Assembly: GCF_032191835.1 (NCBI RefSeq) | Contig: NC_083237.1 | Location: 24,180,001-24,244,000 of the forward strand | Length of the DNA: 64,000 bases | Direction: 5' to 3' | Source: Heteronotia binoei | Lineage: Eukaryota | In this document: piece after piece, positions 1 through 64,000 of the stretch | Layout: every line of letters begins with the position of its first letter | Position numbering within the stretch: the first letter of the stretch is position 1 | The notes under the pieces: generated by a model | The model's input: the letters and a program-made list of their open reading frames with translations, nothing else | Told to the model about the DNA's origin: nothing | The model's database searches: none | Translations under genes and position numbers: made by a program

Positions 1-615
1 TGCTGTCCTGGAAGACCGCCCTTTTAGTTGCCCTTACTTCTGGCAAGCGTGCCAGTGACCTGTGTGCTTTCCGTTATGATGCTCCTTACACAGTTTTTCA
101 TAAGAACAAGGTGGTCCTAAGACCAGACCCTTCCTTCCTTCCAAAGGTTGTGTCACACTTTGATCTGTCAACATCCACTTCATTGCCAACGTTTTTTTTT
201 TCTGATCCAAAGGACCCTGGGCAAAGAGCTCTACACGCCCTCGACGTCAGGAGAGCTTTGTCCTTTTACCTCTCTCGTACACAACTGTTCCGTAAGGACC
301 TTAACCTGTTTGTGGCCTACGGCAATCCCCACAGAGGGCACAAAATTTCTACCCAGAGACTATCTGTGAGTATCTAGTGCCATCAAGTTGTGTTACGAGT
401 TGGCTAAGCAACCCTTACCCGAAGGCCTTAAGGCTCACTCTACCAGAGCAGTCTCGACGTCTTCAGCCATCCTGCAGGGCGTCTCTCTAGAGGACATTTG
501 TGCTGCTGCATCTTGGTCCTCACCATCCACGTTCGTCTCCCATTATGCCCTGGATGTTTGTGCGAGACGAGACACCTCCTTCGGTCAAGTGGTCCTCAGG
601 TCCATCTTCCATTGA
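1..615 (+). pseudogene. Frameshifted tyrosine recombinase C-terminus of the decayed DIRS copy
   Basis: ORFs 111-377 and 388-615 match the C-terminus of ORF 12440-15265 (AHSTRAVS, ASWSS, FVSHY) in two different frames. Confidence 0.9.
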
Positions 616-1088
616 AGTGACTGGTGAGTGCATCCACTTTTAGCTTCTAGTTATATAATGTGACTAACACTTTCTTTTTCTTGCCAGCACCCACCTCCTT
701 GACCTTTTAGCTGGCTAGTCACCCATGTGTGGGACTGTACAGAGACCACAATGAAGATAAACAGGTTGCTTACTTGTAACTGATGATCTTCGAGTGGTCA
801 TCTGTGCAGTCACACACGCCCACCCAGCCTTCCCTGCTGCTGGCTTCCTCTGCCTAATATTTACCTCTATAGAGTGTCAGTGGCGGCTGGAAGAAACTGA
901 GTGGGAAGGGCACCTCCCCCTCGCTCCAGGCATGCGCAGTCGATGCCTGCTCCCCAGAGCGAGAGGGAAGCGCGCCAAAAAGTTCTCTAGCGACTCCGAG
1001 GTACGGATCCGTTGCCTGCGGCAAGACCCATTTGTGTGACTGCACAGATGACCACTTGAAGATCATCAGTTACAGGTAAGCAACCTGT
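1..1088 (+). mobile_element. 3' part of a decayed DIRS1-type retrotransposon (recombinase C-terminus, ICR, right ITR) in a MYH14 intron; continues left of the window
   Basis: Collinear with 14650-15760 of the full copy; ICR at about 721-817; right end ACAGGTAAGCAACCTG followed by a T run at 1089. Confidence 0.93.
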
Positions 1089-1741
1089 TTTTTTTCCTAT
1101 CCCTCACCATTTATATGCCCCCCCCCAAATATATATTGTTAAAACTGATGGTTTCCAGGGTGAGTGTTCAGTTTACATAGTCAAGTATAAGGGGCACTGC
1201 CACCATTTCCTTTCTTGATGCTGCCTTCCCTGGGATAATGTTCTTTAAAAGCTACTGGTGGGGCATAGGAGGGAAAGTGTTTGGATTTTATCAAGGCCCC
1301 TCCTGCCTTTTCCCTTGTGATTTGAACAGTAAGTAGGTTTGCAATTTCCAAGCAGATGCCTCAGCATTTCTCCATTTTAAAAAAAGAAGTGCCTACCCAA
1401 TACTTTCCCTGCTTCCTACAACTCAGTGGTAACTGATCATTTGCACCAGGGATGCCAGCTTCCAAGGGGGACCTAGAGTTCTCCCAGAATTAGAGTTGAT
1501 CGCCAGACTTTGGAGATCAGTTCCCCTGGAGAAACTGGCAACTTGAAGCACTATCCCTAAATCTCTATGAATTTTCCAGGTCAGGGTTGGTGATCCTAGT
1601 TCTGGGTGAGAAAATGGGCAAACAAGATGGCAGCTATATGCTGAATTTGCTCATGTTGTTTTACATCTAAGGTACATCTGTTCTTAAGGAACTTCTTTAT
1701 GTTCACTTTATGCTTTGCTCTTCTCTTGCCTTAACTTGCAG

Positions 1742-1914
1742 GTTGAGAAGAGCCACCTGCGACTGAAACAGCTGAAGCGGCAACTGGAGGAGGCAGAGGA
1801 AGAAGCCTCGCGGGCCAATGCCAGTCGTCGTCGCATGCAGCGCGAACTTGAGGACGTCACAGAGTCAGCTGAGTCCATGAACCGCGAGGTCACCAGCCTG
1901 AGGAACCGTCTCAG
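1742..1914 (+). CDS. MYH14: Non-muscle myosin heavy chain IIC, penultimate coding exon
   Basis: [58 protein letters not shown]; ttgcag acceptor, ag|gtgtgt donor; 173 nt, ends in phase 2. Confidence 0.93.
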
Positions 1915-2650
1915 GTGTGTAGCTGTAGGTGGGCTGTGCTTGGCACTGGTTGAATACAGAATCCCAATTTTGAAGATTAATGTTCCATCCTTTTTGATAG
2001 TTCTGAGACCAAACTAAGGTGAGGATAGATACAGCTGTGCCTTGAATGTCCTGTTTATCCTCCCATCTCCCCATTCTTACAGATGTTCCCATTTTGTCTG
2101 TCCTTTTCTCAACCTAATTGATCATCAATTAGGTACGCTGCTTGTCTTCCAGGGAATACACAACAACTCTGTAAAGTAGACTGGGCTGAGAGACAGTAAC
2201 TGGCAAAAAGCCTTTCTAGCTGAGCACGTATCTGAACCCAGAGTTCTTTAGTTCATATCCAATGGTCTATTCATTGCTTAGCACTGGTTACAGAAAAAGA
2301 TTTGCCCATATTTCTTTTTTTGGTGTATGCTTATATTCACTGGCATGCAGAGGAAGCAAAGAGGTGCATTCCCTCCCACCCCCTACAAAAAGAAAGATGG
2401 TTCTTCATAAGCCATCTTTGATCAGCTAGTTTCTTTAAGCAAGTGACATGTTCTAATACCTTCCCACAGAGGAAGAGGATCATTCATTGAAGAGGCAGCC
2501 CTGAGAGGACAATACTATACAATTCCCCCCAAAAAAATTTAAATAAGAAAGGTCTGAATCTTCTCCCTCCCTTGCAGAGACTCTAGATGTCCTGGCTTCC
2601 TTGCAGAAATGCCATTCCTCCCTCTGAAGAACCCAAGAATTATGTGTCTG

Positions 2651-2946
2651 CCCCGTGGTGCAGAGTGTTAAAGCTGCAGTACTGCAGTCCTAAGCTCTGC
2701 TCACAACCTGAGTTTGATCCCCGGTGGAAGCTGGGTTTTCAGATAGCCAGCTCGAGGTTGACTCAGCCTTCCATCCTTCCAAAGTCGGTAAAATGAGTAC
2801 CCAGCTTGCTGGGGGGGAAGTGTAGATGACTGAGGAAGGCAATGGCAAACCACCCCGTAAAAAGTCTGCCATGAAAACATTGTGAAAGCAATGTCACCCC
2901 AGAGTCAGAAACAACTGGTGCTTGCACAGGGGACCTTTCCTTTTTC
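2651..2946 (+). mobile_element. tRNA-derived SINE with RTE/Bov-B-like tail (Sauria-SINE type)
   Basis: A box TGGTGCAGAGTG, B box GAGTTTGATCC, GAAGGCAATGGCAAACCAC tail; homologous to 20837-21132. Confidence 0.8.
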
Positions 2947-3453
2947 CTTATTTATGTACTTAGTTTATATACCACTTTTCTCACCAGCAGGGATTCAAGG
3001 TGGCTGACATAATTCTTTATTTTATCCCTTCAACAACCCAGGGAGGTAGTTTAGGCTGAGAGATTGTGACTGATTGGCCCAAGGAAGCTTCTGTGGCAGA
3101 ATGGATTTGAACTTAGGTCTCCCAGATCCTAGTCTGACACTCCAAGCATTTTACCATGCTGGCTGTTTGAATCCTGGTTCCTAGGCAACCACAAAGAATG
3201 TGGGAATCACAGCTCATAGCCTCCTTTTCCTGTCCTTTATTTTAGCCCCCCTCCCCATGACCTCAGCAGGTCTGTCTCCAACCATGTATTCATCTTGCCT
3301 AGAGCCTGGACACCACTTGCTCTTGGCCTCATGCTGTTTTACTGTTCTCCTCTTTCAATGTGGGGTTCTTTCCAGATCATTCTTTCATATTGGCATTTCT
3401 TTGTTTTCTCTCTCTCTCTCTTGTTACATTCCATCTTTTTCTCGACCCAACAG

Positions 3454-3477
3454 CAAGTTAGAGCGCCGGCAGCGGAA
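3454..3477 (+). CDS. MYH14: Candidate frame-preserving 24-nt cassette exon in the MYH14 tail, (S)KLERRQR(K)
   Basis: Long pyrimidine tract and CAG at 3451-3453, GTACGT donor at 3478, phase 2/2 matching both neighbours, TGCATG at 3512-3517. Confidence 0.6.
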
Positions 3478-5339
3478 GTACGTTCTCAACTCCCTTCCCC
3501 CCCAGTTGTTCTGCATGTGTGTGTGCTGTGCAGTGCAATTTCTAGAAAGGGGAGGAGGGATGCGTGTTGTGCGTGTGCAGTTGTGGCTTCACCATCTCCA
3601 GTTGGGAGGGGGGAGCCCTAGAGAACCTGGTGGGAGCACGTCTAGCAACTTTGCTCTTGGTAGAAGAGGAGCGCTGACAGGGTAACGTGTGCTTCTGCAG
3701 TGAGCTTCTAGCTACTCCTGCCTTCGGCAAGAGGCAAGACAGTGACCTGGTAAGGCCTGTGCTTGACATCTGTGGCTGCTTCATTCCTAGTAGACAAGGT
3801 GCTGCTGGTAGCGAGTGCAATCAAGAGCATTTGTGGTCAGAAGAGCTTCAAGCTTCTCCAGCCCCAAGGAGGGAGGCAGGGCTCTCTAGATGCTCTCTTC
3901 TTCCCAAGGGGAGAAATGCTTCTGTCTAACGCTGCTTGCTTGCTTGAATCTTGGTGGTGGTTATTTTTAATTTATCTCACTTTGCAACAAAGACCAGTCT
4001 CTCAAAATAGTTTAGACCGATTAACATTCAACAGGAGTCCAGGGGTACCTTTAAAGACTACCAAAAGTTATTCCAGGATGAGCTTTCAGGAGAGGTTTAG
4101 TCATTTGAAGATGCCACCTGGACTCCTATTTAATTTAGCTGCAGAAGACCTCAGAGGGCTGCTCATCAGGAATTAGCACTTACAGTGGGCTGTGTGGGGC
4201 TGCAGGTGGGGACTGTGTGTCAATAAAGCCAAAAGCCAGGCAGGCTCTGCCCTTCAGAGTATGAAGTGAAAAGCTAGGCCAAAGAGAAAGGTAAAGGAAG
4301 CAGACTGGCTTGACCCCAAGCCCAGGCACAGAGGTGAGTGGATAATAGGAGCTTTATGGTCTTCTCTTGCACACTAAGGCAATATCTGCCCTCTGGCCCT
4401 GGTTTCTCCTGGAGCAGCATCCTTTTTGGCAGGAAGTGGATGAAGCAGGCTTTCTGAACCTACTCAGTTACCAGCAGAGATGCCTGGGGCCAGGATGGCC
4501 CTTCCTGAGCAGAAAAGCCATGCCACTTCCCCTGGACCCCTCCAGCTGGTGGCAGAGGCAAGAAGGACCTTTTGTTCACTACTGCTGGCAGGCAACACTT
4601 ATGTTGGCCCTGCAAAGCCATCTCATGCCCATTATGAAAAGGGTGAGCACACACCCTCCTTACTTTAAAAACAAGAAGTAAAAAGACAACTATCACATGA
4701 ACAATTTGCATACAACTTAATAGGCTCTCCAGAACATACCCAATGACTTGCAGTTGCCAGGAAACCATCCTGACCTGTAGCGAGTGCTAGTCTGAGTGCT
4801 TTAACAGTGCAGGAAAAGGAAGGTCTAGGAAAGATAGGATCTAGTGCTTTTGCATGGCTTTCCTGCCTGGTCCAGAAAGCAAGATGGCAGCACACAAGTC
4901 TACTAGACTGAGAGATGCTCCTAAACTTTTCAATATTGACTTCAGATCAATCATTGGTTGCCTGCATATAATGCCTGTAGTCGGTCATCCCCTCAAGTAT
5001 CTCTGTCACAAAACCAGCTTTGCCTAACATCATTCATTTGATTCCACAAATGCCAATACGACTACTCTGTGAATGCCTTCAGCATTGGAGGAGCCTCCCA
5101 GGCTCAGTGAGAACAAGCTGAGAGCTTCAGCGTCTCCCCAACAGAGGAAGGGCTGCTCTTGTGAATGCAGGAGAAGCATTTGCTATAGTGAGGCTAGTCT
5201 GGAGTGGAGGCAGGGGCGCTTAGCAGTACTTGGATAATGGCAACCCAAGAGAAACCTGACGAATTCCAATCCAGAGTGGTTCAGTAAGGACTTCACGCTT
5301 TAACCGTAGTGTCATTTTTTTCTCCCTCCACCGCCACAG

Positions 5340-5532
5340 GCGCACACCTCTGAGTTTCACCACCCGAACTGTGCGGCAGGTCTTCCGCTTGGACGGCGTT
5401 TCGGACGAGGAGACCGAGGACCCAGAAAGCGACTCCCCTTCTGCAAATCACCAGCCCGCCCAGCCCCCAGTTCCCTCCCAGGGGCAGGAACAGCAGCCCC
5501 CCTCACCTGCTGAGACAGCCCAGGCAGAATGA
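5340..5532 (+). CDS. MYH14: MYH14 last coding exon (non-helical tailpiece)
   Basis: RTPLSFTTRTVRQVFRLDGVSDEETED...AQAE*; ccacag acceptor; phase 2 joins exon 1742-1914; the FTTRTVRQVFRL motif is typical of MYH14. Confidence 0.93.
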
Positions 5533-6249
5533 GGAAGGGTGTGTAAGACCCCCTCCCCCGGTGGGTGGGGTGGATCTTGGGGTGTAGGGATCCCCCCTGG
5601 TCTTGCGCGCACTGTCTGAAATGAATACCGTTAATGGGGGGGGCCTCCCACCCACCCCTCACCTAGCCCCGCTGCCAATCCTGGCTCCTCTTTTAAGGAT
5701 CTCCTAGCTAATTCGAGTGAGACCTTCTCATATCAGGATGCACTTTAATATCCACCACCCCTGAGGGGTGGAATTGGGATAGGGTAGGGGGTCAGGATTT
5801 TAACTATATCCCTTTTAACAGAAAACAAAAAACCCAACTCAAATAGCCAATATCTCTCCTGCACTTTTTTTCCCTTGCCCTTCTTTATCCCCCACACCAC
5901 CCCCTCCAGTTCCAGTTGGAACACAAAAGGAACTTCTTATTCCAAGTCTAAAATGTTATAAGCAGGTTAACGGACACAGGCTGGAGGCAGGAGATGGCCT
6001 CCTCTGACAGTGCAGCTGCTTCTGGGGCAAAAAGGTTGGTCTCCCACCATCCCCTTTGTCTGGGTCATCCGGCTCTCATGGAGGGTTTTTTACACGTTTT
6101 GCTCAGCACTGAGATGCACCTGCAACTGGGGTGCCTTTCACTCCCCCAGTACTCAAGTCTCTCCACAGCATTCCCATTCTCCAAACCTCCTTTACCCTCC
6201 GTTCTCGGCCCTTGCAGGAAAGGGGTGGGGATGGGGCTGCAGGTGCCTC

Positions 6250-6494
6250 TAGAATTGCCAGGTCCCTCCTGGACCCCAGCAGGGGGTGGGGGTTAGGGTT
6301 GCCACATCCAGGTTTGGAAACTCCTAGAGATTTGGGAGGGGATCCTGGAGAGAATGGGTATCTCAGTGGGGTATAATGCATTCAGTCCCCTTTTCAAAGC
6401 ATCCATTTTCTTCAGGGGAACTGATCTCTCTAGTGTGGAGATGAGCTGTCATTCTGGGAGATCTTGAAACCCCACCTGGAGGCTGGCATCCCTA
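6250..6494. mobile_element. hAT-type MITE, TAGGGTTGCCA-terminus family
   Basis: Degenerate TIRs TAGAATTGCCA / TGGCATCCCTA; 8-bp TSD GGTGCCTC (6242-6249) / GGTGCTTC (6495-6502). Related pieces near 1440, 18850, 20460, 50206, 51034, 55000 and 60110-60525. Confidence 0.75.
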
Positions 6495-8016
6495 GGTGCT
6501 TCTCGTGTCCCTTCCCATAAAAGACATGTGAAAATTATCATCTCCGGAAGGACGTTTCTCCCAGCACATCATGGCCGGCTGCTGTTTTCTGAATCTCCTC
6601 CAGCACCTGCCTGACCATGGGCAAACACAGAGACTGAACTGGAAACCTTTCACCTCGGCCTGCCTTCTCTGGGAACCTTCCATCTCTCTACATATCTGTT
6701 GCCAGCAGTCAGGAGAACTTTGATCTGCACCACCCCCCCCCCATCTCACCTCTTCTCTTTCTCCGTTAAACCTGCTGGGTCTATTTGTTTTGTTTCAGCT
6801 GCAGTCAGGAAGATAGGATTTGCAAACCCCATCACTGGTGATCCCTACCCTACCATCTCCTGGGCTGCTGCCTTGCGGGTGACTGTACCATAAATGGATC
6901 CTCAAAGGCTCCAGGTTCTCTTTCTAAAAAGGGTCAGGGCTCAAGAATTGTACATGCAGATTCTGAAAAAGCCCCCCACCCCACCCCCTGGCTGCATCTG
7001 CAAAAGCATCCAATGCTTCTGCTTCTCTTTTCTCGTGACCTCCTGCTGTGGCACAGCTCCTTCTTGGGGGGAAAATACTATTTCTGCAGGCATTCAAATG
7101 TTAGGTTTAGTATAAGGCATGCAGTTGAGCAGATGCATGCAAAATAAGGGTAATTGCTGAAATAAGCACCGGATTTTAATTTCCTTTGTGTAGAATTTGG
7201 AAAGGGAGAGGGGAGAAGAGTAGCACCAAGTACAAAGAGTTTGGATAATCTTTGGCAGCTTTCTCTCATCAGTGGGAATACAGTAGTTGGAGGAGTCCTC
7301 AAACCCCACTGGGGACTAGCGCCAGATTCTTAAAGTGCTTCACTTTATGCTTGTGTTGAATGCTGAACATAACATTACCCATCTTCACCTATCCTAGAAT
7401 TACATGGAAGCTCAGCATCTGACCCTTGCACACAGGTAATCTCTACCTGCGTGCAAAATGCATATGCTGTTTGTGAAAATGGTGCAAATATCTCTTCACT
7501 GAGTTTCTTTGGGAACTGCTTGCACATATGAAAAAAAAACCCGCCCTGTGTGAAGCAGCCCTTACCCCAGCGTGAGGCAGAGGCGATCTTGAAGCTCCTG
7601 ATTATCCAGGGGTTCATTCTCCTCACTAGCTTTTGCATACTGTCTTGATGAAGGCAAGGTAGTCTTCTGGAGGAGGCTGGGACAGTGAAACAGCCTTGGG
7701 GTATCCCAAGGTTAAGAACTTTATACATATACTTGGCATTAGAGCATTCAAAGTGCTTTCACGTGCATTATCTCAATAAGCTGGTAGGCATAAGTTTTCA
7801 TTCTGCCCTTTTCTCATGCTCAATCCCAGCCCCCTTTTTGTCCCTGTAAACCCCTGTGGATAGAGACCAATCAGACCACCAAGAGGAGAAAGTTACTCAT
7901 GGTCACTGAGTAAGCGGATTTGGCCGAGACTGACACTGACCACTACACCACACTAGCTCTTGTGTACATGAAACGTTGTACACTCTCTCTAAGCTAGTGT
8001 TTAGCAGCAGGTAGGT

Positions 8017-8230
8017 AGTAAGGTCCTGACCTGGAAGGCCCAGGCTGGCCCAGTCTTTTCAGATCTCAAAAGCTAAGCAGGGCTGACTCTGGTTTGTACT
8101 TGGATGGGAGGCTACCAAGGAAGCCCAGAGTCGCTATGCAGAGGCAAACAATCAGGGCAAACCACCTCAGCTCATCTCTTGCCTTGAAAACCCCACCATA
8201 AATCAGCTGCCACTTGACAGCACTTCCCAC
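8017..8230 (+). mobile_element. SINE containing a 5S rRNA-derived segment with an RTE-like tail
   Basis: CAGATCTCAAAAGCTAAGCAGGG...GTACTTGGATGGGAG resembles the 5S rRNA internal region, followed by GCAAACCACCTC...CTCTTGCCTTGAAAACCC; opposite-strand copy at 21838-22030. Boundaries approximate. Confidence 0.7.
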
Positions 8231-9359
8231 CACCAGGTGGTAAAGAATAAAATTCCAGCCAACCAGTACTACTTTGGTGTTGTCAATCTTAGTTGCTCAG
8301 AGTGCAAGGTTTGCAAATTCTACCTTTGGCTCTTGGAAACATCCAGATTTACTCTCTTCTGGCTCCAGGAACTGGATCTGGTGGGGATAAACTTGCCTTC
8401 TCTCCTTGTTACTTTTTTTTTTTTTGCATGGTGGTTTCTTGTCTTAATTTGTGTTAATCCTATTATTATTGTATTATTTGTTTCTAACAAATATTTTCTT
8501 TTGAGCAATTTTATTTTTTCCCTCAAACCCAGGGGGTTTGCATTTTTTTTTAAATCTGTGTCCTCCAGTTTGTTTGGTTTTTTCCCCCTTACTGGCTTGC
8601 ATCTGTTTGGAGTTTCTTATCCTGATGTAAAGGGCCATAGCAATTATCCTGTTCCTTTTTTGTTAAAAAAGAAGAAAAAAAGAAGAAAAAGAAATACTTT
8701 TTAAGAAAAAGTATATCTTCTATTAAAAGCTCATCTCAGATAATCCGATGGCTGATTTTAAAGATTATTTTGGGTTTTGTTACTGAATTAAACAATGTCA
8801 TAAATGGTCTGTGCTGAAAATGTCTCTCCACTGAAATTCTGCAATTGGGCATTGGTGCAAATACCTTTCTGTGGTACAAGTATTCGTTCACCAACACAGG
8901 TGCCTCTAGACCAGTAAAAACAACCATTGTGACACTCATTTTATTTTGCTTTGGGATCAATAGCTAGAGAAGCAAGGGGCACAATTGGGGGGGAGGAGTT
9001 CTCACAACTTCTTTTAAAAACTGCTTACTTTAGCTGAAATGATTTCTTTTGCGCTAGATTCTGTCCTGGTCCACCAGCTGTTTCAGGGCTGTAATGCTAG
9101 ATCTGTTGCAGACTGTGTGTCCTCTGACCCCAAAGGGGTCCTCCTCTCCTTCCCCAGGTATCAGAATGCTTGCTCTCTAGACTTGGTGACCAAAAGTTGC
9201 TCTTTCTCCTTCCATTTGCCATCTTTTAACTTGGCCAGTTAGGGACAGACTAGCCCTTCACAGGGGCAAAATCGGAGTAGGCGGGGCTTTAAGCAAGGGG
9301 TAAATACCTGAGTCACATAGGGAGGCTGGGACCCTACCACTAGTTGCAGCAACACAATG

Positions 9360-9545
9360 ATCTTCTTCGTGGTCTCTGTGCAGTCCCACACATGGGTCTT
9401 GCCGCAGGCAACGGATCCATACCTCGGAGCTCCAATAGCTCGTTTATAACGTCTTTTGGCGCGCTTTCCTCCCGCCCTGGGGAGCAGGCAGCGACTGCGC
9501 ATGCCTGGAGCGGGGGGAGAGCGCCCATTCCACTCAGTTTCTTCC
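9360..9545 (+). repeat. DIRS left inverted terminal repeat
   Basis: Reverse complement of 15551 to about 15739; near-identical apart from the outermost 35 nt or so. Confidence 0.95.
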
Positions 9546-9778
9546 CTTCCGCCGCCCGGACAACACCTACCTCGTTGCGTTCCTCCTCTGGCTCGTCTCT
9601 TGGTATCGTACTATCTCTCTTACTTCTCCTTTTCTATTTTCTTCGTCCCTTTAATATATATATATATAAAAAAAAAAAAAAGGTAGATCCCGACTTCTGC
9701 GCTTTTGCCTTTTTTTTCCTTTCTACCCCCCCCCCCCAACCCCGTCTCTCCCTTCCCTCCTTCCCCTGTCCGGAACGG

Positions 9779-12397
9779 ATGGAAGGGAAAATCACCTTCA
9801 AAAGGTGCAGGCAGTGTGCTGCTAAAATCCCGTCATCCGACGGTCACTCGCTCTGCCTTTTTTGCTTGGGGGAATCCCATAGAACCGATAACTGTCACCA
9901 CTGCGCTTGCTTCGGTAAGCAGGCGCGTAAGAACAGAGCGGCTCGTCTTCGTAGCTTCCTCATTGAGTCTTCTCTCCGCGGGATGTCTACTTCAGATCCG
10001 CCGCCTCCCCCACTTAGAGCGGGAGATTCGGCAGCGTCGGCCCTTCCTACCGCTCCTAGGAAACATAAGTCCGACAAAAAGGCCTCTAAACACTCTGAGG
10101 GGCATAAGGCGCCTAAACAAGCCCGTCAGGGCGAATACTCGGCTCCGAAAACCTCCAGTCCGAGCACCTTGGCGCCTAAGAAGCACGACCCGTCAGCTTC
10201 TACCTCCGCGCGCCCTAGTACTTCCGCTTTTGCTACGGCTGCGCAATCGGCCTCGGCGGCTGCGCAATCGCAATCAGTTGCTTCGGCGGCACAAGCGGCT
10301 TCTGCGCAGTCGACTCCGATTCTACCTATCGAACTTTCGGCTCCTTCTGACGTCATCTCGGAAATGCCTCGCCTCACTCAAACTTCTCTTGAAGTTATCC
10401 CGATTGGCTCTAGATCGCCCTCGGTGCACAGCCTTCCTCCCAGCGATATCCTCGACTCCGAGGCTCCACCTCTCAGACCGGAATCCTTCCTCAACATCAC
10501 TACGCCAGTGCTGAAGGACGTTACAACTCCGGTACTCAAGGATTCCACAACGCCATTGCTTAAGGACAATACTACCCCACTGCTTGTCGAATCTTCTACT
10601 CAGGTCTCTTCGCATCGGCTCCGATCTCGATCTCCGCGGCCCCGCTCTCGCTCGCGGTCTCCGCTTCGCCCAAGGTCTCCGCTCCGGGATCCTCCGCTTC
10701 GTCCTAGGTCTCCGATCCGAGATCCTCCGCTCCGTCCCAGGTCTCCGATCCGACATCCTCCCAATTCTCCACATCGGGAGGACTACCATGACTTTCGACG
10801 CGACCGCTCTCGGTCCCGGTACGGCGACTACTATCGCGACTATCGACAAGACCGCTCTCCATCCCGGTCTCCGTCACCTCGCCTTTACTCACGTTACCAT
10901 CGGTACCAGAGTTCGCCTTCGCGCCACAGCTACAGGCATCTCTCTGACTTCGATCCGGACTCCTTTCACAGAGATGTCTATATGCCTCGACTCAGGGACT
11001 ATTATTCTCCCGGACCCCGCAACTACTATCGTGCACGCGATCAGCGATCTCCTTTGCACCGTCACCTGTCTCCGGATCGCTATGGGGATTACCAACATTA
11101 CTATTCCCCCCGACGGGAGCCTACTCCCCGCACCCGAGATGATGCGGCAGCCCTTCGGAACCGAGACACTTTCGACTCCCAGACTGCACCCGACCCACAC
11201 GATGTTCTGCAGCCTCCTGTCCGTCCTCGGGACCGAGTTTCTCCTAGAACCGCATCCGCATCGGTTTCTAAACCGCCTGCTTCGCCTCTCAAACGCCCTC
11301 GGGACCCTTCACCTGTCGAGCCCAAGTCACCACAGCATCCACTCTCGACTTCTGACAGAGACACTTCTGATCACTCCGACTCCGAGGAGGCCCCAGCCTC
11401 CCCCGCATCGGACCGACCTCCTAGGCTCTCACCATCTGACAGTTCCAAGGCCTACCTTAATCTCATAACAACTATGGCTTCCGCACTAAACATTCCTATG
11501 TCCTCTGACTCACCCAAGATCTCGGATGTGGTACATGACCTAGTCCGTTCAGACTTCCCTGACAGCTCTTCGCTTCCTATGCTCCCTGTACACTTGGAGG
11601 GCCTCCAAGAAGCCTGGGATAAGCCGGCCTCGATCCCTACGCTTTCCCGACGCCTGGATTCCCTTTACAGGGTTCAAGCAGCTGACTGCAAATTCCTCGC
11701 CTCCCACCCGGCGCCCAACTCCATCGTTGTTCATTCGGCCACCAAGAACAAACAATCTCGCCACCCTGTTCCTCCTGACCGCGAGGGCCGTAAACTGGAC
11801 ACTCTGGCTAAAAAGATCTATAGCTTCTCCTCGACTAATTCCAAGCTGAACAATTACTTGGCCTATTTTGCTGCCTACACCTTCAACCTGGCGAACCAGA
11901 TCACCCCGCATATCACATCCATGCCTGACTCCTCTCAGAAAGCGGTCTCGGCTCTCGTCTCTGAGCTTTCCCGTGTCTCCAAACAACAGATCAACTCCAT
12001 TCGCCATGCGGTCTCCTGTTCCTCCCGAGTGTTTGCGACATCTGTAGCCTTACGTCGCCATGCCTGGCTCCGCTCTACCAACCTTCAACCAGATATCAAG
12101 CAGCGTATAGAGGACCTTCCTTTCGATGGCCTGGGTCTATTCCATGCATCCACGGACGAGGTCCTAGCTTCAGTCGATGACGGCCGTAAGAGAGCCAAAC
12201 GCCTCGGCGTCACACAACCTACCTCCCTGCCCTCTAACAGGCAGAGACCCTGGAAGCCATCCTTTCAGCGTCGTCAACGATCGCCTAAATCTCAGGAGTT
12301 CTGGAAAAGGAAACCCCTGCCTAAACAGCCCTTTCATCAGAGGCCACGGACTCAGCCCTCTAAGAAGCAGTCCCAGACAGGCAAACAGTCTCTTTGA
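9779..12397 (+). CDS. DIRS ORF1, Gag-like (872 aa): N-terminal Cys/His finger, RS/P-rich repeats, C-terminal LAP2alpha-like region
   Basis: ATG at 9779; CRQC...CLFCLGESH...CHHC; C-terminal ALRRHAWLR...IEDLPFDG..LF typical of vertebrate DIRS Gag. The TTG start at 9344 in the ORF track lies outside the element. Confidence 0.9.
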   Translation: MEGKITFKRCRQCAAKIPSSDGHSLCLFCLGESHRTDNCHHCACFGKQARKNRAARLRSFLIESSLRGMSTSDPPPPPLRAGDSAASALPTAPRKHKSDKKASKHSEGHKAPKQARQGEYSAPKTSSPSTLAPKKHDPSASTSARPSTSAFATAAQSASAAAQSQSVASAAQAASAQSTPILPIELSAPSDVISEMPRLTQTSLEVIPIGSRSPSVHSLPPSDILDSEAPPLRPESFLNITTPVLKDVTTPVLKDSTTPLLKDNTTPLLVESSTQVSSHRLRSRSPRPRSRSRSPLRPRSPLRDPPLRPRSPIRDPPLRPRSPIRHPPNSPHREDYHDFRRDRSRSRYGDYYRDYRQDRSPSRSPSPRLYSRYHRYQSSPSRHSYRHLSDFDPDSFHRDVYMPRLRDYYSPGPRNYYRARDQRSPLHRHLSPDRYGDYQHYYSPRREPTPRTRDDAAALRNRDTFDSQTAPDPHDVLQPPVRPRDRVSPRTASASVSKPPASPLKRPRDPSPVEPKSPQHPLSTSDRDTSDHSDSEEAPASPASDRPPRLSPSDSSKAYLNLITTMASALNIPMSSDSPKISDVVHDLVRSDFPDSSSLPMLPVHLEGLQEAWDKPASIPTLSRRLDSLYRVQAADCKFLASHPAPNSIVVHSATKNKQSRHPVPPDREGRKLDTLAKKIYSFSSTNSKLNNYLAYFAAYTFNLANQITPHITSMPDSSQKAVSALVSELSRVSKQQINSIRHAVSCSSRVFATSVALRRHAWLRSTNLQPDIKQRIEDLPFDGLGLFHASTDEVLASVDDGRKRAKRLGVTQPTSLPSNRQRPWKPSFQRRQRSPKSQEFWKRKPLPKQPFHQRPRTQPSKKQSQTGKQSL

Positions 12398-14267
12398 CTC
12401 TCCCAAGGGGCAGACCAGACTATTCCCCTTTTACCCTCGTTGGAGTTCCATCACCACCGACTCTTGGGTCCTTACCATCGTGCGTTTAGGTTACGCAATA
12501 GAGTTCGTTTCGCCACCACACCACCACCACTTCATAGCCACCCCTCCATCTGCACTCCTCCAGCAGGAAATCCTGGACTTGCTCCAGAAGAATGCCATAG
12601 AACCCGTTCCTCCTCAACACCGAGGGACGGGATTCTACTCAAGATACTTCCTGGTCCCCAAACGGGATGGAGGGAAGCGCCCTATCCTCGATCTTCGGAA
12701 GCTGAACAAATTCATAGAATACAGGAAGTTCAGAATGATCTCCCTACAGGGCATCCTGCCTCTTATCCCCAGGGATTCCTGGATGGCTTCCCTAGATCTT
12801 CAGGACGCTTACTTCCATGTGACAATTCGACCTCAGCACCGGAAGTACCTGCGATTCGCTGTGGGGAGAGACCACTTCCAGTACGTCTCCCTGCCCTTCG
12901 GCCTCTCCACTGCGCCAAGGGTATTCACCAAGTGCATGGCGGTGGTGGCAGCGGCTCTCAGACTTCGAAACATCACAGTTTTCCCGTATATCGACGACTG
13001 GCTCCTCATAGCACCAAGCCAGCGTCGGTTGCAGGCCAACATCAGCACAACACTCTCTCTTCTCGATTCCTTAGGGCTTCGGGTGAATGCATCCAAATCC
13101 CATCTCGAGCCCACCCAAGACATCAAGTTTATAGGGGCTCTCCTCCGCACTTCTCTCCACCGTGCCTTCCTCCCAGGGGATCGAGCACTTACTATCATCA
13201 CCTTAGTCAAGTCGATTCAGCATCAGCCTTACCAGTCGGCATTCATCATACAACGCTTGCTGGGCCTCATGGCTGCCACGACTTCCGTCATCCACTTTGC
13301 CAAGCTACGGATGCGACAACTACAGCTTTGGTTTGTAAGAGCTTACCATCCTCAGTTGCAACCGCAGAATGTCCTACTTATGGTCCCCCAGAGAGTACTT
13401 TCATCCCTAACGTGGTGGACGATACCCAGCAACCTCCTCGCGGGCATGCCATTTTTACCGGCACCCCCAGTGGCTGTTGTGACAACGGACGCCTCAAAGT
13501 GGGGATGGGGAGCCCACTTAGAGGACAAAACCGTCAGAGGCCTTTGGACCCCTTCCGAGAGGGCCATGCACATAAACTGCTTAGAACTGATTGCCGTGCA
13601 CAGGGCCCTCTTATCCTTTCTCCCACTGATCAACGGGAGCCATGTCCAAATTTCAACGGACAACATGGCAACGGTGTACTATATCAACAAGCAGGGAGGA
13701 ACCAGGTCGCTCCGGCTCTGCCGTATAGCCGTCTCACTCTGGGAATGGTGCCTGGAGCACAACATTTACCTGACCGCGATTCACCTCCCAGGTGTCGACA
13801 ATGTTCTGGCCGACTCTCTGAGCAGGTTTCGTCTGGACGACCACGAATGGTCCCTCAATCCGACCTACCTTCGACCCATTTTCAGGTGCTTCGGAACACC
13901 CAAGGTGGATGTTTTTGCTTCCAAGGACAATGCCAAGTGTCCACGCTACTTTTCCAGGAGGCGGAACGACGCCTTCCTACACAGATGGACAGGTCCTCTC
14001 CACTATATCTTCCCACCAACCCCTCTACTAACTCGGGTGTTGATGAAGATAACACGAGACGGCACGGACTGCATCCTGGTAGCCCCCTGGTGGCCACGGC
14101 AACCATGGTTCACGAGACTTCTCCAGTTATCTCATCACACTTACCGTCGTCTCCCGTTCGCGATCGACCTCCTCTCCCAAGCCAACGGTCAGATATTGCA
14201 CCACAACCCTCAGGTTCTGGCCCTTACGGCATGGAGAATTCGACCTCCCACCTCTCCGCAGAGGTAG
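12177..14267 (+). CDS. DIRS ORF2: reverse transcriptase, RNase H and DNA adenine methyltransferase-like domain
   Basis: RPILDLR, LDLQDAYFH, LPFGL, YIDDW; RNase H TTDAS, LELIAV, TDN, ADSLSR; MT-like VDVFAS and YIFPP. Confidence 0.96.
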   Translation: MTAVREPNASASHNLPPCPLTGRDPGSHPFSVVNDRLNLRSSGKGNPCLNSPFIRGHGLSPLRSSPRQANSLFDSPKGQTRLFPFYPRWSSITTDSWVLTIVRLGYAIEFVSPPHHHHFIATPPSALLQQEILDLLQKNAIEPVPPQHRGTGFYSRYFLVPKRDGGKRPILDLRKLNKFIEYRKFRMISLQGILPLIPRDSWMASLDLQDAYFHVTIRPQHRKYLRFAVGRDHFQYVSLPFGLSTAPRVFTKCMAVVAAALRLRNITVFPYIDDWLLIAPSQRRLQANISTTLSLLDSLGLRVNASKSHLEPTQDIKFIGALLRTSLHRAFLPGDRALTIITLVKSIQHQPYQSAFIIQRLLGLMAATTSVIHFAKLRMRQLQLWFVRAYHPQLQPQNVLLMVPQRVLSSLTWWTIPSNLLAGMPFLPAPPVAVVTTDASKWGWGAHLEDKTVRGLWTPSERAMHINCLELIAVHRALLSFLPLINGSHVQISTDNMATVYYINKQGGTRSLRLCRIAVSLWEWCLEHNIYLTAIHLPGVDNVLADSLSRFRLDDHEWSLNPTYLRPIFRCFGTPKVDVFASKDNAKCPRYFSRRRNDAFLHRWTGPLHYIFPPTPLLTRVLMKITRDGTDCILVAPWWPRQPWFTRLLQLSHHTYRRLPFAIDLLSQANGQILHHNPQVLALTAWRIRPPTSPQR

Positions 14268-15265
14268 CCCACGTTATTCTTAATGCCAGGAAGCCCTCCA
14301 CAAGGCTTTCGTACCGAAGGAAGTGGAAACGCTTCTCCTCGTTCGCGGCTACTAACCATCTACTTCCTGAATCGGTACCTCTCAATATGATCCTGGACTA
14401 TTTGCTTTCACTGAAGAAATCAGGACTCTGTTACTCATCCCTCAAGGTTCATCTGTCCGCCATCTCCGCGTTCCACAATCCGGTAGACGGCAAGACAGTT
14501 TTTTCTCATCCCTTGTCCAAGTCCTTTCTCAAGGGCATGTTGCACCTCAATCCCCCTGTTAAACCTCTTGTTCCAACTTGGAGTTTATCCCTAGTTCTTT
14601 CCTCGCTTATGAAGGCACCATTCGAACCCATGGCCACCATAGACCTCAACCTTCTTTCCTGGAAGACAGCGTTGCTCGTTGCCCTCACCTCTGGTAAGCG
14701 GGCAAGTGACCTATGCGCTTTCCGCCACGATCCTCCTTACACCATTTTCCACAAGGAAAAGGTTGTCCTGAGACCGGACCCTGCGTTCCTTCCTAAAGTT
14801 GTCTCCCAGTTCCACTTGTCGACTGCAACCTCTCTGCCGACCTTTTTTCCCAACCCAACTGACCAGGGACAACGGGCCTTGCATTCTTTGGACGCAAGAA
14901 GAGCATTATCCTTCTACCTCCATCGTACACGGCCTTTTCGTAAGGACCCTAATTTATTTGTGGCATACGGAAACCCTTGCAGGGGACACAAGATCTCTAC
15001 CCAGAGACTTTCAAAATGGGTAGTGAGTGCTATTAGGCTGTGCTACGAACTGGCTAAGCAGCCTCTGCCCGAAGGCCTTAAGGCGCACTCCACTAGAGCG
15101 GTCTCGACGTCTTCGGCCTTCTTGCACGGCGTCTCCATGGAGGACATCTGTGCAGCCGCATCCTGGTCCTCTCCCTCCACGTTCGTCTCCCATTACGCGT
15201 TGGACGTTCGTGCGAGACGTGACGCCTCCTTCGGACAAGCGGTCCTCAGATCCATCTTTCACTGA
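12440..15265 (+). CDS. DIRS ORF3: tyrosine recombinase, overlapping ORF2 (frame open from 12398; true start unknown)
   Basis: Catalytic set R (GKRASDL), HSTR, W (ASWSS) and Y (VSHY) all present; integrase N-terminal helix STRLSYRRKWKRF. Confidence 0.95.
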   Translation: MEFHHHRLLGPYHRAFRLRNRVRFATTPPPLHSHPSICTPPAGNPGLAPEECHRTRSSSTPRDGILLKILPGPQTGWREAPYPRSSEAEQIHRIQEVQNDLPTGHPASYPQGFLDGFPRSSGRLLPCDNSTSAPEVPAIRCGERPLPVRLPALRPLHCAKGIHQVHGGGGSGSQTSKHHSFPVYRRLAPHSTKPASVAGQHQHNTLSSRFLRASGECIQIPSRAHPRHQVYRGSPPHFSPPCLPPRGSSTYYHHLSQVDSASALPVGIHHTTLAGPHGCHDFRHPLCQATDATTTALVCKSLPSSVATAECPTYGPPESTFIPNVVDDTQQPPRGHAIFTGTPSGCCDNGRLKVGMGSPLRGQNRQRPLDPFREGHAHKLLRTDCRAQGPLILSPTDQREPCPNFNGQHGNGVLYQQAGRNQVAPALPYSRLTLGMVPGAQHLPDRDSPPRCRQCSGRLSEQVSSGRPRMVPQSDLPSTHFQVLRNTQGGCFCFQGQCQVSTLLFQEAERRLPTQMDRSSPLYLPTNPSTNSGVDEDNTRRHGLHPGSPLVATATMVHETSPVISSHLPSSPVRDRPPLPSQRSDIAPQPSGSGPYGMENSTSHLSAEVAHVILNARKPSTRLSYRRKWKRFSSFAATNHLLPESVPLNMILDYLLSLKKSGLCYSSLKVHLSAISAFHNPVDGKTVFSHPLSKSFLKGMLHLNPPVKPLVPTWSLSLVLSSLMKAPFEPMATIDLNLLSWKTALLVALTSGKRASDLCAFRHDPPYTIFHKEKVVLRPDPAFLPKVVSQFHLSTATSLPTFFPNPTDQGQRALHSLDARRALSFYLHRTRPFRKDPNLFVAYGNPCRGHKISTQRLSKWVVSAIRLCYELAKQPLPEGLKAHSTRAVSTSSAFLHGVSMEDICAAASWSSPSTFVSHYALDVRARRDASFGQAVLRSIFH

Positions 15266-15380
15266 AATGGAGGTGAGTGCATCCGCTTATACTCCTATAC
15301 CACACAGTCTTTGGTATGGGTCAGGTGACTAACTTTTTCTTTTCCAGCACCCTCCTCCAGGACTCTTAGCTGGCTAGTCA

Positions 15381-15476
15381 CCCATGTGTGGGACTGCACA
15401 GAGACCACGAAGAAGATAAACAGGTTGCTTACCTGTAACTGATGATCTTCGAGTGGTCATCTGTGCAGTCACACAC
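15381..15476 (+). repeat. DIRS internal complementary region (ICR)
   Basis: 15381-15420 is complementary to the left terminus and 15421-15476 to the extreme right terminus (15705-15760); the junction reads GATAAA|CAGG. Confidence 0.95.
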
Positions 15477-15550
15477 GCCCACCCAGCCTTCCCCGCTGCT
15501 GGCCTCTGGTACTTCTTGCTTTAACCTTTCTAGTCTTGCCAGTGGCGGCT

Positions 15551-15760
15551 GGAAGAAACTGAGTGGAATGGGCGCTCTCCCCCCGCTCCAGGCATGCGCA
15601 GTCGCTGCCTGCTCCCCAGGGCGGGAGGAAAGCGCGCCAAAAGACGTTATAAACGAGCTATTGGAGCTCCGAGGTATGGATCCGTTGCCTGCGGCAAGAC
15701 CCATGTGTGTGACTGCACAGATGACCACTCGAAGATCATCAGTTACAGGTAAGCAACCTG
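15551..15760 (+). repeat. DIRS right inverted terminal repeat including the right extension
   Basis: Reverse complement of the left ITR plus extension ending GTAAGCAACCTG. Confidence 0.95.
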
Positions 15761-17649
15761 TTTTTTCAGTGTTTCACATTATCAGATCGTTTCCCATCAA
15801 AGCCAGTAATGCGTCAATAAAAATATAATCTCAGGACAAAGTGTGTAATTTCAGCAGTTTTTGGTTAGCCTGCATTCCATTGACTGGCTTGTTGCCTATA
15901 CTGGAGGGAACGGTTCTTGCTGTCTCGGTTTGGCCCCAAACTGTAATCTAATGCACAACCTATTCTTTCTCTTCTCCCACCCCTTTGCAGCCCAAGGAAT
16001 TTTGTTGATAGCTCAGCCTATAGCAGAAATGAACACTTACTGGCCAAAATGGTTTTGGGAATCCCACCAATGAGGTCAGCCCCCCCCCTCCAAAAAAAAC
16101 CCCCTTGACTTGGGAGGGGTCTATTTGCTAAAAGATGGCTGTGTTCTGCAAGTTATCCAAGTGGTCTCTCATTTTTTTAGACAATATAACTTCTTTCTGA
16201 CACACTAATTCAGGAGCAAGACTTGCAAGATGCATTGATTTTAAAATGAATATTCCTGAAAGCTTTTCCGCCATACAAAACAAGGCAACAAAACAGATTC
16301 CGCTGATGCATAAATACTGCAGCAAGGAGGAAACTGCAACAGGTAGTCTCTGAGCTGGTTAAGGCTCACTTCTCAAATCCCTCTAAGGATTCTTCTCATG
16401 CATCTCTCTCAAAAGGATTCAGATTCAACAAACTGGACAGTGCACTAACCTGACTACAGGCTGCATCTTGATATACATAGCCTTTATAAAGGCAGTAAGA
16501 GCCCAGAAAATCCTTCCAAGCTCCCCAGCAACTAGCCTCTTACTCTGCTGCTAAGCTCCATGTGTTGACACTCCCCATACTTGTTTACACTAACTCATTT
16601 TTGAAATTACACTGTCAAATACAGATCTTTAATGCTAAGTTTATCTGTGTTTTCCTAACAGAAAAAATGGTATTGACAAAGGGAGGGGGGATCAATTTGC
16701 GATGTTCTTTCTAATTTTGTTCCCTACTGAGTGGAGTAGTTCACATTCTGAGCAGAATATAACTGCTGTAATCTTAAAATGGGCAATGGGCTGTGTTAAT
16801 GTGGGTCCACTCACATCTTAGAGGGCACAATGGATGCAAGTAATGATCAGTCTCAGGCCTCTCTGTTCTCAAAACCACCCTGTATGATTCCATTGGCTGT
16901 CTGGTTTAGTTGAGCTGGGGTGGGTGGGTGTTCTCTGCAATGATTTAAACTAGCAGGCAAGCTTTCAGCAATATACAGTATTCTTTCTCACAAAAGTGGA
17001 GGGAGTAGTCTAGTCGCCGCCCTGCTGTGATTTGTGTGTGAGAAGGATTTGTTCAAGAACCTGGGGAAACACTTTAACTATGTCATCCTGCATCTGTTAA
17101 ATAACGAGAGATTCCAGTGTGGACTAGATTATATTCTTGGATGATTTTGTGTTTAGTTACCAACACACCATTTCAAACCTGTAAAATCAGTCATATCCTA
17201 CACGAGTACCTTTTATACCCAATACCAGTGTCCGTTATTTCTAGCAATAGCATGATACTGTTGCCTGTGACCTATGCAGAATTTTATACTCTACAGAGGA
17301 ATGTGTAGATTTTCATCATGTAAACATCTAGTGTGACACAGTGGAGCAGGCAGTCCCTTTCAGAAGACAGCGTTCTTTTTTCATTCCAGACGGTCACCTC
17401 TTCCCTCTAGGTATCCCTTTTTAGGCAACCCGAGAGAATGCAGACCTTGATTTTTGTTTCCATTCTAAAGTGCATCAGCGCAATCAGGGTGCTTGATTCC
17501 ATCTAGAGCTACCACTCGAGCCCACACACTTGGGTGAAACCTACCACCAAATGAACATAGATAGGATCGGTCCGTCTTTGCACTAAATTGTGACCTCCTT
17601 CCCGAGTTAATTAAAAGTCAGGGGTCGAGTGAAGTGAACATCTAACCAT

Positions 17650-18220
17650 GCAAAACACCTTCTGACTAGCCATCCATCCGCCAGGCCGCAGGCTTTGTAG
17701 AGGGGAAATGAGGAGCCCCTTTAAACGTTTTCGGCTCGGGCACTTTAGGAACGCGGTGTTGCCTTTCGGCTCTGCGTCGAACGCGAGAAGGAGGGACGTC
17801 ATTGGCTGAAAGTGAGGGGTGAGTTCCATGACACCAACCCTTGGTTTTTGTGTCAGTTTATTGGGCGGCCGAAGGTTCTGTAGGCGTTGCTCCAGCTCCT
17901 GATTGGTTAGCGAATCAAACGGCGAAGACTAGGGATGAAAGGTGAGTTCCTGTGGAAAGTGGTGGGAAGAAGAGGGAAACTAATCAGGAATTAGAAGTGG
18001 TCACGTGAGTGATATTGGAGGAGGGCGAATCCGCAACTCTCTTGGAGTCGGCGTTTGTGTGAACGGTCAGGTACCCCCGGTGTCATCTGCACCTCGACAT
18101 CTTTTGTAATAAATAATTCTGGGGGGTTGGGATCGTTTTGTTAATCTTTAAAATGCTATTGGACTCCTATTTAATGCTTCTACCTGTGTATACGTAGGAT
18201 CGGGCGCATGCATTGCGCTC
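17650..18220 (+). promoter_or_regulatory. CpG-enriched promoter-like region with no assigned gene
   Basis: ATTGG (CCAAT) at 17801, 17860, 17902 and 18014; GACGTCA 17795; GC box 17863; CACGTG 18002; GCGCATGC 18204; donor-like GTGAGT at 17819 and 17942. Confidence 0.5.
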
Positions 18221-19194
18221 CCCCAAATCATCCCAATCCCTTTCTGGTGTAAACTACTTGAACAACCTAGCATCTTCCTTCGTACTCCTCGTTGACCTCT
18301 GTTGATTTTTTTAAGTGGGGAGAAGGGAACAGAAGCTGCTCCCGCTAGTGGCGGCGGGGGGAGAGGTCTGACTCGTTTACCTCCGCTTAAGCTTGGATGT
18401 CAGATTGCAACCTCGCTTTTTTCACACGGGTCAACACAGCCTTCCTCCAAAGCGTTCAAGATGCTCTGTCTACTTCTCTCTCCCTTTTTTGGGTACAGAA
18501 AGTGATAGTGATCCCCCCCACACACACACACTATTTAGAAATAACACGCAAAAAGATAAATTCCTAAAACCGCCAAGACCACACAATGTATTACTTTGGA
18601 ACAAAATTTGAGTCCGGTGGCACATTTAAGACCAATAAAGTTTAATTTTGGGGGTAAGCTTTCATGTGCACGCCCGCGCCTTCGGATACCATTCTTGCTT
18701 GTCTTTCACTGTTTTAAAAAATGCCGTTTTTCTCAGCTCTATGAGAAGTCATAGTAGTCCAGTCTGCCTCGTTTACATTTCCAGCCTGTTGCACTTTCAA
18801 GCTGCTACCCTGCACCTTCTCTTCCTGGCATGTGAGGATATGTTTCCAGTTGCCAACTCTGGGTTGGGACATTCTTGGAGATTTTGGGGTGGAACTTGAG
18901 GATGGCAGGGTTTGGGGAGGGGAGGGACTTCGGAAGAGAATAATGTCATATGGCCCACCTTCCAGAGCAGCTGCTTCCTTCACGGGAACTGATCTTTGTA
19001 CCAAATTGCAGATCTCCAGGTCCTACCAGATGTTGGCAGCTGTATCACAGACTTCTCCATAGTCTTTGGTCTGGTTGCAGTGGGTCAAAGAGTAAAGCAA
19101 ATTCAGTGAGCAGCCCTGACAGAATGAAGGGCTCTTGTATCCTAGGGGGTCAGTAGCAATTGTGTAAATCATGTTAAAGTTATTGCCCCTAGAG

Positions 19195-20203
19195 TAGTGA
19201 CTTCCAACCTTTTTGGCACCAGGGAGCGGTTTTGTGGAAGACAATTTTTCCATGGACTGGTGGGTGGGGGAGGCAAGGGCGGTGCTGGGGGTTTTGCTGC
19301 CCCCCATGCCCCATCCCTGCCTCACATGGGGGTCTTTAAATGGGAAGAGGGAGACTGGGGCTGTTTCTGCCACCTCCCCACTAAGTGGGCAGGCAGCAGA
19401 AGGCCAATCTGCCTCTCCCTCCCATTTAAAGACCCCCATCGATCAGCTGATTGGGTCCTGGGCGGGCAGAAGGAGCAGTGGGGCTGCTCTACCTCTCTCT
19501 GAGGCTGCCTCCTTGCAGAATTATTTATTACAAAAGAGCACATTGCCTCTTTCTTTATGTTTAAAATTTTATTAAATTTCCATAAGAACAAGAATAAGGG
19601 GGAGGGGAAAAGATGGATACAGAAAGTAAACAATAAATAGACAAACGGAAAAGTAGTACATTCTGCATATCATTATATCATTCACCATGAAAAGGCTGTA
19701 AGATATTTCCATATATTTAAAATAAAATCTCAATTATTGTTATTATGTAAATGTGAGTTCTCGCTTAAACTTATCTAAATTGGATCATATATTCAATATA
19801 TATACACTAGTAAATAGTTGTGTTTCACATCAATAGTCTTAATCAGAAAATCGGCTTCAAGTGTCCAACCAAACGTATAACAGCTCCCAATATTTTCTTG
19901 CTTCTTCCTTAGATTTGCCGCCCAGTAATAAGGAGAGATAGTCCATCTCAACTGTCTCTGATATTTTCCCAATCAGTTCTTGGTTTGTAGGCACTTGCTG
20001 AAGTTTCCAGTTTTGCACAAACAATATTCTAGCTGTTGTATTAAGGTATGCCATTAAATGTTTTGTCTCTTTCGTTGCCTCTTTCATCTATCTGGGTCCC
20101 TGGCAGGCGGAGGCAGTGCAGCACCTCTGCCTCCCTCCGTGGCCCAGTTGCTAGCAGGCCATGGACCCGGACCGGTCCACAGCCTGGTGGTTGGGGAACC
20201 CTG
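19195..20203. mobile_element. hAT (Charlie/MER1-like) non-autonomous element, interrupted by an L1 fragment
   Basis: 8-bp TSD CCCTAGAG at 19187-19194 and 20204-20211; termini ...CCAACCTTTTTGGCACCAGGG and GGTTGGGGAACCCTG. Confidence 0.85.
19554..20074 (-). mobile_element. 5'-truncated L1 3' end (ORF2 C-terminus and 3' UTR)
   Basis: ORF 19857-20087 TARILFVQNWK...KYWELLYVWL resembles the L1 ORF2 end; 11-bp TSD TTGCCTCTTTC at 19543-19553 and 20075-20085. Confidence 0.8.
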
Positions 20204-20836
20204 CCCTAGAGAACCATGCAATGCACCAGGAGTGGCACAGGAAAAATGGCACACTTGAGTGCAGTACATGGCATAAGAAGAGCCTTGTTGGATCAGACTG
20301 ATCTAGTCCAGCCTCTTGTTTTCTACAGTGGCCAGTCTCAATTCTCCCATGTCGCTCCTGCATGACTTCTACTTGTGCTTTTTGCTCCAGTTTGAGTCCG
20401 CAATTGTGGCAGAATATTTTTGCACTTTCACAAAGGAACCTTACTCATCCATTTGGGTTGCCAGCTCTGGGTTGGGAAATGCCTGAAGATTTTGGAGGGG
20501 GGGCAGGACCTCAGCATGGTGCAAGGCCATAGAGTTCACTCTGCAAGCAGCCTTTTCTCCAGGGGAAATGATGATCTTTGTCATCTGGAGATGTAATAGC
20601 TGCCATCCCTACCACTCATTGTCTTTCTGTGGTTCCTCTGTCCTTTTTCAAATCACCTCTAGTCCAGTGTTTCCTGCAGCCATGCAGCCAAAGCATGCTT
20701 GCTTTCTGCAGAGGTATCCTGTGCTTCAAAAGGTGCTGTCCGTTTCTGTTCCATTTTCTCTGCTGTGTTCCCCTACAGCCGTTATACCCTCTCCATTGAC
20801 ACTGGTTTTTTTTTTAAGGTTTGCAATAGCTAGATT

Positions 20837-21132
20837 GGAGCCCCGTGGCGCAGAGTGGTAAAGCTGCAGTACTGCAGTCCAAGCTCTCAGCTCATGACCT
20901 GAGTTCAATCCCGGCAGAAGCTGGATTCAGGCAGACGGCTCAAGGTTGACTCAACCTTCCATTCTTCAGAGGTGAGCAAAATGAATACCCAGCTTGCTAG
21001 GGGGAAAGTGTAGATGACTGCGGAAGGCAATGGCAAACCACCCTGTAAAAATTTTGCCGTGAAAACATTGTGATGCAACGTCACCCCCGAGTCGGAAACG
21101 ACTGGGGCTTGCACAGGCAACTACCTTTTTTT
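20837..21132 (+). mobile_element. Sauria-type tRNA SINE, full length with TSD
   Basis: A and B boxes; 12-bp TSD AATAGCTAGATT at 20825-20836 and 21133-21144. Confidence 0.88.
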
Positions 21133-21837
21133 AATAGCTAGATTTCTGTTACGTTACAGCAGTTTCTCTATTAGGTCCTCTGGATTCCCAGCTTAATTTT
21201 TTTAAAACTTCTAGGCCTTTTCATTGCTGAGACCCACCTTTTCCCTTCTATCTCCACAACAAAAGGGGCTAGAGACCTATTGTTTTCATGAAATCCCTGT
21301 AGCATCTGCATGGAACTGGCAGCCCCAGTAGCAAAGAGAAAACTATAGGGAATTGTTGCTCTGTTGAAAGTATCCTGGTGAAGGTCATCCACAGCATGAC
21401 GAAGGCAGTGCCCGTCCCAAAACCAGGCCTAAACGCAGACTGAAATGGGTGTTGATTATTGGTCTCATCCAGAATAACCTGGACCTGAACTGGCACCACC
21501 TGCTCAGCCATCTTGCCCCCGAAAGGGAATGTGTGTGATTGCTCTGTAGTTATGTAAATCCTCTGGGGGTCCAAGGAAGTCTTCTGTAAGAAGGATTTCA
21601 GCAACATTCCATTAATGGGCCCTTCAATGAGTTAAGCAGTTACTAGCAGCTGACCATACAGTCAAACTTAGGTGGCATCTAGGGTGTCAGGTGCTATGAG
21701 GCACCAAATTGGAAGGAAGGTAATTTATTTTCTTTATCTGAAACAAAACTGATGTTATCTCTTATAAACAAAAGTAGTTCTTTCTATTTTTCTCTATATT
21801 GAAAGGGGAGGGAGGCAAAGTCATTATTGGACTGGTA

Positions 21838-22030
21838 GTGGTGGAAAGGGCCGTGAAGTCACAGCTGACCTACAGTGACCCCTTGTGCGGTTTTCAAGGC
21901 AAGAGACGTTCTGAGGCCTGGCTCTTCATCATGACCTTGGCATTCCTTGAGGCTCTCCCATCTCAATACTAGCCAGGGCCGACCCTGCTTAGCTTTCAAG
22001 ATCTGAAAAGAAAAGGCTAGCCAGGTCAGG
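21838..22030 (-). mobile_element. 5S rRNA-derived SINE, second copy
   Basis: Reverse-complement homologue of 8017-8230 (CTCCCATC..AATACTAGCCAGGGCCGACCCTGCTTAGCTT). Boundaries approximate. Confidence 0.7.
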
Positions 22031-22241
22031 GCTCTCATTTTCCTAGGGTGCCAAAAAACATTTGACCAGCCTTGTCAATAACTGTTCCCTGGACTCAAAC
22101 TTGTCAAATCCTTCTGGTTCACTGGAAGAAAGGGTTGAGCATGGAGTGATAAGCTGCATCTCTCCAAGCAACCTGTCCCCCATCCTCAAAGCTGCAGAAA
22201 CTAAAGGTCATCACAGAATATGTAACTAGCAGAGTTGTTCA

Positions 22242-22255
22242 CCAGCAGAGGGCAC
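22242..22255 (+). promoter_or_regulatory. CTCF-like motif
   Basis: CCAGCAGAGGGCAC matches the CTCF core consensus; motif only, no binding evidence. Confidence 0.35.
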
Positions 22256-22664
22256 CACTTCTCTTTCTTCTGGTCCCAGCTGCTGCTTGTTGTCCCTTCT
22301 TGGCTTTGGACTCAGCTGATTTATGAAAGATCTGCTTTCTCTTGACTTAAACTACATCACCAGTCTTTTGCGAAGATAAAATGAGAGGGGGATCAAGGAA
22401 ATCCGATCTGGGCCTTTAAAATATAAAATGCTATGTGTAACAACTACAGTGTGGAAAATGCCATTCAGTGTTTTAAGCAAAGCAGTAGACAAGTGCACCT
22501 TTAAGACCAACTTGTCTACTGCTTTGTTTTATTGCTTCAGACCAACACGGCTGCCTACTGGGATCTATCTACATGGAGTGTTTTAGGCAGAAAACGATTA
22601 AATGGGATCACAGTGTGAATATCATACTAAATTAAAAAAATAACTGATATATAAATAAATAAAA

Positions 22665-24130
22665 ATAACTATACTTTAATAAAACTACTTATGAATTTCA
22701 CAGATATCATTTGCATAGAAAATTAACGATAACAACCATAGACACAATGTTATATAACCATTTTCAACAGAGTTCGTTCTTGTGTTGTAAGAGCATTTTC
22801 AACACTCTCCAAAGCAACAAGCACTGAGACTTCATGAAGGAAGCACCCATCGATGTAATTCACTTTTATATAAGGAGCACGTCAATAGCTGGCATAACAG
22901 TCTCCAAAGCTACAAGCACTGAGTCCTCATGAAGGAAAATATTTTTGTAATTTTTATATAAAGAGCACACCATTCTTCATTTTTTAGCCAGGAACAAAGC
23001 CTTTTCTTTTATTGCTGGCACCTGTCAGTGGCCTCTCTGAGGGAATGCCTGGGAGGGTAGGCAGACTTGGTTTTGTGGGGGGGGGGGAACAATCTATGAG
23101 CTGCCACGCTGCCCCCTGTGTGGCTGGGCAGGGGAGTGCCGCCCCTTGGCCTGCCCGGGCTGACAGCCTACCCAACCCCACAGGGCTATTGTGTGCAGGG
23201 CACTAAGGGGTGGGCTGATGAAGTGGACTCAGAGTTCTGCGGCTGATGCACTCGCACTCTGAGTTCTGCGGCCCCTGGGGGAGGTGTTCCGTGCACATGG
23301 CAGGGGGCGTCAGGGCAACACAGGAGGGTCTCTGGGTGGGGAGGTATCTGCTGCTGGGCTGCTCACTCCCAGACACACATTCCAGCCGCTGTCTATGACA
23401 GCAAACTCCTGCACTTGGTACTTCCTGCTTGTCTGCGTGCCATTGGCAGAGTCTCTGACAGTGGGAGGGTGTGAGGGGATTGATGGCTTCTCCGTGGTCC
23501 CATGTGGACCTGTCTCGCCCCCACCCCCACCTCGCCACCAAGCCAGACTTCTCGTGCGCACATGCCCAGCCTCACTCCTGTTTCCTCCCCGTGTTGGTGG
23601 GACATCTCTCCTTTGCCTGTGATGGTCTGCCCATCATTGGCTCCGTTCTCTGTTTGGGGGCGGGTTGGGGATGGCTATCAGCCTCTTGGGGCTGCCTCTC
23701 CCCATCCCTGACTGTCATGAGCTGTGGTGCATGCGCCAGGACTGGCCAATGGGAGGGGTGGGCTGGCCCTTCCCTCCGGCTGCCTCTGCCTCCCTTCCCT
23801 GCCTCTGCCAGCGGCATTGCCATGGCGACCGTCTCCCTCACGGCAAGCTACGCCTCTCCCCTCCCCACGCTCCAGCATGCCGAAGTCCTCAGGAAGTCTA
23901 CTAGCGGCGTGGCAGCTAAGCCATGTCTGGCCGCCACTTATGTCTGGATTGGGCTGCCCAACTTCTGATGAAGTTGTAACACAAAATGAGTTCACAACTA
24001 TTATAGCACAAGAATGGACTGTGTTGAAAATGGTTATATAACATTATTTTATGGTTCTTACTATTAATTCTCTATGTAAATGATATTTCTGAAATTCATA
24101 AGTAGTTTCATTAAATAAAGTATAGTAGTT
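22665..24130. repeat. Pair of diverged AT-rich inverted repeats of about 125 bp (22665-22792 / 24000-24130) around a GC-rich repeat
   Basis: Arms align at roughly 80% by eye (e.g. AATGTTATATAACCATTTTCAACA); the interior is homologous in reverse to about 44620-45490. Confidence 0.65.
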
Positions 24131-24279
24131 CATATATCACAACTAGGGCTTTTTTGTAGAAAAAGCCCAGCTGGAACTTATTTGCTTATTAAGCCACCCC
24201 GCTGACACCAAGCCAGCCAGAACTGTGTTCCTGTTCAGAAAAAGACCTCATCACAGTTATTTTTTTTGTATTTAGTATG

Positions 24280-24652
24280 CAATGCAGTGTTTTAAGGCAA
24301 TGCATGTTGGAAACAAAAATGGTTATGTTGATGGGGTTTTAACTGCGACTGAGACTGGAAGGGATCTTGGGGTCATAGTGGACAACTCAATGAAAATATC
24401 GACCCAGTCTGGCGCAGCAGCAAAGAAGTCAAACTCTATGCTGGCGATTTTTAGGAATAAAGTGGCATATATCCTAATGCCCTTGTATAGAGCCTCATAG
24501 AATCACAGAGTTGGAAGGAGCCATAAAGGCCATCTAGTCCAACCCCCTGCTCAAAGCAGGACCACCCTACGGCATCACTGACAAGTGTTTGTCCAGCCAT
24601 TGCTTAAAGGCTGCCAATGAGGGGGAGCTCACCACCTCCCTGATTCCACTGT
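24280..24652. mobile_element. CR1 fragments, left part of the nest: CR1(+) about 24280-24495 and the 3' end of a CR1(-) at 24496-24652
   Basis: GGGATCTTGGGGTCATAGTGGAC RT-end sequence; ATAGAATCACAGAGTTGGAAGG is a reversed CR1 tail; both resume at 42163-42560. Confidence 0.8.
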
Positions 24653-26004
24653 GTTTTTTTTTGAAAACGCAATTTTATTGATAACATATGGTAACCATAT
24701 CCATTAATACCTTCTTTTTATCTATCCCATATGCGATTTTCTAATCCCCCCTCCCCGGTTACTTGACTCCCGCCGAAGTTATATACTTAAAATACTAACA
24801 TTTAAAGGTACCCTTAAACCATAAGAACCTATATTCATATTCTACTTTTTTCTAGTACTTGATCATTATTAAAAAATTGTCCAATATCCTTTTATATTCC
24901 ATTCTTCTTCTACATAACATCTAAACTTTTTCCACTCCTTTTCATACACTTCCAAATCATAGTCTCTTAAGATTCTTGTTAGTTTGTCCATCTCACTCCA
25001 TGTTATAACTTTTACAATCCAATCCCATTTTTCTGGTATTTTTTCTTGCTTCCATAACTGCGCATACAATGTCCTAGCCGCTGAAAGCAAGTACCAGATC
25101 AAAGTTCTATCTTCTTTTGGAAATTTTTCCATTTGTAATCCCAATAAAAAAGTCTCTGCTACTTTCTTGAATTCATATCCCCAAATCCTTGAAATTTCTT
25201 GTTGAATCATCTGCCAATACTTTTTCGCTCTTTCACAAGTCCACCACATATGGTAAAAAGAACCTTCATGTCTTCTACATTTCCAACATCTGTCTGGCAT
25301 CTTTTTATTCATCTTTGCCAATTTTTTAGGGGTCATATACCACCTATACATTATTTTAAAACAATTTTCTTTTATACTCTGACATGTTTCATAATAATAA
25401 TAATAATAATAATAGATTTTATTTATATTCCTCCCTCCCCGCCTAGGCAGGCTCAGGGCGGCTAACAACATATCCATACAATAGTTATACAAACTTTTAA
25501 AATCAACATTAGTCTTAAAATATTGATAATTTCATAGAGTTCTTCCAAAGATACTCCCATGTATCCATCTGTATTTCTTTATTTACATTGATTGCCCACT
25601 TAATCATTTGAGTTTTTACTATCTCATCTTCTGTAGACCATTTTAACAGTAACTTATATATTTTTTTAAATTAATTTTTCATTATCTCCAAGCAGACCTT
25701 TTTCAATTTCTGTTTGCTCACGTCTTATTCCTTCAGTTTTGATATCATTCTCCACCAGGCTTTTTATTTGTTGAATTTGAAACCAATCATATTTTTTTTT
25801 TCACACTTAAATTTTTATTAATTTTTCTAAACAAAATATTCATAGACATTAAACATAATAAACAATAACACAGATAAATACTAAAACAACATAAAGAGTA
25901 CTCTTACAGTCTTCTGTTAATACATATCTAAGCATTTACCATCCATGTTTCAAGTATATTATTTCACAATGTATCCTATCTTTTTTTCCAAATTGAGAAG
26001 AAAT

Positions 26005-29000
26005 TTAGTAGTATGAGAAGGTTATGTATTTTTTTTGAATGCATTTTTCAAATTCATCATCCAAGCTAATATAATTTAAAAACGGGAACCATTTTTCAAT
26101 AAAATTGTTGTCTTTCTGTGGTAAATCATTCACCCTTATCTGTATAGCTAGTTTATCTAATGCTGCTATTTCCCATACTTTGGACATCCATTGTTGTTTA
26201 TTAGGAGACACATCACTCTTCCAATGTTGCGCTATCAAAAGCTTGGCCGCCATGAGTAATAAAGCTGCCAACTCCTTCTTTACTGAAGAAAGTTTTAAAT
26301 TTGGCCAGTAGTTCAGAAGGATTGACTCTGGGGTAAAAGGAATATTACCCTCAACAATATTGTCTACTGTTTTTTTAATCTCCTTCCAAAAATTATTAAT
26401 TTCCGGGCACAGCCACCAGCAATGTAAAAAGGACCCTTCCTGCCTACAGTGTTTCCAGCATTCAGGGTTGGGTTTTATATGTGACAGAAATAGCTTCTTA
26501 GGCGTCAGATACCACCTTGAGAAGAGTTTATAATTCTGAAGTTTTAATTTTAAAGAGTAAGTATTATAGAGAGGGGATTCCCATATAGTCTGCCATTGTT
26601 CTAAAGTAAATGGTATACCACAATCCTTTTCCCAAGCCTTTTGTTGACTAGTAATTTCGGACCAACTTTTAAAATTAAGAAGATTATAAATAGTTGAAGT
26701 TAAAGTTCTAGCCTGTTTGGGACTTCTTTTTAACAGGTTTTCATATGGTGTTAACGGTCTATCTATTATATCTATGATCCTAGGATTGTGTAGGACATAA
26801 TGAAGTTGCTGATATTGAAACCATGGTATATTTATGTTATATTGGGTTTCTAGTTGCGTTTTAGTCAACATTTGTTTGTTTTTAATAATGTCTTGAAACT
26901 GATGTATACCAGCCTCCCTCCAGATTTTAAAATCATATGTACCCTGACCTGGTTTAAACCAGGATTGTCCTAGGAAGCTTGCCATCGGTGAAATAGATGG
27001 TATTAGAGTTTTTTTGTATTTGTCCCATATCTTTAATGTTAGGGTTAAATAAGGATTGTCCTTGGAAATGAAGTGCCTATCATTTGGAGTATTCCAGATG
27101 GCTTCCCACAGTTGGTCCCCTAATAAATAGGATGCTTCAATATTCACCCAAGCTTTATCACAGTCCTTCATTGCATACCATAATATATTTTTTAAGTTAG
27201 CGGCCAAATAGTAAGCCTCTAAATTAGGCAAGCCTAACCCACCCTGTTTTGTTGGTCTAGTCATTAACTTAAATTGAAATCTAGGTTTTTTATGTGACCA
27301 TAAAAATTTAGAAATAAGGTTTTGTTTATCCTTGAATTCTTTAGAAGGGATATAACATGGTAAGTTATAGAATAGGAATAAATATCTAGGAAGTACAAAG
27401 GTTTTAATCATATCTATTTTTTCCAGCAAGGTTAGATTAATTTTACCCCATTGTTCCATGTTTGATTTTATAGAGCTATCAAGAGGCTTATAATTTACAG
27501 AATAAAGGTCTTGTAAATTCAATGGTATCTGAATTCCCAAGTGTCTAAAAGACTTTTGTACCCATTTAAAAGGAAAAGCGTTTGTTAATTTCCGTCTGGA
27601 GGTTGGCAACAGAACTATAGGGTACAATTCAGATTTTGTATAATTTATAGTAAATCCGGATACCACACTGAACTTTTTGATTTGATGGAGTAATGAGCTA
27701 ATTGACTGAAAGGGTTTAGTTAAATAGAAAATTGCATCGTCCGCAAAAAGACTTAATTTATGTTCCTCTTCTCCTACTTGAATACCACTGATTAATTTAT
27801 CGTTTCTTATAGCAAACGCTAATGGTTCTATTGAGAGGGCAAATAAGTTGGGGGATAAGGGGCAACCCTGTCTTGTGCCTCTATGTAGATTAAAATCCTC
27901 TGATCTATAGTTATTAATATAGATTTGTGCTTTTGGTTTAGCATACAGGGATTCAATAGAGGTCATGAATTTTGGTCCAAAGCCCATATGTTGTAATAGA
28001 GTAAGTAGATATGGGACCTCCACTTTGTCAAAGGCCTTTTCCGCATCGATGGCCAACAGAACTGATTCCACTTTTTTTTGCTTTCCTACAAAGATTAAAT
28101 CTAAAGTTTTACGGAAATTGTCTGTAAGAGTTCTAGTGGGAATAAAACCCGATTGGTCACTATGAATGTAGTATGCAATTATTTTATTTAATCTGTTAGC
28201 CATTACAGCTGAGAATATTTTAAAGTCATTATTTAAGACAGAAATGGGTCTATAGGAAGCAGGGTATTGTTTATCCTTCCCTGGTTTGGGTATCACTGTG
28301 ATTCTAGCTTCTGTCCATGTAGTAGGTATAGTTCCATTAACCATTACTGAATTACAAGTTTGTACTAAGGGAGCTAATAACACAGATTTGAATTTCTTAT
28401 AGAATTCAATGGGTATACCATCTCTACCTGGTGCCTTATTGTTTTTGATGTGCTTTAAAGTTTAATCCAGCTCAAATTGTGTTATTTCTTGCTCTAGAAA
28501 TGAAAGATGTTCAGGTGTTATTTTGACATTGTAGTTTATAGCATTAAGGTATTCTTTAATGTTGGCTCGATCCGGTTCCTCTGATTTATACAGCTGTTGG
28601 TAATAATTATAAAAAATCTGAATTATCTCTTTAGATTTATTAACAAGTTGTCCTTGAGGATTACGCATATTATAAATAAGATGAGATACCTTTTTTTGGA
28701 TGGTCCTCTGCCTAAGTAACCTAATGAACCTTGGTGTTTTAGTAAAATATTTCTGATTGAGTATCATTAAATTTTTTTGTATTTGAGAAGTCTCTAATAG
28801 TTCTAGTTTTCTACGCTCCTGCTCTAGCTTTCTTAACAATTTTTTACCTCCTTTTTTAGCATATTGTAGTTCCAACTGCCTGATATTACTGGTTATTTCA
28901 GATAGTAGTGCTTGTCTCTCTTTTTTATAGGTGGATGCGATTGCTATTAACTGCCCTCTTATAACAGCTTTGAATGCGTCCCATGTCTCCTGCGATACAT

Positions 29001-29835
29001 CGTTGGTTGAATTAAATTTAAAGTATTCCTGTATTGAAGCTGTTATTTTTTCACATATCCCTTCATCTTGCAATAACAATTTATTCAATTTCCAATGATA
29101 TCCTTGCGTGTCATCATTTTGAGTGGAAAGTGTACATGTTACCCACGAATGGTCTGAGATTATGCGGGGGCCAATGTCTGCCTCTTGTATCTGATTGGCT
29201 AGCCTTTTAGTTATAAGAAGATAGTCAATTCTGGTATGAATTTTATGTAAACTAGAATAGTAAGTGTATTGTTTAACTTCCGGGTTCAATAAACGCCATA
29301 TGTCTACCAAATTAAATGACTCAATCATATTTGATAATTCAGTGCTTTTTGTTGCTTTTTTTCCTGTTTTGTGTGTTTTGTCCATTGTAGGGTCCATTAT
29401 ATAATTTAGATCTGCCCCAATAATGGTTTCACCAATTTGAAATTCTGCTAGGAGATTAAGAGTGGCCTTTATGAATTTTTTCTTGTTTACGTTTGGGGCA
29501 TATAGGGATGCTACTGTAAGTGGCTGACCTTCTATTTCCCCTCTGACAAAAATATAATGACCCTTAGGATCCGACTTTATTTTTTGGCAATGAAAAGGTA
29601 CTGATTTTGAGAACAGAATTGCTACACCTCTGGATTTTGAAGTCCCTGCAGCCAAATAACTTTGAGTAAACCAATTGGAGGATAACAGTTTTTCATTAGC
29701 ATTTTTTAGATGTGTCTCCTGAAGACATACAATGTTTGCCTTTTCCTTTTGCATAGAGTTAAGAAGCCTTTTGCGTTTTACAATGTTATTAAGACCTCTA
29801 CAGTTCCAACTAAGAAGTTTGTACATATGTGCCAT
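26005..29835 (-). pseudogene. L1 ORF2 (APE endonuclease, RT, C-terminal Cys region) with one in-frame TAA at 28462-28464
   Basis: SWNCRGLN, CLQETH, RIDY, SDH; then KAPGRDG, YRPISVLN, DAEKAFD, GTRQGCPLSP, FADD; both ORF halves are in the same frame. Confidence 0.95.
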
Positions 29836-31697
29836 CTTTAATGTGGCTTAAGAGTACTCAACTGTATTATAACCTAACACAACTTAACACGAAAACTTCA
29901 AACGTGGTTCCCCTAAATAGGGATACTTCTCAGAATTCCTTCCCTATATAAAGGGGAGAGAAAGGAAGCTAGTAAAAAACTTCCTTGTCTGAAAAGAATA
30001 TCTCACCTAACCTAACCTACCCTACCCTACAGGGGGGCTTATTTCAAGCAATTTAATTTAGTTATGTATATAAAAAACAAATAAACCAGTTGCTTTGTTA
30101 AGTCCTCTACCTTCCCTTGCTCTTACAGAAGTATTATTACTGCCTATGTCAACCTTCTAAGAATTTTAAGAATTTTGTAAAACTTTCATAAATTTTCCAA
30201 TAACCTCTTAAATATACCAATACTATATAAGACCCTATAAAACATTTTAATAAAACCTACACATTTACATTACATTTAATGTCCTTTAAACCTTATATGC
30301 ATATTTAAACTTTCGTTCCCACCTACATCTATAATTATATTTAGCAACTGTAATACTTGAATAACAATAATCTATCATACCTATATTTTCCTTTCTATAC
30401 ATTCTGCCTTTACTTATATTTCCATGCATGTTTTTATTCTTAATGATATAAACACCAACCTTCCCATCGAAATTCAATTAACTAATCAATTACGTATCTT
30501 TCCATAGAAAGGGACTGATGGAAAGCAATAAGAGATAAAATAAATAAATAAATAAATAGGTATCAAAAATATCAAAGATCAAGTCCATAGGCCAAATAAA
30601 GTAAAAATGAAAATATGAAACAGAAAGAGTTAGGGGAGAGAATAAACATAATTCATCATTAATTTGTGATAATTCATTCCAATTTAGCACAAAGTATTTA
30701 ATTACCTACTTAATTCATTTCTAATTTGAATATATCTAAAACACTTTAGTCAGATAATTATAATGTCCAATAACTCCATATAATATCTGTACCAGTTATC
30801 CTTATGAGTTTTATGCGTCTTTATATGGATCTATTTCTATAAATATTCACACCACCCAGCCCTCTCATTGCACTAGGCAGCTTCATATGTTCATATGTTC
30901 ACTCTTATTTATTATTATCCATTCACATATGCCTTTAGAGAGGGTTGGCTGAGAGAGAAGGAAGAAAAAAGAAAGGGGAGGGGGAAGGAGTTAAAAAAGG
31001 AGGGAGGGAAAGGGAGAAACCTATGTAAAAGAAATGAGGCGTGAAAAGGAAATAAAAAAGGGGGGAGAAATGGGGAGGGGGATAAAACCTTTTATCATTA
31101 ATTTATATCAATTCATTTCTTTTTTAGTTTAATTTTGTAGTTATCCAATTAATTCATTACTGGTTTATACACCCACACACCATATATGTATATACACCCA
31201 CACACGATATATGTATATACACACACACACACCCATATATATATACACACACATACACATTCATACTCCTACACATACATATATACATCCACACACATCA
31301 GGCACTTAAACTAGTCGGATATTTATACTATAAGATATCTTCATTTTTAACATCATCATATCTTTAACAGTTGCTTCTATGAGTTGTAGTATGTCACCCT
31401 ATAAGTAAAATAATAATAATAATAAAATAAAAATAAAAACATGAGAAGGAAAGCTTCTTCTTATGTATCTTCCCATCCTATACACTCTGTTCATTTCATT
31501 AGTGTTCCAGCTGCAGAAGTATCATCATCAGTAGAAGTTTTTTTTTTTCCCCCAAAGTCTAATATTATTGAAAGTCATATCTAAAGTCTGTAGGTGGTAA
31601 CATAAAATACTTTAAACAAAATATATAGCCATGTTGCAGACATCACATTAAGTACAGTCTCATTGTTATTAAAAGAAAGTTGTCAGTGTTTCACTTC

Positions 31698-32669
31698 TCA
31701 CTTATCCTCTGGGACGTTTTGGGGTATCTTCCCTTCTTCTTCTGGCGTGAGTACAATCCCCAGGTCTTTCAATAGCTTTCTTCCTGAAGCGACATCCGAA
31801 GCCTCCATGAGAGAGTCATTGCGAAAGACGTATATATCTGAAGACGCACTCCATCTGAATCTCACATTGGATGTAAAAAGCTTATTAGCAAAGAAGTTAA
31901 GAGTTTTACGTTTCTGAATTGCTTCTGGGGGGAGATCCAGTAAGACCTGTATCTTCCTTCCCTCATGTAAAAGACCTCCGGTTCTCCTGGCCTCTTTTAA
32001 GATCTTATCTCTTGCTCTTGGGTATAAGAATTGCACCAAAATATCCCGAGGCCTATTCCTTTTCGCTCTAGCTAAGGCCCCCAGTCTATAGGCTTTGACA
32101 ATGGCTGGAGCTACCCTGTCTTCCGCACCAATCGCCTTTCCAAGCCACACAGACACATAGCTTGCTAAATCTCCTTTATGATCCACGTCCTCCTCCACCC
32201 CTCTTAGTTTAAGGTTACACGATCTCCATCTGTTCTCCACAATTAAAAGTCTGTCTGCAAGATTTTTTCCTGACCTTTGAAGTGCTTGCACTTGGGATGC
32301 TGCTGCTTGGCTGATTTCCGTTGCATGCTCTGCCATTTGGTTTGTTTCATGCATTTCAGCTTTTAAGTGATCTATATCCAGTTTAACTGGTTGCAGGACG
32401 TCATCGACTGCTGCTTTTATGTGCAAACGCAGGTCCTCCTTAAGCTCCTTAAGATCTTGTTTTGTAAGGGTATTGGAGTCTTGCATTGTTTGCTCTTTAT
32501 CTCTGTCGTTTCCTTCATTAATGGTTGGCGCCATTTTTAACTGCTCTTGTGTAGAGGGGGATTGAGATTTTCCCTGCTCCTCAGGCCAAAAGAATTCTTT
32601 AACTGTTGTTGGTCGTAAGTTTCTGGCGTTCTTTTTAACTGCTGATTTCCTGTGTTTGTTTTTATTCAT
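31698..32669 (-). CDS. L1 ORF1p (coiled coil, RRM, CTD), intact; alternative ATG at about 32532
   Basis: ENRWRSCNLKLRGVEE, AYRLG, RPRDILVQF, DLPPEAIQKRK motifs. Confidence 0.92.
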   Translation of the reverse strand: MNKNKHRKSAVKKNARNLRPTTVKEFFWPEEQGKSQSPSTQEQLKMAPTINEGNDRDKEQTMQDSNTLTKQDLKELKEDLRLHIKAAVDDVLQPVKLDIDHLKAEMHETNQMAEHATEISQAAASQVQALQRSGKNLADRLLIVENRWRSCNLKLRGVEEDVDHKGDLASYVSVWLGKAIGAEDRVAPAIVKAYRLGALARAKRNRPRDILVQFLYPRARDKILKEARRTGGLLHEGRKIQVLLDLPPEAIQKRKTLNFFANKLFTSNVRFRWSASSDIYVFRNDSLMEASDVASGRKLLKDLGIVLTPEEEGKIPQNVPEDK

Positions 32670-34393
32670 CTCTCTCGGTCCGATCTATGGCAGTTTGATT
32701 TAATGCTGGGAAAGTGGGAGCCCGCTCAAAAGTATGCGTCCGCCATTGTCAAGCGACGCCCCGCCCCCCCAATCATATTTTTTATTCAACTCCTCAGCAG
32801 TTTTCAATTCTATTTTGCCACTTTGTATTTTTAGTAATTGATTGTATGACAACCCTCTCTCTTCACTGGTTTCAGCTGTTATTTTTATTACTTCTGCTGG
32901 CACTATCCATAATGGCTTTCTCTCATCACCATATTTCTTATACTTCATCCATGTATTTAACAAATTATTTCTGATATAATGGTGAGAAAAAAACCATCCA
33001 TCTTTTTCTTCCCATAGTACATATAAGCATGCCAGCCAAATTTATTTCCATGAGCTTCCAACATTAAAAGTTTTTTATTTAACAGCGTCATCCAGTCTTT
33101 TATCTATACTAAGCAAACTGCATCATGATATAGTCTTAAATCTGGTAGCTGGAATCCTCCTCTCTTTTTAGCATCTGTTAAAATTTTCATTTTAATCCTT
33201 GGTTTCTTCCCAGCCCATACAAATTCTGAAATCTTCCTTTGCCATTTATTAAATTGTTTGCTGTCTTTCACAATCGGAATGGTTTGAAACAAATACATTA
33301 TTCTTGGCAGAATATTCATCTTAATTGCAGCTATTCTGCCCAGCAATGACAGATTAAGTTTATTCCATTTCACCATATCTTCATCCATCTTATGCCATAG
33401 CTTTTCATAGTTATTTTTGAACAAATCAATATTCCTCATTGTTATCTCCAAGCCCAAATACTTTACTTTAGAAGTAACTTCACATCCCGTCAGTCTCTGC
33501 AATTCCTTTCGTTTATTTACTTGCATGTTTTTACATAAAAATTTCGATTTTTCTTTATTAACATAAAGTCCTGCCAGCTCTCCATATTCTTGTATCTTGG
33601 CTAACAGCAAAGGTATTACTTGTATAGGATTTTCAGCTATAAACATTATATCATCAAACGCTCTATATTTATAAGTAAATCCTCTAATTTTCAGCCCTTC
33701 TATTTTTTTATCATCTAATATTTGCATCAGCAAAATTTCAAGAGTTGTTATAAACAACAATGGTGAAAGCGGACAACCTTGTCTTGTACCTTTACTGATC
33801 ATCATATCCTCTGTGAGGTCTGCATTTATACACAACTTTGCTCGCTGTTCCATATATATTGCTTTTATCATTCTTATGAAGTGTTCTCCAAGTTCTATCT
33901 TTTCCATTACTGCAAACATAAAGTCCCAGTTCAAATTATCAGATGCTTTCTCTGCATCCGCAAAAAATAATGTGACTTCCTTTTCTGGATGTTTTTCATA
34001 GTATTCTATAATATTTACAGCTGTTCTTATATTGTCTCTTGTTTGCCTTTTAGGGAGAAATCCTGCTTGATCTTCCTTTATGAAGTTAATCAAATATTGT
34101 TTAAGTCGTTCTGCCAAGATTCTTGTATATATCTTATAATCATTATTTAATAATGAAATTGGTCTGTAGTTCTGTACGTTCGTAACATCTCTATCTTCCT
34201 TGGGGGTCAACGAAATTACAGCTTCTTTCCAAGTGTTTGGTATTTTTCCTTTTATTCTTATCATATTCATCAATTTTTGCAGTGTTGGTACTAATTCTAC
34301 TTTAAAGGTTTTGAAAAATTTAGCCGTATATCCATCTGGCCCAGGTGCCTTTCCCATTTTCATTGCATTAATTGCTGCTTCAATTTCAATTTT

Positions 34394-34833
34394 TGTCAAG
34401 CATTGTCTATTTCTTTATTATTATAGTTACCAAAGTATAGAAATGTTATTAACCATGAATTGAGTCTATGTACATCAAAGTAAAGAGCCCCCTTTTTGTT
34501 CCTTTTGCTTTTACTAACAAATTCAGGAATGTACTCTTTGAAGATAAAACCTCCTGGGACTAATTCCCATGCCAGCAAGGCTGGAACCCAGGATGAGCTG
34601 ACTGCAGTAGAGATAAGGAAGTTACAGTGAGAAATTTCACACGTGAATGTAGAACTGTTTAGAGAATGTAGAATTGTTGATAGAACCTTTGATGTGCCAT
34701 CTTTAAGTATGCATTTTACTGTTACACTGTATCAGTTCCAATTCCTAGCTCATCTGAGCCACATGGATTATCAATAAACCAAACTTTGTTTCAAAATTCA
34801 AGGACTGGTTACTTTGAGATCTAATGCTTGACA
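34394..34833 (+). repeat. 5' LTR
   Basis: TG...CA with 11-bp terminal inverted repeat TGTCAAGCATT; AATAAA at about 34772; 6 substitutions against the 3' LTR. Confidence 0.97.
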
Positions 34834-34835
34834 TT

Positions 34836-34845
34836 TTGGAACTGA
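34836..34845 (+). other. Primer-binding site complementary to the element's own LTR (self-priming type)
   Basis: TTGGAACTGA is the exact reverse complement of TCAGTTCCAA at 34732-34741. Confidence 0.75.
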
Positions 34846-34888
34846 ACCTTTATTAAGAGTTTATCAGCTCTGGCAACTTTTAAGCTGG

Positions 34889-36371
34889 ATGACTGAAAAA
34901 GGGCCGGATAACAGAGAACCTATTGATCCATTCGAAGGAGTAGAGGTGAAGACCGCCCCCCTCCGGCACATTGTTGGGGCTCGGAGAACTGGGGGGGGTA
35001 CAACAGTTGTTCATCACCCCTTGGAAGTGGGAGCCACGTATGTCTACCACCCTGATGGACGAGGCACCAGCATGCCATGAAATCATCCTTACGAGACCCG
35101 GGCGAGGTGATAAAGGCGGCGGAAACCCCGGTGATAGAAGGGAGGAGAGCCCTTGTCGAGATGAGGATGAACGGGGTGGCCCACGGCCTGATGACGATCG
35201 TGCTGGTGGGTCTGAGTTGGAGGGAGAAGATGAGAGCCCCCCAAAAGAGACAGACATCCTAAAGACAGTGAGGGGCGAGATGACCACCATGGTAAGGGAA
35301 CTAAGGGATGAAATCCAAGTGAACGCCACCTTCATGGCGCGAGAGATGCAGAGGCAGATTGAACGACTGCTGATGCAGGACTTCGAGAGAGCTCCTCCGG
35401 CTCCATCCGCAGTACCAGCCCTGCAAGTGCCACCAGCGGCACCAGCACCAGCGGGGCCGCCAGCCCCGCGACCCCCACTCCTGGGACTACGGGACTACGG
35501 GAGGGGCAGAGAACTGGATGCCACTTTCGATGGGGATCCCGAGGAAGTGGAGTACTTCACCATCCAAGCGAATAGCTACATGCATTACTTGGGGAACACC
35601 TTCCCTGATGACTTCAGCCGGGTGGATTACCTCGGGTCCAAGCTGAAGGGAGCAGCCAAAAGATGGTATGTGAGTCTATACGAGACAAGGGGGCCAGAGC
35701 TCGACACCGTAGCTGGGTTCCTGCAAGCCCTATTGACACAGTACGAAGACCCCCTTCAAGAGACTAGAGCCATCACGGCCTTGCGCGACATGCAACAGGG
35801 GGCAAAATCGGTGAGAGAATACGTGGCCGACTTCAGGGCACAATCCTCCAAAGTTCGGGGTTGGAGCAAGATGATGAAGATTGAGGCATTCCAAAGAGGG
35901 CTGAATGCGAGTCTATTGAATCGGGCCCTGCAGCAAGCCCACCCCACCACTCTCGTGGGCTTGGTACAGCTGGCAGGGGAGGTAGAGACCAACATGAAAC
36001 AAGTGGCCCTACAACGCCAACTGCATCAGGGAGGTAAGGGGGGATGAGAGGCTCAGTCGGGGGCTAAAGCAGATGGGAAGAAGGGAGCGACCCAGGGGGG
36101 AGCCACCAAGACCCCTCCGGTGCGCAAATGCTTCCGCTGTGTTGACCCAAATCACCTGGCAGCCAATTGCCCCGAGAAACCTCGAGCCCCTCCCCTGTCT
36201 CCAAAGCCGACCGGGACGGGCCCCAAGAAGACTTCGACCAAACCCAAGGAGTCGGTTCAGGGAAGCACCGCAACCTCGATGGTGCTAGACGAGGATACTA
36301 TAATTCTAGATGACTTGAGTGAAGAGTCGTGGGAGATGGAGTCGGCGGGAAATGAGAGCGACCTGCACTGA
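34889..36371 (+). pseudogene. Gypsy gag with CCHC zinc knuckle; one probable frameshift (about 35075) and one in-frame TGA (36045-36047)
   Basis: TFDGDPEEVEYF, capsid-like helices, CFRCVDPNHLAANC in frame after the stop. Confidence 0.88.
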
Positions 36372-36399
36372 GAGGTGCCGGGAGGCAGGTCGTGGATCT

Positions 36400-39300
36400 A
36401 ACTGCACCATTGCGGGTGAGAATAACTGGATCTTTGTTTTTTGTACCATTGACTTTGTTGAACCATAAGCTCAAACGCTTTATTCATGCCCGGGCCCTAA
36501 TAGACTCAGGGTGCACGCAGGAAATTATCACCCCAAAATTAGTGGGTGCATTGGGACTAGTGTGAAAACTCCTTCCCCACCCGATCCAAGTTGAGCAAAT
36601 GGACGGGTCGGAAATGAGAGGGGAACCGTGTGTGGAGGAAGCTCAGGGAGTACCGGTGGGGATAGAAAACCATTGAGACTTAGATATGTTCGTGATCGCC
36701 CCCTCCTCCTCCTTCGACGTAGTGTTGGGAGTCGGATGGTTAGCCAAGCATCAACCGGACATACAATGGGGGGATCAAACCATAGACTTTAACGACAGAA
36801 GGTGCAAACATCATCATTGGCTAGAGGAATGAGGACCGAACCCTCCTCCCAGAAATGAAAAGATGTGTGTATCCGTAGAGGAGGTCCAAACGATCCCCAG
36901 AGAATATAGAGACCTGAGGGGGGTGTTCAGCGAGGAGGAGGCGAATGAGCTTCCCCTGTATCGAAGCACCGATTGCGCTATCGAGCTGATCCGCGGACAG
37001 GAGCTGCCTAAAGCTAAACTATACTCCATGGGGTGGGCCGAGAAAGCCGAGCTGAGAAAATTCATAGACAAAAACCTCAGGAGAGGCTTCATTAGACTGG
37101 CCACTTCCCCGCATGCGGCTCCAGTACTGTTTTGGAAAAAGAAGGACGGGAGCCTCAGGCTTTGCACTGACTTTCGTGGGATAAATGGGATTTCCATGTC
37201 CAACGCCTATCCCATTCCCCTGATCAAAGATCTGTTAAGTACAGTGTCCGAGGGATCCATTTTCATTAAGTTGGATCTGAGGTATGTGTACTTTAGAATA
37301 CGGATTAAAGAGGGGGATGAGTGGAAGACTGCCTTCAACACTCCAATGGGGCAGTTTGAATACCTGGTGATGCCGTTTGGATTACAAGGGGCTCCAGGGG
37401 TGTTTATGAACTTTATAAATGAAGTCCTGAGAGAGTACTTGTACAAGGGGGTGGTAGTGTACCTGGATTACATCATTATTTACTCAAAAGACATGGTGTC
37501 CCATGTGCAATTAGTGAGGAAGGTGCTCACTACCCTGTACAAAAACAAGTTGTATGCCAAACTGTCCAAATGCGAATTCCATCAAACAGAGTTGGACTAT
37601 TTGGGGTTCAGAGTGTCCATGAAGGGGCTGGCCGTAGACCCAGCCAAAATACAAGCAGTGCTAGACTTGGAACCCCTAAGGACACGTAGACAGCTACAGT
37701 CTTTCCTCGGGTTCGCAAATTTCTACAGAAACTTCATTCAGGGGTTTGCCCAGGTGATGTTACCCCTGACAGACTTACTTAAGACTAGGGGGAAGGGTCC
37801 CGAAGCGAAAAAACCGGGGGCGAAACTAATTTGGACTCCTGCCTGTCAAAAAGCGTTTGAAAAGCTCAAGCGGTTGTTTACAAGCGAACCAGTGTTAACC
37901 CATCCAGATGAGCTTAAGCCTTTTGTGGTCCAGTGCGACGCCTCCGATGTGGCCGTCGGAGCAATATTAATGCAGAGAGACTCGGAAGGGAGGTTATGGC
38001 CGTGTGCTTACATTTCCAAAAATTTTTCCCAGGAACGGCACAACTGGTCGGTGTGGGACAAAGAGGCGTTTGCAGTGACTTTCGCACTAAAGACATGGAG
38101 GTCTTGGCTGAAGGGGGCGAGAGTGCCATTTGAAATTTGGACAGATCACAAAAATTTAGAGGCACTGATGGGGCGTAGGAAACTAACAGAAAAGCAAATC
38201 TGGTGGGCAGGGTTCTTTGCAAAATTCGACTTCACCCTGAGGCACATCCCCGGGTCGAAGAATTTCTTGGCCAATGCTCTATCTCGATTGCCCCAACACG
38301 AGAGCCAAAAGGAGGAGGTAGTGGATTCTATCATCCCTCCCAGTGCCCTAGCGGGCGCAGTGACCACCCGCTTGGGGAGGAAAAAAGAAATGCTGGAACC
38401 GTGGGGGGGGGGGGCAAAAGACTGATTGAGGAAACTGAATGGGAGGGAGAAGGAAGGCCCGAAGGACTGATAAAGAGGGCCGGGGGGTTTTGGTACCATG
38501 ATGAAAAATTGTATGTTCCAAAGACCCTGAGGCAAGAAGTGTTACAACATTGTCACTGTAATAAATTATCTGGACACTTCGGGTACTTGAAAACACTGCA
38601 CCTAGTCAACAGACAATTTTGGTGGCTGCAAATGAAAAAGGACATTTCCGAGTTTGTGAGTACTTGCCCAGTGTGTATAATGGCAAAGAAACAAGGTGGG
38701 AAACCCCCTGGTCTTCTCCAGCCCACCCCTACAGCGGAACACCCTTGGTCTGTAGTCTCTATGGATTTTATAGTGTAGTTGCCGGCCTCCCAAGGTTGAA
38801 CCGTAATATTGGTGACAGTAGATACTTTCTCAAAACAGGCGCATTTCATTCCTTGCAAGAAATTGCCTACAGCAAAGAAGCTAGCCTTCTTGTTTTTCCA
38901 ACATGTGGTTAAAGTCCACTCCTTCCCGGATAAGGTAATTAGCAGCCGCGGCCCACAGTTCATTGCCAACTTCTGATGGGAGCTCTGTAAACTAACAGGT
39001 ATGGAGCAAGGATTAAGCTCCGCCTATCACCTGCAGACGGCCGGGCAGACGGAACGTGTAAACACACTTCTGGAATAGTACTTGCTGTGCTTTGTGAACT
39101 ATCAGCAGACCAACTGGGTGGAGCTACTGCCGTTTGCGGAGTATGGGTACAACAATAGCCTCCATAGCTCAACTAAAGCAACCCCTTTCAAGATTGTGAA
39201 CGGCTATGAAGGAAAGCCGTTTCCCCTACTACCCAGTAGCAAGGGAACCAATCCACCTACCTCTTGTCAACAGTGGTGGGAAACTTTGGGAAAAGGGTGG

Positions 39301-39830
39301 GCCATCATCCAGGAGAACCTAGAAGCAGCCAACCGGGACTATAAAGCTCAATATGACAAAAAAACACCCCCCCCCCCGAGTGGGACTTTAAAGTAGGAGA
39401 AACTGTGTTCTTGTCTACCAAAAACTTACCCTTACCACAAACCTCCAGGAAGCTTGCTTATAAATACCTCGGGCCATTCAAAATCAAAAGGGTAATAAAC
39501 AAGGTGACAGTGGAGTTAGAGTTACCAAAATTGTTTAGTAAAATTCACCCTGTTTTCCATTGCAGCCTTCTTCTGCGAGATCCGGGGGCTACGAGCTGGC
39601 ACCCCCGCCCACCAGAGCCCAAACCTATTCAGGTAAAGGGTCAGAGTCACCATGATGTTCAGGAGATACTGGATGTTAAAGAAAAAAGAGGGGTGTTGTA
39701 TTATCTAGTTCGTTGAAAGTATTTCCCCCCCAGTTGTGATGAATGTGTGAAATCATCCGATCTCCGAGCCCCCCTCCTTCTGAAAAGATTTTACCTACTG
39801 CACCCAGTCAAACCCCGAGCAAGAGCTTAG
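36400..39830 (+). pseudogene. Gypsy pol: protease, RT, RNase H, integrase, chromodomain; multiple stops and frameshifts
   Basis: LIDSG (36497), LRLCTDFR, MPFGL, YLDY in place of YLDD, CDAS, DHKNL, HHCC finger, SMDF, chromodomain VQEILDV...YYLVR*K. Start boundary approximate. Confidence 0.92.
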
Positions 39831-39841
39831 GGGGGGCAGTA

Positions 39842-40281
39842 TGTCAAGCATTGTCTATTTCTTTATTATTATAGTTACCAAAGTATAGAAATGTTATTAA
39901 CCATGAATTGAGTCTATGCACATCAAAGTAAAGAACCCCCTTTTTGTTCCTTTCGCTTTTACTAACAAATTCAGGAATGTACTCTTTGAAGATAAAACCT
40001 CCTGGGACTAATTCCCATGCCAGCAAGGCTGGAACCCAGGATGAGCTGACCGCAGTAGAGATAAGGAAGTTACAATGAGAAATTTCACACGTGAATGTAG
40101 AACTGTTTAGAGAATGTAGAATTGTTGATAGAACCTTTGATGTGCCATCTTTAAGTATGCATTTTACTGTTACACTGTATCAGTTCCAATTCCTAGCTCG
40201 TCTGAGCCACATGGATTATCAATAAACCAAACTTTGTTTCAAAATTCAAGGACTGGTTACTTTGAGATCTAATGCTTGACA
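39842..40281 (+). repeat. 3' LTR
   Basis: 440 bp, 434/440 identical to the 5' LTR. Confidence 0.97.
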
Positions 40282-42162
40282 ATTTTTTCAATTTGGATCA
40301 TTCAAAGTTTTCTTCATATATTCAGTTAAGGGTGCTATTTTAATATTTTGCAAATACGCTTCAATCTTTCCTTTTTTTATCTTCACACCCTTAAATAAAT
40401 TAGCATAATACTTAAAAATTGTCTTTTTATTCCTTCTTAATCTACTGTCTTTTTTCCATCAGCCACAATTTTATTAATAATTTTACTTTCTCTCTTTTTC
40501 TTCATTTGCCAGGCTAAATACTTTCCAGGTTTATTCGCACCCTCAAAAGATTTCTGTTGCAGTTTTTTTCAGATTCCATTCTACTTCTTTATTCAACAAA
40601 TGTCTCATTTGGGTTTGTAATATAGTAATCTCCCTTATAATTTTCTTTTTCCCTGGTCTTTTTCTCAGTTCCCCTTCTTTTTTCTTTATCTCATTTTGAA
40701 TGTCCAATCTCTGTTTTTCTTTCGCTCTTTTATCCTTATTGTTTAATGTAATCAATATTCCTCTCATTACAGCTTTGTAAGCGTCCCATACCATCTTTGT
40801 CATTTATTTGGAAAAAAGCTTTAGTTTCATTTTCTAAAAATGTTACAATTTCTTTATCTTGTAGCAAATCTCCATCTTCTTGTTTTTCTTTGCAATTTTG
40901 TAGCCCATAATATTGGATTATGATCCGCACTTATCTTTGGAAGAATCTCTACTTTTTTAGTTATGAGGCCCAAATCCTTAGTACCCCATAACATGTCAAT
41001 TCTGGAAGAAGTATTGTGTCTTGCTGAAAAGAAAGTATAGTCTCTTACTTCAGGGTTAAATTTTCTCCAAATATCTTCCAAATTTTCTTGTTTAACCAAT
41101 TCAAAAAACGATTTTGGCAATTTTCCTTCCTTATTACTTTTTTGGCCAGATCTATCTATTTTATTCTGTATTGTTCCATTAAAATCTTCCATCATCAAGA
41201 TCTGGTCATAAATCACTTCATCCAGCCATCTGATAATGTCTTTTTAAAAAGCATCTTTTGCACCATTTGGTGCATACAGTTCTAATAACAACGTTTTTTC
41301 CCCATTAATCATTATCTCTACTGCTATATATCTTCCATTTTTGTCTTTAAATTCCAATTTTGGCTCTAATTGTTGATTAATATAAAAAACCACGCCCTTT
41401 TTCTTTTGTTCAGCCAGTGAAAAAAATTCCAGTCCTAATTGTTTATTCCATAAAAATTTGTAATCCTTTTGTTGTATATGAACTTCCTGTAAACAAATTA
41501 TGTTACAATTTTGTTTTTTAATCCAATGAAATGTTGCCAATGAAAAATGTTGCTTTTCTTTTTTGTGGTGAATTTAATCCTTTTACATTTCAAGATAATA
41601 ATTTGTAATCCATCATGGTGCAAAGTCTTTGTTTTGTTCATAAAAACTAGACAACTCATGTGTATTTGTAATTGTAATCCTCCTTCCATGTAGCTCAAAA
41701 CTCAAGCCTTCAGGTATTATCCATCTAAATCTTATTTCATTAGCACGCAATTTCTCTGTCCGTTTCTTGTTTTCCTATCATTTATCACTTGTCTTGGCAA
41801 CTCTTTCATTATTCTGACTCTGCTCCCTCCTACTATCAGAGTCTTTTGGAAATTTTTATTCAAAACTTTCCCTGCCATGTCTTTTGTCATAAATTTTATA
41901 ACTATATCTCTTGGCAAATTTTTGTTCTTGGCATATGAGTTAACTCTATACATATTATCATACATATTTCTAGTCCCTTCAGGATCTTCCTCCAAAAAGT
42001 CAGCAATTATTTTCACCATAAATTCCTTTAAGTCGGTTCCCTCCCCTTCAGGTACTCCTCTCAGATGAACTTGAGTTTCCATCAGTCTGCAGTCATGTAT
42101 TGTCACCTTCTCTTGCAGCTTTAACAAGGTGGAATCATGCACTTTAACTTTCTCCTCTACAT

Positions 42163-42560
42163 CCTGATTCCACTGTTGAACAACTTTTACGGTAAAGAAG
42201 TTTTTCCCAATATCCAGCCAGTACCTTTCCACCCTTAAACCCATTCTTGTGAGTCCTCTCCTCTGCTGCCAACAAGAGCAGCTCCCTACCATCCTCTAAG
42301 GGACAGCCTTTCAAATGCTTAAAGTCATCATGTCCCCCCCTCAACCTCCTCTTCTCCAGACTGAACATTCCCAAATCCCTCAGCCTTTCCTCCTAGAGCT
42401 TAGTCTCCCAGGCCCCTGATGGTGTGTGGCCTTGTTTGGCTGTATCTCAAAAAGGATATTGCAGAGCTGGAAAAATGACAGAAGAGGGCAACCCAAATGG
42501 TTGGTGGTTTGGAGCACCTTTCCAATGATAAGGGGCTAAAGCTGGGCTCTCCAGCGTGGT
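42163..42560. mobile_element. CR1 fragments, right part of the nest: CR1(-) 42163-42410, then CR1(+) resumes
   Basis: ORF 42144-42374 GMFSLEKRRLRG is the CR1 RT C-terminus; TCTCAAAAAGGATATTGCAGAGCTGGAAAA continues the + fragment broken at about 24495. Confidence 0.8.
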
Positions 42561-42911
42561 GCCAGTGGGCACCTGGGCACCCACCAACATCTTTCTTGGT
42601 GCCCTCCAAGTGCTTTTAGAAAGTGGGTGGGGCTTTTCCCCAGCAGGGCTTCTGATTGTCTGTGCAGATTAAAAGGTGCTCTGTTACGCAGAGCTTCTGC
42701 TTGAAATGTTGAAGCGTTGCATATAACCTTGATCCTTGGCATTTTGTGGCTGGCCCCGCCTCCTACAGCAGCCATTTTGTGATTGAGCCCACTGCCCTTT
42801 GTCAGAATTCCAGAGGTGCCTGCAGGTTTAAAATGGTCGCGGACTCCTGAGTCAAAGCATCTGGGACTTCTTAGCTTAGAAAAAAGATGGCTAAAGGCAG
42901 ACATGATAGAG

Positions 42912-43376
42912 CAGGGGTGTCAAACATGCGGCCCGGGGGCCAAATCAGGCTCCTGAGCAACTGGCTCTTGTCTGCTTCCTTCCCCCTCTCTCTTGCTTCC
43001 TTCTGCATCACAACTTGCTTTACAAGGCTTGCTCAGTCGCACAGGAGCTATAGAGCAAAACTTCGATATTCTCCATTGGTTGAGGCTCCTCCCCCTCCTG
43101 GTCCCCTGAGGAGGGAGGGAAAGCTTCCTTTGCCCAGTTCCCTGGATCCCATGGGAGAAATACAAAGAAAGGACCTTTCAGACCAAGTGCTAATGTTTTA
43201 AGGATGTTTTAAGTAAAAAAAAAGTTTTAGTCATGTTTGTGTCCTTTAAAAAGTTTATATCTCTGCTACCTAATCATAAATAGGTACACACATGGTCTGA
43301 CCCAACACAGGCCGGCCCGACAAAGTCTCATTTATGTCAGATCCGTCCCCCCTAACAAATCAGTTTGACACCCCTG
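42912..43376. mobile_element. hAT MITE
   Basis: Perfect 14-bp TIR CAGGGGTGTCAAAC; perfect 8-bp TSD TGATAGAG. Confidence 0.93.
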
Positions 43377-43398
43377 TGATAGAGGTTTGTAAAATTAC

Positions 43399-43580
43399 CA
43401 GGGTTTTTTTTTTGTAGCAGGAACTCCTTTGCATATTAGGCCACACCCCCTGATGTAGCCAATCCTCCAAGAGCTTACAGTAGGCCCTATAAGAAGAACC
43501 CTGTAAGCTCTTGGAGAATTGGCTACGTCAGGGGTGTGTGGCCTAATTTTCAAATGATTCCTGCTACAAAAAAAGCCCTG
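43399..43580. mobile_element. Palindromic hAT MITE (called MITE-A here)
   Basis: Nearly the whole element is an inverted repeat (CAGGG...CCCTG); 8-bp TSD AAAATTAC. Confidence 0.9.
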
Positions 43581-46279
43581 AAAATTACACATGGACCAGG
43601 AAAAGAGTATAAAGGGGGTATTTTCTCCCTCCTCCTTATTACTTCAATTTGGGGCCACCCAATGAAGGTGACCAGCAATATGTACAGGTTGGAGCAAAGG
43701 GAATACTTATTTACGCAATTACATTCACTGCCGGTACCTCCTCTGGAGTAAACAGACAAGGACATTCTCCTCTTGTGTCTTAGCTACTGGGTAGAGCGGT
43801 TTGTCTTCCTAAGGAGTACCTTTTGCTTCTGAAAAGTGCCAGACTCCTGTCACCAAAGAAACAGAGGCATCAGCAACCAAATGTGGTGGGTCTGTAACTA
43901 CCAAATTTAATGTGTTTCAAGGCAAGCTGAGATTGGGCAGAGCAGGCGTGTGTGATTCCAAGAGAAGGAACAGAAGCCCTCCCCCCCCGCCCCCGCCACC
44001 CCTCCAATGGAGGTTAGACCAAGGGGCTGGCTCTGTGCCCCAGTGAATCGGCATTTGCCAAAGCATTTTCTCTGATCAAAAAACAGGTTTTCGAAATCAA
44101 CCATGGTAGTTTGAACCTGAAAGTCTGCAGATTATGCTCACCCCTATTTTTTGGTCTTTATAACCCAAAATCTTTAACCCCCACCCCACCCCAATGTGTG
44201 CTATTTTACCATCCCGCGTTATTGCAGAACTTTTTTGTTTGCAGGACTGAATCGTATACCTACAATGGTTTTGCAAGGGAGGTTTTTTAATAGGTCCTAC
44301 ATGGATAGAATCTACCCTTGTAGCCTTTAACAGCATTGATACATCTAGAATGCAGATTTTTTCAGATTATGAGGGATTACTATATTAATCCTTTGTTCAA
44401 CCAGTCGTCCCCTGGAAACCCTGGCTCTTTTGCTCAGTGATAACGATCGTAAAATTCCTCTAGCAATCGTGAAATTTGTCTCAGTCCTTTTAGCCCTTGC
44501 ATTAAAACAAAATAAGAAATAAATGTCTTCTGCTGCTGAGATTCTTGAATCAATGAGCATCTAAGGGTACAAAAGGGAAAAGGAAGGAGAGTGGGTATTT
44601 GAGACTAATTGCTTTACAGCCCAATCCAGACATATGTGGCGGGTGGCCACTCGGGTGTGGGTGGATCTATGGCGCCGCTCGTTGGCTTCCAAAGGGAAGA
44701 CGGTACGCCATGCTGGGAGAGGGAAGAGGGGCCTGACGAGCAAGAGAGAACCCGTCGCCATGGTGATTCCACCTAGGCGCACACTATTGGACCGCTGCTG
44801 AGGCGGGGGTGGGGGAGGCACAGGTTCAGGCGGGACCATGGGATTGGCCAGCCCATTGCACATGACCGGGCGAAGGGGCGGAAAGCCCGCATCTGAGAGG
44901 CAGTCAATCCCCCCACTCTCTCCTGTTGTCAGAGACTCTGCCAATGGCAGGCTGGCGACCAGGGGTATGTGCGGACAAGCAGGAAGTGCCAAGTGCAGGA
45001 GTTCCCTGTCCTAGACAGCGGCTGGAATGTGTGTCTGGGAGCGGCCAGACCAAGTCCAGAAGACACCACCACCACCACCCGGAGCCCCCCCTCCTGATGT
45101 TGCCCTGCTGCCGCCCCCTGCTATGTGCAAGGAACACCTCCCTTGGGGGCCGTAGAACTCAAAGTGCGAGCCGCTGGGCATGCATCCATTTCAGCAACCC
45201 CCCCGCAAGTGCCCAGCGCACAGCAGTCCTGTGCGGTCGAGTAGGCCGTCAGCCCGATCAGGCTGAGGGGCGGGCACTCCCCCTCCCCTGTCCAGCCATG
45301 CAGGGGGCAGCGTGGCAGCTCATAGCCCATTCCCCGCCCCCAAGAACCAAGTCTGCCCACCCTCCCAAGCACTCCCTTGGAGAGGCCACAGACAGAGGGG
45401 GGGTTGCCCTGGGAATGTGCAGCATATGCCAAGCAGGAGAGACAACAGAGGGCACAACTCAGACTTTATTTTTCTGGAACAGAGTGCAGCAATTTCCCTG
45501 GTGTGTGCTGGGCAGTCTCGCTGTGGGCAGGGCTCCGCTCTGAGCAGCAGGCAGAAGCAGCTGAGGGAGTTGTGGGGTGGTGGAGCGGCACATGAAGAAG
45601 CCTCTGTGTTGGAGTCCCACCTGCAAAATGGAGACAGATCAAGAGCACCTGCAGGCGCGGCGGCTGGAAGCGCAGGCTGCGTTTCAGTTGGGCACTCTCT
45701 TAAAGCGACAGTCTCTGACCCACCTTCCTGCAATGGGGCAGCTGCCACACACACATGCCCCATGCCCCGCCAGGGGTTGGGAACGCGGCAGAGGACAGAC
45801 CAGGGGAAGGGAGCAGGTGGCAGCACAGGGGAGCGAGGTCAGCAGATGCCCCCTGCCGGAGCCCACTGCCTAGTTCAAATGCCAGAGACGCTCGCACACT
45901 GAGCAGTCGAACTTATCCAGTTCCAGACAGTGGAACTTATCCAGCCATGGGTGACAGTTCTCGCATGTAGAGCCTCCGGGAGCCCGGAACCTGTGGAGAC
46001 CTGGAAACAAGAGCAGTTAGCCCCAGGGGAGAGACCTCTCTGCTGGGGAGGGGGCTCATCAGCCCGAGTTGCAAGGGGATTTGCGAGGCAATCACGCCAC
46101 TCCCTAACAGGTTTCCAAGCTTTCGCAGTGGCGGAGCCGACCTTTGTTTTTGGTGCCCTATGGGGCACACCGCCGTTTTTGCGGAGGTAAAGTTGCACCT
46201 CTCGGGGGGGGGGGGCATGTCATGGGCCAAACTGCTCAGGAATCTGCCTAAGCCTGGCCACGCCCCCAACTCCACCCCC

Positions 46280-46418
46280 TCCTCTGCCTGAACGCCGCGC
46301 TCCGCCTCACTTCCGCCCACGCTCGGGCGCAGCCCTCAGGTGCCGCTGCCCTTGGGCAGAGTGGTTTTCGGGCAGCTCCCTGCCCACAGAACTCCCCTCC
46401 GCTGTGGCAGCGCCAGTC
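46280..46418 (+). promoter_or_regulatory. ISOC2: Probable ISOC2 promoter and non-coding exon 1
   Basis: CpG-rich, CACTTCCG (ETS) at 46308 with GC boxes, GTAAGT donor at 46419, 361 nt before the exon 2 acceptor. Confidence 0.65.
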
Positions 46419-46806
46419 GTAAGTCGGCGCAAACCTTTCCTGCGCCCAAGTAGCGGCTCGTCTGCTCCCAAAAGACTCCCCCCCCCCTCTGGATTGCACT
46501 ATTAACTGCCTTGGATCTCCTCTCGTGCTTGCCCTGTTTAGATATAAACAAATGCATTTTAGTTGCTGACTTTGCCAGTTCACAAGCTTCCTTGTTAAAA
46601 AAAATATGCAATGTATTATTAGGAAACTTGGATCTGATCAATTGGTTCTTCTCCTCCTGGGAAATCAGAATCATTTTTTAGATTGCTATGGCACAAACTG
46701 GTTTCCATCTGCCCTCCAGGTAGAGCTGTTTCAGAGGGAATCAGCCCTGAATGAGGACTTTTTTTTTCTTCCTTTTCAGAGTTTATTGTGTCGTCTCCTC
46801 ACAAAA

Positions 46807-46938
46807 ATGTCTGCCTGCCGGCTTGGAAAAGTGATCCCCAAGACAAGCATCCTGTTCTTGTGTGACATGCAGGAGAAATTCCGACCAAACATCAGCTACT
46901 TCCCTCAGATTGTATCTGTCGCGGCTCGAATGTTGAAG
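46807..46938 (+). CDS. ISOC2: Isochorismatase domain-containing 2, first coding exon (exon begins 46780)
   Basis: [44 protein letters not shown]; aag|gtataa donor, phase 0. Confidence 0.95.
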
Positions 46939-47279
46939 GTATAAGACACGCAGGGGGGCTGTGCTTTTGGGAATAGGGCGGAGGGCAGATCCAGAATACT
47001 GGAGGGAAGAGAGTCTGTTACGACATTCACAGGAATTATTAGTTAATTAAAATTGAATCAGGGGTATTTTGTGTCTCAGTGTTCCCTCTAAACTGAGTTA
47101 GTGTGAGGTAGTTCACAGTTTTTTAGCCTCCAGCTCTTATAGCTCAGGAAAAATGGCCCCAGAGCAAACTAATTTATGCAGTAGCTCACAACTTTAATGC
47201 CAGTAGCTCATGAAGTAGAATTTTTGCACACAAGACTCCACAGCTTAGAGGGAACATCCTGGCAATTGTGTAGAGGTGC

Positions 47280-48870
47280 AGAGCCAATTGCCTGACTACT
47301 CTGGTTAAGTAGAACAAACTGAAACTGAACCCTGACAAAGCAGAGGTAATTCTGGTTTGGAAAATGGAAGTCTTGAAGGATATTGTGCTTCCCACTTTCA
47401 GTGGGATTCAGTGACGGTTGAAAGCCATGAGCTTATACTGGACCCAGGGTTACTGCTGGAGAACCACTGCAAAAAAAAAAAAAGCTTTCTTCAAACTTAG
47501 TTAAGCCACCTAGATCCATGCCACAGTAATACCAAGACTAGACTACTGTAATGCATGCCACATAGGTCTCCCCTTGAAGTCAACTCAGAGGTTGGTGCAG
47601 AATGTTACAGCTTGGTTATTATCAGAAGCTAAAGCATGCAAGTTACACCTGTTCTGGAGTCACTCCATTGGCTGCCCATCAGTTCACTTCAAGGTTTTAG
47701 CCATCATCTATGAAGTCCTTTGTGGTCTTGGACTGTCGTATCTGCAGGACCACCTCTCTTCCTATGCTTTGCCGTGACAACTTTGCTCATCTGAGCTGGA
47801 CCTTCTGCAGGTACCACCCTGTAAATTGTCAGAATCAGGGCTTTTTTTTGTAGCAGGAACTCTTTTGCATATTAGGCCACACCCCTCTTATGTAGCCAAT
47901 CCTACCAAGAGTTTACAGGGCTCTTCTTACAGGGCCTACTGTAAGCTCTTGGAGGATTAGCTACATCAGGGGTATGTGGCCTAATATGCAAAGGAGTTCC
48001 TGCTACAAAAAAAGCCCTGGGCAAGATCAGCCATCAACTGAACATGTGGATTATCTGTTGGGGCCCCCACCCTGTGGAATGACCTGCCTAAGGAGGTCAG
48101 GATGGCTTCCACACTTTAGGCATTCTGTAAACAACATAAAACAGAAATGTTCAGGAGAACATGTTTGTAAATGTGGTCGGGCTATGTTAGAATGGTTCAG
48201 GAGATGTTTCAAAGAAGGCAACAGGTCTATGGACTTTACCTCTGTGTATGATATGTGTTATCTGTTGCTGCATACATTATCTTGTTCTTAGGGCACTGTA
48301 TTTCTGTTTACGTAATGCCATTTACTGCTTCATTACCTGTCATGTCATATAGTTATTTATATATTACCCTGTTTTTGTCCCCAGGGGGACCCACAATCTC
48401 TTATAACATTCTTCCCTCCTTCCCGTCTCACCCAGACCTGGCCATAGTAATCCATGCAACTGTCACCTCCAGATTAGACTGCTGTAACTCACTCTACGAA
48501 GGGCTACTCTTGAGACTGACCCATAAACTCCAACTGGTCCACAATGCGGCAGTGCCAGGTCCTTACCAGGACCCTACAAATGGCATGCATTCGACAAGTG
48601 CTGGACAAGCTGCACTGGCTTTCAACCGAGTACTGGATCTGGTTCAAAGTGGTGATAACCTTTAAGGCCTTAAATGGTCTAGGACCAACATACATTTGGG
48701 ACTGCCTCTCCTGGTGTAAAGAAGAACTTGCTGGTGGTCCCTGGCCCAAGAGACAGGGCTTTAGTTGCCCTGGTGGAACTCTCTGCCGAGTTAACACCTG
48801 TGCCCTGTGGGAGCTAGTGCAATTCTACAGAACCTGCAAGGCAGAGATGTTCTACCAGGCATTTGGTTGA
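47280..48870 (+). mobile_element. Two decayed L2 LINE 3' fragments
   Basis: KLNPDK..., (S/P)RLD(Y/C)CN..., HKLQLVHNAA, LHWL..RI.FK remnants. Boundaries approximate. Confidence 0.7.
47836..48020. mobile_element. Palindromic hAT MITE-A, second intact copy, inserted in L2
   Basis: Same palindrome as 43399-43580; decayed TSD (5/8 match). Confidence 0.85.
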
Positions 48871-50299
48871 GGACAGCGATGGTTTCCATCAGTCTGGTGC
48901 TCCTATCTTTCTGCCTCCCACCCACAGGGCAGTGGCTCCATCAGTGACCTTAACTTCATCTTGTTAGGTGTTGTGTTTTGTTGGATTTTACTATTTTTAT
49001 TGTTAATTTATGTATGCATATTTGTATTACTGTGTGCCGCCTTGAGCCTTGTTTCCCAGGGAAGGGTGGTCTAAAAATTGAACCTAATAAATAAAGTAAA
49101 CAATAACCCTGTGAAGTAGGTCAGGCTGAGAGCATGTGACTGGCCCAAAGTTGCCCAGCAAGCATCCAGGTTAGAGTGTGGATTCAAACCTGGGTCTTCC
49201 AAATCGTAGTCTGACAGCAGGCTGGGTCTCAGTCAGAACACTTTGTTCTGATTTCTGCCATCCCATCCTGATTACATCTCTTATTCGATGTCTCATCCTT
49301 TATATTGCATTGACCTCTGTGTAATTCACCTCAGTTCTCAGGGAGAAAAGTGGGCTATAAATAAAGTTGATTACTATAATATTAAAATCATCTTCCAATG
49401 TATTGGGGGGTTTATTTGGCATGGATGCTGTCCAACAGGTGCCTATAGTAAGTGGAGTCTTGTGAGCAAAAATTCTACTTTGTGAGCTACTGGCATTAAA
49501 GTTGTGAGCTACTGCATAAACTAGTTTGCTCCGGGGCTATCCCTCCTGTGCTAAGAAAAATGTGTGAACTGGAGGCTAAAAAACTGTAAGCTAGCTCATG
49601 CTAACTCAGAGGGAACATTGCTTACAATTGTTGCATCAGAATCTATACACATCTGTAAGAATCATATTATTTTCCGTGCTGGAAGGCAGTCTGGGTGCCT
49701 AGCAGATGCTTTTACCATTTGCTACAAAAACTGGCAAAATGATTTGACAAGAGAAGGGTTAGAACTGAAGAAAAATGACATTGGTACTGGAGAAAGTTGA
49801 AAGCTATCGATAGCCCTGACCTCTGTGAATTTGTCTACTCCCCTTTTAAAGCCTTATACGTTGGCAGCTGTGACCATACCCTGTGGCGGTGAGTTCCACA
49901 GTTTAACTGTGCACTCTGTGAAGAAACACTTCCTTTTTTCTGTCCTGAATCTCCCACCTGTCAGCTCTCCCCACACCAGGCATAACTTTATGGACTTCTA
50001 TCATGTCTCCCTTTCTCGTCTTTTTTCTAAGCTTAATTGCCCAAAGCATTTTAGTAGGCCTCTTAGGGCAGCCACTCTAGCCCTCTGATCATTTTGGAGT
50101 ACCTTGTGGGCCGGCCTCAACTGCTGTAGCAGGACTCCTTTGCATATTAGGCCACACACCCCTGATGTAACCAATCCTCCAAGAGCCTACTGTAAGCTCA
50201 GGGGGTAGGCTTTCCAACCCCCCCGCCCTGGTGGGGGACCCCTGAATTTGCAGCCTTCTCCCCTGCTCTCCAAAAATCTGGAAGCGGGGGGGGACGGTG

Positions 50300-50907
50300 C
50301 TTCCCCCTCACAGCGCCCTGCTGCCACAGCAACACCAGCACCGCCACCACCAGCGCCGCCGGCCCAGGCACAGGCACAGGCAGCAGCCGCCATTTCTACA
50401 GGCTGCCTGAGAAGAGCAGCAGAGGGTCTCCTCTCCCTCCGTCCCACCAGGCCCCAGTCACTCTGCAATTCATCCTCCAGTATGAACTACAGACTCCAGC
50501 ATTCTGCGTGACTTTAAGGCACGCCGGTCTATCTTGCGCTGTCGTAATCCACTTCGGACCACACACCCCAGCCTTCCTTGTGCCAACCCACCCTTATCCC
50601 CTGCCTAGATGCATTCTGGGACTCGTAGTTCTGCGCTTCCCGACGAAGTTTCTCTCTTCTGTCGCCCATGAGGGAGGAAAAGTTTCCACACTCCTGTCAC
50701 TTGCCGGGCCAGGCAGTTGCTAAGGGCAACCACGCGCCGACCAATAGCAAAGGCGCTCTCCAGAGCGGAAGGCGCGAAGAGCAGCGCGACGGGCCAATGG
50801 CACGCTTGGCAGGGGCCTTAAGGGCGGAGCGCGAGTCTCCTTGAGCCTCGTGCTGCTTTGCAGCGTAGTCGGGTGCTGCAGGTGACCGACCGACTGACCT
50901 CGGGGCG
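50300..50907. promoter_or_regulatory. CpG-island bidirectional-type promoter inside ISOC2 intron 2
   Basis: ZNF143-type motifs 50484-50504 and 50611-50631 (GAACTACGAGTCCCAGAATGC on -), RFX X-box GTTGCTAAGGGCAAC 50716-50730, CCAAT at 50741 and 50794, YY1-like GCCGCCATTT at about 50386. Confidence 0.8.
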
Positions 50908-50991
50908 ATGGGAGGCGGCAGTAGCGCTTCGCGGAGAGTCACCTTTGAGGCGGACGAGAACGACAACGTGACGGTGGTGAAGGGTGTGCGG
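50908..50991 (+). CDS. CHCHD3: CHCHD3/MIC19-like first coding exon; downstream exons not found in the window
   Basis: MGGGSSASRRVTFEADENDNVTVVKGVR against recalled human MGGTTSTRRVTFEADENENITVVKGIR; cgg|gtgagc donor at the matching phase-0 position. Whether it is the orthologue, a paralogue or a copy is unresolved. Confidence 0.8.
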
Positions 50992-51033
50992 GTGAGCAGT
51001 GGGGAGGCTCCCCTTCAGCACCTCCTGTCCCCT

Positions 51034-51515
51034 TTGGGTTGCCAGTCCCCAGGTGGGGGCAGGGGATCCCCCGGTTTGGACCCCCCCCCCCGCTTCAGGG
51101 TCATCAGAAAGTGGGGGGGGGGAGGGAAAGGTCTGCTGGCCACTCATTATTCCCTATGGAGACTGATTCCCATAGGGTATAATGGAGAAGGATCTGTGGG
51201 TGTCTGGGGCTCTGGAGGGCTGTTTTTTGAGGTAGAGGCACCACATTTGCAGCATAGCATCCGATGGCTCTCCCCAAAATACCCTCCAGGTTTCAAAAGG
51301 ATTGGACCGGTGGGTCTAATTCTAGGAGCCCCCAAAGAAGGTGTCCCTATCCTTCATTATTTCCAATGGAAGGAAGGCACTTAAAATGATGTACGGTCCC
51401 TTTAAATGTGATGGCTAGAACTCCCTTTGTAGTTCAATCATGTTTGTCACACCCTTGCTTCTGACTCCACCCCCAAAGTCCCCAGATATTTCTTGAATTG
51501 GACTTGGCAACCCTA
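51034..51515. mobile_element. hAT MITE, TAGGGTTGCCA family (called MITE-B here)
   Basis: TIRs TTGGGTTGCCA / TGGCAACCCTA; homologous in reverse to 60110-60525; no TSD of its own (TGTCCCCT vs TCCAGGAG). Confidence 0.8.
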
Positions 51516-51872
51516 TCCAGGAGGATTGGCTACATCAGGGGTGTGTGGCCATTGTGTCTCTGACTGTGGATATGGGTAAGGGAAGGAATCCTGTGCTACC
51601 ATCAGCTCTTTGGAGATGGGATCAGAATGGAAGATAGACAGGTATATCGCTTGCTAGTTCTAGAAAGCTGCTTGTCTCTAACTGTGTCCCCAAGACCTAC
51701 AAGTCTTAGCCGTCCCATAGCAGCACCACAGCTGGGCACAGGGGGGCAGTATAATATCGATTTCTGAAAATAACACATGCTTCCTGCTATCTATGAAGCC
51801 TGCTTCCCACTCTCCGAAAGTCAAGAATCCTGCTTCCTCTCAGACAAGTCTCGCTCTCTCCTCCTCTTGCAG

Positions 51873-52085
51873 GTCGCCAAAGCTCTTGAAATCCCAACGG
51901 TGGTGACTGAACAATACCCCAAAGGTCTAGGCCCAACAGTGCCGGAGCTGGGTGCAGAAGGACTTCGGAAATACTCCAAGACGTGTTTCAGCATGCTCAT
52001 CCCTGAGGTGGAGAAAGAGATGGCGGCTGTCCCCAGCCTGAAGTCTGTGCTGCTGTGTGGCATTGAGACACAGGCCTGCATCATG
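51873..52085 (+). CDS. ISOC2: ISOC2 second coding exon
   Basis: [26 protein letters not shown]...KTCFSM...[13 protein letters not shown]; canonical AG/GT, phase 0/0. Confidence 0.96.
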
Positions 52086-52307
52086 GTAGGGGCCGAGAGG
52101 CCTGCCACTGGGACTGGGGGGGTGGGGTACAAGGCCTGAGGCCAGGGAAGATGGGCCCATGGCTTTGCCTGGTGAGTCAGCTGCAGAGAAGCCCCACAGC
52201 TCTGGCCCTTTATTGAGTGTCCCCATTCCCCACCCCCCAAGCCAGTAGGAGGCCTTAATGGGCACCCTGGGCTTGATCAATATTTCCACATTCTTGAAAA
52301 CCTAGAA

Positions 52308-52589
52308 CAAGGGTGGCTAAGCTTGTTTAACGTAAGAGCCACATAGAATGATTGTCAGATGTCTGGGAGCCACAAGGAAGGCAGTCAGGCAAATAGATGG
52401 GGAGAGAGGTGGAAAGAAAGCAACTTTAACTTTAAAAGCATTTTCCAAACCGCCAGCTGGCTTGGCTTGGAGAACTGGTTTAAAGAGAGAAATGCCTTCT
52501 CCAAGACAGGGCAGTGGGGGCTTTGAGAGCCACACAATATGTGTAAAAGAGCCACCTGTGGCTCCCAAACTGCAGTTTGGCCACCCCTG
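52308..52589. mobile_element. hAT MITE
   Basis: TIR CAAGGGTGGCTAA / TTGGCCACCCCTG; perfect 8-bp TSD ACCTAGAA. Confidence 0.9.
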
Positions 52590-52912
52590 ACCTAGAAAAT
52601 AAGGCACTTTCAATTTTACTTCTTCTTGTTGTCCCCTCAGACTGGAAAGGAGGAAGGAAGCCACAGTAATTGCATTCACCCCTGGGCCTTAAGATGTGGG
52701 AAATGTCTCGCTCTGGGCGCCACCAAATGCACAGAAGTCAGGAGGGGGTGAGTGGCCATAAAGGCCCCTTGTGAGTGGAAAGAGAGAGAGAGACCTGGCT
52801 TGTCTGGGCAGCCGCTACTCCTGCCAGAGGGTGGATCACAGCAGGAGCAAAGTCAGGGTCCCGCTCCTTTCTTCTTTGGGCACAACACAACCCTTCCTTT
52901 CTCTGCACACAG

Positions 52913-52983
52913 AGCACAGCGCTGGATGTGATGGAACGAGGACTGGATGTTCATGTTGTGGTGGACGCCTGCTCCTCTCGCAG
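52913..52983 (+). CDS. ISOC2: ISOC2 third coding exon
   Basis: STALDVMERGLDVHVVVDACSSR(S); 71 nt, phase 0/2. Confidence 0.95.
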
Positions 52984-53098
52984 GTAACTAGTGGGGCAGA
53001 AAGGGTTCAGTGTCTGGGGCTGCAGGAGTGCTGCCTTTCTTCCTTCTTTCTGTCCATCAATGTTGTCTTTCATTTCCCTCTCTGCCTCCTTATTGCAG

Positions 53099-53216
53099 CC
53101 AGGTGGACAGGCTTGTGGCCTTGTCTCGGTTACGTCAGAGCGGGGCTTTCCTTACGACCAGCGAAGGCCTTATCCTGCAGCTTGTCAGAGATTCGGCACA
53201 CCCCTGTTTCCGAGAG
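53099..53216 (+). CDS. ISOC2: ISOC2 fourth coding exon
   Basis: [39 protein letters not shown]; 118 nt, phase 2/0. Confidence 0.95.
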
Positions 53217-53653
53217 GTAATTCTCTGGTCTGCCTTGGAGACCTGGGTCTGCCCCCCAAACCCTCCGAATTTTCTATAACATGTAGCAAAGTCTGGCAGC
53301 CTCATACATACAGACTTCTGCAAGCATTTTTCCCAAGATAACCGGGGGGGGGGGGGGGGGTTGAGCAGGGATGCAGTTCTGGCTGGCTTTGCATCAGGGG
53401 TGTGGCCTAATAGTCAAATTAGTTCCTGCCAGGCTTTTTTTACAAAAAAAGCCCTGAGGATAACATTCCTTTGTGTCATGGGAGCATCTGGGTTGCTTTT
53501 CATTGCTGTGGGTTGAGGACAAGGGAAAGAGCCCACAGTGTAAAATCGGAGTATTTTTACTTTCTTTTTACTTTAATCCTAGCAAGCTTACAAATTGGGG
53601 GCCTGTTAACACACTGGAACTTCTCACTTCTCAGGTGAGATTTCCTCAATGAT

Positions 53654-55463
53654 TTTGAGTTCCCCGAGTATGAAGAAACACCTGCCTTGTCAGTGGAGGG
53701 CCTGTTTTGGGATTTTATGATTGGCACACTCCACCCACTTATTATTAGATATTGTATTAGATAAAGCGATGTGCTGGGAGGTTGTGAGGAATTACGGGGG
53801 AGAGAGGTCCCCTCCTCTGGGATTCTGTAAGATCTCAGGGCTTGAGCAGGGCAACTTCCCCATCTCCTCCCTCCAATAAATAACAATTTGGACGAGGAGA
53901 ATAAATGATTGAGGAAATCTCACCTGATCCCAAACCTCCAGGACACTATAAAGTTTTTAAAGGCTTGAGCAAACTAATTACCTCATCCCACTCCCCCCCT
54001 TTCGTTTGACTAACCCCTCAATTTGTTATGCCCCCCAGAGGGGGGTGAGCATACTCTCTTCTCATGGTACTGGAAGTTTGGGGGAAGAGGGAGAATTTTT
54101 CTTACTGACAAAGTAACGTTTTTGTGTACAGGTAGGGAGTTCCCTGCCCCATGGGCAGAAACTTCTGTGTTGTCATTACGGGGCTCTGTTTCACCCCACC
54201 AATTGCATTCAACCACCAACTATGAGAGCCAGTTTGGTGTAGTGGTTAAGTGCGTGGATGGACTTTTATCTGGGAGCACCGGGTTTGATTCCCCACTCCT
54301 CCACTTGTACGTGCTGGAATGTCCTTGGGTCAGCCATAGCTCTGGCAGAGGTTGTCCTTGAAAAGGCAGCTTTTGGAAGAGCTCTCTCAGCCCCACCCAC
54401 CTCAACAGGATGTCTGTTGTGGGGGAGGAAGATAAAGGAGATTGTGAGTCACTCTGTGATTCGGAGTGGAGGATGGGATATATATCCAATATCATCATCT
54501 TCTTCTTTGCTACTAGAGAGAACACTTTGGGGTCACTATCTGTGAAGGATCACAGGGAGGAGAAATAACTGGGGAAATTGCTCCCTGCTAGCCTTACGGA
54601 TACTAACGTTTACAGCTTCATCCCCCCTGCTGCCATTCAGGGATGCCAATCTCCAGGTGGGGCCTGACAATCTCACACTAAGTTTGGTGTAGTGGCTAAG
54701 TGTGCGGACTCTTATCTAGGAGAACCGGGTTTGATTCCTCACTCCTCCACTTGCTGCTGCTGGAATGGCCTTGGGTTAGCCATAGTTCTGGTAAAGGTTG
54801 TCCTTGAAAGAGCAGCTGCTGTGAGAGCTCTCTCAGCCCCACCCACTTCACGGGGTGTCTGTTGTGGGGGAAGAAGATAAAGGAGATTGTAAGCCACTTT
54901 GAATCTCTAATTCAGAGAGAAGGGCGGGGTATAAATCTGCAGTCTTCTTCACTATTCCAGCAGACTTCTCAATAACAGATATCAGTTCCTCTGGAGAAAA
55001 GGGCTACTTTGGAGGGTAGGCTCTGTGGCTTTATTCTCCACTGAAGACCCTCCCCAATTCCTGCCGTCCTCAGGCTCCACCCCCAAAATCTCCGGGAATT
55101 CCCCAACTGAAAGCTAGTAGCCCTTCCAAATGTTCAGCCTTCATCCGTGTTCCATGTTGGCTTGTTACCTAGTCCAGGGAGGGGATGGGGGTACAGTCAT
55201 ACTGTTCTGCACATCTTTGAGTTCCCCGAGTATGAAGAAACACCTGCCTTGTCAGTGGAGGGCCTGTTTTGGGATTTTATGATTGGCACACTCCACCCAC
55301 TTATTATTAGATATTGTATTAGATAAAGCGATGTGCTGGGAGGTTGTGAGGAATTACGGGGGAGAGAGACAGGGTTTGGAAACGGGTCCCCTCCTCCGGG
55401 ATTCCGTAAGATCTCAGGGCTTGAGCAGAGCAACTTCCCCATCTCCTCCCTCCAATAAATAAC
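53654..55463 (+). repeat. Near-identical direct repeat pair, 53654-53884 and 55216-55463
   Basis: About 230 bp shared; the second copy has an extra segment of about 16 bp (ACAGGGTTTGGAAACG). Confidence 0.9.
54224..54950 (+). mobile_element. Two tandem tRNA-derived SINEs with L2-like tails (54224-54509 and 54681-54950)
   Basis: TTTGGTGTAGTGG A box, GGGTTTGATTCC B box, CTT-repeat tails; the two copies align along their length. Confidence 0.8.
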
Positions 55464-56559
55464 TCTCAACCAGGGCTGGATTAACAAATAGGCCAGATAG
55501 GCACCGGCCTAAGGGCCCTCACGCCTTTAGGGGTCCTGGGCTTGCTTTCCCTCCTGCCCTGGTTTTCCCTGGTTGTTGTTGTTTGTTTTGTGTAATAAAA
55601 CTGGTTTATTAAAATTGTTGGTTGGTAAAATTAAAAACGTATTAGGAGATAATTTGCGAGGGGCTCCCAAGATTTCAACTGCCTAGGGGCCTCCAAAGGG
55701 TTTAATCTGGCACTGCTCTCAACTGGTTATATCCCTGCTCGTTTCTCACCAGCATTTGCTTGTGGGGTGGGGGCAACAAAAGTTATGTTTTTTCTGCACG
55801 TTTAGGGAATCTCTCCACTGTGTAAAAAGGCCTATGTCTCTGTGGTAGGCCTGTCCTCCCCTCCTCTTGTGCTTGGCATGTGGATCAGCTGCTTTACTGT
55901 TAAATGCGGCAATAAAATAATGAAACTGAGGGCGGGCACTTCTCGTGATGGACTGAATTCTCTCACAAACTTGCAGTGACCCGAGAAGGACTCACAGTGG
56001 TAATTAGTGGGATTTGGCAGAAACATCCAGGCTTTTTGTACACAGAAGGTAAAGATTGCAGATAACAGCTGGGAAGGCCTGTCTGCTCTGCTCTAGGGAG
56101 AGCTATGGCTGAACTTGCAAGTGTTCCTCTGGGCTCCTAGGGTTTGTTAACATCTGCGAGGAGTGATTCGGAAGCTGAAGGGGGTTCTGAAAAATGCACA
56201 CACACACACACACACCCCCCGCAAGATCAGGCATTCCTGACACCTCCCCTTTAGTACATGAACAAGTTGATCGAGTTTTGCAAGTAATTAGTGAAACAAT
56301 TTTTAATTGTCTGCTTAATCTGGAAACAAATGTGTGTGTGTGGGTGGGGGGGACCCATCTTGCTTCTTGTTAAAGTAGGCAATTGCAAACCCCTGGGCAG
56401 CAGATGCTTTCTTAGAAGAGGCACCCTTCTGATCTCCGCACACAAACAAATTCTTCTTCCGTAGAGGTGCCTGCTATGGTAAATGTGGGTATCATCTGAA
56501 AACAAAGAAAATAAGCTTTCCCCCTCAGATGTACTACTTTTTGTGTGCAAGTCTATGCA

Positions 56560-56895
56560 GATGAAATGGGTGGTTTTTAAACAGAGGCTAAATCGCCATC
56601 TGATAGTAATGCTGATTCTGTGAACTTAGGCAGATCATGAGAAGGAGGGCAGGAAGGGTTGCATCCGTGCTTAGTTCTCGTGGCTCTTTCTTACATACCC
56701 AGGGAAATGCTGTTTGCCACTTTGAGGTCAGGCAGCAATTTTTCTCCAGGCCGGTTCTTGTTATTGTTGTTTGCCATCTTCTGGGCTTGGAGCAGGGGTC
56801 ACTGGGGTATGTGTAGTGGTGAGGTACTTGTGAGCTTCCTGCATTGTGCAGGGGGCTGGACTAGATGACCCTGGAGATCTGTTCCAACTATGATT
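56560..56895 (+). mobile_element. CR1 3' UTR fragment
   Basis: Ends GGGCTGGACTAGATGACCCTGGAGATCTGTTCCAACTATGATT, a typical CR1 terminus. Confidence 0.7.
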
Positions 56896-57317
56896 GTTTA
56901 ATCCATGGAAAGTATTTAGAGTCAGTTACAGATCCCTGAGCCTAAGGTGGGGGAAGACAGAATTTGAGGCTAAAGGAAGAGGTGAACGGGAGCAAATGGA
57001 GTTTCAGACATTCTGACATTCCAATGAACCTCTCCAGTAGTGCATGGCAAATTCAGGAACAACAGATACTTCAGATCATGTAAATACCTGCCAGCTATTT
57101 AAGCTCACTTCTGGAAAAATTGCAGCTGATGCCCAGGGAGCTCAGAGTAGCATGTGCATTTTTCCAACCCCCTTTTATCCTCATCATAACAACCCTGTAA
57201 GGTAGATCATGTTAAGAGAGCAACTGGCTGAAGTTCATCCAGTCACGGCAAAGTGAGGATCTGAACCTGGGCCTCACCCTGGTGTGATAACTTGTGCCGT
57301 CTCTCTCTCTTTTTCAG

Positions 57318-57395
57318 ATCCAGAAACTGATTATGGACCCTGTCCCAGACAGTGGCCTCCTTCCCTTCCTGACAGCACCAAGCCCCCAGTTTTGA
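57318..57395 (+). CDS. ISOC2: ISOC2 last coding exon
   Basis: IQKLIMDPVPDSGLLPFLTAPSPQF*; ttttcag acceptor; completes a 203-aa protein. Confidence 0.93.
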   Translation: MQKLIMDPVPDSGLLPFLTAPSPQF

Positions 57396-57888
57396 CCTAG
57401 GTCAACTGCTCTGGGAAGATGGCTCCCTTCCTTGAAAGCATCCTCATCCTTTGGTTCCTCCAGCCAGTGCCTCCTTTTGGGTAGGAAGGGAAGGAATCGA
57501 GAGTAGGAGCTGTGCATGTTGTTTTATTTTTTGAACAGGAAGATGCTGGAGTCGAAGCCAGCCTGAAAACCCTGCCTTCTAATTCCAGTCACCTGGGGCC
57601 TTTATGTGGGGTTTCAATGTAAGGGATTGCTTTGTATACCGTCAGGATTTTTTTTTTGCATGATCTTATCTGTGACCTGCTGTTTTTAAGTATCTCCAGG
57701 TCTCACCCTTATGTGAGAGGAAGGAGGCTTTCTATAAAGAAGGGAAGATGCCATCAAGAACATTATTGGTGTCTTCTGACAAATTTGTACATTTCTCTGG
57801 CATGAAGCTGTATGTAGAGGAAAGGGGTTTTGATTTTGTAGCAGCTCCCAGATTCTTCAACCAGAGAATACCTAAACTTCACAATCAG

Positions 57889-57894
57889 AATAAA
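57889..57894 (+). terminator. ISOC2: Probable ISOC2 polyadenylation signal
   Basis: AATAAA about 500 nt after the stop, followed by T/G-rich sequence. Confidence 0.6.
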
Positions 57895-58213
57895 TGATTT
57901 TGGTTGACTGGGCAGGCACTTTCTTTTTTACAGGCTTCATTTTGGGCAGCTCACAGGAGGCGGAGCTCCAGAACCTCTAAATTTTATCGTGCTCTTTCTT
58001 TCTTAACCCCCCACCCAAATCCCCTGTGAGAATTTTGCTGAACTCTTAAGATTTGACAAACTTTCTTATATTTTCCTCCCACAAAAAATGGGAAAATAAA
58101 ACATATAAAGCAGACAGATGGAAATCTTCATCATGCCACTATGGCCACATAGGAGAAAGTAATTTAAAAAGTATGATGGGAGTAAGGTTTTATTATGACT
58201 ATTGTAATTCAGG

Positions 58214-58580
58214 AAACATTTTAAGATAGATGCTGAGCTGATGTAATTTAACAAAGCAGGAGTCAAAGGTGAACTTGACTCCCGCTTTGTTAAATTACAT
58301 CAGCTCAGCATCTATCTTAAAATGTTTAAGACCAACCAATTTTTATTTAGAACGTAAGCTTTCGTGTGCTCTTAAGCACATGTCATCAGACGAATCCAGC
58401 ACAGTGAGCAAAGCCATACATAGCTGAGCAAAGCCATACATAGCTGGTAGGCAGTGACCCAGAATGCAACATAGAAAGAAAGCTTACGTTCTAAATAAAA
58501 ATTGGTTGGTCTTAAAGGTGCAACTTGACTCCTGCTCTGTTCAGCTGCTTCAGACCAACACAGCTACCTGCTTGGATCTA
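58214..58580. mobile_element. Penelope-like remnant in inverted arrangement, with a 53-bp foldback
   Basis: GAAAGCTTACGTTCTAAATAAAA.TTGGTTGGTCTTAA occurs on - (58325-58363) and on + (about 58478-58515); hairpin 58214-58266 / 58275-58327; related pieces at 18610-18700 and 22490-22570. Confidence 0.7.
58352..58392 (-). ncRNA. Minimal hammerhead ribozyme motif (Penelope type), slightly degenerate
   Basis: Minus strand: CGT CTGATGA C ATGTGC TTAAGA GCACAC GAAA GCTT ACG. Confidence 0.6.
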
Positions 58581-61500
58581 TCTGGTGTAATTTAGTACAC
58601 CTTCCGGTGATGTCAGGGGAGGGTGGGATATAAATTTGATAAAATAAATGTCAGGGGTGCATGGCATATGCAAGTGAATTGTGCTAATGAGCTCCAGCAC
58701 CTCTTTTTCTACTAAATGACCCCTGCTTGTTTACATTTTGTGTTCACTTGGGTAGTGCTATGGTTGGATGCTCAGGAATTAGAATCCTTTTCCCACACAC
58801 ATTTGGTTACAGATTTAGGAAAAGAGCATTGAAAGGTTGGTGGTTAGAAGGAAAGAAGGCGTGTGAGTTGCTGAGAAGAAGGAACTGAGCATGGCAAAGG
58901 AACAACAGGGACCTGGCCAGAGGTCCTCCACTGTGACCTGTAAAAGCTTCCACCTAATACTCTTTACTGAATTCCTAACTAGACTCACAGCCATGAGGGT
59001 TAGCAATTTGGTTTTGGGGGAGAGCAAGGAACTGGTGTTGCATAGCAGCTGAGAGGACACGTTGTGGCCCAGAGGGTATAAATCTTGCCCCTGCCACAAG
59101 CACTTTAGGGTTTTAGGAAAGCCATTCTCTCTTGGTCTCATCCTGCCCCCATCTCTAGCAAGATGGTACTGGGTTATCTCACAGGCTTGTTGTGAGAGCT
59201 ATGGTATGTTGTCTTATGTGAACCACTTGGAACACAAAGTGAATTCAGACAAATGTTACATATTATTAAGTCCTCAGGATTCCAGAACATCAGCCAGTTT
59301 CTGCACTGATGTTCTTCCTGTTCCACACTGTGTGGCCTAAAGGCACGTGAGTGTGCTGCGGCAGACCCACACTGCAGGGACACGAAGGCCAGAGGCTCTC
59401 CCTCTTTGTTTAATTCTTTCATTTGTACCACACTCTTCTCCCTCGTGGGATGCAGAGCAGCTTAAAGCATTCTCCCCTTCTCCATTCCCACACAACAGCC
59501 CGGCGAGGCAAGTTAGACTGCAAGCTTCAAGGCAGTCCAGGGAATCAAACATGGTTTCTCAAATCTGAGTCTGGCCAGACTGTGGCTCAGGAACCACATG
59601 TGGCTCTTTGGCACATGTTGTGTGGCTCTTGAAGCCCCCCCTGCCCTATTGGCAGGCAGCTTGGAGAAGGCATTTAAAGTTAAAGTTGCTTTCTTTCTTC
59701 CTCATCTATTTCCTTCCTTCCAACTGTCAAACATCTGATGCTCATGTCTTATAGCTCTCAAACATCTGACATTTATTAAGATTGGCCACCCCTGCTCTAA
59801 CCATTATACAATGTTGTTGTTGCCCCTTTCCCTCAGCAATTTCATTAGGGTTGCTAAGTCCAACTCAAGAAATATCTGGGGACTTTAGAGCCAGGAGCAT
59901 GGTTGTGATCAAGACCTTTTTGGCAGAAAAATCCCAGCAGGAATTCATTTGCATATTAGGCCACACCCCCTGACACCACCATTGTTTGATGCAGGGCTTT
60001 TTATAGAAAATCCCAGCAGGAACTCATTTGCATGTTAGGCCACACTCTCTGAGATCAAGCCAGCCAGAACTGTGTTCCTCTGCATTCCTTCTCAAAAAAA
60101 AAAAAGCCCTGGCTGTGATAAGCATGACTGAATGCTGAAGTGAGTTCTGGCCATTCCATTTGAAGAGACCATGTTCCTTTTAAATGCCTTCCCTCCATTG
60201 GAAGTAATGGAGAATGGGGGCACCTTCTTTGGGGCCTCATAGAATTGGATCTCCTGGTCTAATTATTTTAAAACTTGGGGAGTTTTCTGAGAGGCACCAG
60301 ATGCTATACTGAAAATTTGGTGCCTCTACCTCAAAAAACAGGCCCTCCTGAGACTACCAATTGATCGATTTTCCATTATACCCCATGGGGATTGGTCCAT
60401 AGGGTATAATGGATCGTCCAGCAGCTGTTCCTACCCCCACCCCACGTTTTGATAGCCCTGAAGTGGGGGAGGGCCTCCAAACCAGGAGATCCCCTGCCCC
60501 CAACTGGGGATTGGCAACCCTAATTTCATTCAAGAGGTATACTGCCTTTGAACATGCTCAGATGCTATTCCTAAGAAACACAGATGGACTGAGCCTCTTT
60601 TTAAAAACGATTTAAGCCTGCACCCCTCACCACAGCCCAGGAGTTCCATAAGGTTAATTGCATAAGTCATTTCTTTTTTTCTCACCTGGCCAATAGTCTG
60701 CAAGTGAACCCCTTCATCTGTTAGTTTCTGTTATGCAGCCATTAAAGATGGGAGAGCAGACCAGGCCCTTTTGTGTTTTCATCCTTCTCCCATCTCCCTG
60801 GTCCTTTGGGATTGCTAGACCTAAATTCTCAGGGGGGGGGTTGTGAACTATTTTAAGAGCTGTATGGAATAAGGACAATTGCAGAGTATGCAGCTTTTCC
60901 CACTGCAGCACGGAGATGGGGGGAAATCTGCCCTTGGCAGAAGAATCCCTTCCCACGTGGTGCGCAAGAGACAGCTCTGCACCCAGTAGCCCCAGTCTGA
61001 GGACAGATTTGGAAAAAGAATGTACTTCTTTCAATTCTGCATTATTCTAGGAGAGGCTTAGTACAGTACAATGGTTAGAATCCAGACCAGGGCTGTGGAG
61101 ACCTGAATTCAAATCCTTACTCTGTCGTGAGGCTTACTGGGTGACCTTGGACCAGCCCTTTGCCTTAACTAGCTCCCAAGGATTATTGTAAGGAGAGGAG
61201 AACACCCCCTCACCACCTTGTGTCACCCTGATGGCCTGACAAAAGTGGCAGCTATCTTTTTGGGCTTCAGGTGAGCGTTCCCTTTCTAGCCCTGTGACCA
61301 CATACATTAGGCTCAGTAAGAGCCTGCATTGGTTCTGAACATTTTACTGTTAAGAGTAGTACTATGTGGGATCAGGCTGAAGGCTGTATCCGAAAGAGCC
61401 ATATAATGGAAAGGAAAGGAGTAGCACAGGAATCATTTCTGGCAAAGAGAGCGTAGCTGCTCCGTTATGTTGCTGAAATGAATATGCCCCTTTCTTGTAG

Positions 61501-61805
61501 GCACCTTCTGTATATGCTGATGATGTGACTTTTCATAGTGAGACAAGGCTATAGGGTTTAATCCTTTGGATTTCTATGCATTGTTTTGGTGAGAATTTGC
61601 TCTGGGAGGGAAAAGTAGAAAAGATGCCCTCTGCCACACAATCGGGAGTGACTCCGCATTTAATCTATCGGTTTTTCCGCACACCCACGGGGAGAGCTAG
61701 CACGGCACCTATTGCACTATCCAGCCTACAGTTTCCGCATTTATTTCCGCGGCCCCTTTAAAACCCAACTCCCCCCCCCCCGCTCCCTCATCACAACACC
61801 AGCAA

Positions 61806-61823
61806 CACGTGCCTGCCCACGTG
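61806..61823. promoter_or_regulatory. DBP: Tandem E-boxes with 6-bp spacer upstream of DBP
   Basis: CACGTG-CCTGCC-CACGTG in a CpG-rich region; further CACGTG at 59344 and 60954. Confidence 0.75.
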
Positions 61824-63006
61824 TTCTCAATCCTGTACAATCTCCCGTTCCCCCTTCTGTCGGCTCCCCATTGGCCAAAACTGGGTCAGGCTCCACCCAT
61901 CGCCTCCGCTGCCATTGGCCAAATCTAGGTCAGAGCCCCACCTGCCCCATGGCAGGCGCACATGACAGAACGAGAAAGGCGGGGGGAGCGGTGTTTGCAA
62001 ATCTCACGCTTTGCGAGTCTTAATTGGTGGAGAGGGCTCTGCTAAGTCACGCCCACCCGTGTCGCCTAGCCCCTCCCTGTTCGAATGTTGCAAAAGGAGG
62101 GGGGGTGAAATCCGGAGATAGTTGTAAAGTGCTTAGAGCACAGGAGAGCGATTTTTTTTTTAAACCACTTATTTGTTCAAAGACAGCTGCATTGACTGCA
62201 AGGAGCCGCTGGAGAAATCCGGAAAAAACGAATTTGGGGGAGCATCAAGATCTGTTTTCTGTTTCATTTTAAACGGGGGGGGGGGGACTAGATCCCTCCA
62301 ACTCTCAATGCCAGCAGAGCACGGGAACCCTATTTTTAAATCTTTTTTGCATCCCGTTTAAGGATCGGGGATCGGCCTGTTTTTTCTTTGACTGCTAGAT
62401 CTTTGGGGGAAAGATCGCCCGCTTGAAACGGGGAACCTATCTCGGTATTGGGGGAAGGTGATCTTAGGTTCACCGATGACTTGCCGTGCGAAAGGAAGCA
62501 TTTTGCTCTAGGATATTTTTTCCTGTTCTCTCTTCCTGGGAAATCTCTTTGGATCTAAGGAGAGCTTCTGGTTTGCCTCCCCCCCCCCCCCCACCGGCCC
62601 TGCAAGGAAATTTTTCTTCCTGGGAGATCCCTCTGAGATCCGGTTGGTTGCTAAATTTGGAGCGGCCGGTGAGGGGGGGGGGAAGGGGAGGCCATCGCCT
62701 GCCCCCTGGAGGCTTATTGAAAGGCTAGAGGGAGAAGAGCCGTCTCCGCTACCCCGCGCCTTTCTTAAAAAAAAAAAAAAAATAGCCTCCAAACCTTTCT
62801 CCCCTCCCCCTCCCGCATCTGAGCACCTAATAGGTGGCTCCTGCTCAGTCTCCAGTCCGGATCATTGTTTCTGCAGCTGTTTCCACGGGGTTTTGGTTTC
62901 AGTTCGGTTTCTTCCCCCTCGGTCCCCCCCCCCCCCCCGGCCTCGACACCGCCGAAGGAGAAGAGATCTCGCTGGTGGGTGCCTCCTGGATTTTGCTCTT
63001 CTCGGT

Positions 63007-63169
63007 ATGGCCCGCCCTGCGGCCCAGGCTAGCCCCACACCGAGCCCCATGCTCGCCTCTCCTCCTCTGGGTCTGGCCGGCCCCAGCTCCACCATGGTCA
63101 GTCTCAAGAGCCTTCTGCAGGGACCGGTCAAGAGTCCCGAACGGCGGGGGCCGAAGGACCTGAGTGCAT
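63007..63169 (+). CDS. DBP: PAR-bZIP factor DBP, first coding exon; gene continues beyond the window
   Basis: MARPAAQ...VSLKSLLQGPVK...DLSA(C) against recalled human MARPVSD...LGLRSLLQGTSKPKEPASC; t|gtgagt phase-1 donor; E-box context. Confidence 0.82.
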
Positions 63170-64000
63170 GTGAGTGACAGCTCATCTCTCCCCCCCTCCA
63201 ATATCCCTCCCCCTCATCCACCTGCCTGGTTCCCAACTTCCTTTCCTGCCCTTCTCTCCCTCCCCATAGGGGTCTGTCTGCTCGGCTCGATCCTACCATA
63301 AGCCCCCCTTCCCCCCAACGCTGGTGCGTTTTCCTTTCCAAAGCACTTTAGCTGGGGGGTTCGTTGCATTTTGCCCTTGAAACAACAAGGTTGCCTTTAG
63401 TCTCGTTTCAGAGTGAAATGCCCAAGGCTGCGCGTATGTGCTTGGCAGATGCGGAATTCGACTCCATCTGTCTCCTGTGGTTTGGATGAGATGGGTGCTT
63501 GCCCGTTCTTTACCCCTTTCTATCCATGCTCTCCCCCTCCCCCGTCTTATTTCATGAATCCTGCCGTGTCTTCTGTATGGGACAGGATGCTGGACGAGAT
63601 GGACCACGGGTCGCCTAATCGAGCAGAGGCTCTTCTTATGTCCCTCACCGTGTCCCATAAAGTGTGCTTGTCGCTCTTTGCGTGATATCCACCCCTTACC
63701 CACCTTCCCATGCATGCCAGCCTGTGCTACATAACTAGAGGGTTACATACGATCGTTGAAATTCATATCCGTCCATCAGAAATTCACTCACTCCCTTCTG
63801 GGAAGGGGGGGGGGGGGCTAAACAAACCCGCCTTCTGTGGGTTGCAAAGGCCTGCTCTTGGCATCATGAAACCGCAGCCCTAAACTGTCGCTGACACCCA
63901 GCGTATTTAAGCCGCCCTCCCCACCTATCCAGATGGCCTTCGGATCCTGAACTCGCTGTAACCTCTGCCTGTTCCGTGGGGGAGGGGGGCGGAAAAGGGA

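Follow-up and report, generated by a model that had tools for sequence, protein, structure and literature searches.

How did the 5′ end of the mitochondrial gene CHCHD3/MIC19, with a putative CpG-island promoter and a coding first exon, come to lie in an intron of ISOC2 in the gecko Heteronotia binoei, between the two halves of a palindromic MITE? The question was addressed in a window of 64 kb, the whole stretch of DNA analysed, to whose first base all positions refer. A 27,194 bp portion of it is identical to the 68.1-Mb ISOC2-bearing chromosome of H. binoei (CM063339.1, assembly GCA_032191835.1), on which the coding exons of the host gene were placed as follows.

46807..46938, + strand: ISOC2 coding exon 1, 44 codons, phase-0 donor AAG/GTATAA, 100% match to the H. 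binoei ISOC2 protein
51873..52085, + strand: ISOC2 coding exon 2, phase-0 acceptor, 100% match to the H. binoei ISOC2 protein
52913..52983, + strand: ISOC2 coding exon 3
53099..53216, + strand: ISOC2 coding exon 4
57318..57395, + strand: ISOC2 final coding exon, with stop codon (the recorded gene range ends at window position 57395)

The insert-bearing intron lies directly 3′ of coding exon 1. An acceptor-like tract immediately 5′ of the ISOC2 ATG suggests a non-coding exon 1 ahead of the start codon, so that the label "ISOC2 intron 2", under which an earlier note on this DNA had described the locus, is plausible. Within the intron, a palindromic hAT-type element (MITE-A, arms at 50125-50197 and 51516-51550) is interrupted by a 1,310-bp insert (50206-51515) made up, in order, of a ~95-bp terminus (B′), a 0.73-kb CHCHD3-derived piece and a complete MITE-B.

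50125..50197, no strand assigned: MITE-A left arm, 90-92% identical to 43399-43580 and 47836-48019
50198..50205, no strand assigned: TCAGGGGG, 8 additional bases separating MITE-A from the insert, a possible left TSD copy or junction filler
50206..50300, + strand: B′, the insert's outer left end, a left terminus of MITE-B type that has diverged (TAGGCTTTCCA...)
50301..50907, + strand: captured CHCHD3/MIC19 upstream region, putative CpG-island promoter
50908..50991, + strand: copied coding part of CHCHD3/MIC19 exon 1, 28 codons, phase 0
50992..51033, + strand: 42-bp piece of CHCHD3 intron 1, beginning with the donor GTGAGC, as read from the sequence
51034..51515, + strand: complete MITE-B (hAT-like, TIR TAGGGTTGCCA), whose right terminus forms the insert's outer right end
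51516..51550, no strand assigned: MITE-A right arm, its initial 8 bases TCCAGGAG a putative right TSD copy, its outer ~45 bp gone

The cargo and its parent gene

The CpG observed/expected ratio (o/e) of the cargo is 0.71 overall and 0.97 in its core, against 0.15-0.27 in the flanks, and stays at 0.8-0.97 across 50501-50907. Taking a CpG island as CpG o/e ≥0.6, GC ≥55% and length ≥500 bp, region 50301-51200 has the composition of an island, as do five other windows of the 64 kb, four of which overlap a DIRS-like retrotransposon (9344-15265). The captured upstream region has two CCAAT boxes (50741, 50794) and one GC box (50822); ZNF143-like motifs lie around 50484 and 50614.

The exon copy is identical to H. 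binoei MIC19 at 27/28 residues, presents the N-terminal MG...RRVTFEADEN..VVKG.R pattern of that protein and starts with an apparent myristoylation-type MGxxxS motif. A phmmer search against 5.8 billion sequences returned squamate and crocodilian MIC19 at E-values from 9e-8 to 3e-5; Pfam gave nothing for the 28-residue exon alone, nor for ORFs on the antisense strand or upstream, and no match came from a protein search that used the 42-residue read-through ORF. The conserved phase-0 exon boundary of MIC19 (VKGVR/LSEN) falls at the position of GTGAGC at 50992. Together, the CpG contrast, the 27/28 identity and this donor agree with the earlier description of the cargo as a CpG-island promoter with a CHCHD3-type exon 1. 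Given that the segment holds a promoter, exon 1 with its splice donor and a 42-bp stretch of intron, it is a copy made at the DNA level and a retrocopy was rejected. A motif search found no other CHCHD3 exon in the 64-kb window.

The annotated CHCHD3/MIC19 of the same assembly is located on a separate 133.4-Mb chromosome, where the gene spans 476 kb, and its codon 5 specifies G5 versus S5 in the ISOC2-intron copy. Across H. binoei, Paroedura and Sphaerodactylus, the MIC19 gene ranges amount to 273-476 kb. The different chromosome and the one-residue difference indicate that the ISOC2-intron segment is an extra DNA-level copy, very probably a duplicated CHCHD3/MIC19 5′ end. In sequencing runs X2 and X4, contigs covering exon 1 read GGC, not AGT, at codon 5, the true-gene version, so two versions of exon 1 exist; these true-gene contigs are the only exon-1 contigs found in the runs. 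Run X2 also gives a 252-nt contig with a ~91% match to 50450-50707. Generally, the captured upstream region is low or single copy in the sequencing contigs and the MITE portions of the insert draw thousands of them. None of the contigs runs across either insert junction, no run is clearly from the source individual, and in the RNA runs no contig covers the ISOC2 exons, which leaves these runs no power to reveal a 50991-to-51873 splice.

In Paroedura picta and Eublepharis macularius, the ISOC2 intron presents 58 bp (locus 11046-11104) and 52 bp (locus 10992-11044), respectively, in place of window positions 50113-51556. With such short stretches at the orthologous introns of two geckos, the arrangement is lineage-specific. 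Exon-1-like sequence is absent from 24 kb of each of these ISOC2 loci, and there are no ISOC2 gene calls within 10 kb of CHCHD3 in either species. The empty-site comparison suggested by the earlier note thus confirms that the insert is absent in two geckos, but both introns are without MITE-A as well, not merely without the insert, and the exact state before insertion is not seen in them.

An assembly artefact, or an ISOC2-intron copy that is the sole real CHCHD3 exon 1, would fit the lack of a source-individual read across the junctions. We hold either to be extremely improbable: residue 5 (S5 versus G5) sets the copy apart from the annotated exon 1 of a 476-kb gene on another chromosome, the insert is precisely flanked by both MITE-A halves, no further CHCHD3 exon accompanies it in the window and the segment is missing from the outgroup ISOC2 introns.

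The split MITE-A and the termini of the insert

Both remaining parts of MITE-A are readily aligned to the two intact MITE-A copies, 43399-43580 and 47836-48019 (50125-50197, E-values of 5e-23 and 2e-22, respectively; 51520-51550, 94-97% identity). They are also 31-nt inverted repeats of one another, 97% complementary (30/31), the right arm pairing with 50150-50180. The bases flanking the insert, ..CCTACTGTAAGC and TCTTGGAGGATTGG.., adjoin each other without interruption in the intact copies. A normally contiguous MITE-A cut in two, as had been proposed, is well borne out by halves that match intact copies at 90-97% and each other as inverted repeats. The earlier note missed that this copy has lost its 23-bp central loop, just 12 bp from the insertion point, and its outer termini (left, ~14 bp; right, ~45 bp). 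Loss of the loop and of both outer ends indicates that other rearrangements have hit this site in the ISOC2 intron. Movement of the whole 50113-51556 block on MITE-A's own ends was considered and rejected, both MITE-A termini being absent.

The short terminal inverted repeats of hAT elements start with the consensus YARNG. The termini at this locus fit it, with CAGGG...CCCTG in MITE-A, TAGGG...CCCTA in MITE-B and TAGGC in B′; the window contains no gene for a transposase with such termini. Related MITEs in the window are flanked by TSDs matching at 8/8 (43399-43580, MITE-A), 8/8 (59846-60522, MITE-B) and 7/8 (6250-6494) positions, in line with the earlier note's statement that the family makes 8-bp TSDs.

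At its left end the insert begins with TAGGCTTTCCA at 50206 and at its right end it finishes with TAGGGTTGCCA (reverse strand) at 51515. The terminus motif TAGGNTTNCCA occurs exactly only four times in the 64 kb, twice at the insert ends and twice at the termini of other elements, and the left TAGGCTTTCCAA agrees at 10/12 positions with the reverse complement of the right TAGGGTTGCCAA, in inverted TIR orientation. B′ (50206-50300) follows MITE-B positions 1-100 collinearly (local-alignment z of 3.6-4.6, a score reached by 0-6 of 1000 dinucleotide shuffles). These exact motif matches and this collinearity support the earlier view that the insert starts and ends with MITE-B-type termini. B′ and the MITE-B left end are about 60% alike, and the two belong to different subfamilies of one hAT-like MITE group.

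B′ comprises ~95 bp of recognisable terminus only and is shortened relative to MITE-B. BLAST finds it nowhere else in the window and nowhere in the two outgroup loci; position 50257 within it is covered by 8-11 contigs in two RNA runs, so B′ is repeat-like.

The inner MITE-B is 77% identical to the 59846-60522 copy, whose TSD is 8/8, and its own flanking 8-mers, the left one being CHCHD3 intron, agree at 1/8 only. The absence of a TSD of its own, which the earlier note had also reported, implies that one rearrangement breakpoint lies exactly at the MITE-B right terminus. A contig of another MITE-B copy stops exactly at 51515. The right breakpoint coincides exactly with a transposon terminus and the left one near-exactly (within 8 nt). 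Rfam detected no RNA gene in 49900-51900, with two sub-threshold miRNA-like matches in the MITE-B G/C runs.

Possible routes into the intron

We read the insert as a lineage-specific, single-locus Pack-hAT-type capture in H. binoei and lean, tentatively, towards a 1.31-kb unit (50206-51515) that moved as one composite by macrotransposition. The donor CHCHD3 locus would have carried a B′-type element or fragment 5′ of the promoter and, 42 bp past the start of intron 1, a MITE-B. From these, a hAT transposase would take the outer left end of B′ together with the right end of MITE-B and excise everything between them in one piece. This piece would then insert close to the midpoint of the MITE-A palindrome within the ISOC2 intron, and the donor site would be rebuilt with the sister chromatid or homologue as repair template. 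How the donor was organised, that a transposase acted and that integration was canonical are inferences of this model. Two ends that are about 60% alike are as expected from two independent insertions around the CHCHD3 promoter. The short B′, a 5/8 match between the junction 8-mers and the losses of the MITE-A loop and outer ends weigh on the other side, as does the finding that single-copy animal Pack-TIRs arise mainly by transposition-independent gap filling (Tan et al. 2021, Nat Commun 12:4280, PMC8277862).

Gap filling, a no less standard route under which nothing would have moved as a composite, would leave the same end sequence and is, to us, possible but somewhat less probable. Here, a B-type hAT MITE would already have resided inside MITE-A, either as a B′ left end with a MITE-B-type right part or as an element with a double left end like that at 6250-6494, and a break in it would have been repaired by copying the 0.73-kb CHCHD3 5′ region. 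The break could be, for example, a transposase cut at the internal left terminus, with homology to a MITE-B in CHCHD3 intron 1 possibly priming the copying. Besides being the principal source of single-copy animal Pack-TIRs according to the same survey, this route would suit a cargo that seems low-copy in the sequencing contigs, whose right edge falls exactly at the internal left terminus (51034), where the transposase would cut; the element with two tandem left termini (6250 and 6294) provides a precedent in the window. However, B′ and the MITE-B left end are too unlike each other to look as if they came from a single ordinary member of the family, no extra left unit is seen in the other MITE-B copy (59846-60522), and the capture bias reported is for cis, nearby sequence (PMC8277862), whereas the CHCHD3 parent is on another chromosome. 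A resident element should also leave a clean TSD, so the 5/8 match troubles gap filling too.

The junction itself bears on both routes. The outer 8-mers, TCAGGGGG on the left and TCCAGGAG (51516-51523) on the right, match at 5/8 positions, an outcome with a probability of 3% by chance and of ≤3% for a decayed true TSD (≤9% divergence); of five further MITEs in the window, two likewise have flanks that match at 5/8. Mismatches between the 8-mers concentrate at the junction, the remaining MITE-A arms being complementary at 30/31 positions. The left 8-mer resembles TCAGGGG elsewhere in MITE-A, and the junction may therefore be filler or a repair product.

Such a junction could also result from end joining, in which a break at the centre of the MITE-A palindrome was sealed with a free DNA fragment, either a transposase-excised CHCHD3 piece or a random one, with no transposase integration. 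No real TSD would then exist. The clustered mismatches beside otherwise well-paired arms and the loop deletion 12 bp away are consistent with this scenario, but the left junction holds exactly eight unexplained bases, the TSD length of these MITEs, a random fragment would not have both ends on transposon termini, and 5/8 TSDs occur at ordinary MITEs here. We regard end joining as quite unlikely. Under the composite model, by comparison, the right side of the donor MITE-B at CHCHD3 is predicted to be followed by a TGTCCCCT-like half-TSD, and that donor locus bears on the choice between composite transposition and gap filling for the origin of animal Pack-TIRs.

Possible activity and known systems

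The copy retains an intact CpG island, donor and ORF, has the orientation of ISOC2 and is in frame with the next ISOC2 exon, which begins 881 bp 3′ of the captured CHCHD3 donor. Given these features, the captured CHCHD3 copy could in principle provide ISOC2 with a second promoter and an alternative first exon. A hypothetical ORF joining the exon 1 copy to ISOC2 exons B-E is open across 187 codons. It allows us to speculate on a stronger, and in our judgement unlikely, scenario in which the captured promoter would be unmethylated and active and MIC19 exon 1 would splice in frame, giving a gecko-specific alternative promoter and a 187-residue MIC19(1-28)-ISOC2(45-203) chimera by way of natural macrotransposition of two hAT MITEs in an amniote. 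Such a product would be without the initial 44 residues of the ISOC2 fold and would be expected to misfold. Among the proteins sharing the N-terminal words, no MIC19-ISOC2 chimera is annotated.

If active, the locus would be a dated, lineage-specific planting of a housekeeping promoter, in frame, within another gene, with a bearing on how alternative promoters and chimeric genes are born. H. binoei comprises several sexual and parthenogenetic lineages, a diversity that would permit a survey of presence/absence and expression. Shuffling of exons and promoters by DNA transposons is textbook matter in plants, and few vertebrate cases have been well dissected. The anatomy here is unusually legible, with a nested insertion, termini at both breakpoints, a full cargo, a distant parent and outgroups without the arrangement.

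In maize, the hAT transposase of the Ac/Ds system reportedly uses the outer ends of closely linked elements and moves the intervening DNA, with an 8-bp TSD (macrotransposition and composite insertions, work associated with Dooner, Huang, Zhang and Peterson). The H. binoei insert would be similar in that the outer ends of two nearby hAT elements move host DNA. The maize case differs in being experimental, with autonomous Ac present, whereas here the elements are MITEs, the donor arrangement is inferred and the putative TSD is unclean. Pack-MULEs of rice and other plants and the Helitrons of vespertilionid bats also capture gene fragments at the DNA level. As in those, a promoter and first exon are captured and chimeric transcripts are possible, but Pack-MULEs (9-11-bp TSD) and Helitrons (rolling-circle read-through) belong to other superfamilies and are usually multicopy.

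Closest are the Pack-TIRs of animals, of which 370 were described in 100 genomes, 208 of them hAT, with hosts that include primates and alligator (PMC8277862). The earlier statement that gene-fragment capture by DNA transposons is seldom documented in amniotes should be tempered in view of these numbers; squamates are unmentioned in the main text of that survey, where "lizard" and "Anolis" have 0 occurrences each. Judging from its structure, the insert would be an animal Pack-TIR/Pack-hAT, a kind already known, and a clean case, in a reptile, of gene-fragment capture linked to transposons. Like the Pack-hATs described (PMC8277862), it presents a gene fragment between the termini of non-autonomous TIR transposons, hAT being the commonest carrier; those elements are likewise mostly single-copy, often oriented with the host gene and capable of forming chimeras. 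The worked example of a Pack-TIR carries a 291-bp fragment of the CAPSL 5′ UTR, whereas the present cargo has a CpG-island promoter, a coding exon 1 and its donor. Unlike the Pack-TIRs of that study (PMC8277862), the H. binoei insert has two MITE subfamilies at its ends, a whole second MITE inside and a parent gene on another chromosome.

Insertion within the ISOC2 intron

The protein joined from the ISOC2 exons in the window is 100% identical to the H. binoei ISOC2 protein (P0010), and the ISOC2 locus of this species (L001; GCA_032191835.1, CM063339.1, 68.09 Mb) corresponds to window positions 36807-64000, with 27,194 bases shared and 0 mismatches.

Coding exons of ISOC2 in the window
46807-46938, + strand, coding exon 1
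51873-52085, + strand, coding exon 2
52913-52983, + strand, coding exon 3
53099-53216, + strand, coding exon 4
57318-57395, + strand, coding exon 5 (last)

The insert (50206-51515) lies in the 4.9-kb intron directly 3′ of the first coding exon. The earlier note called this intron 2; the numbering is plausible, since an acceptor-like tract immediately 5′ of the ISOC2 ATG points to a probable non-coding exon 1. The ISOC2 coding range spans 10.6 kb in H. binoei (46807-57395) versus 4.0 kb in Paroedura picta (L002 10001-13974) and 4.1 kb in Eublepharis macularius (L003 10001-14067), the growth stemming from intronic repeat insertions. A myosin heavy chain gene upstream and a bZIP_2 gene downstream are neighbours of ISOC2 in both H. 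binoei and Paroedura.

In a BLAST search of 50100-51600 against the window, 50125-50197 matched the intact palindromic MITE-A elements at 43399-43580 and 47836-48019 with 90-92% identity (E about 1e-22), and 51520-51550 matched the same two copies with 94-97%. The two pieces flanking the insert are mutual inverted repeats (31 nt, 97%), and the bases bordering the insert adjoin each other in the intact copies (..CCTACTGTAAGC TCTTGGAG GATTGG..). MITE-A has hAT-like termini (CAGGG...CCCTG), and its copy at 43399 is flanked by a perfect 8-bp duplication, AAAATTAC. That the insert cut a MITE-A in two therefore stands, with the addition that the split copy also lacks the 23-bp central loop and, by alignment with the outgroup introns, both outer termini.

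Orthology with the outgroup introns is continuous to 50112 and picks up again at 51557-51622, with 58 bp between the orthologous flanks in Paroedura (L002 11046-11104) and 52 bp in Eublepharis (L003 10992-11044). Neither 24-kb outgroup locus contains MITE-A, the cargo or an exon-1-like ORF. Around the CHCHD3 genes of Paroedura and Sphaerodactylus, the annotation shows no other gene within 10 kb. The check on related geckos proposed in the earlier note thus finds the intron free of the insert in both species; both are also free of MITE-A, so neither offers a site with MITE-A only. Judged from these alignments, the arrangement of MITE-A plus insert is younger than the split between the Heteronotia and Paroedura lineages.

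Other mobile elements occupy the window. A large retroelement at 9344-15265 has long open frames of 1017, 696 and 941 codons, with reverse transcriptase (RT) and RNase H domains in the second of the three; it looks DIRS-like and is possibly recently active, and a partial copy at 1-615 holds the C-terminal part of its third frame at the window start. A LINE on the minus strand (26008-29835), whose endonuclease (457 codons) and reverse-transcriptase (792 codons) frames are both open, looks young, a second RT fragment lies at 33107-34399 (minus strand), and 34971-39716 is an LTR retrotransposon of the Ty3/Gypsy type, containing gag (Retrotrans_gag, Ty3 capsid) together with RT and RNase H domains and integrase-like ORF pieces.

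The CHCHD3-derived cargo

Six stretches of the window are CpG-island-like, and the cargo (50301-51033) is one of them, with a CpG o/e of 0.71 overall and 0.97 at 50701-50907, versus 0.15-0.27 for MITE-B and the intron around it. It carries two CCAAT boxes (50741 and 50794), a GC box (50822) and two motifs, one clear and one weaker, which we take to be ZNF143/Staf-like and treat as a lead only. From an ATG at 50908, 28 codons extend to 50991, ending in phase 0 before GTGAGC. Among 5.8 billion sequences the encoded peptide matches only squamate and crocodilian MIC19/CHCHD3 proteins (E 9e-8 to 3e-5); 27/28 residues are identical to H. binoei MIC19, up to the conserved exon boundary. The CpG-island composition and the CHCHD3-type exon 1 recognised previously are thereby confirmed. 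No further CHCHD3 exons occur within the 64-kb window. Because promoter, donor and intron sequence are all present, a retrocopy origin is ruled out and the cargo is a DNA-level copy.

The true MIC19 gene (XP_060101996/7; P0130/P0001) extends over 476 kb of a 133.44-Mb record in the same assembly, a different record from the 68-Mb one of ISOC2. Its product begins MGGGGSAS..., versus MGGGSSAS... for the window copy; at 50920-50922 the window has AGT, and the only exon-1 contigs of the sequencing runs have GGC, the true-gene version. A 252-nt RNA-library contig matches 50450-50707 at about 91%, a rough percentage given that the runs may represent another Heteronotia lineage; no contig of those runs matches 50708-50888. 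The GGC contigs and the 91% contig indicate that two versions of the CHCHD3 5′ end exist, and the 252-nt and exon-1 contigs together extend the duplicated tract from at least 50450 to the exon. The 252-nt contig resembles an upstream, divergently transcribed product of the true CHCHD3 promoter, in which case that promoter would be bidirectional.

The captured phase-0 donor lies 881 bp upstream of the phase-0 coding exon 2 of ISOC2, on the same strand, and a hypothetical ORF spliced from captured exon 1 into ISOC2 is open for 187 codons. The undecayed CpG island hints at germline hypomethylation, with young age explaining it equally well. Against activity of the copy count the single annotated ISOC2 protein of H. 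binoei and the absence, among 5.8 billion sequences, of any protein other than MIC19 with the cargo exon-1 N-terminus. The exon-1 contigs of the RNA runs all carry the true-gene codon, and these runs have no ISOC2 coverage at all, so they are powerless on expression of the copy. A further point against activity is that the hypothetical chimera, missing the first 44 residues of the isochorismatase fold, would probably be unstable.

Ends of the insert and possible routes of capture

The rightmost 482 bp of the insert form a complete MITE-B that shares 77% identity with the 59846-60522 copy, an element with an 8/8 TSD; the alignment of a contig of another genomic MITE-B copy ends exactly at 51515, confirming the family terminus. 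Between CHCHD3 intron on its left and MITE-A on its right, this inner element is flanked by 8-mers matching at 1/8, in agreement with the earlier remark that it has no TSD of its own; it did not insert at its present position. The leftmost 95 bp (B′) start with TAGGCTTTCCA. Only four exact TAGGNTTNCCA matches occur in the 64 kb: one at the B′ start, one at the right end of MITE-B (51515) and two at real termini of other elements. Both MITE-B copies align collinearly with B′ over their first ~100 bp (z of the local alignments 3.6 and 4.6; scores reached by 6/1000 and 0/1000 dinucleotide shuffles, respectively), and the 8-11 contigs found at 50257 in two runs mark B′ as a member of a repeat family. 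MITE-B-type termini thus bound the insert on both sides, as had been claimed.

The same terminus motif heads two short MITEs, at 6250-6494 and 20453-20612, and one transposase probably served these, B′ and MITE-B. The element at 20453-20612 (~160 bp, ends TTGGGTTGCCA...GCCATCCCTA, 5/8 TSD) has the TTGGG terminus variant in common with the inner MITE-B start at 51034. The hAT-like element at 6250-6494 has a 7/8 8-bp TSD (GGTGCCTC/GGTGCTTC) and two tandem left termini (TAGAATTGCCA at 6250, TAGGGTTGCCA at 6294); such double-ended elements could give the transposase an internal cutting site. Its TSD, cited earlier as an example of the family's 8-bp duplications, is joined by 8/8 cases at 43399 (MITE-A) and 59846-60522 (MITE-B). 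Nesting among the two families is common in the window: this last copy is interrupted at ~59910-60111 by two MITE-A-related CAGGGC...GCCCTG elements.

Exactly eight bases, TCAGGGGG, separate the last MITE-A base from the B′ terminus, and they match the first eight bases 3′ of the insert (TCCAGGAG) at 5/8. At least 5/8 is reached by chance in 3% of 8-mer pairs from the insert region; for a true TSD, three or more mismatches are expected in 0.04-3% of cases if pairwise divergence is 2-9%, and in 20% of cases if it is 20%. A 5/8 TSD match is also seen in 2/5 other window MITEs. The mismatches cluster at the junction, the rest of the MITE-A arms being 30/31 complementary. As a putative TSD, the stretch has the length usual for the hAT-like family; its sequence is neutral on canonical integration.

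The two breakpoints of the 1.31-kb foreign segment coincide with a left-type and a right-type terminus of one hAT-like MITE group. A random fragment would not end on two MITE termini; the insert ends were therefore set by a hAT transposase or by an element that one had placed there. Three routes are compatible with the sequence. An untidy junction and the 23-bp loop deletion nearby speak for end-joining capture at a broken MITE-A palindrome, which we regard as improbable; an artefact is far more so. We lean, tentatively, towards the composite route of the earlier note, of the macrotransposition type, in which elements on either side of the CHCHD3 promoter would have acted as a single transposon. 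It accounts naturally for B′ and MITE-B being of different subfamilies and for an inner MITE-B that is complete and lacks a TSD. Linked Ac/Ds elements of maize undergo macrotransposition, and the likeness lies in the use of two elements as one transposon. Gap filling into an element resident at the ISOC2 site is a serious possibility that we rank second: the element with two tandem left ends at 6250-6494 and the cargo edge falling exactly at an internal left terminus point to it, and it is the usual origin of single-copy animal Pack-TIRs (Tan et al. 2021, PMC8277862).

The insert agrees with the operational definition of an animal Pack-TIR (Pack-hAT) in its ends, in a cargo taken from a host gene and in its absence from the outgroups; its flanking 8-mers, at 5/8, are neutral. 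We read it as an animal Pack-hAT, a kind already known, because Pack-TIRs have been documented across 100 animal genomes, amniotes included (PMC8277862). Compared with those, it is unusual in that the cargo comprises a whole promoter, first exon and donor, the ends come from two different MITEs, the parent gene is on another chromosome, and the copy landed in frame and on the same strand.

Follow-up and report, generated by a model that had tools for sequence, protein, structure and literature searches.

The first coding exon of CHCHD3/MIC19 has a stray copy in an intron of the ISOC2 gene of the gecko Heteronotia binoei, where it lies in a 1.42-kb insertion together with a CHCHD3-type promoter and pieces of transposons. 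We regard it as likely that this copy is a young, DNA-level, transposon-associated duplicate of a CHCHD3/MIC19 fragment, and that it is probably silent. The window (the whole stretch of DNA that was analysed, 64,000 nucleotides) supplies the position numbers used throughout; in the genome, the stray exon is found at about CM063339.1:24,230,908-24,230,991 (68.09 Mb; H. binoei assembly GCA_032191835.1), and the ISOC2 locus of CM063339.1 (L001) is 100% identical to window positions 36807-64000. The stray exon and ISOC2 occupy the same strand, with the exon located between ISOC2 coding exons 1 and 2:

46807 to 46938, plus strand: ISOC2 coding exon 1, 44 amino acids including LFLCDMQ, preceded by an acceptor at 46780
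50908 to 50991, plus strand: orphan CHCHD3/MIC19 coding exon 1, 28 amino acids with the Gly2/Ser6 myristoylation motif, 27/28 identical to H. binoei MIC19 (P0130)
51873 to 52085, plus strand: ISOC2 coding exon 2 (phase 0), the proposed acceptor exon for the stray exon
52913 to 52983, plus strand: ISOC2 coding exon 3
53099 to 53216, plus strand: ISOC2 coding exon 4
57318 to 57395, plus strand: last ISOC2 coding exon, including the stop

Translated together, the five ISOC2 coding exons reproduce the annotated H. binoei ISOC2 protein (P0010) without a difference. This host protein matches PF00857 over residues 14-161 (E=1e-26), and its best solved relative is 2b34 (E=3.6e-58). The acceptor at 46780 implies a non-coding ISOC2 exon further upstream. 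The coding range of the gene extends over 10.6 kb in Heteronotia (46807-57395) versus approximately 4 kb in Paroedura (L002:3001-6974) and Eublepharis (L003:3001-7067), and the greater length in Heteronotia appears to come from transposon insertions in the introns.

The stray exon was recognized through its close similarity to MIC19. An ATG at 50908 on the plus strand opens an exon of 84 nt, which ends at 50991, is followed by GTGAGC and translates to MGGGSSASRRVTFEADENDNVTVVKGVR. The ATG, Gly2, Ser6 and GTGAGC donor that the first-pass annotation had described are all present at 50908-50991, as is the VTFEADEN stretch it had called conserved, and the exon as a whole agrees with H. binoei MIC19 in 27 of the 28 residues, the sole change being Gly5 to Ser. 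Alignment with nine sauropsid MIC19 N-termini leaves 21 of the 28 columns invariant; the RRVTFEADEN stretch and the Met-Gly2...Ser/Thr6 myristoylation motif are both kept. A protein search with the frame starting at the ATG (first 40 residues scored; 12 candidates) returned exclusively MIC19/CHCHD3 of lizards, snakes and crocodilians. The match spans the whole length of the exon and ends at a conserved exon-intron boundary, an agreement that, judged by the sequence, is far beyond chance. As it ends exactly at the boundary between exon 1 and intron 1, the copy is genomic (unprocessed) and not a retrocopy.

The coding content of the copy is limited to the N-terminus of the protein. In P0130, the Pfam family MIC19_MIC25 (PF05300) begins at residue 30, which belongs to exon 2, and the CHCH domain is C-terminal; therefore, the stray exon encodes only the lipidation head of MIC19. 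A Pfam search with the 28-aa exon yielded no match because the family model starts at exon 2. Human MIC19 is N-myristoylated at Gly2 in cells, and this modification is needed for binding to the membrane and to SAMM50 (PMC6235283). Both residues of the motif needed for N-myristoylation of MIC19, Gly2 and Ser6, are retained in the copied head (PMC6235283). A separate observation concerns the crocodilian MIC19 isoforms P0003, P0004 and P0006, which carry an extra VSSR after ..VVKGVR: it looks as if an alternative donor, 12 nt inside intron 1, had been used (GTGAGCAG.., giving Val-Ser-Ser). At the same position the stray gecko copy reads VSSG, with no GT donor there.

The canonical gene resides elsewhere in the genome. 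Annotated H. binoei MIC19 (isoforms X1 and X2; P0130 and P0001) is encoded on another contig of the same assembly, 133.44 Mb long, over a gene range of 476 kb. Its exon 1 (XP_060101996.1 = P0130) and those of its orthologues share with the stray exon the ATG, Gly2/Ser6, the RRVTFEADENDNVTVVKGVR stretch, the exon end and the GT donor. The stray exon differs from them in lying on another chromosome, away from the CHCHD3 locus, in being followed by no further MIC19 exons, and in having Ser5 in place of Gly5. Since canonical CHCHD3 is on a different chromosome, the stray exon is an extra, orphan copy, as had been claimed from the first inspection of this DNA. MIC19 and ISOC2 are on separate contigs in Paroedura picta and Elgaria as well. 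The copy encodes none of the functional domains of MIC19, and the real CHCHD3 is intact at its own locus. The parts of the insertion that carries the exon are arranged as follows:

about 50125 to 51546, plus strand: the whole 1.42-kb insertion in the ISOC2 intron, containing MITE arms, promoter, exon and element B
50125 to 50199, plus strand: left arm of an hAT-type palindromic MITE (CAGGGCTTTTTT..), from which the outer ~13 nt are missing; identity to the complete copies aligned at 43413-43568 and 47849-48007 is 88-92%
50200 to 50331, plus strand: G/C-rich, CpG-poor, transposon-like stretch, forming a weak 34-nt inverted repeat with 51084-51117
about 50332 to 50907, plus strand: copied CHCHD3-type promoter and 5'UTR, with a CpG island, two CCAAT boxes and two ZNF143/Staf-like motifs
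50992 to 51032, plus strand: start of copied CHCHD3 intron 1 with its GTGAGC donor (exon end CGG, then GTGAGCAGT); the unique sequence stops where element B begins
51033 to 51515, plus strand: second repeated element, B, with the ends GGGTTGCCA.. and ..TGGCAACCC, 77% identical to 60111-60523 on the minus strand
51516 to 51546, plus strand: right arm (inner part) of the same hAT-type MITE, without its outer ~38 nt, as aligned to complete copies

Comparison with other geckos shows the insertion to be young. In Paroedura picta (L002) and Eublepharis macularius (L003), the orthologous ISOC2 intron aligns to the window up to approximately 50124 and again from approximately 51547, and the ancestral flanks (..AACTGCTGT and ..TCTCTGA..) are contiguous in both species. 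Therefore, 50125-51546 is an insertion in the Heteronotia lineage. A tblastn search with the 28-aa exon against the ISOC2 loci of these two species found no match. The copy has about 3 fixed differences from the expressed canonical sequence in ~100 nt, compared with 74-84% identity of the surrounding intron between Heteronotia and other gecko genera, which makes the copy much younger than the genera. The same difference bears on the possibility that a CHCHD3 piece was wrongly joined into the ISOC2 intron by the assembler. Multi-copy repeats adjoin the insert at both ends, and repeats of this kind can mislead assemblers. However, a divergence of ~3% from the expressed canonical sequence, including an amino-acid change, is not that of the same DNA placed twice; the insert is also short, is contained without a break in a chromosome-scale record, and the ancestral sequence is intact on either side of it. 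We consider such an artefact very improbable.

The boundaries of the insertion are equally informative about an alternative raised by the first-pass annotation, namely that a whole CHCHD3 paralogue would be interleaved with ISOC2 and have its later exons beyond the window. The stray exon does keep its donor, and the first intron of canonical CHCHD3 is very long (gene ranges of 236-476 kb). Nevertheless, the CHCHD3-derived sequence includes only 41 bp of intron 1 before it stops at a transposon (element B), and the whole insert measures 1.42 kb with orthologous ISOC2 intron on both sides. Downstream, ISOC2 is followed by a 311-aa bZIP gene, just as in Paroedura; the 64-kb window yielded no further CHCHD3-like exon motif, nor does it hold the downstream exons encoding PF05300 and CHCH that belong to a CHCHD3/MIC19 gene; and the protein collection contains one MIC19 gene product cluster for H. 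binoei. An interleaved paralogue is thus rejected as hardly credible. A real CHCHD3 exon 1 with ISOC2 nested in the first intron was considered too, and is ruled out by the location of CHCHD3 on another chromosome and by the 1.42-kb insertion. As for the neighbouring gene, the start of its 311-aa, bZIP_2-domain product is found at 63007-64000 (plus strand), just downstream of ISOC2, and it has the same position in Paroedura picta.

The preferred reading, a transposon-associated duplicate, draws on the anatomy of the insert. A 31-nt inverted repeat, 97% complementary, connects its two ends (50150-50180 and 51520-51550). Complete copies of the MITE are present in the window at about 43399-43581 and 47836-48020: these are palindromic, about 160-180 bp long and have CAGGG..TTTTTGTAGCAGG termini. 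The copy at 43.4 kb combines its CAGGG.. termini with a perfect 8-bp target-site duplication (AAAATTAC), a combination that is the signature of hAT elements. Read depth and base composition separate the components of the insert. The left part (50125-50331) has a CpG o/e of 0.22, with high multi-copy read depth in the bin 50133-50331, and over element B the read depth is very high, as for a multi-copy sequence, and loose ends occur at 51515. The CpG-island piece (about 50332-51032) is single-copy, and read depth over the promoter piece is low and single-copy-like. The MITE family is, as a side observation, extremely abundant in transcripts, among both RNA contigs and reads.

A host fragment thus lies between inverted arms of an hAT-family element, the arrangement of Pack-type transposons. 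The complete terminal inverted repeats and the 8-bp target-site duplication of such an element are missing at the insertion: its flanks (..CTGCTGT and ATTGTGTC..) are not duplicated, and the ancestral sequence on either side is almost untouched despite the truncated MITE ends. The composite occurs once in the 64-kb window. Clean hAT transposition at the ISOC2 intron site is ruled out by the truncated termini and the lack of a target-site duplication, and a Helitron origin by the ends of the insert. We propose that approximately 0.7 kb of the 5' end of CHCHD3/MIC19 (promoter, 5'UTR, exon 1 and 41 bp of intron 1) would have been copied in the Heteronotia lineage, and would have come to sit between two hAT-type MITE arms together with a second transposon. 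As both MITE termini are missing and no target-site duplication is present, the most likely route of the 1.42-kb composite into the intron is the copying or capture of a fragment while a double-strand break was being repaired. Its source would probably be a Pack-type hAT element, or another donor locus, with the CHCHD3 5' end already inside.

Other mobile elements and a part of another gene were noted elsewhere in the window. A DIRS-like retroelement at 9344-15330 (plus strand) has open frames of 1017, 699 and 955 aa, and encodes a reverse transcriptase and RNase H, along with a Dam-like methyltransferase stretch and a domain of the integrase SAM-like (tyrosine recombinase) type. At the start of the window (3-612, plus strand), a second DIRS-like copy is represented by recombinase-like frames, and repeated terminal sequences flank both copies (761-1070, 9242-9650 and 15432-15825). 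The intact frames suggest recent activity. An open frame at 1688-2014 (plus strand) corresponds to the extreme C-terminal myosin tail (Pfam Myosin_tail_1 positions 1024-1081, E=2.6e-25), and probably represents one of the late exons in a gene for a non-muscle myosin heavy chain that precedes ISOC2.

The duplicated fragment brought regulatory sequence with it. In 50600-50907 the GC content is 0.62 and the CpG o/e 0.9; CCAAT boxes are located at 50741-50745 and 50794-50798. Matches to a ZNF143/Staf-like pattern occur at 50486-50504 (plus strand) and 50611-50629 (minus strand); these are the only two in the 64 kb, where 0.23 are expected by chance, and they serve as a lead only. A transcript contig of the canonical gene aligns from 50890. 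From these elements, the copied promoter looks complete, and with the exon, ATG and donor intact the sequence itself presents no obstacle to transcription. On its opposite strand, the promoter piece contains an Ala/Gly-rich open frame of 99 aa (MAAAACACAWAGG..., 50190-50486, minus strand), which may have arisen by chance in DNA so rich in G+C, or may be a relic of divergent transcription at the CHCHD3 promoter.

The position of the copy relative to ISOC2 gives it the capacity for a fusion. The 44 ISOC2 residues that were said to be replaced, LFLCDMQ among them, are indeed encoded upstream at 46807-46938, which places the stray exon inside a 4.9-kb ISOC2 intron. The acceptor before 51873 consists of a strong pyrimidine tract and CAG, and the only other acceptor-like site between the donor and 51873 is a weaker one at 51097-51098. 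If transcribed, the donor at 50991 would most likely be joined to the ISOC2 exon at 51873. Joining 50908-50991 to the four downstream ISOC2 exons in silico produces 564 nt and 187 aa (28+159) with a single terminal stop, and so reproduces the phase-0 open fusion that had been claimed.

The fusion protein would lose part of the host fold, as the isochorismatase domain begins within the 44 replaced residues. In an AlphaFold2 model of ISOC2 (mean pLDDT 78), strand beta1 comprises residues 14-20, followed by a short helix at 23-28 and a further helix at 32-48, most of which also falls within the 44 residues. The strand ends in the nearly invariant Asp20, and its equivalent belongs to the catalytic triad in the isochorismatase-like fold family. 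The 187-aa fusion would lack beta1, Asp20 and most of helix alpha1. Because beta1 is missing, even a transcribed chimera would probably be non-functional and is unlikely to fold; on the model, a folded isochorismatase-like enzyme is an unlikely outcome for the 187-aa product.

We searched RNA data for transcription of the copy. Reads of the RNA-seq runs X7 and X8 (~6% of each, tissue unspecified) and the contig sets X1 and X10 were aligned to 46750-52700, where most of the aligned reads derive from transposons. The individuals may represent another lineage of the H. binoei complex, possibly one without the insertion. Three fixed differences distinguish the copy (T at 50895, A at 50920, T at 50922) from the transcripts. 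All X8 reads over the exon have G at 50920 and C at 50922 (10/10) and C at 50895 (7/7); accordingly, the letters of the copy were found in 0/10 X8 reads at 50920 and 50922 and in 0/7 at 50895, with ISOC2 itself at a depth of 1-3x. In X7 (~6% of the run), no reads cover the diagnostic bases of the exon. The letters read at 50920 and 50922 turn codon 5 from AGT (Ser) into GGC (Gly), the residue of annotated canonical MIC19. Contig record 8 of X1 (1249 nt, depth 39) has a length that fits a MIC19 mRNA. It aligns to 50890-50991 only, ending exactly at the donor, and its other 1147 nt align nowhere on 46750-52700, a region that includes the ISOC2 exon 51873-52085. The canonical letters and the contig ending at the donor together indicate that the exon reads come from the canonical gene on the other chromosome; the assignment rests on the protein (Gly5) and on the behaviour of the contig. 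Were the two promoters equally active, the probability of observing 0/10 copy reads would be ~0.001. In the RNA examined, the stray copy is probably silent or, failing that, several-fold less active than canonical CHCHD3.

Among the splice joints listed, neither 50991->51873 nor the normal 46938->51873 occurs, the depth of the ISOC2 exons (1-3x) being too low for even the latter to appear. Separate negative evidence comes from proteins. Searches of the protein collection with the MIC19 head and with ISOC2 exon 2 revealed no MGGG-ISOC2 or other combined protein. A single ISOC2 protein is annotated for H. binoei; where other species have shorter ISOC2 isoforms, these either vary at the 3' end or begin with an unrelated N-terminus. 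At two of the three fixed differences (50895 and 50920), the transcripts have CpG where the copy has TpG/CpA, a pattern that fits a methylated silent copy, although the sample is tiny at three differences.

These observations weigh against a newborn chimeric gene, in which an active copied promoter would provide ISOC2 with an alternative first exon, and thereby a myristoylated 187-aa protein, at a low level or in unsampled tissues. The frame is open, both splice sites are strong, the promoter motifs and the CpG island are preserved, and the copy retains the Gly2/Ser6 motif, with myristoylation of MIC19 Gly2 having been shown in human cells (PMC6235283). Set against this potential are the absence of the copy's letters from all 10 reads, an assembled transcript that is not joined to ISOC2 exon 2, the lack of such an isoform in the annotation or the protein collection, a product without beta1, Asp20 and most of alpha1, an insertion that is not conserved, and the CpG to TpG/CpA changes on the copy's side at two of three positions in that tiny sample. 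We consider the newborn chimera unlikely. Somewhat less likely still is the fuller version of the idea, whereby an hAT-derived Pack-type element would have mobilised the CpG-island promoter and exon 1, which would now act as a second ISOC2 promoter and give rise to a lineage-specific, MIC19-headed myristoylated variant. The myristoylated chimeric ISOC2 of the first-pass annotation is therefore left unsupported by the canonical letters in 10/10 reads, the contig that does not align to ISOC2 exon 2 and the want of any such protein. The silent copy, which the same annotation had listed as an alternative, fits best: no reads carry the letters of the copy, at thin coverage (ISOC2 ~1-3x).

A transcribed newborn chimera, if true, would be a chimeric gene caught at birth. 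A myristoylated ISOC2 matters only if transcripts exist, and a new function is doubtful even then, because the core strand of the enzyme fold is missing from the product, as is the conserved Asp. As a silent duplicate, the locus represents a clean, datable case in which a promoter and first exon entered another gene on the matching strand and in frame; events of this kind supply exon shuffling with its raw material.

Host gene pieces captured between DNA transposon arms are well known in plants and, to our knowledge, rarely documented in vertebrates. Pack-type transduplication is represented by the plant Pack-MULEs and by rare animal reports such as Turmoil-1 of C. elegans (PMC2572040). The gecko locus shares with these elements a host gene fragment enclosed by inverted arms that belong to a non-autonomous DNA transposon (an hAT-type MITE in the gecko), but differs in that both terminal inverted repeats are truncated and no target-site duplication is present, so that transposition of the composite is only putative. 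Helitrons of vespertilionid bats have captured promoters and first exons (PMC4224331). Here too a host promoter and first exon were moved into another gene with the potential for chimeric transcripts; by contrast, the ends of the gecko insert are not 5'-TC and CTRR-3', and its flanking repeats are inverted MITE arms. Finally, the locus resembles ordinary partial duplicates and unprocessed pseudogene fragments in vertebrate introns, being young, lineage-specific and unannotated, with no expression detected and an intact parent gene. Unlike these ordinary fragments, it comes with a CpG-island promoter that looks full, its ORF start is intact and its donor is in phase with the next exon of the host, and it thereby holds more potential than most of them.
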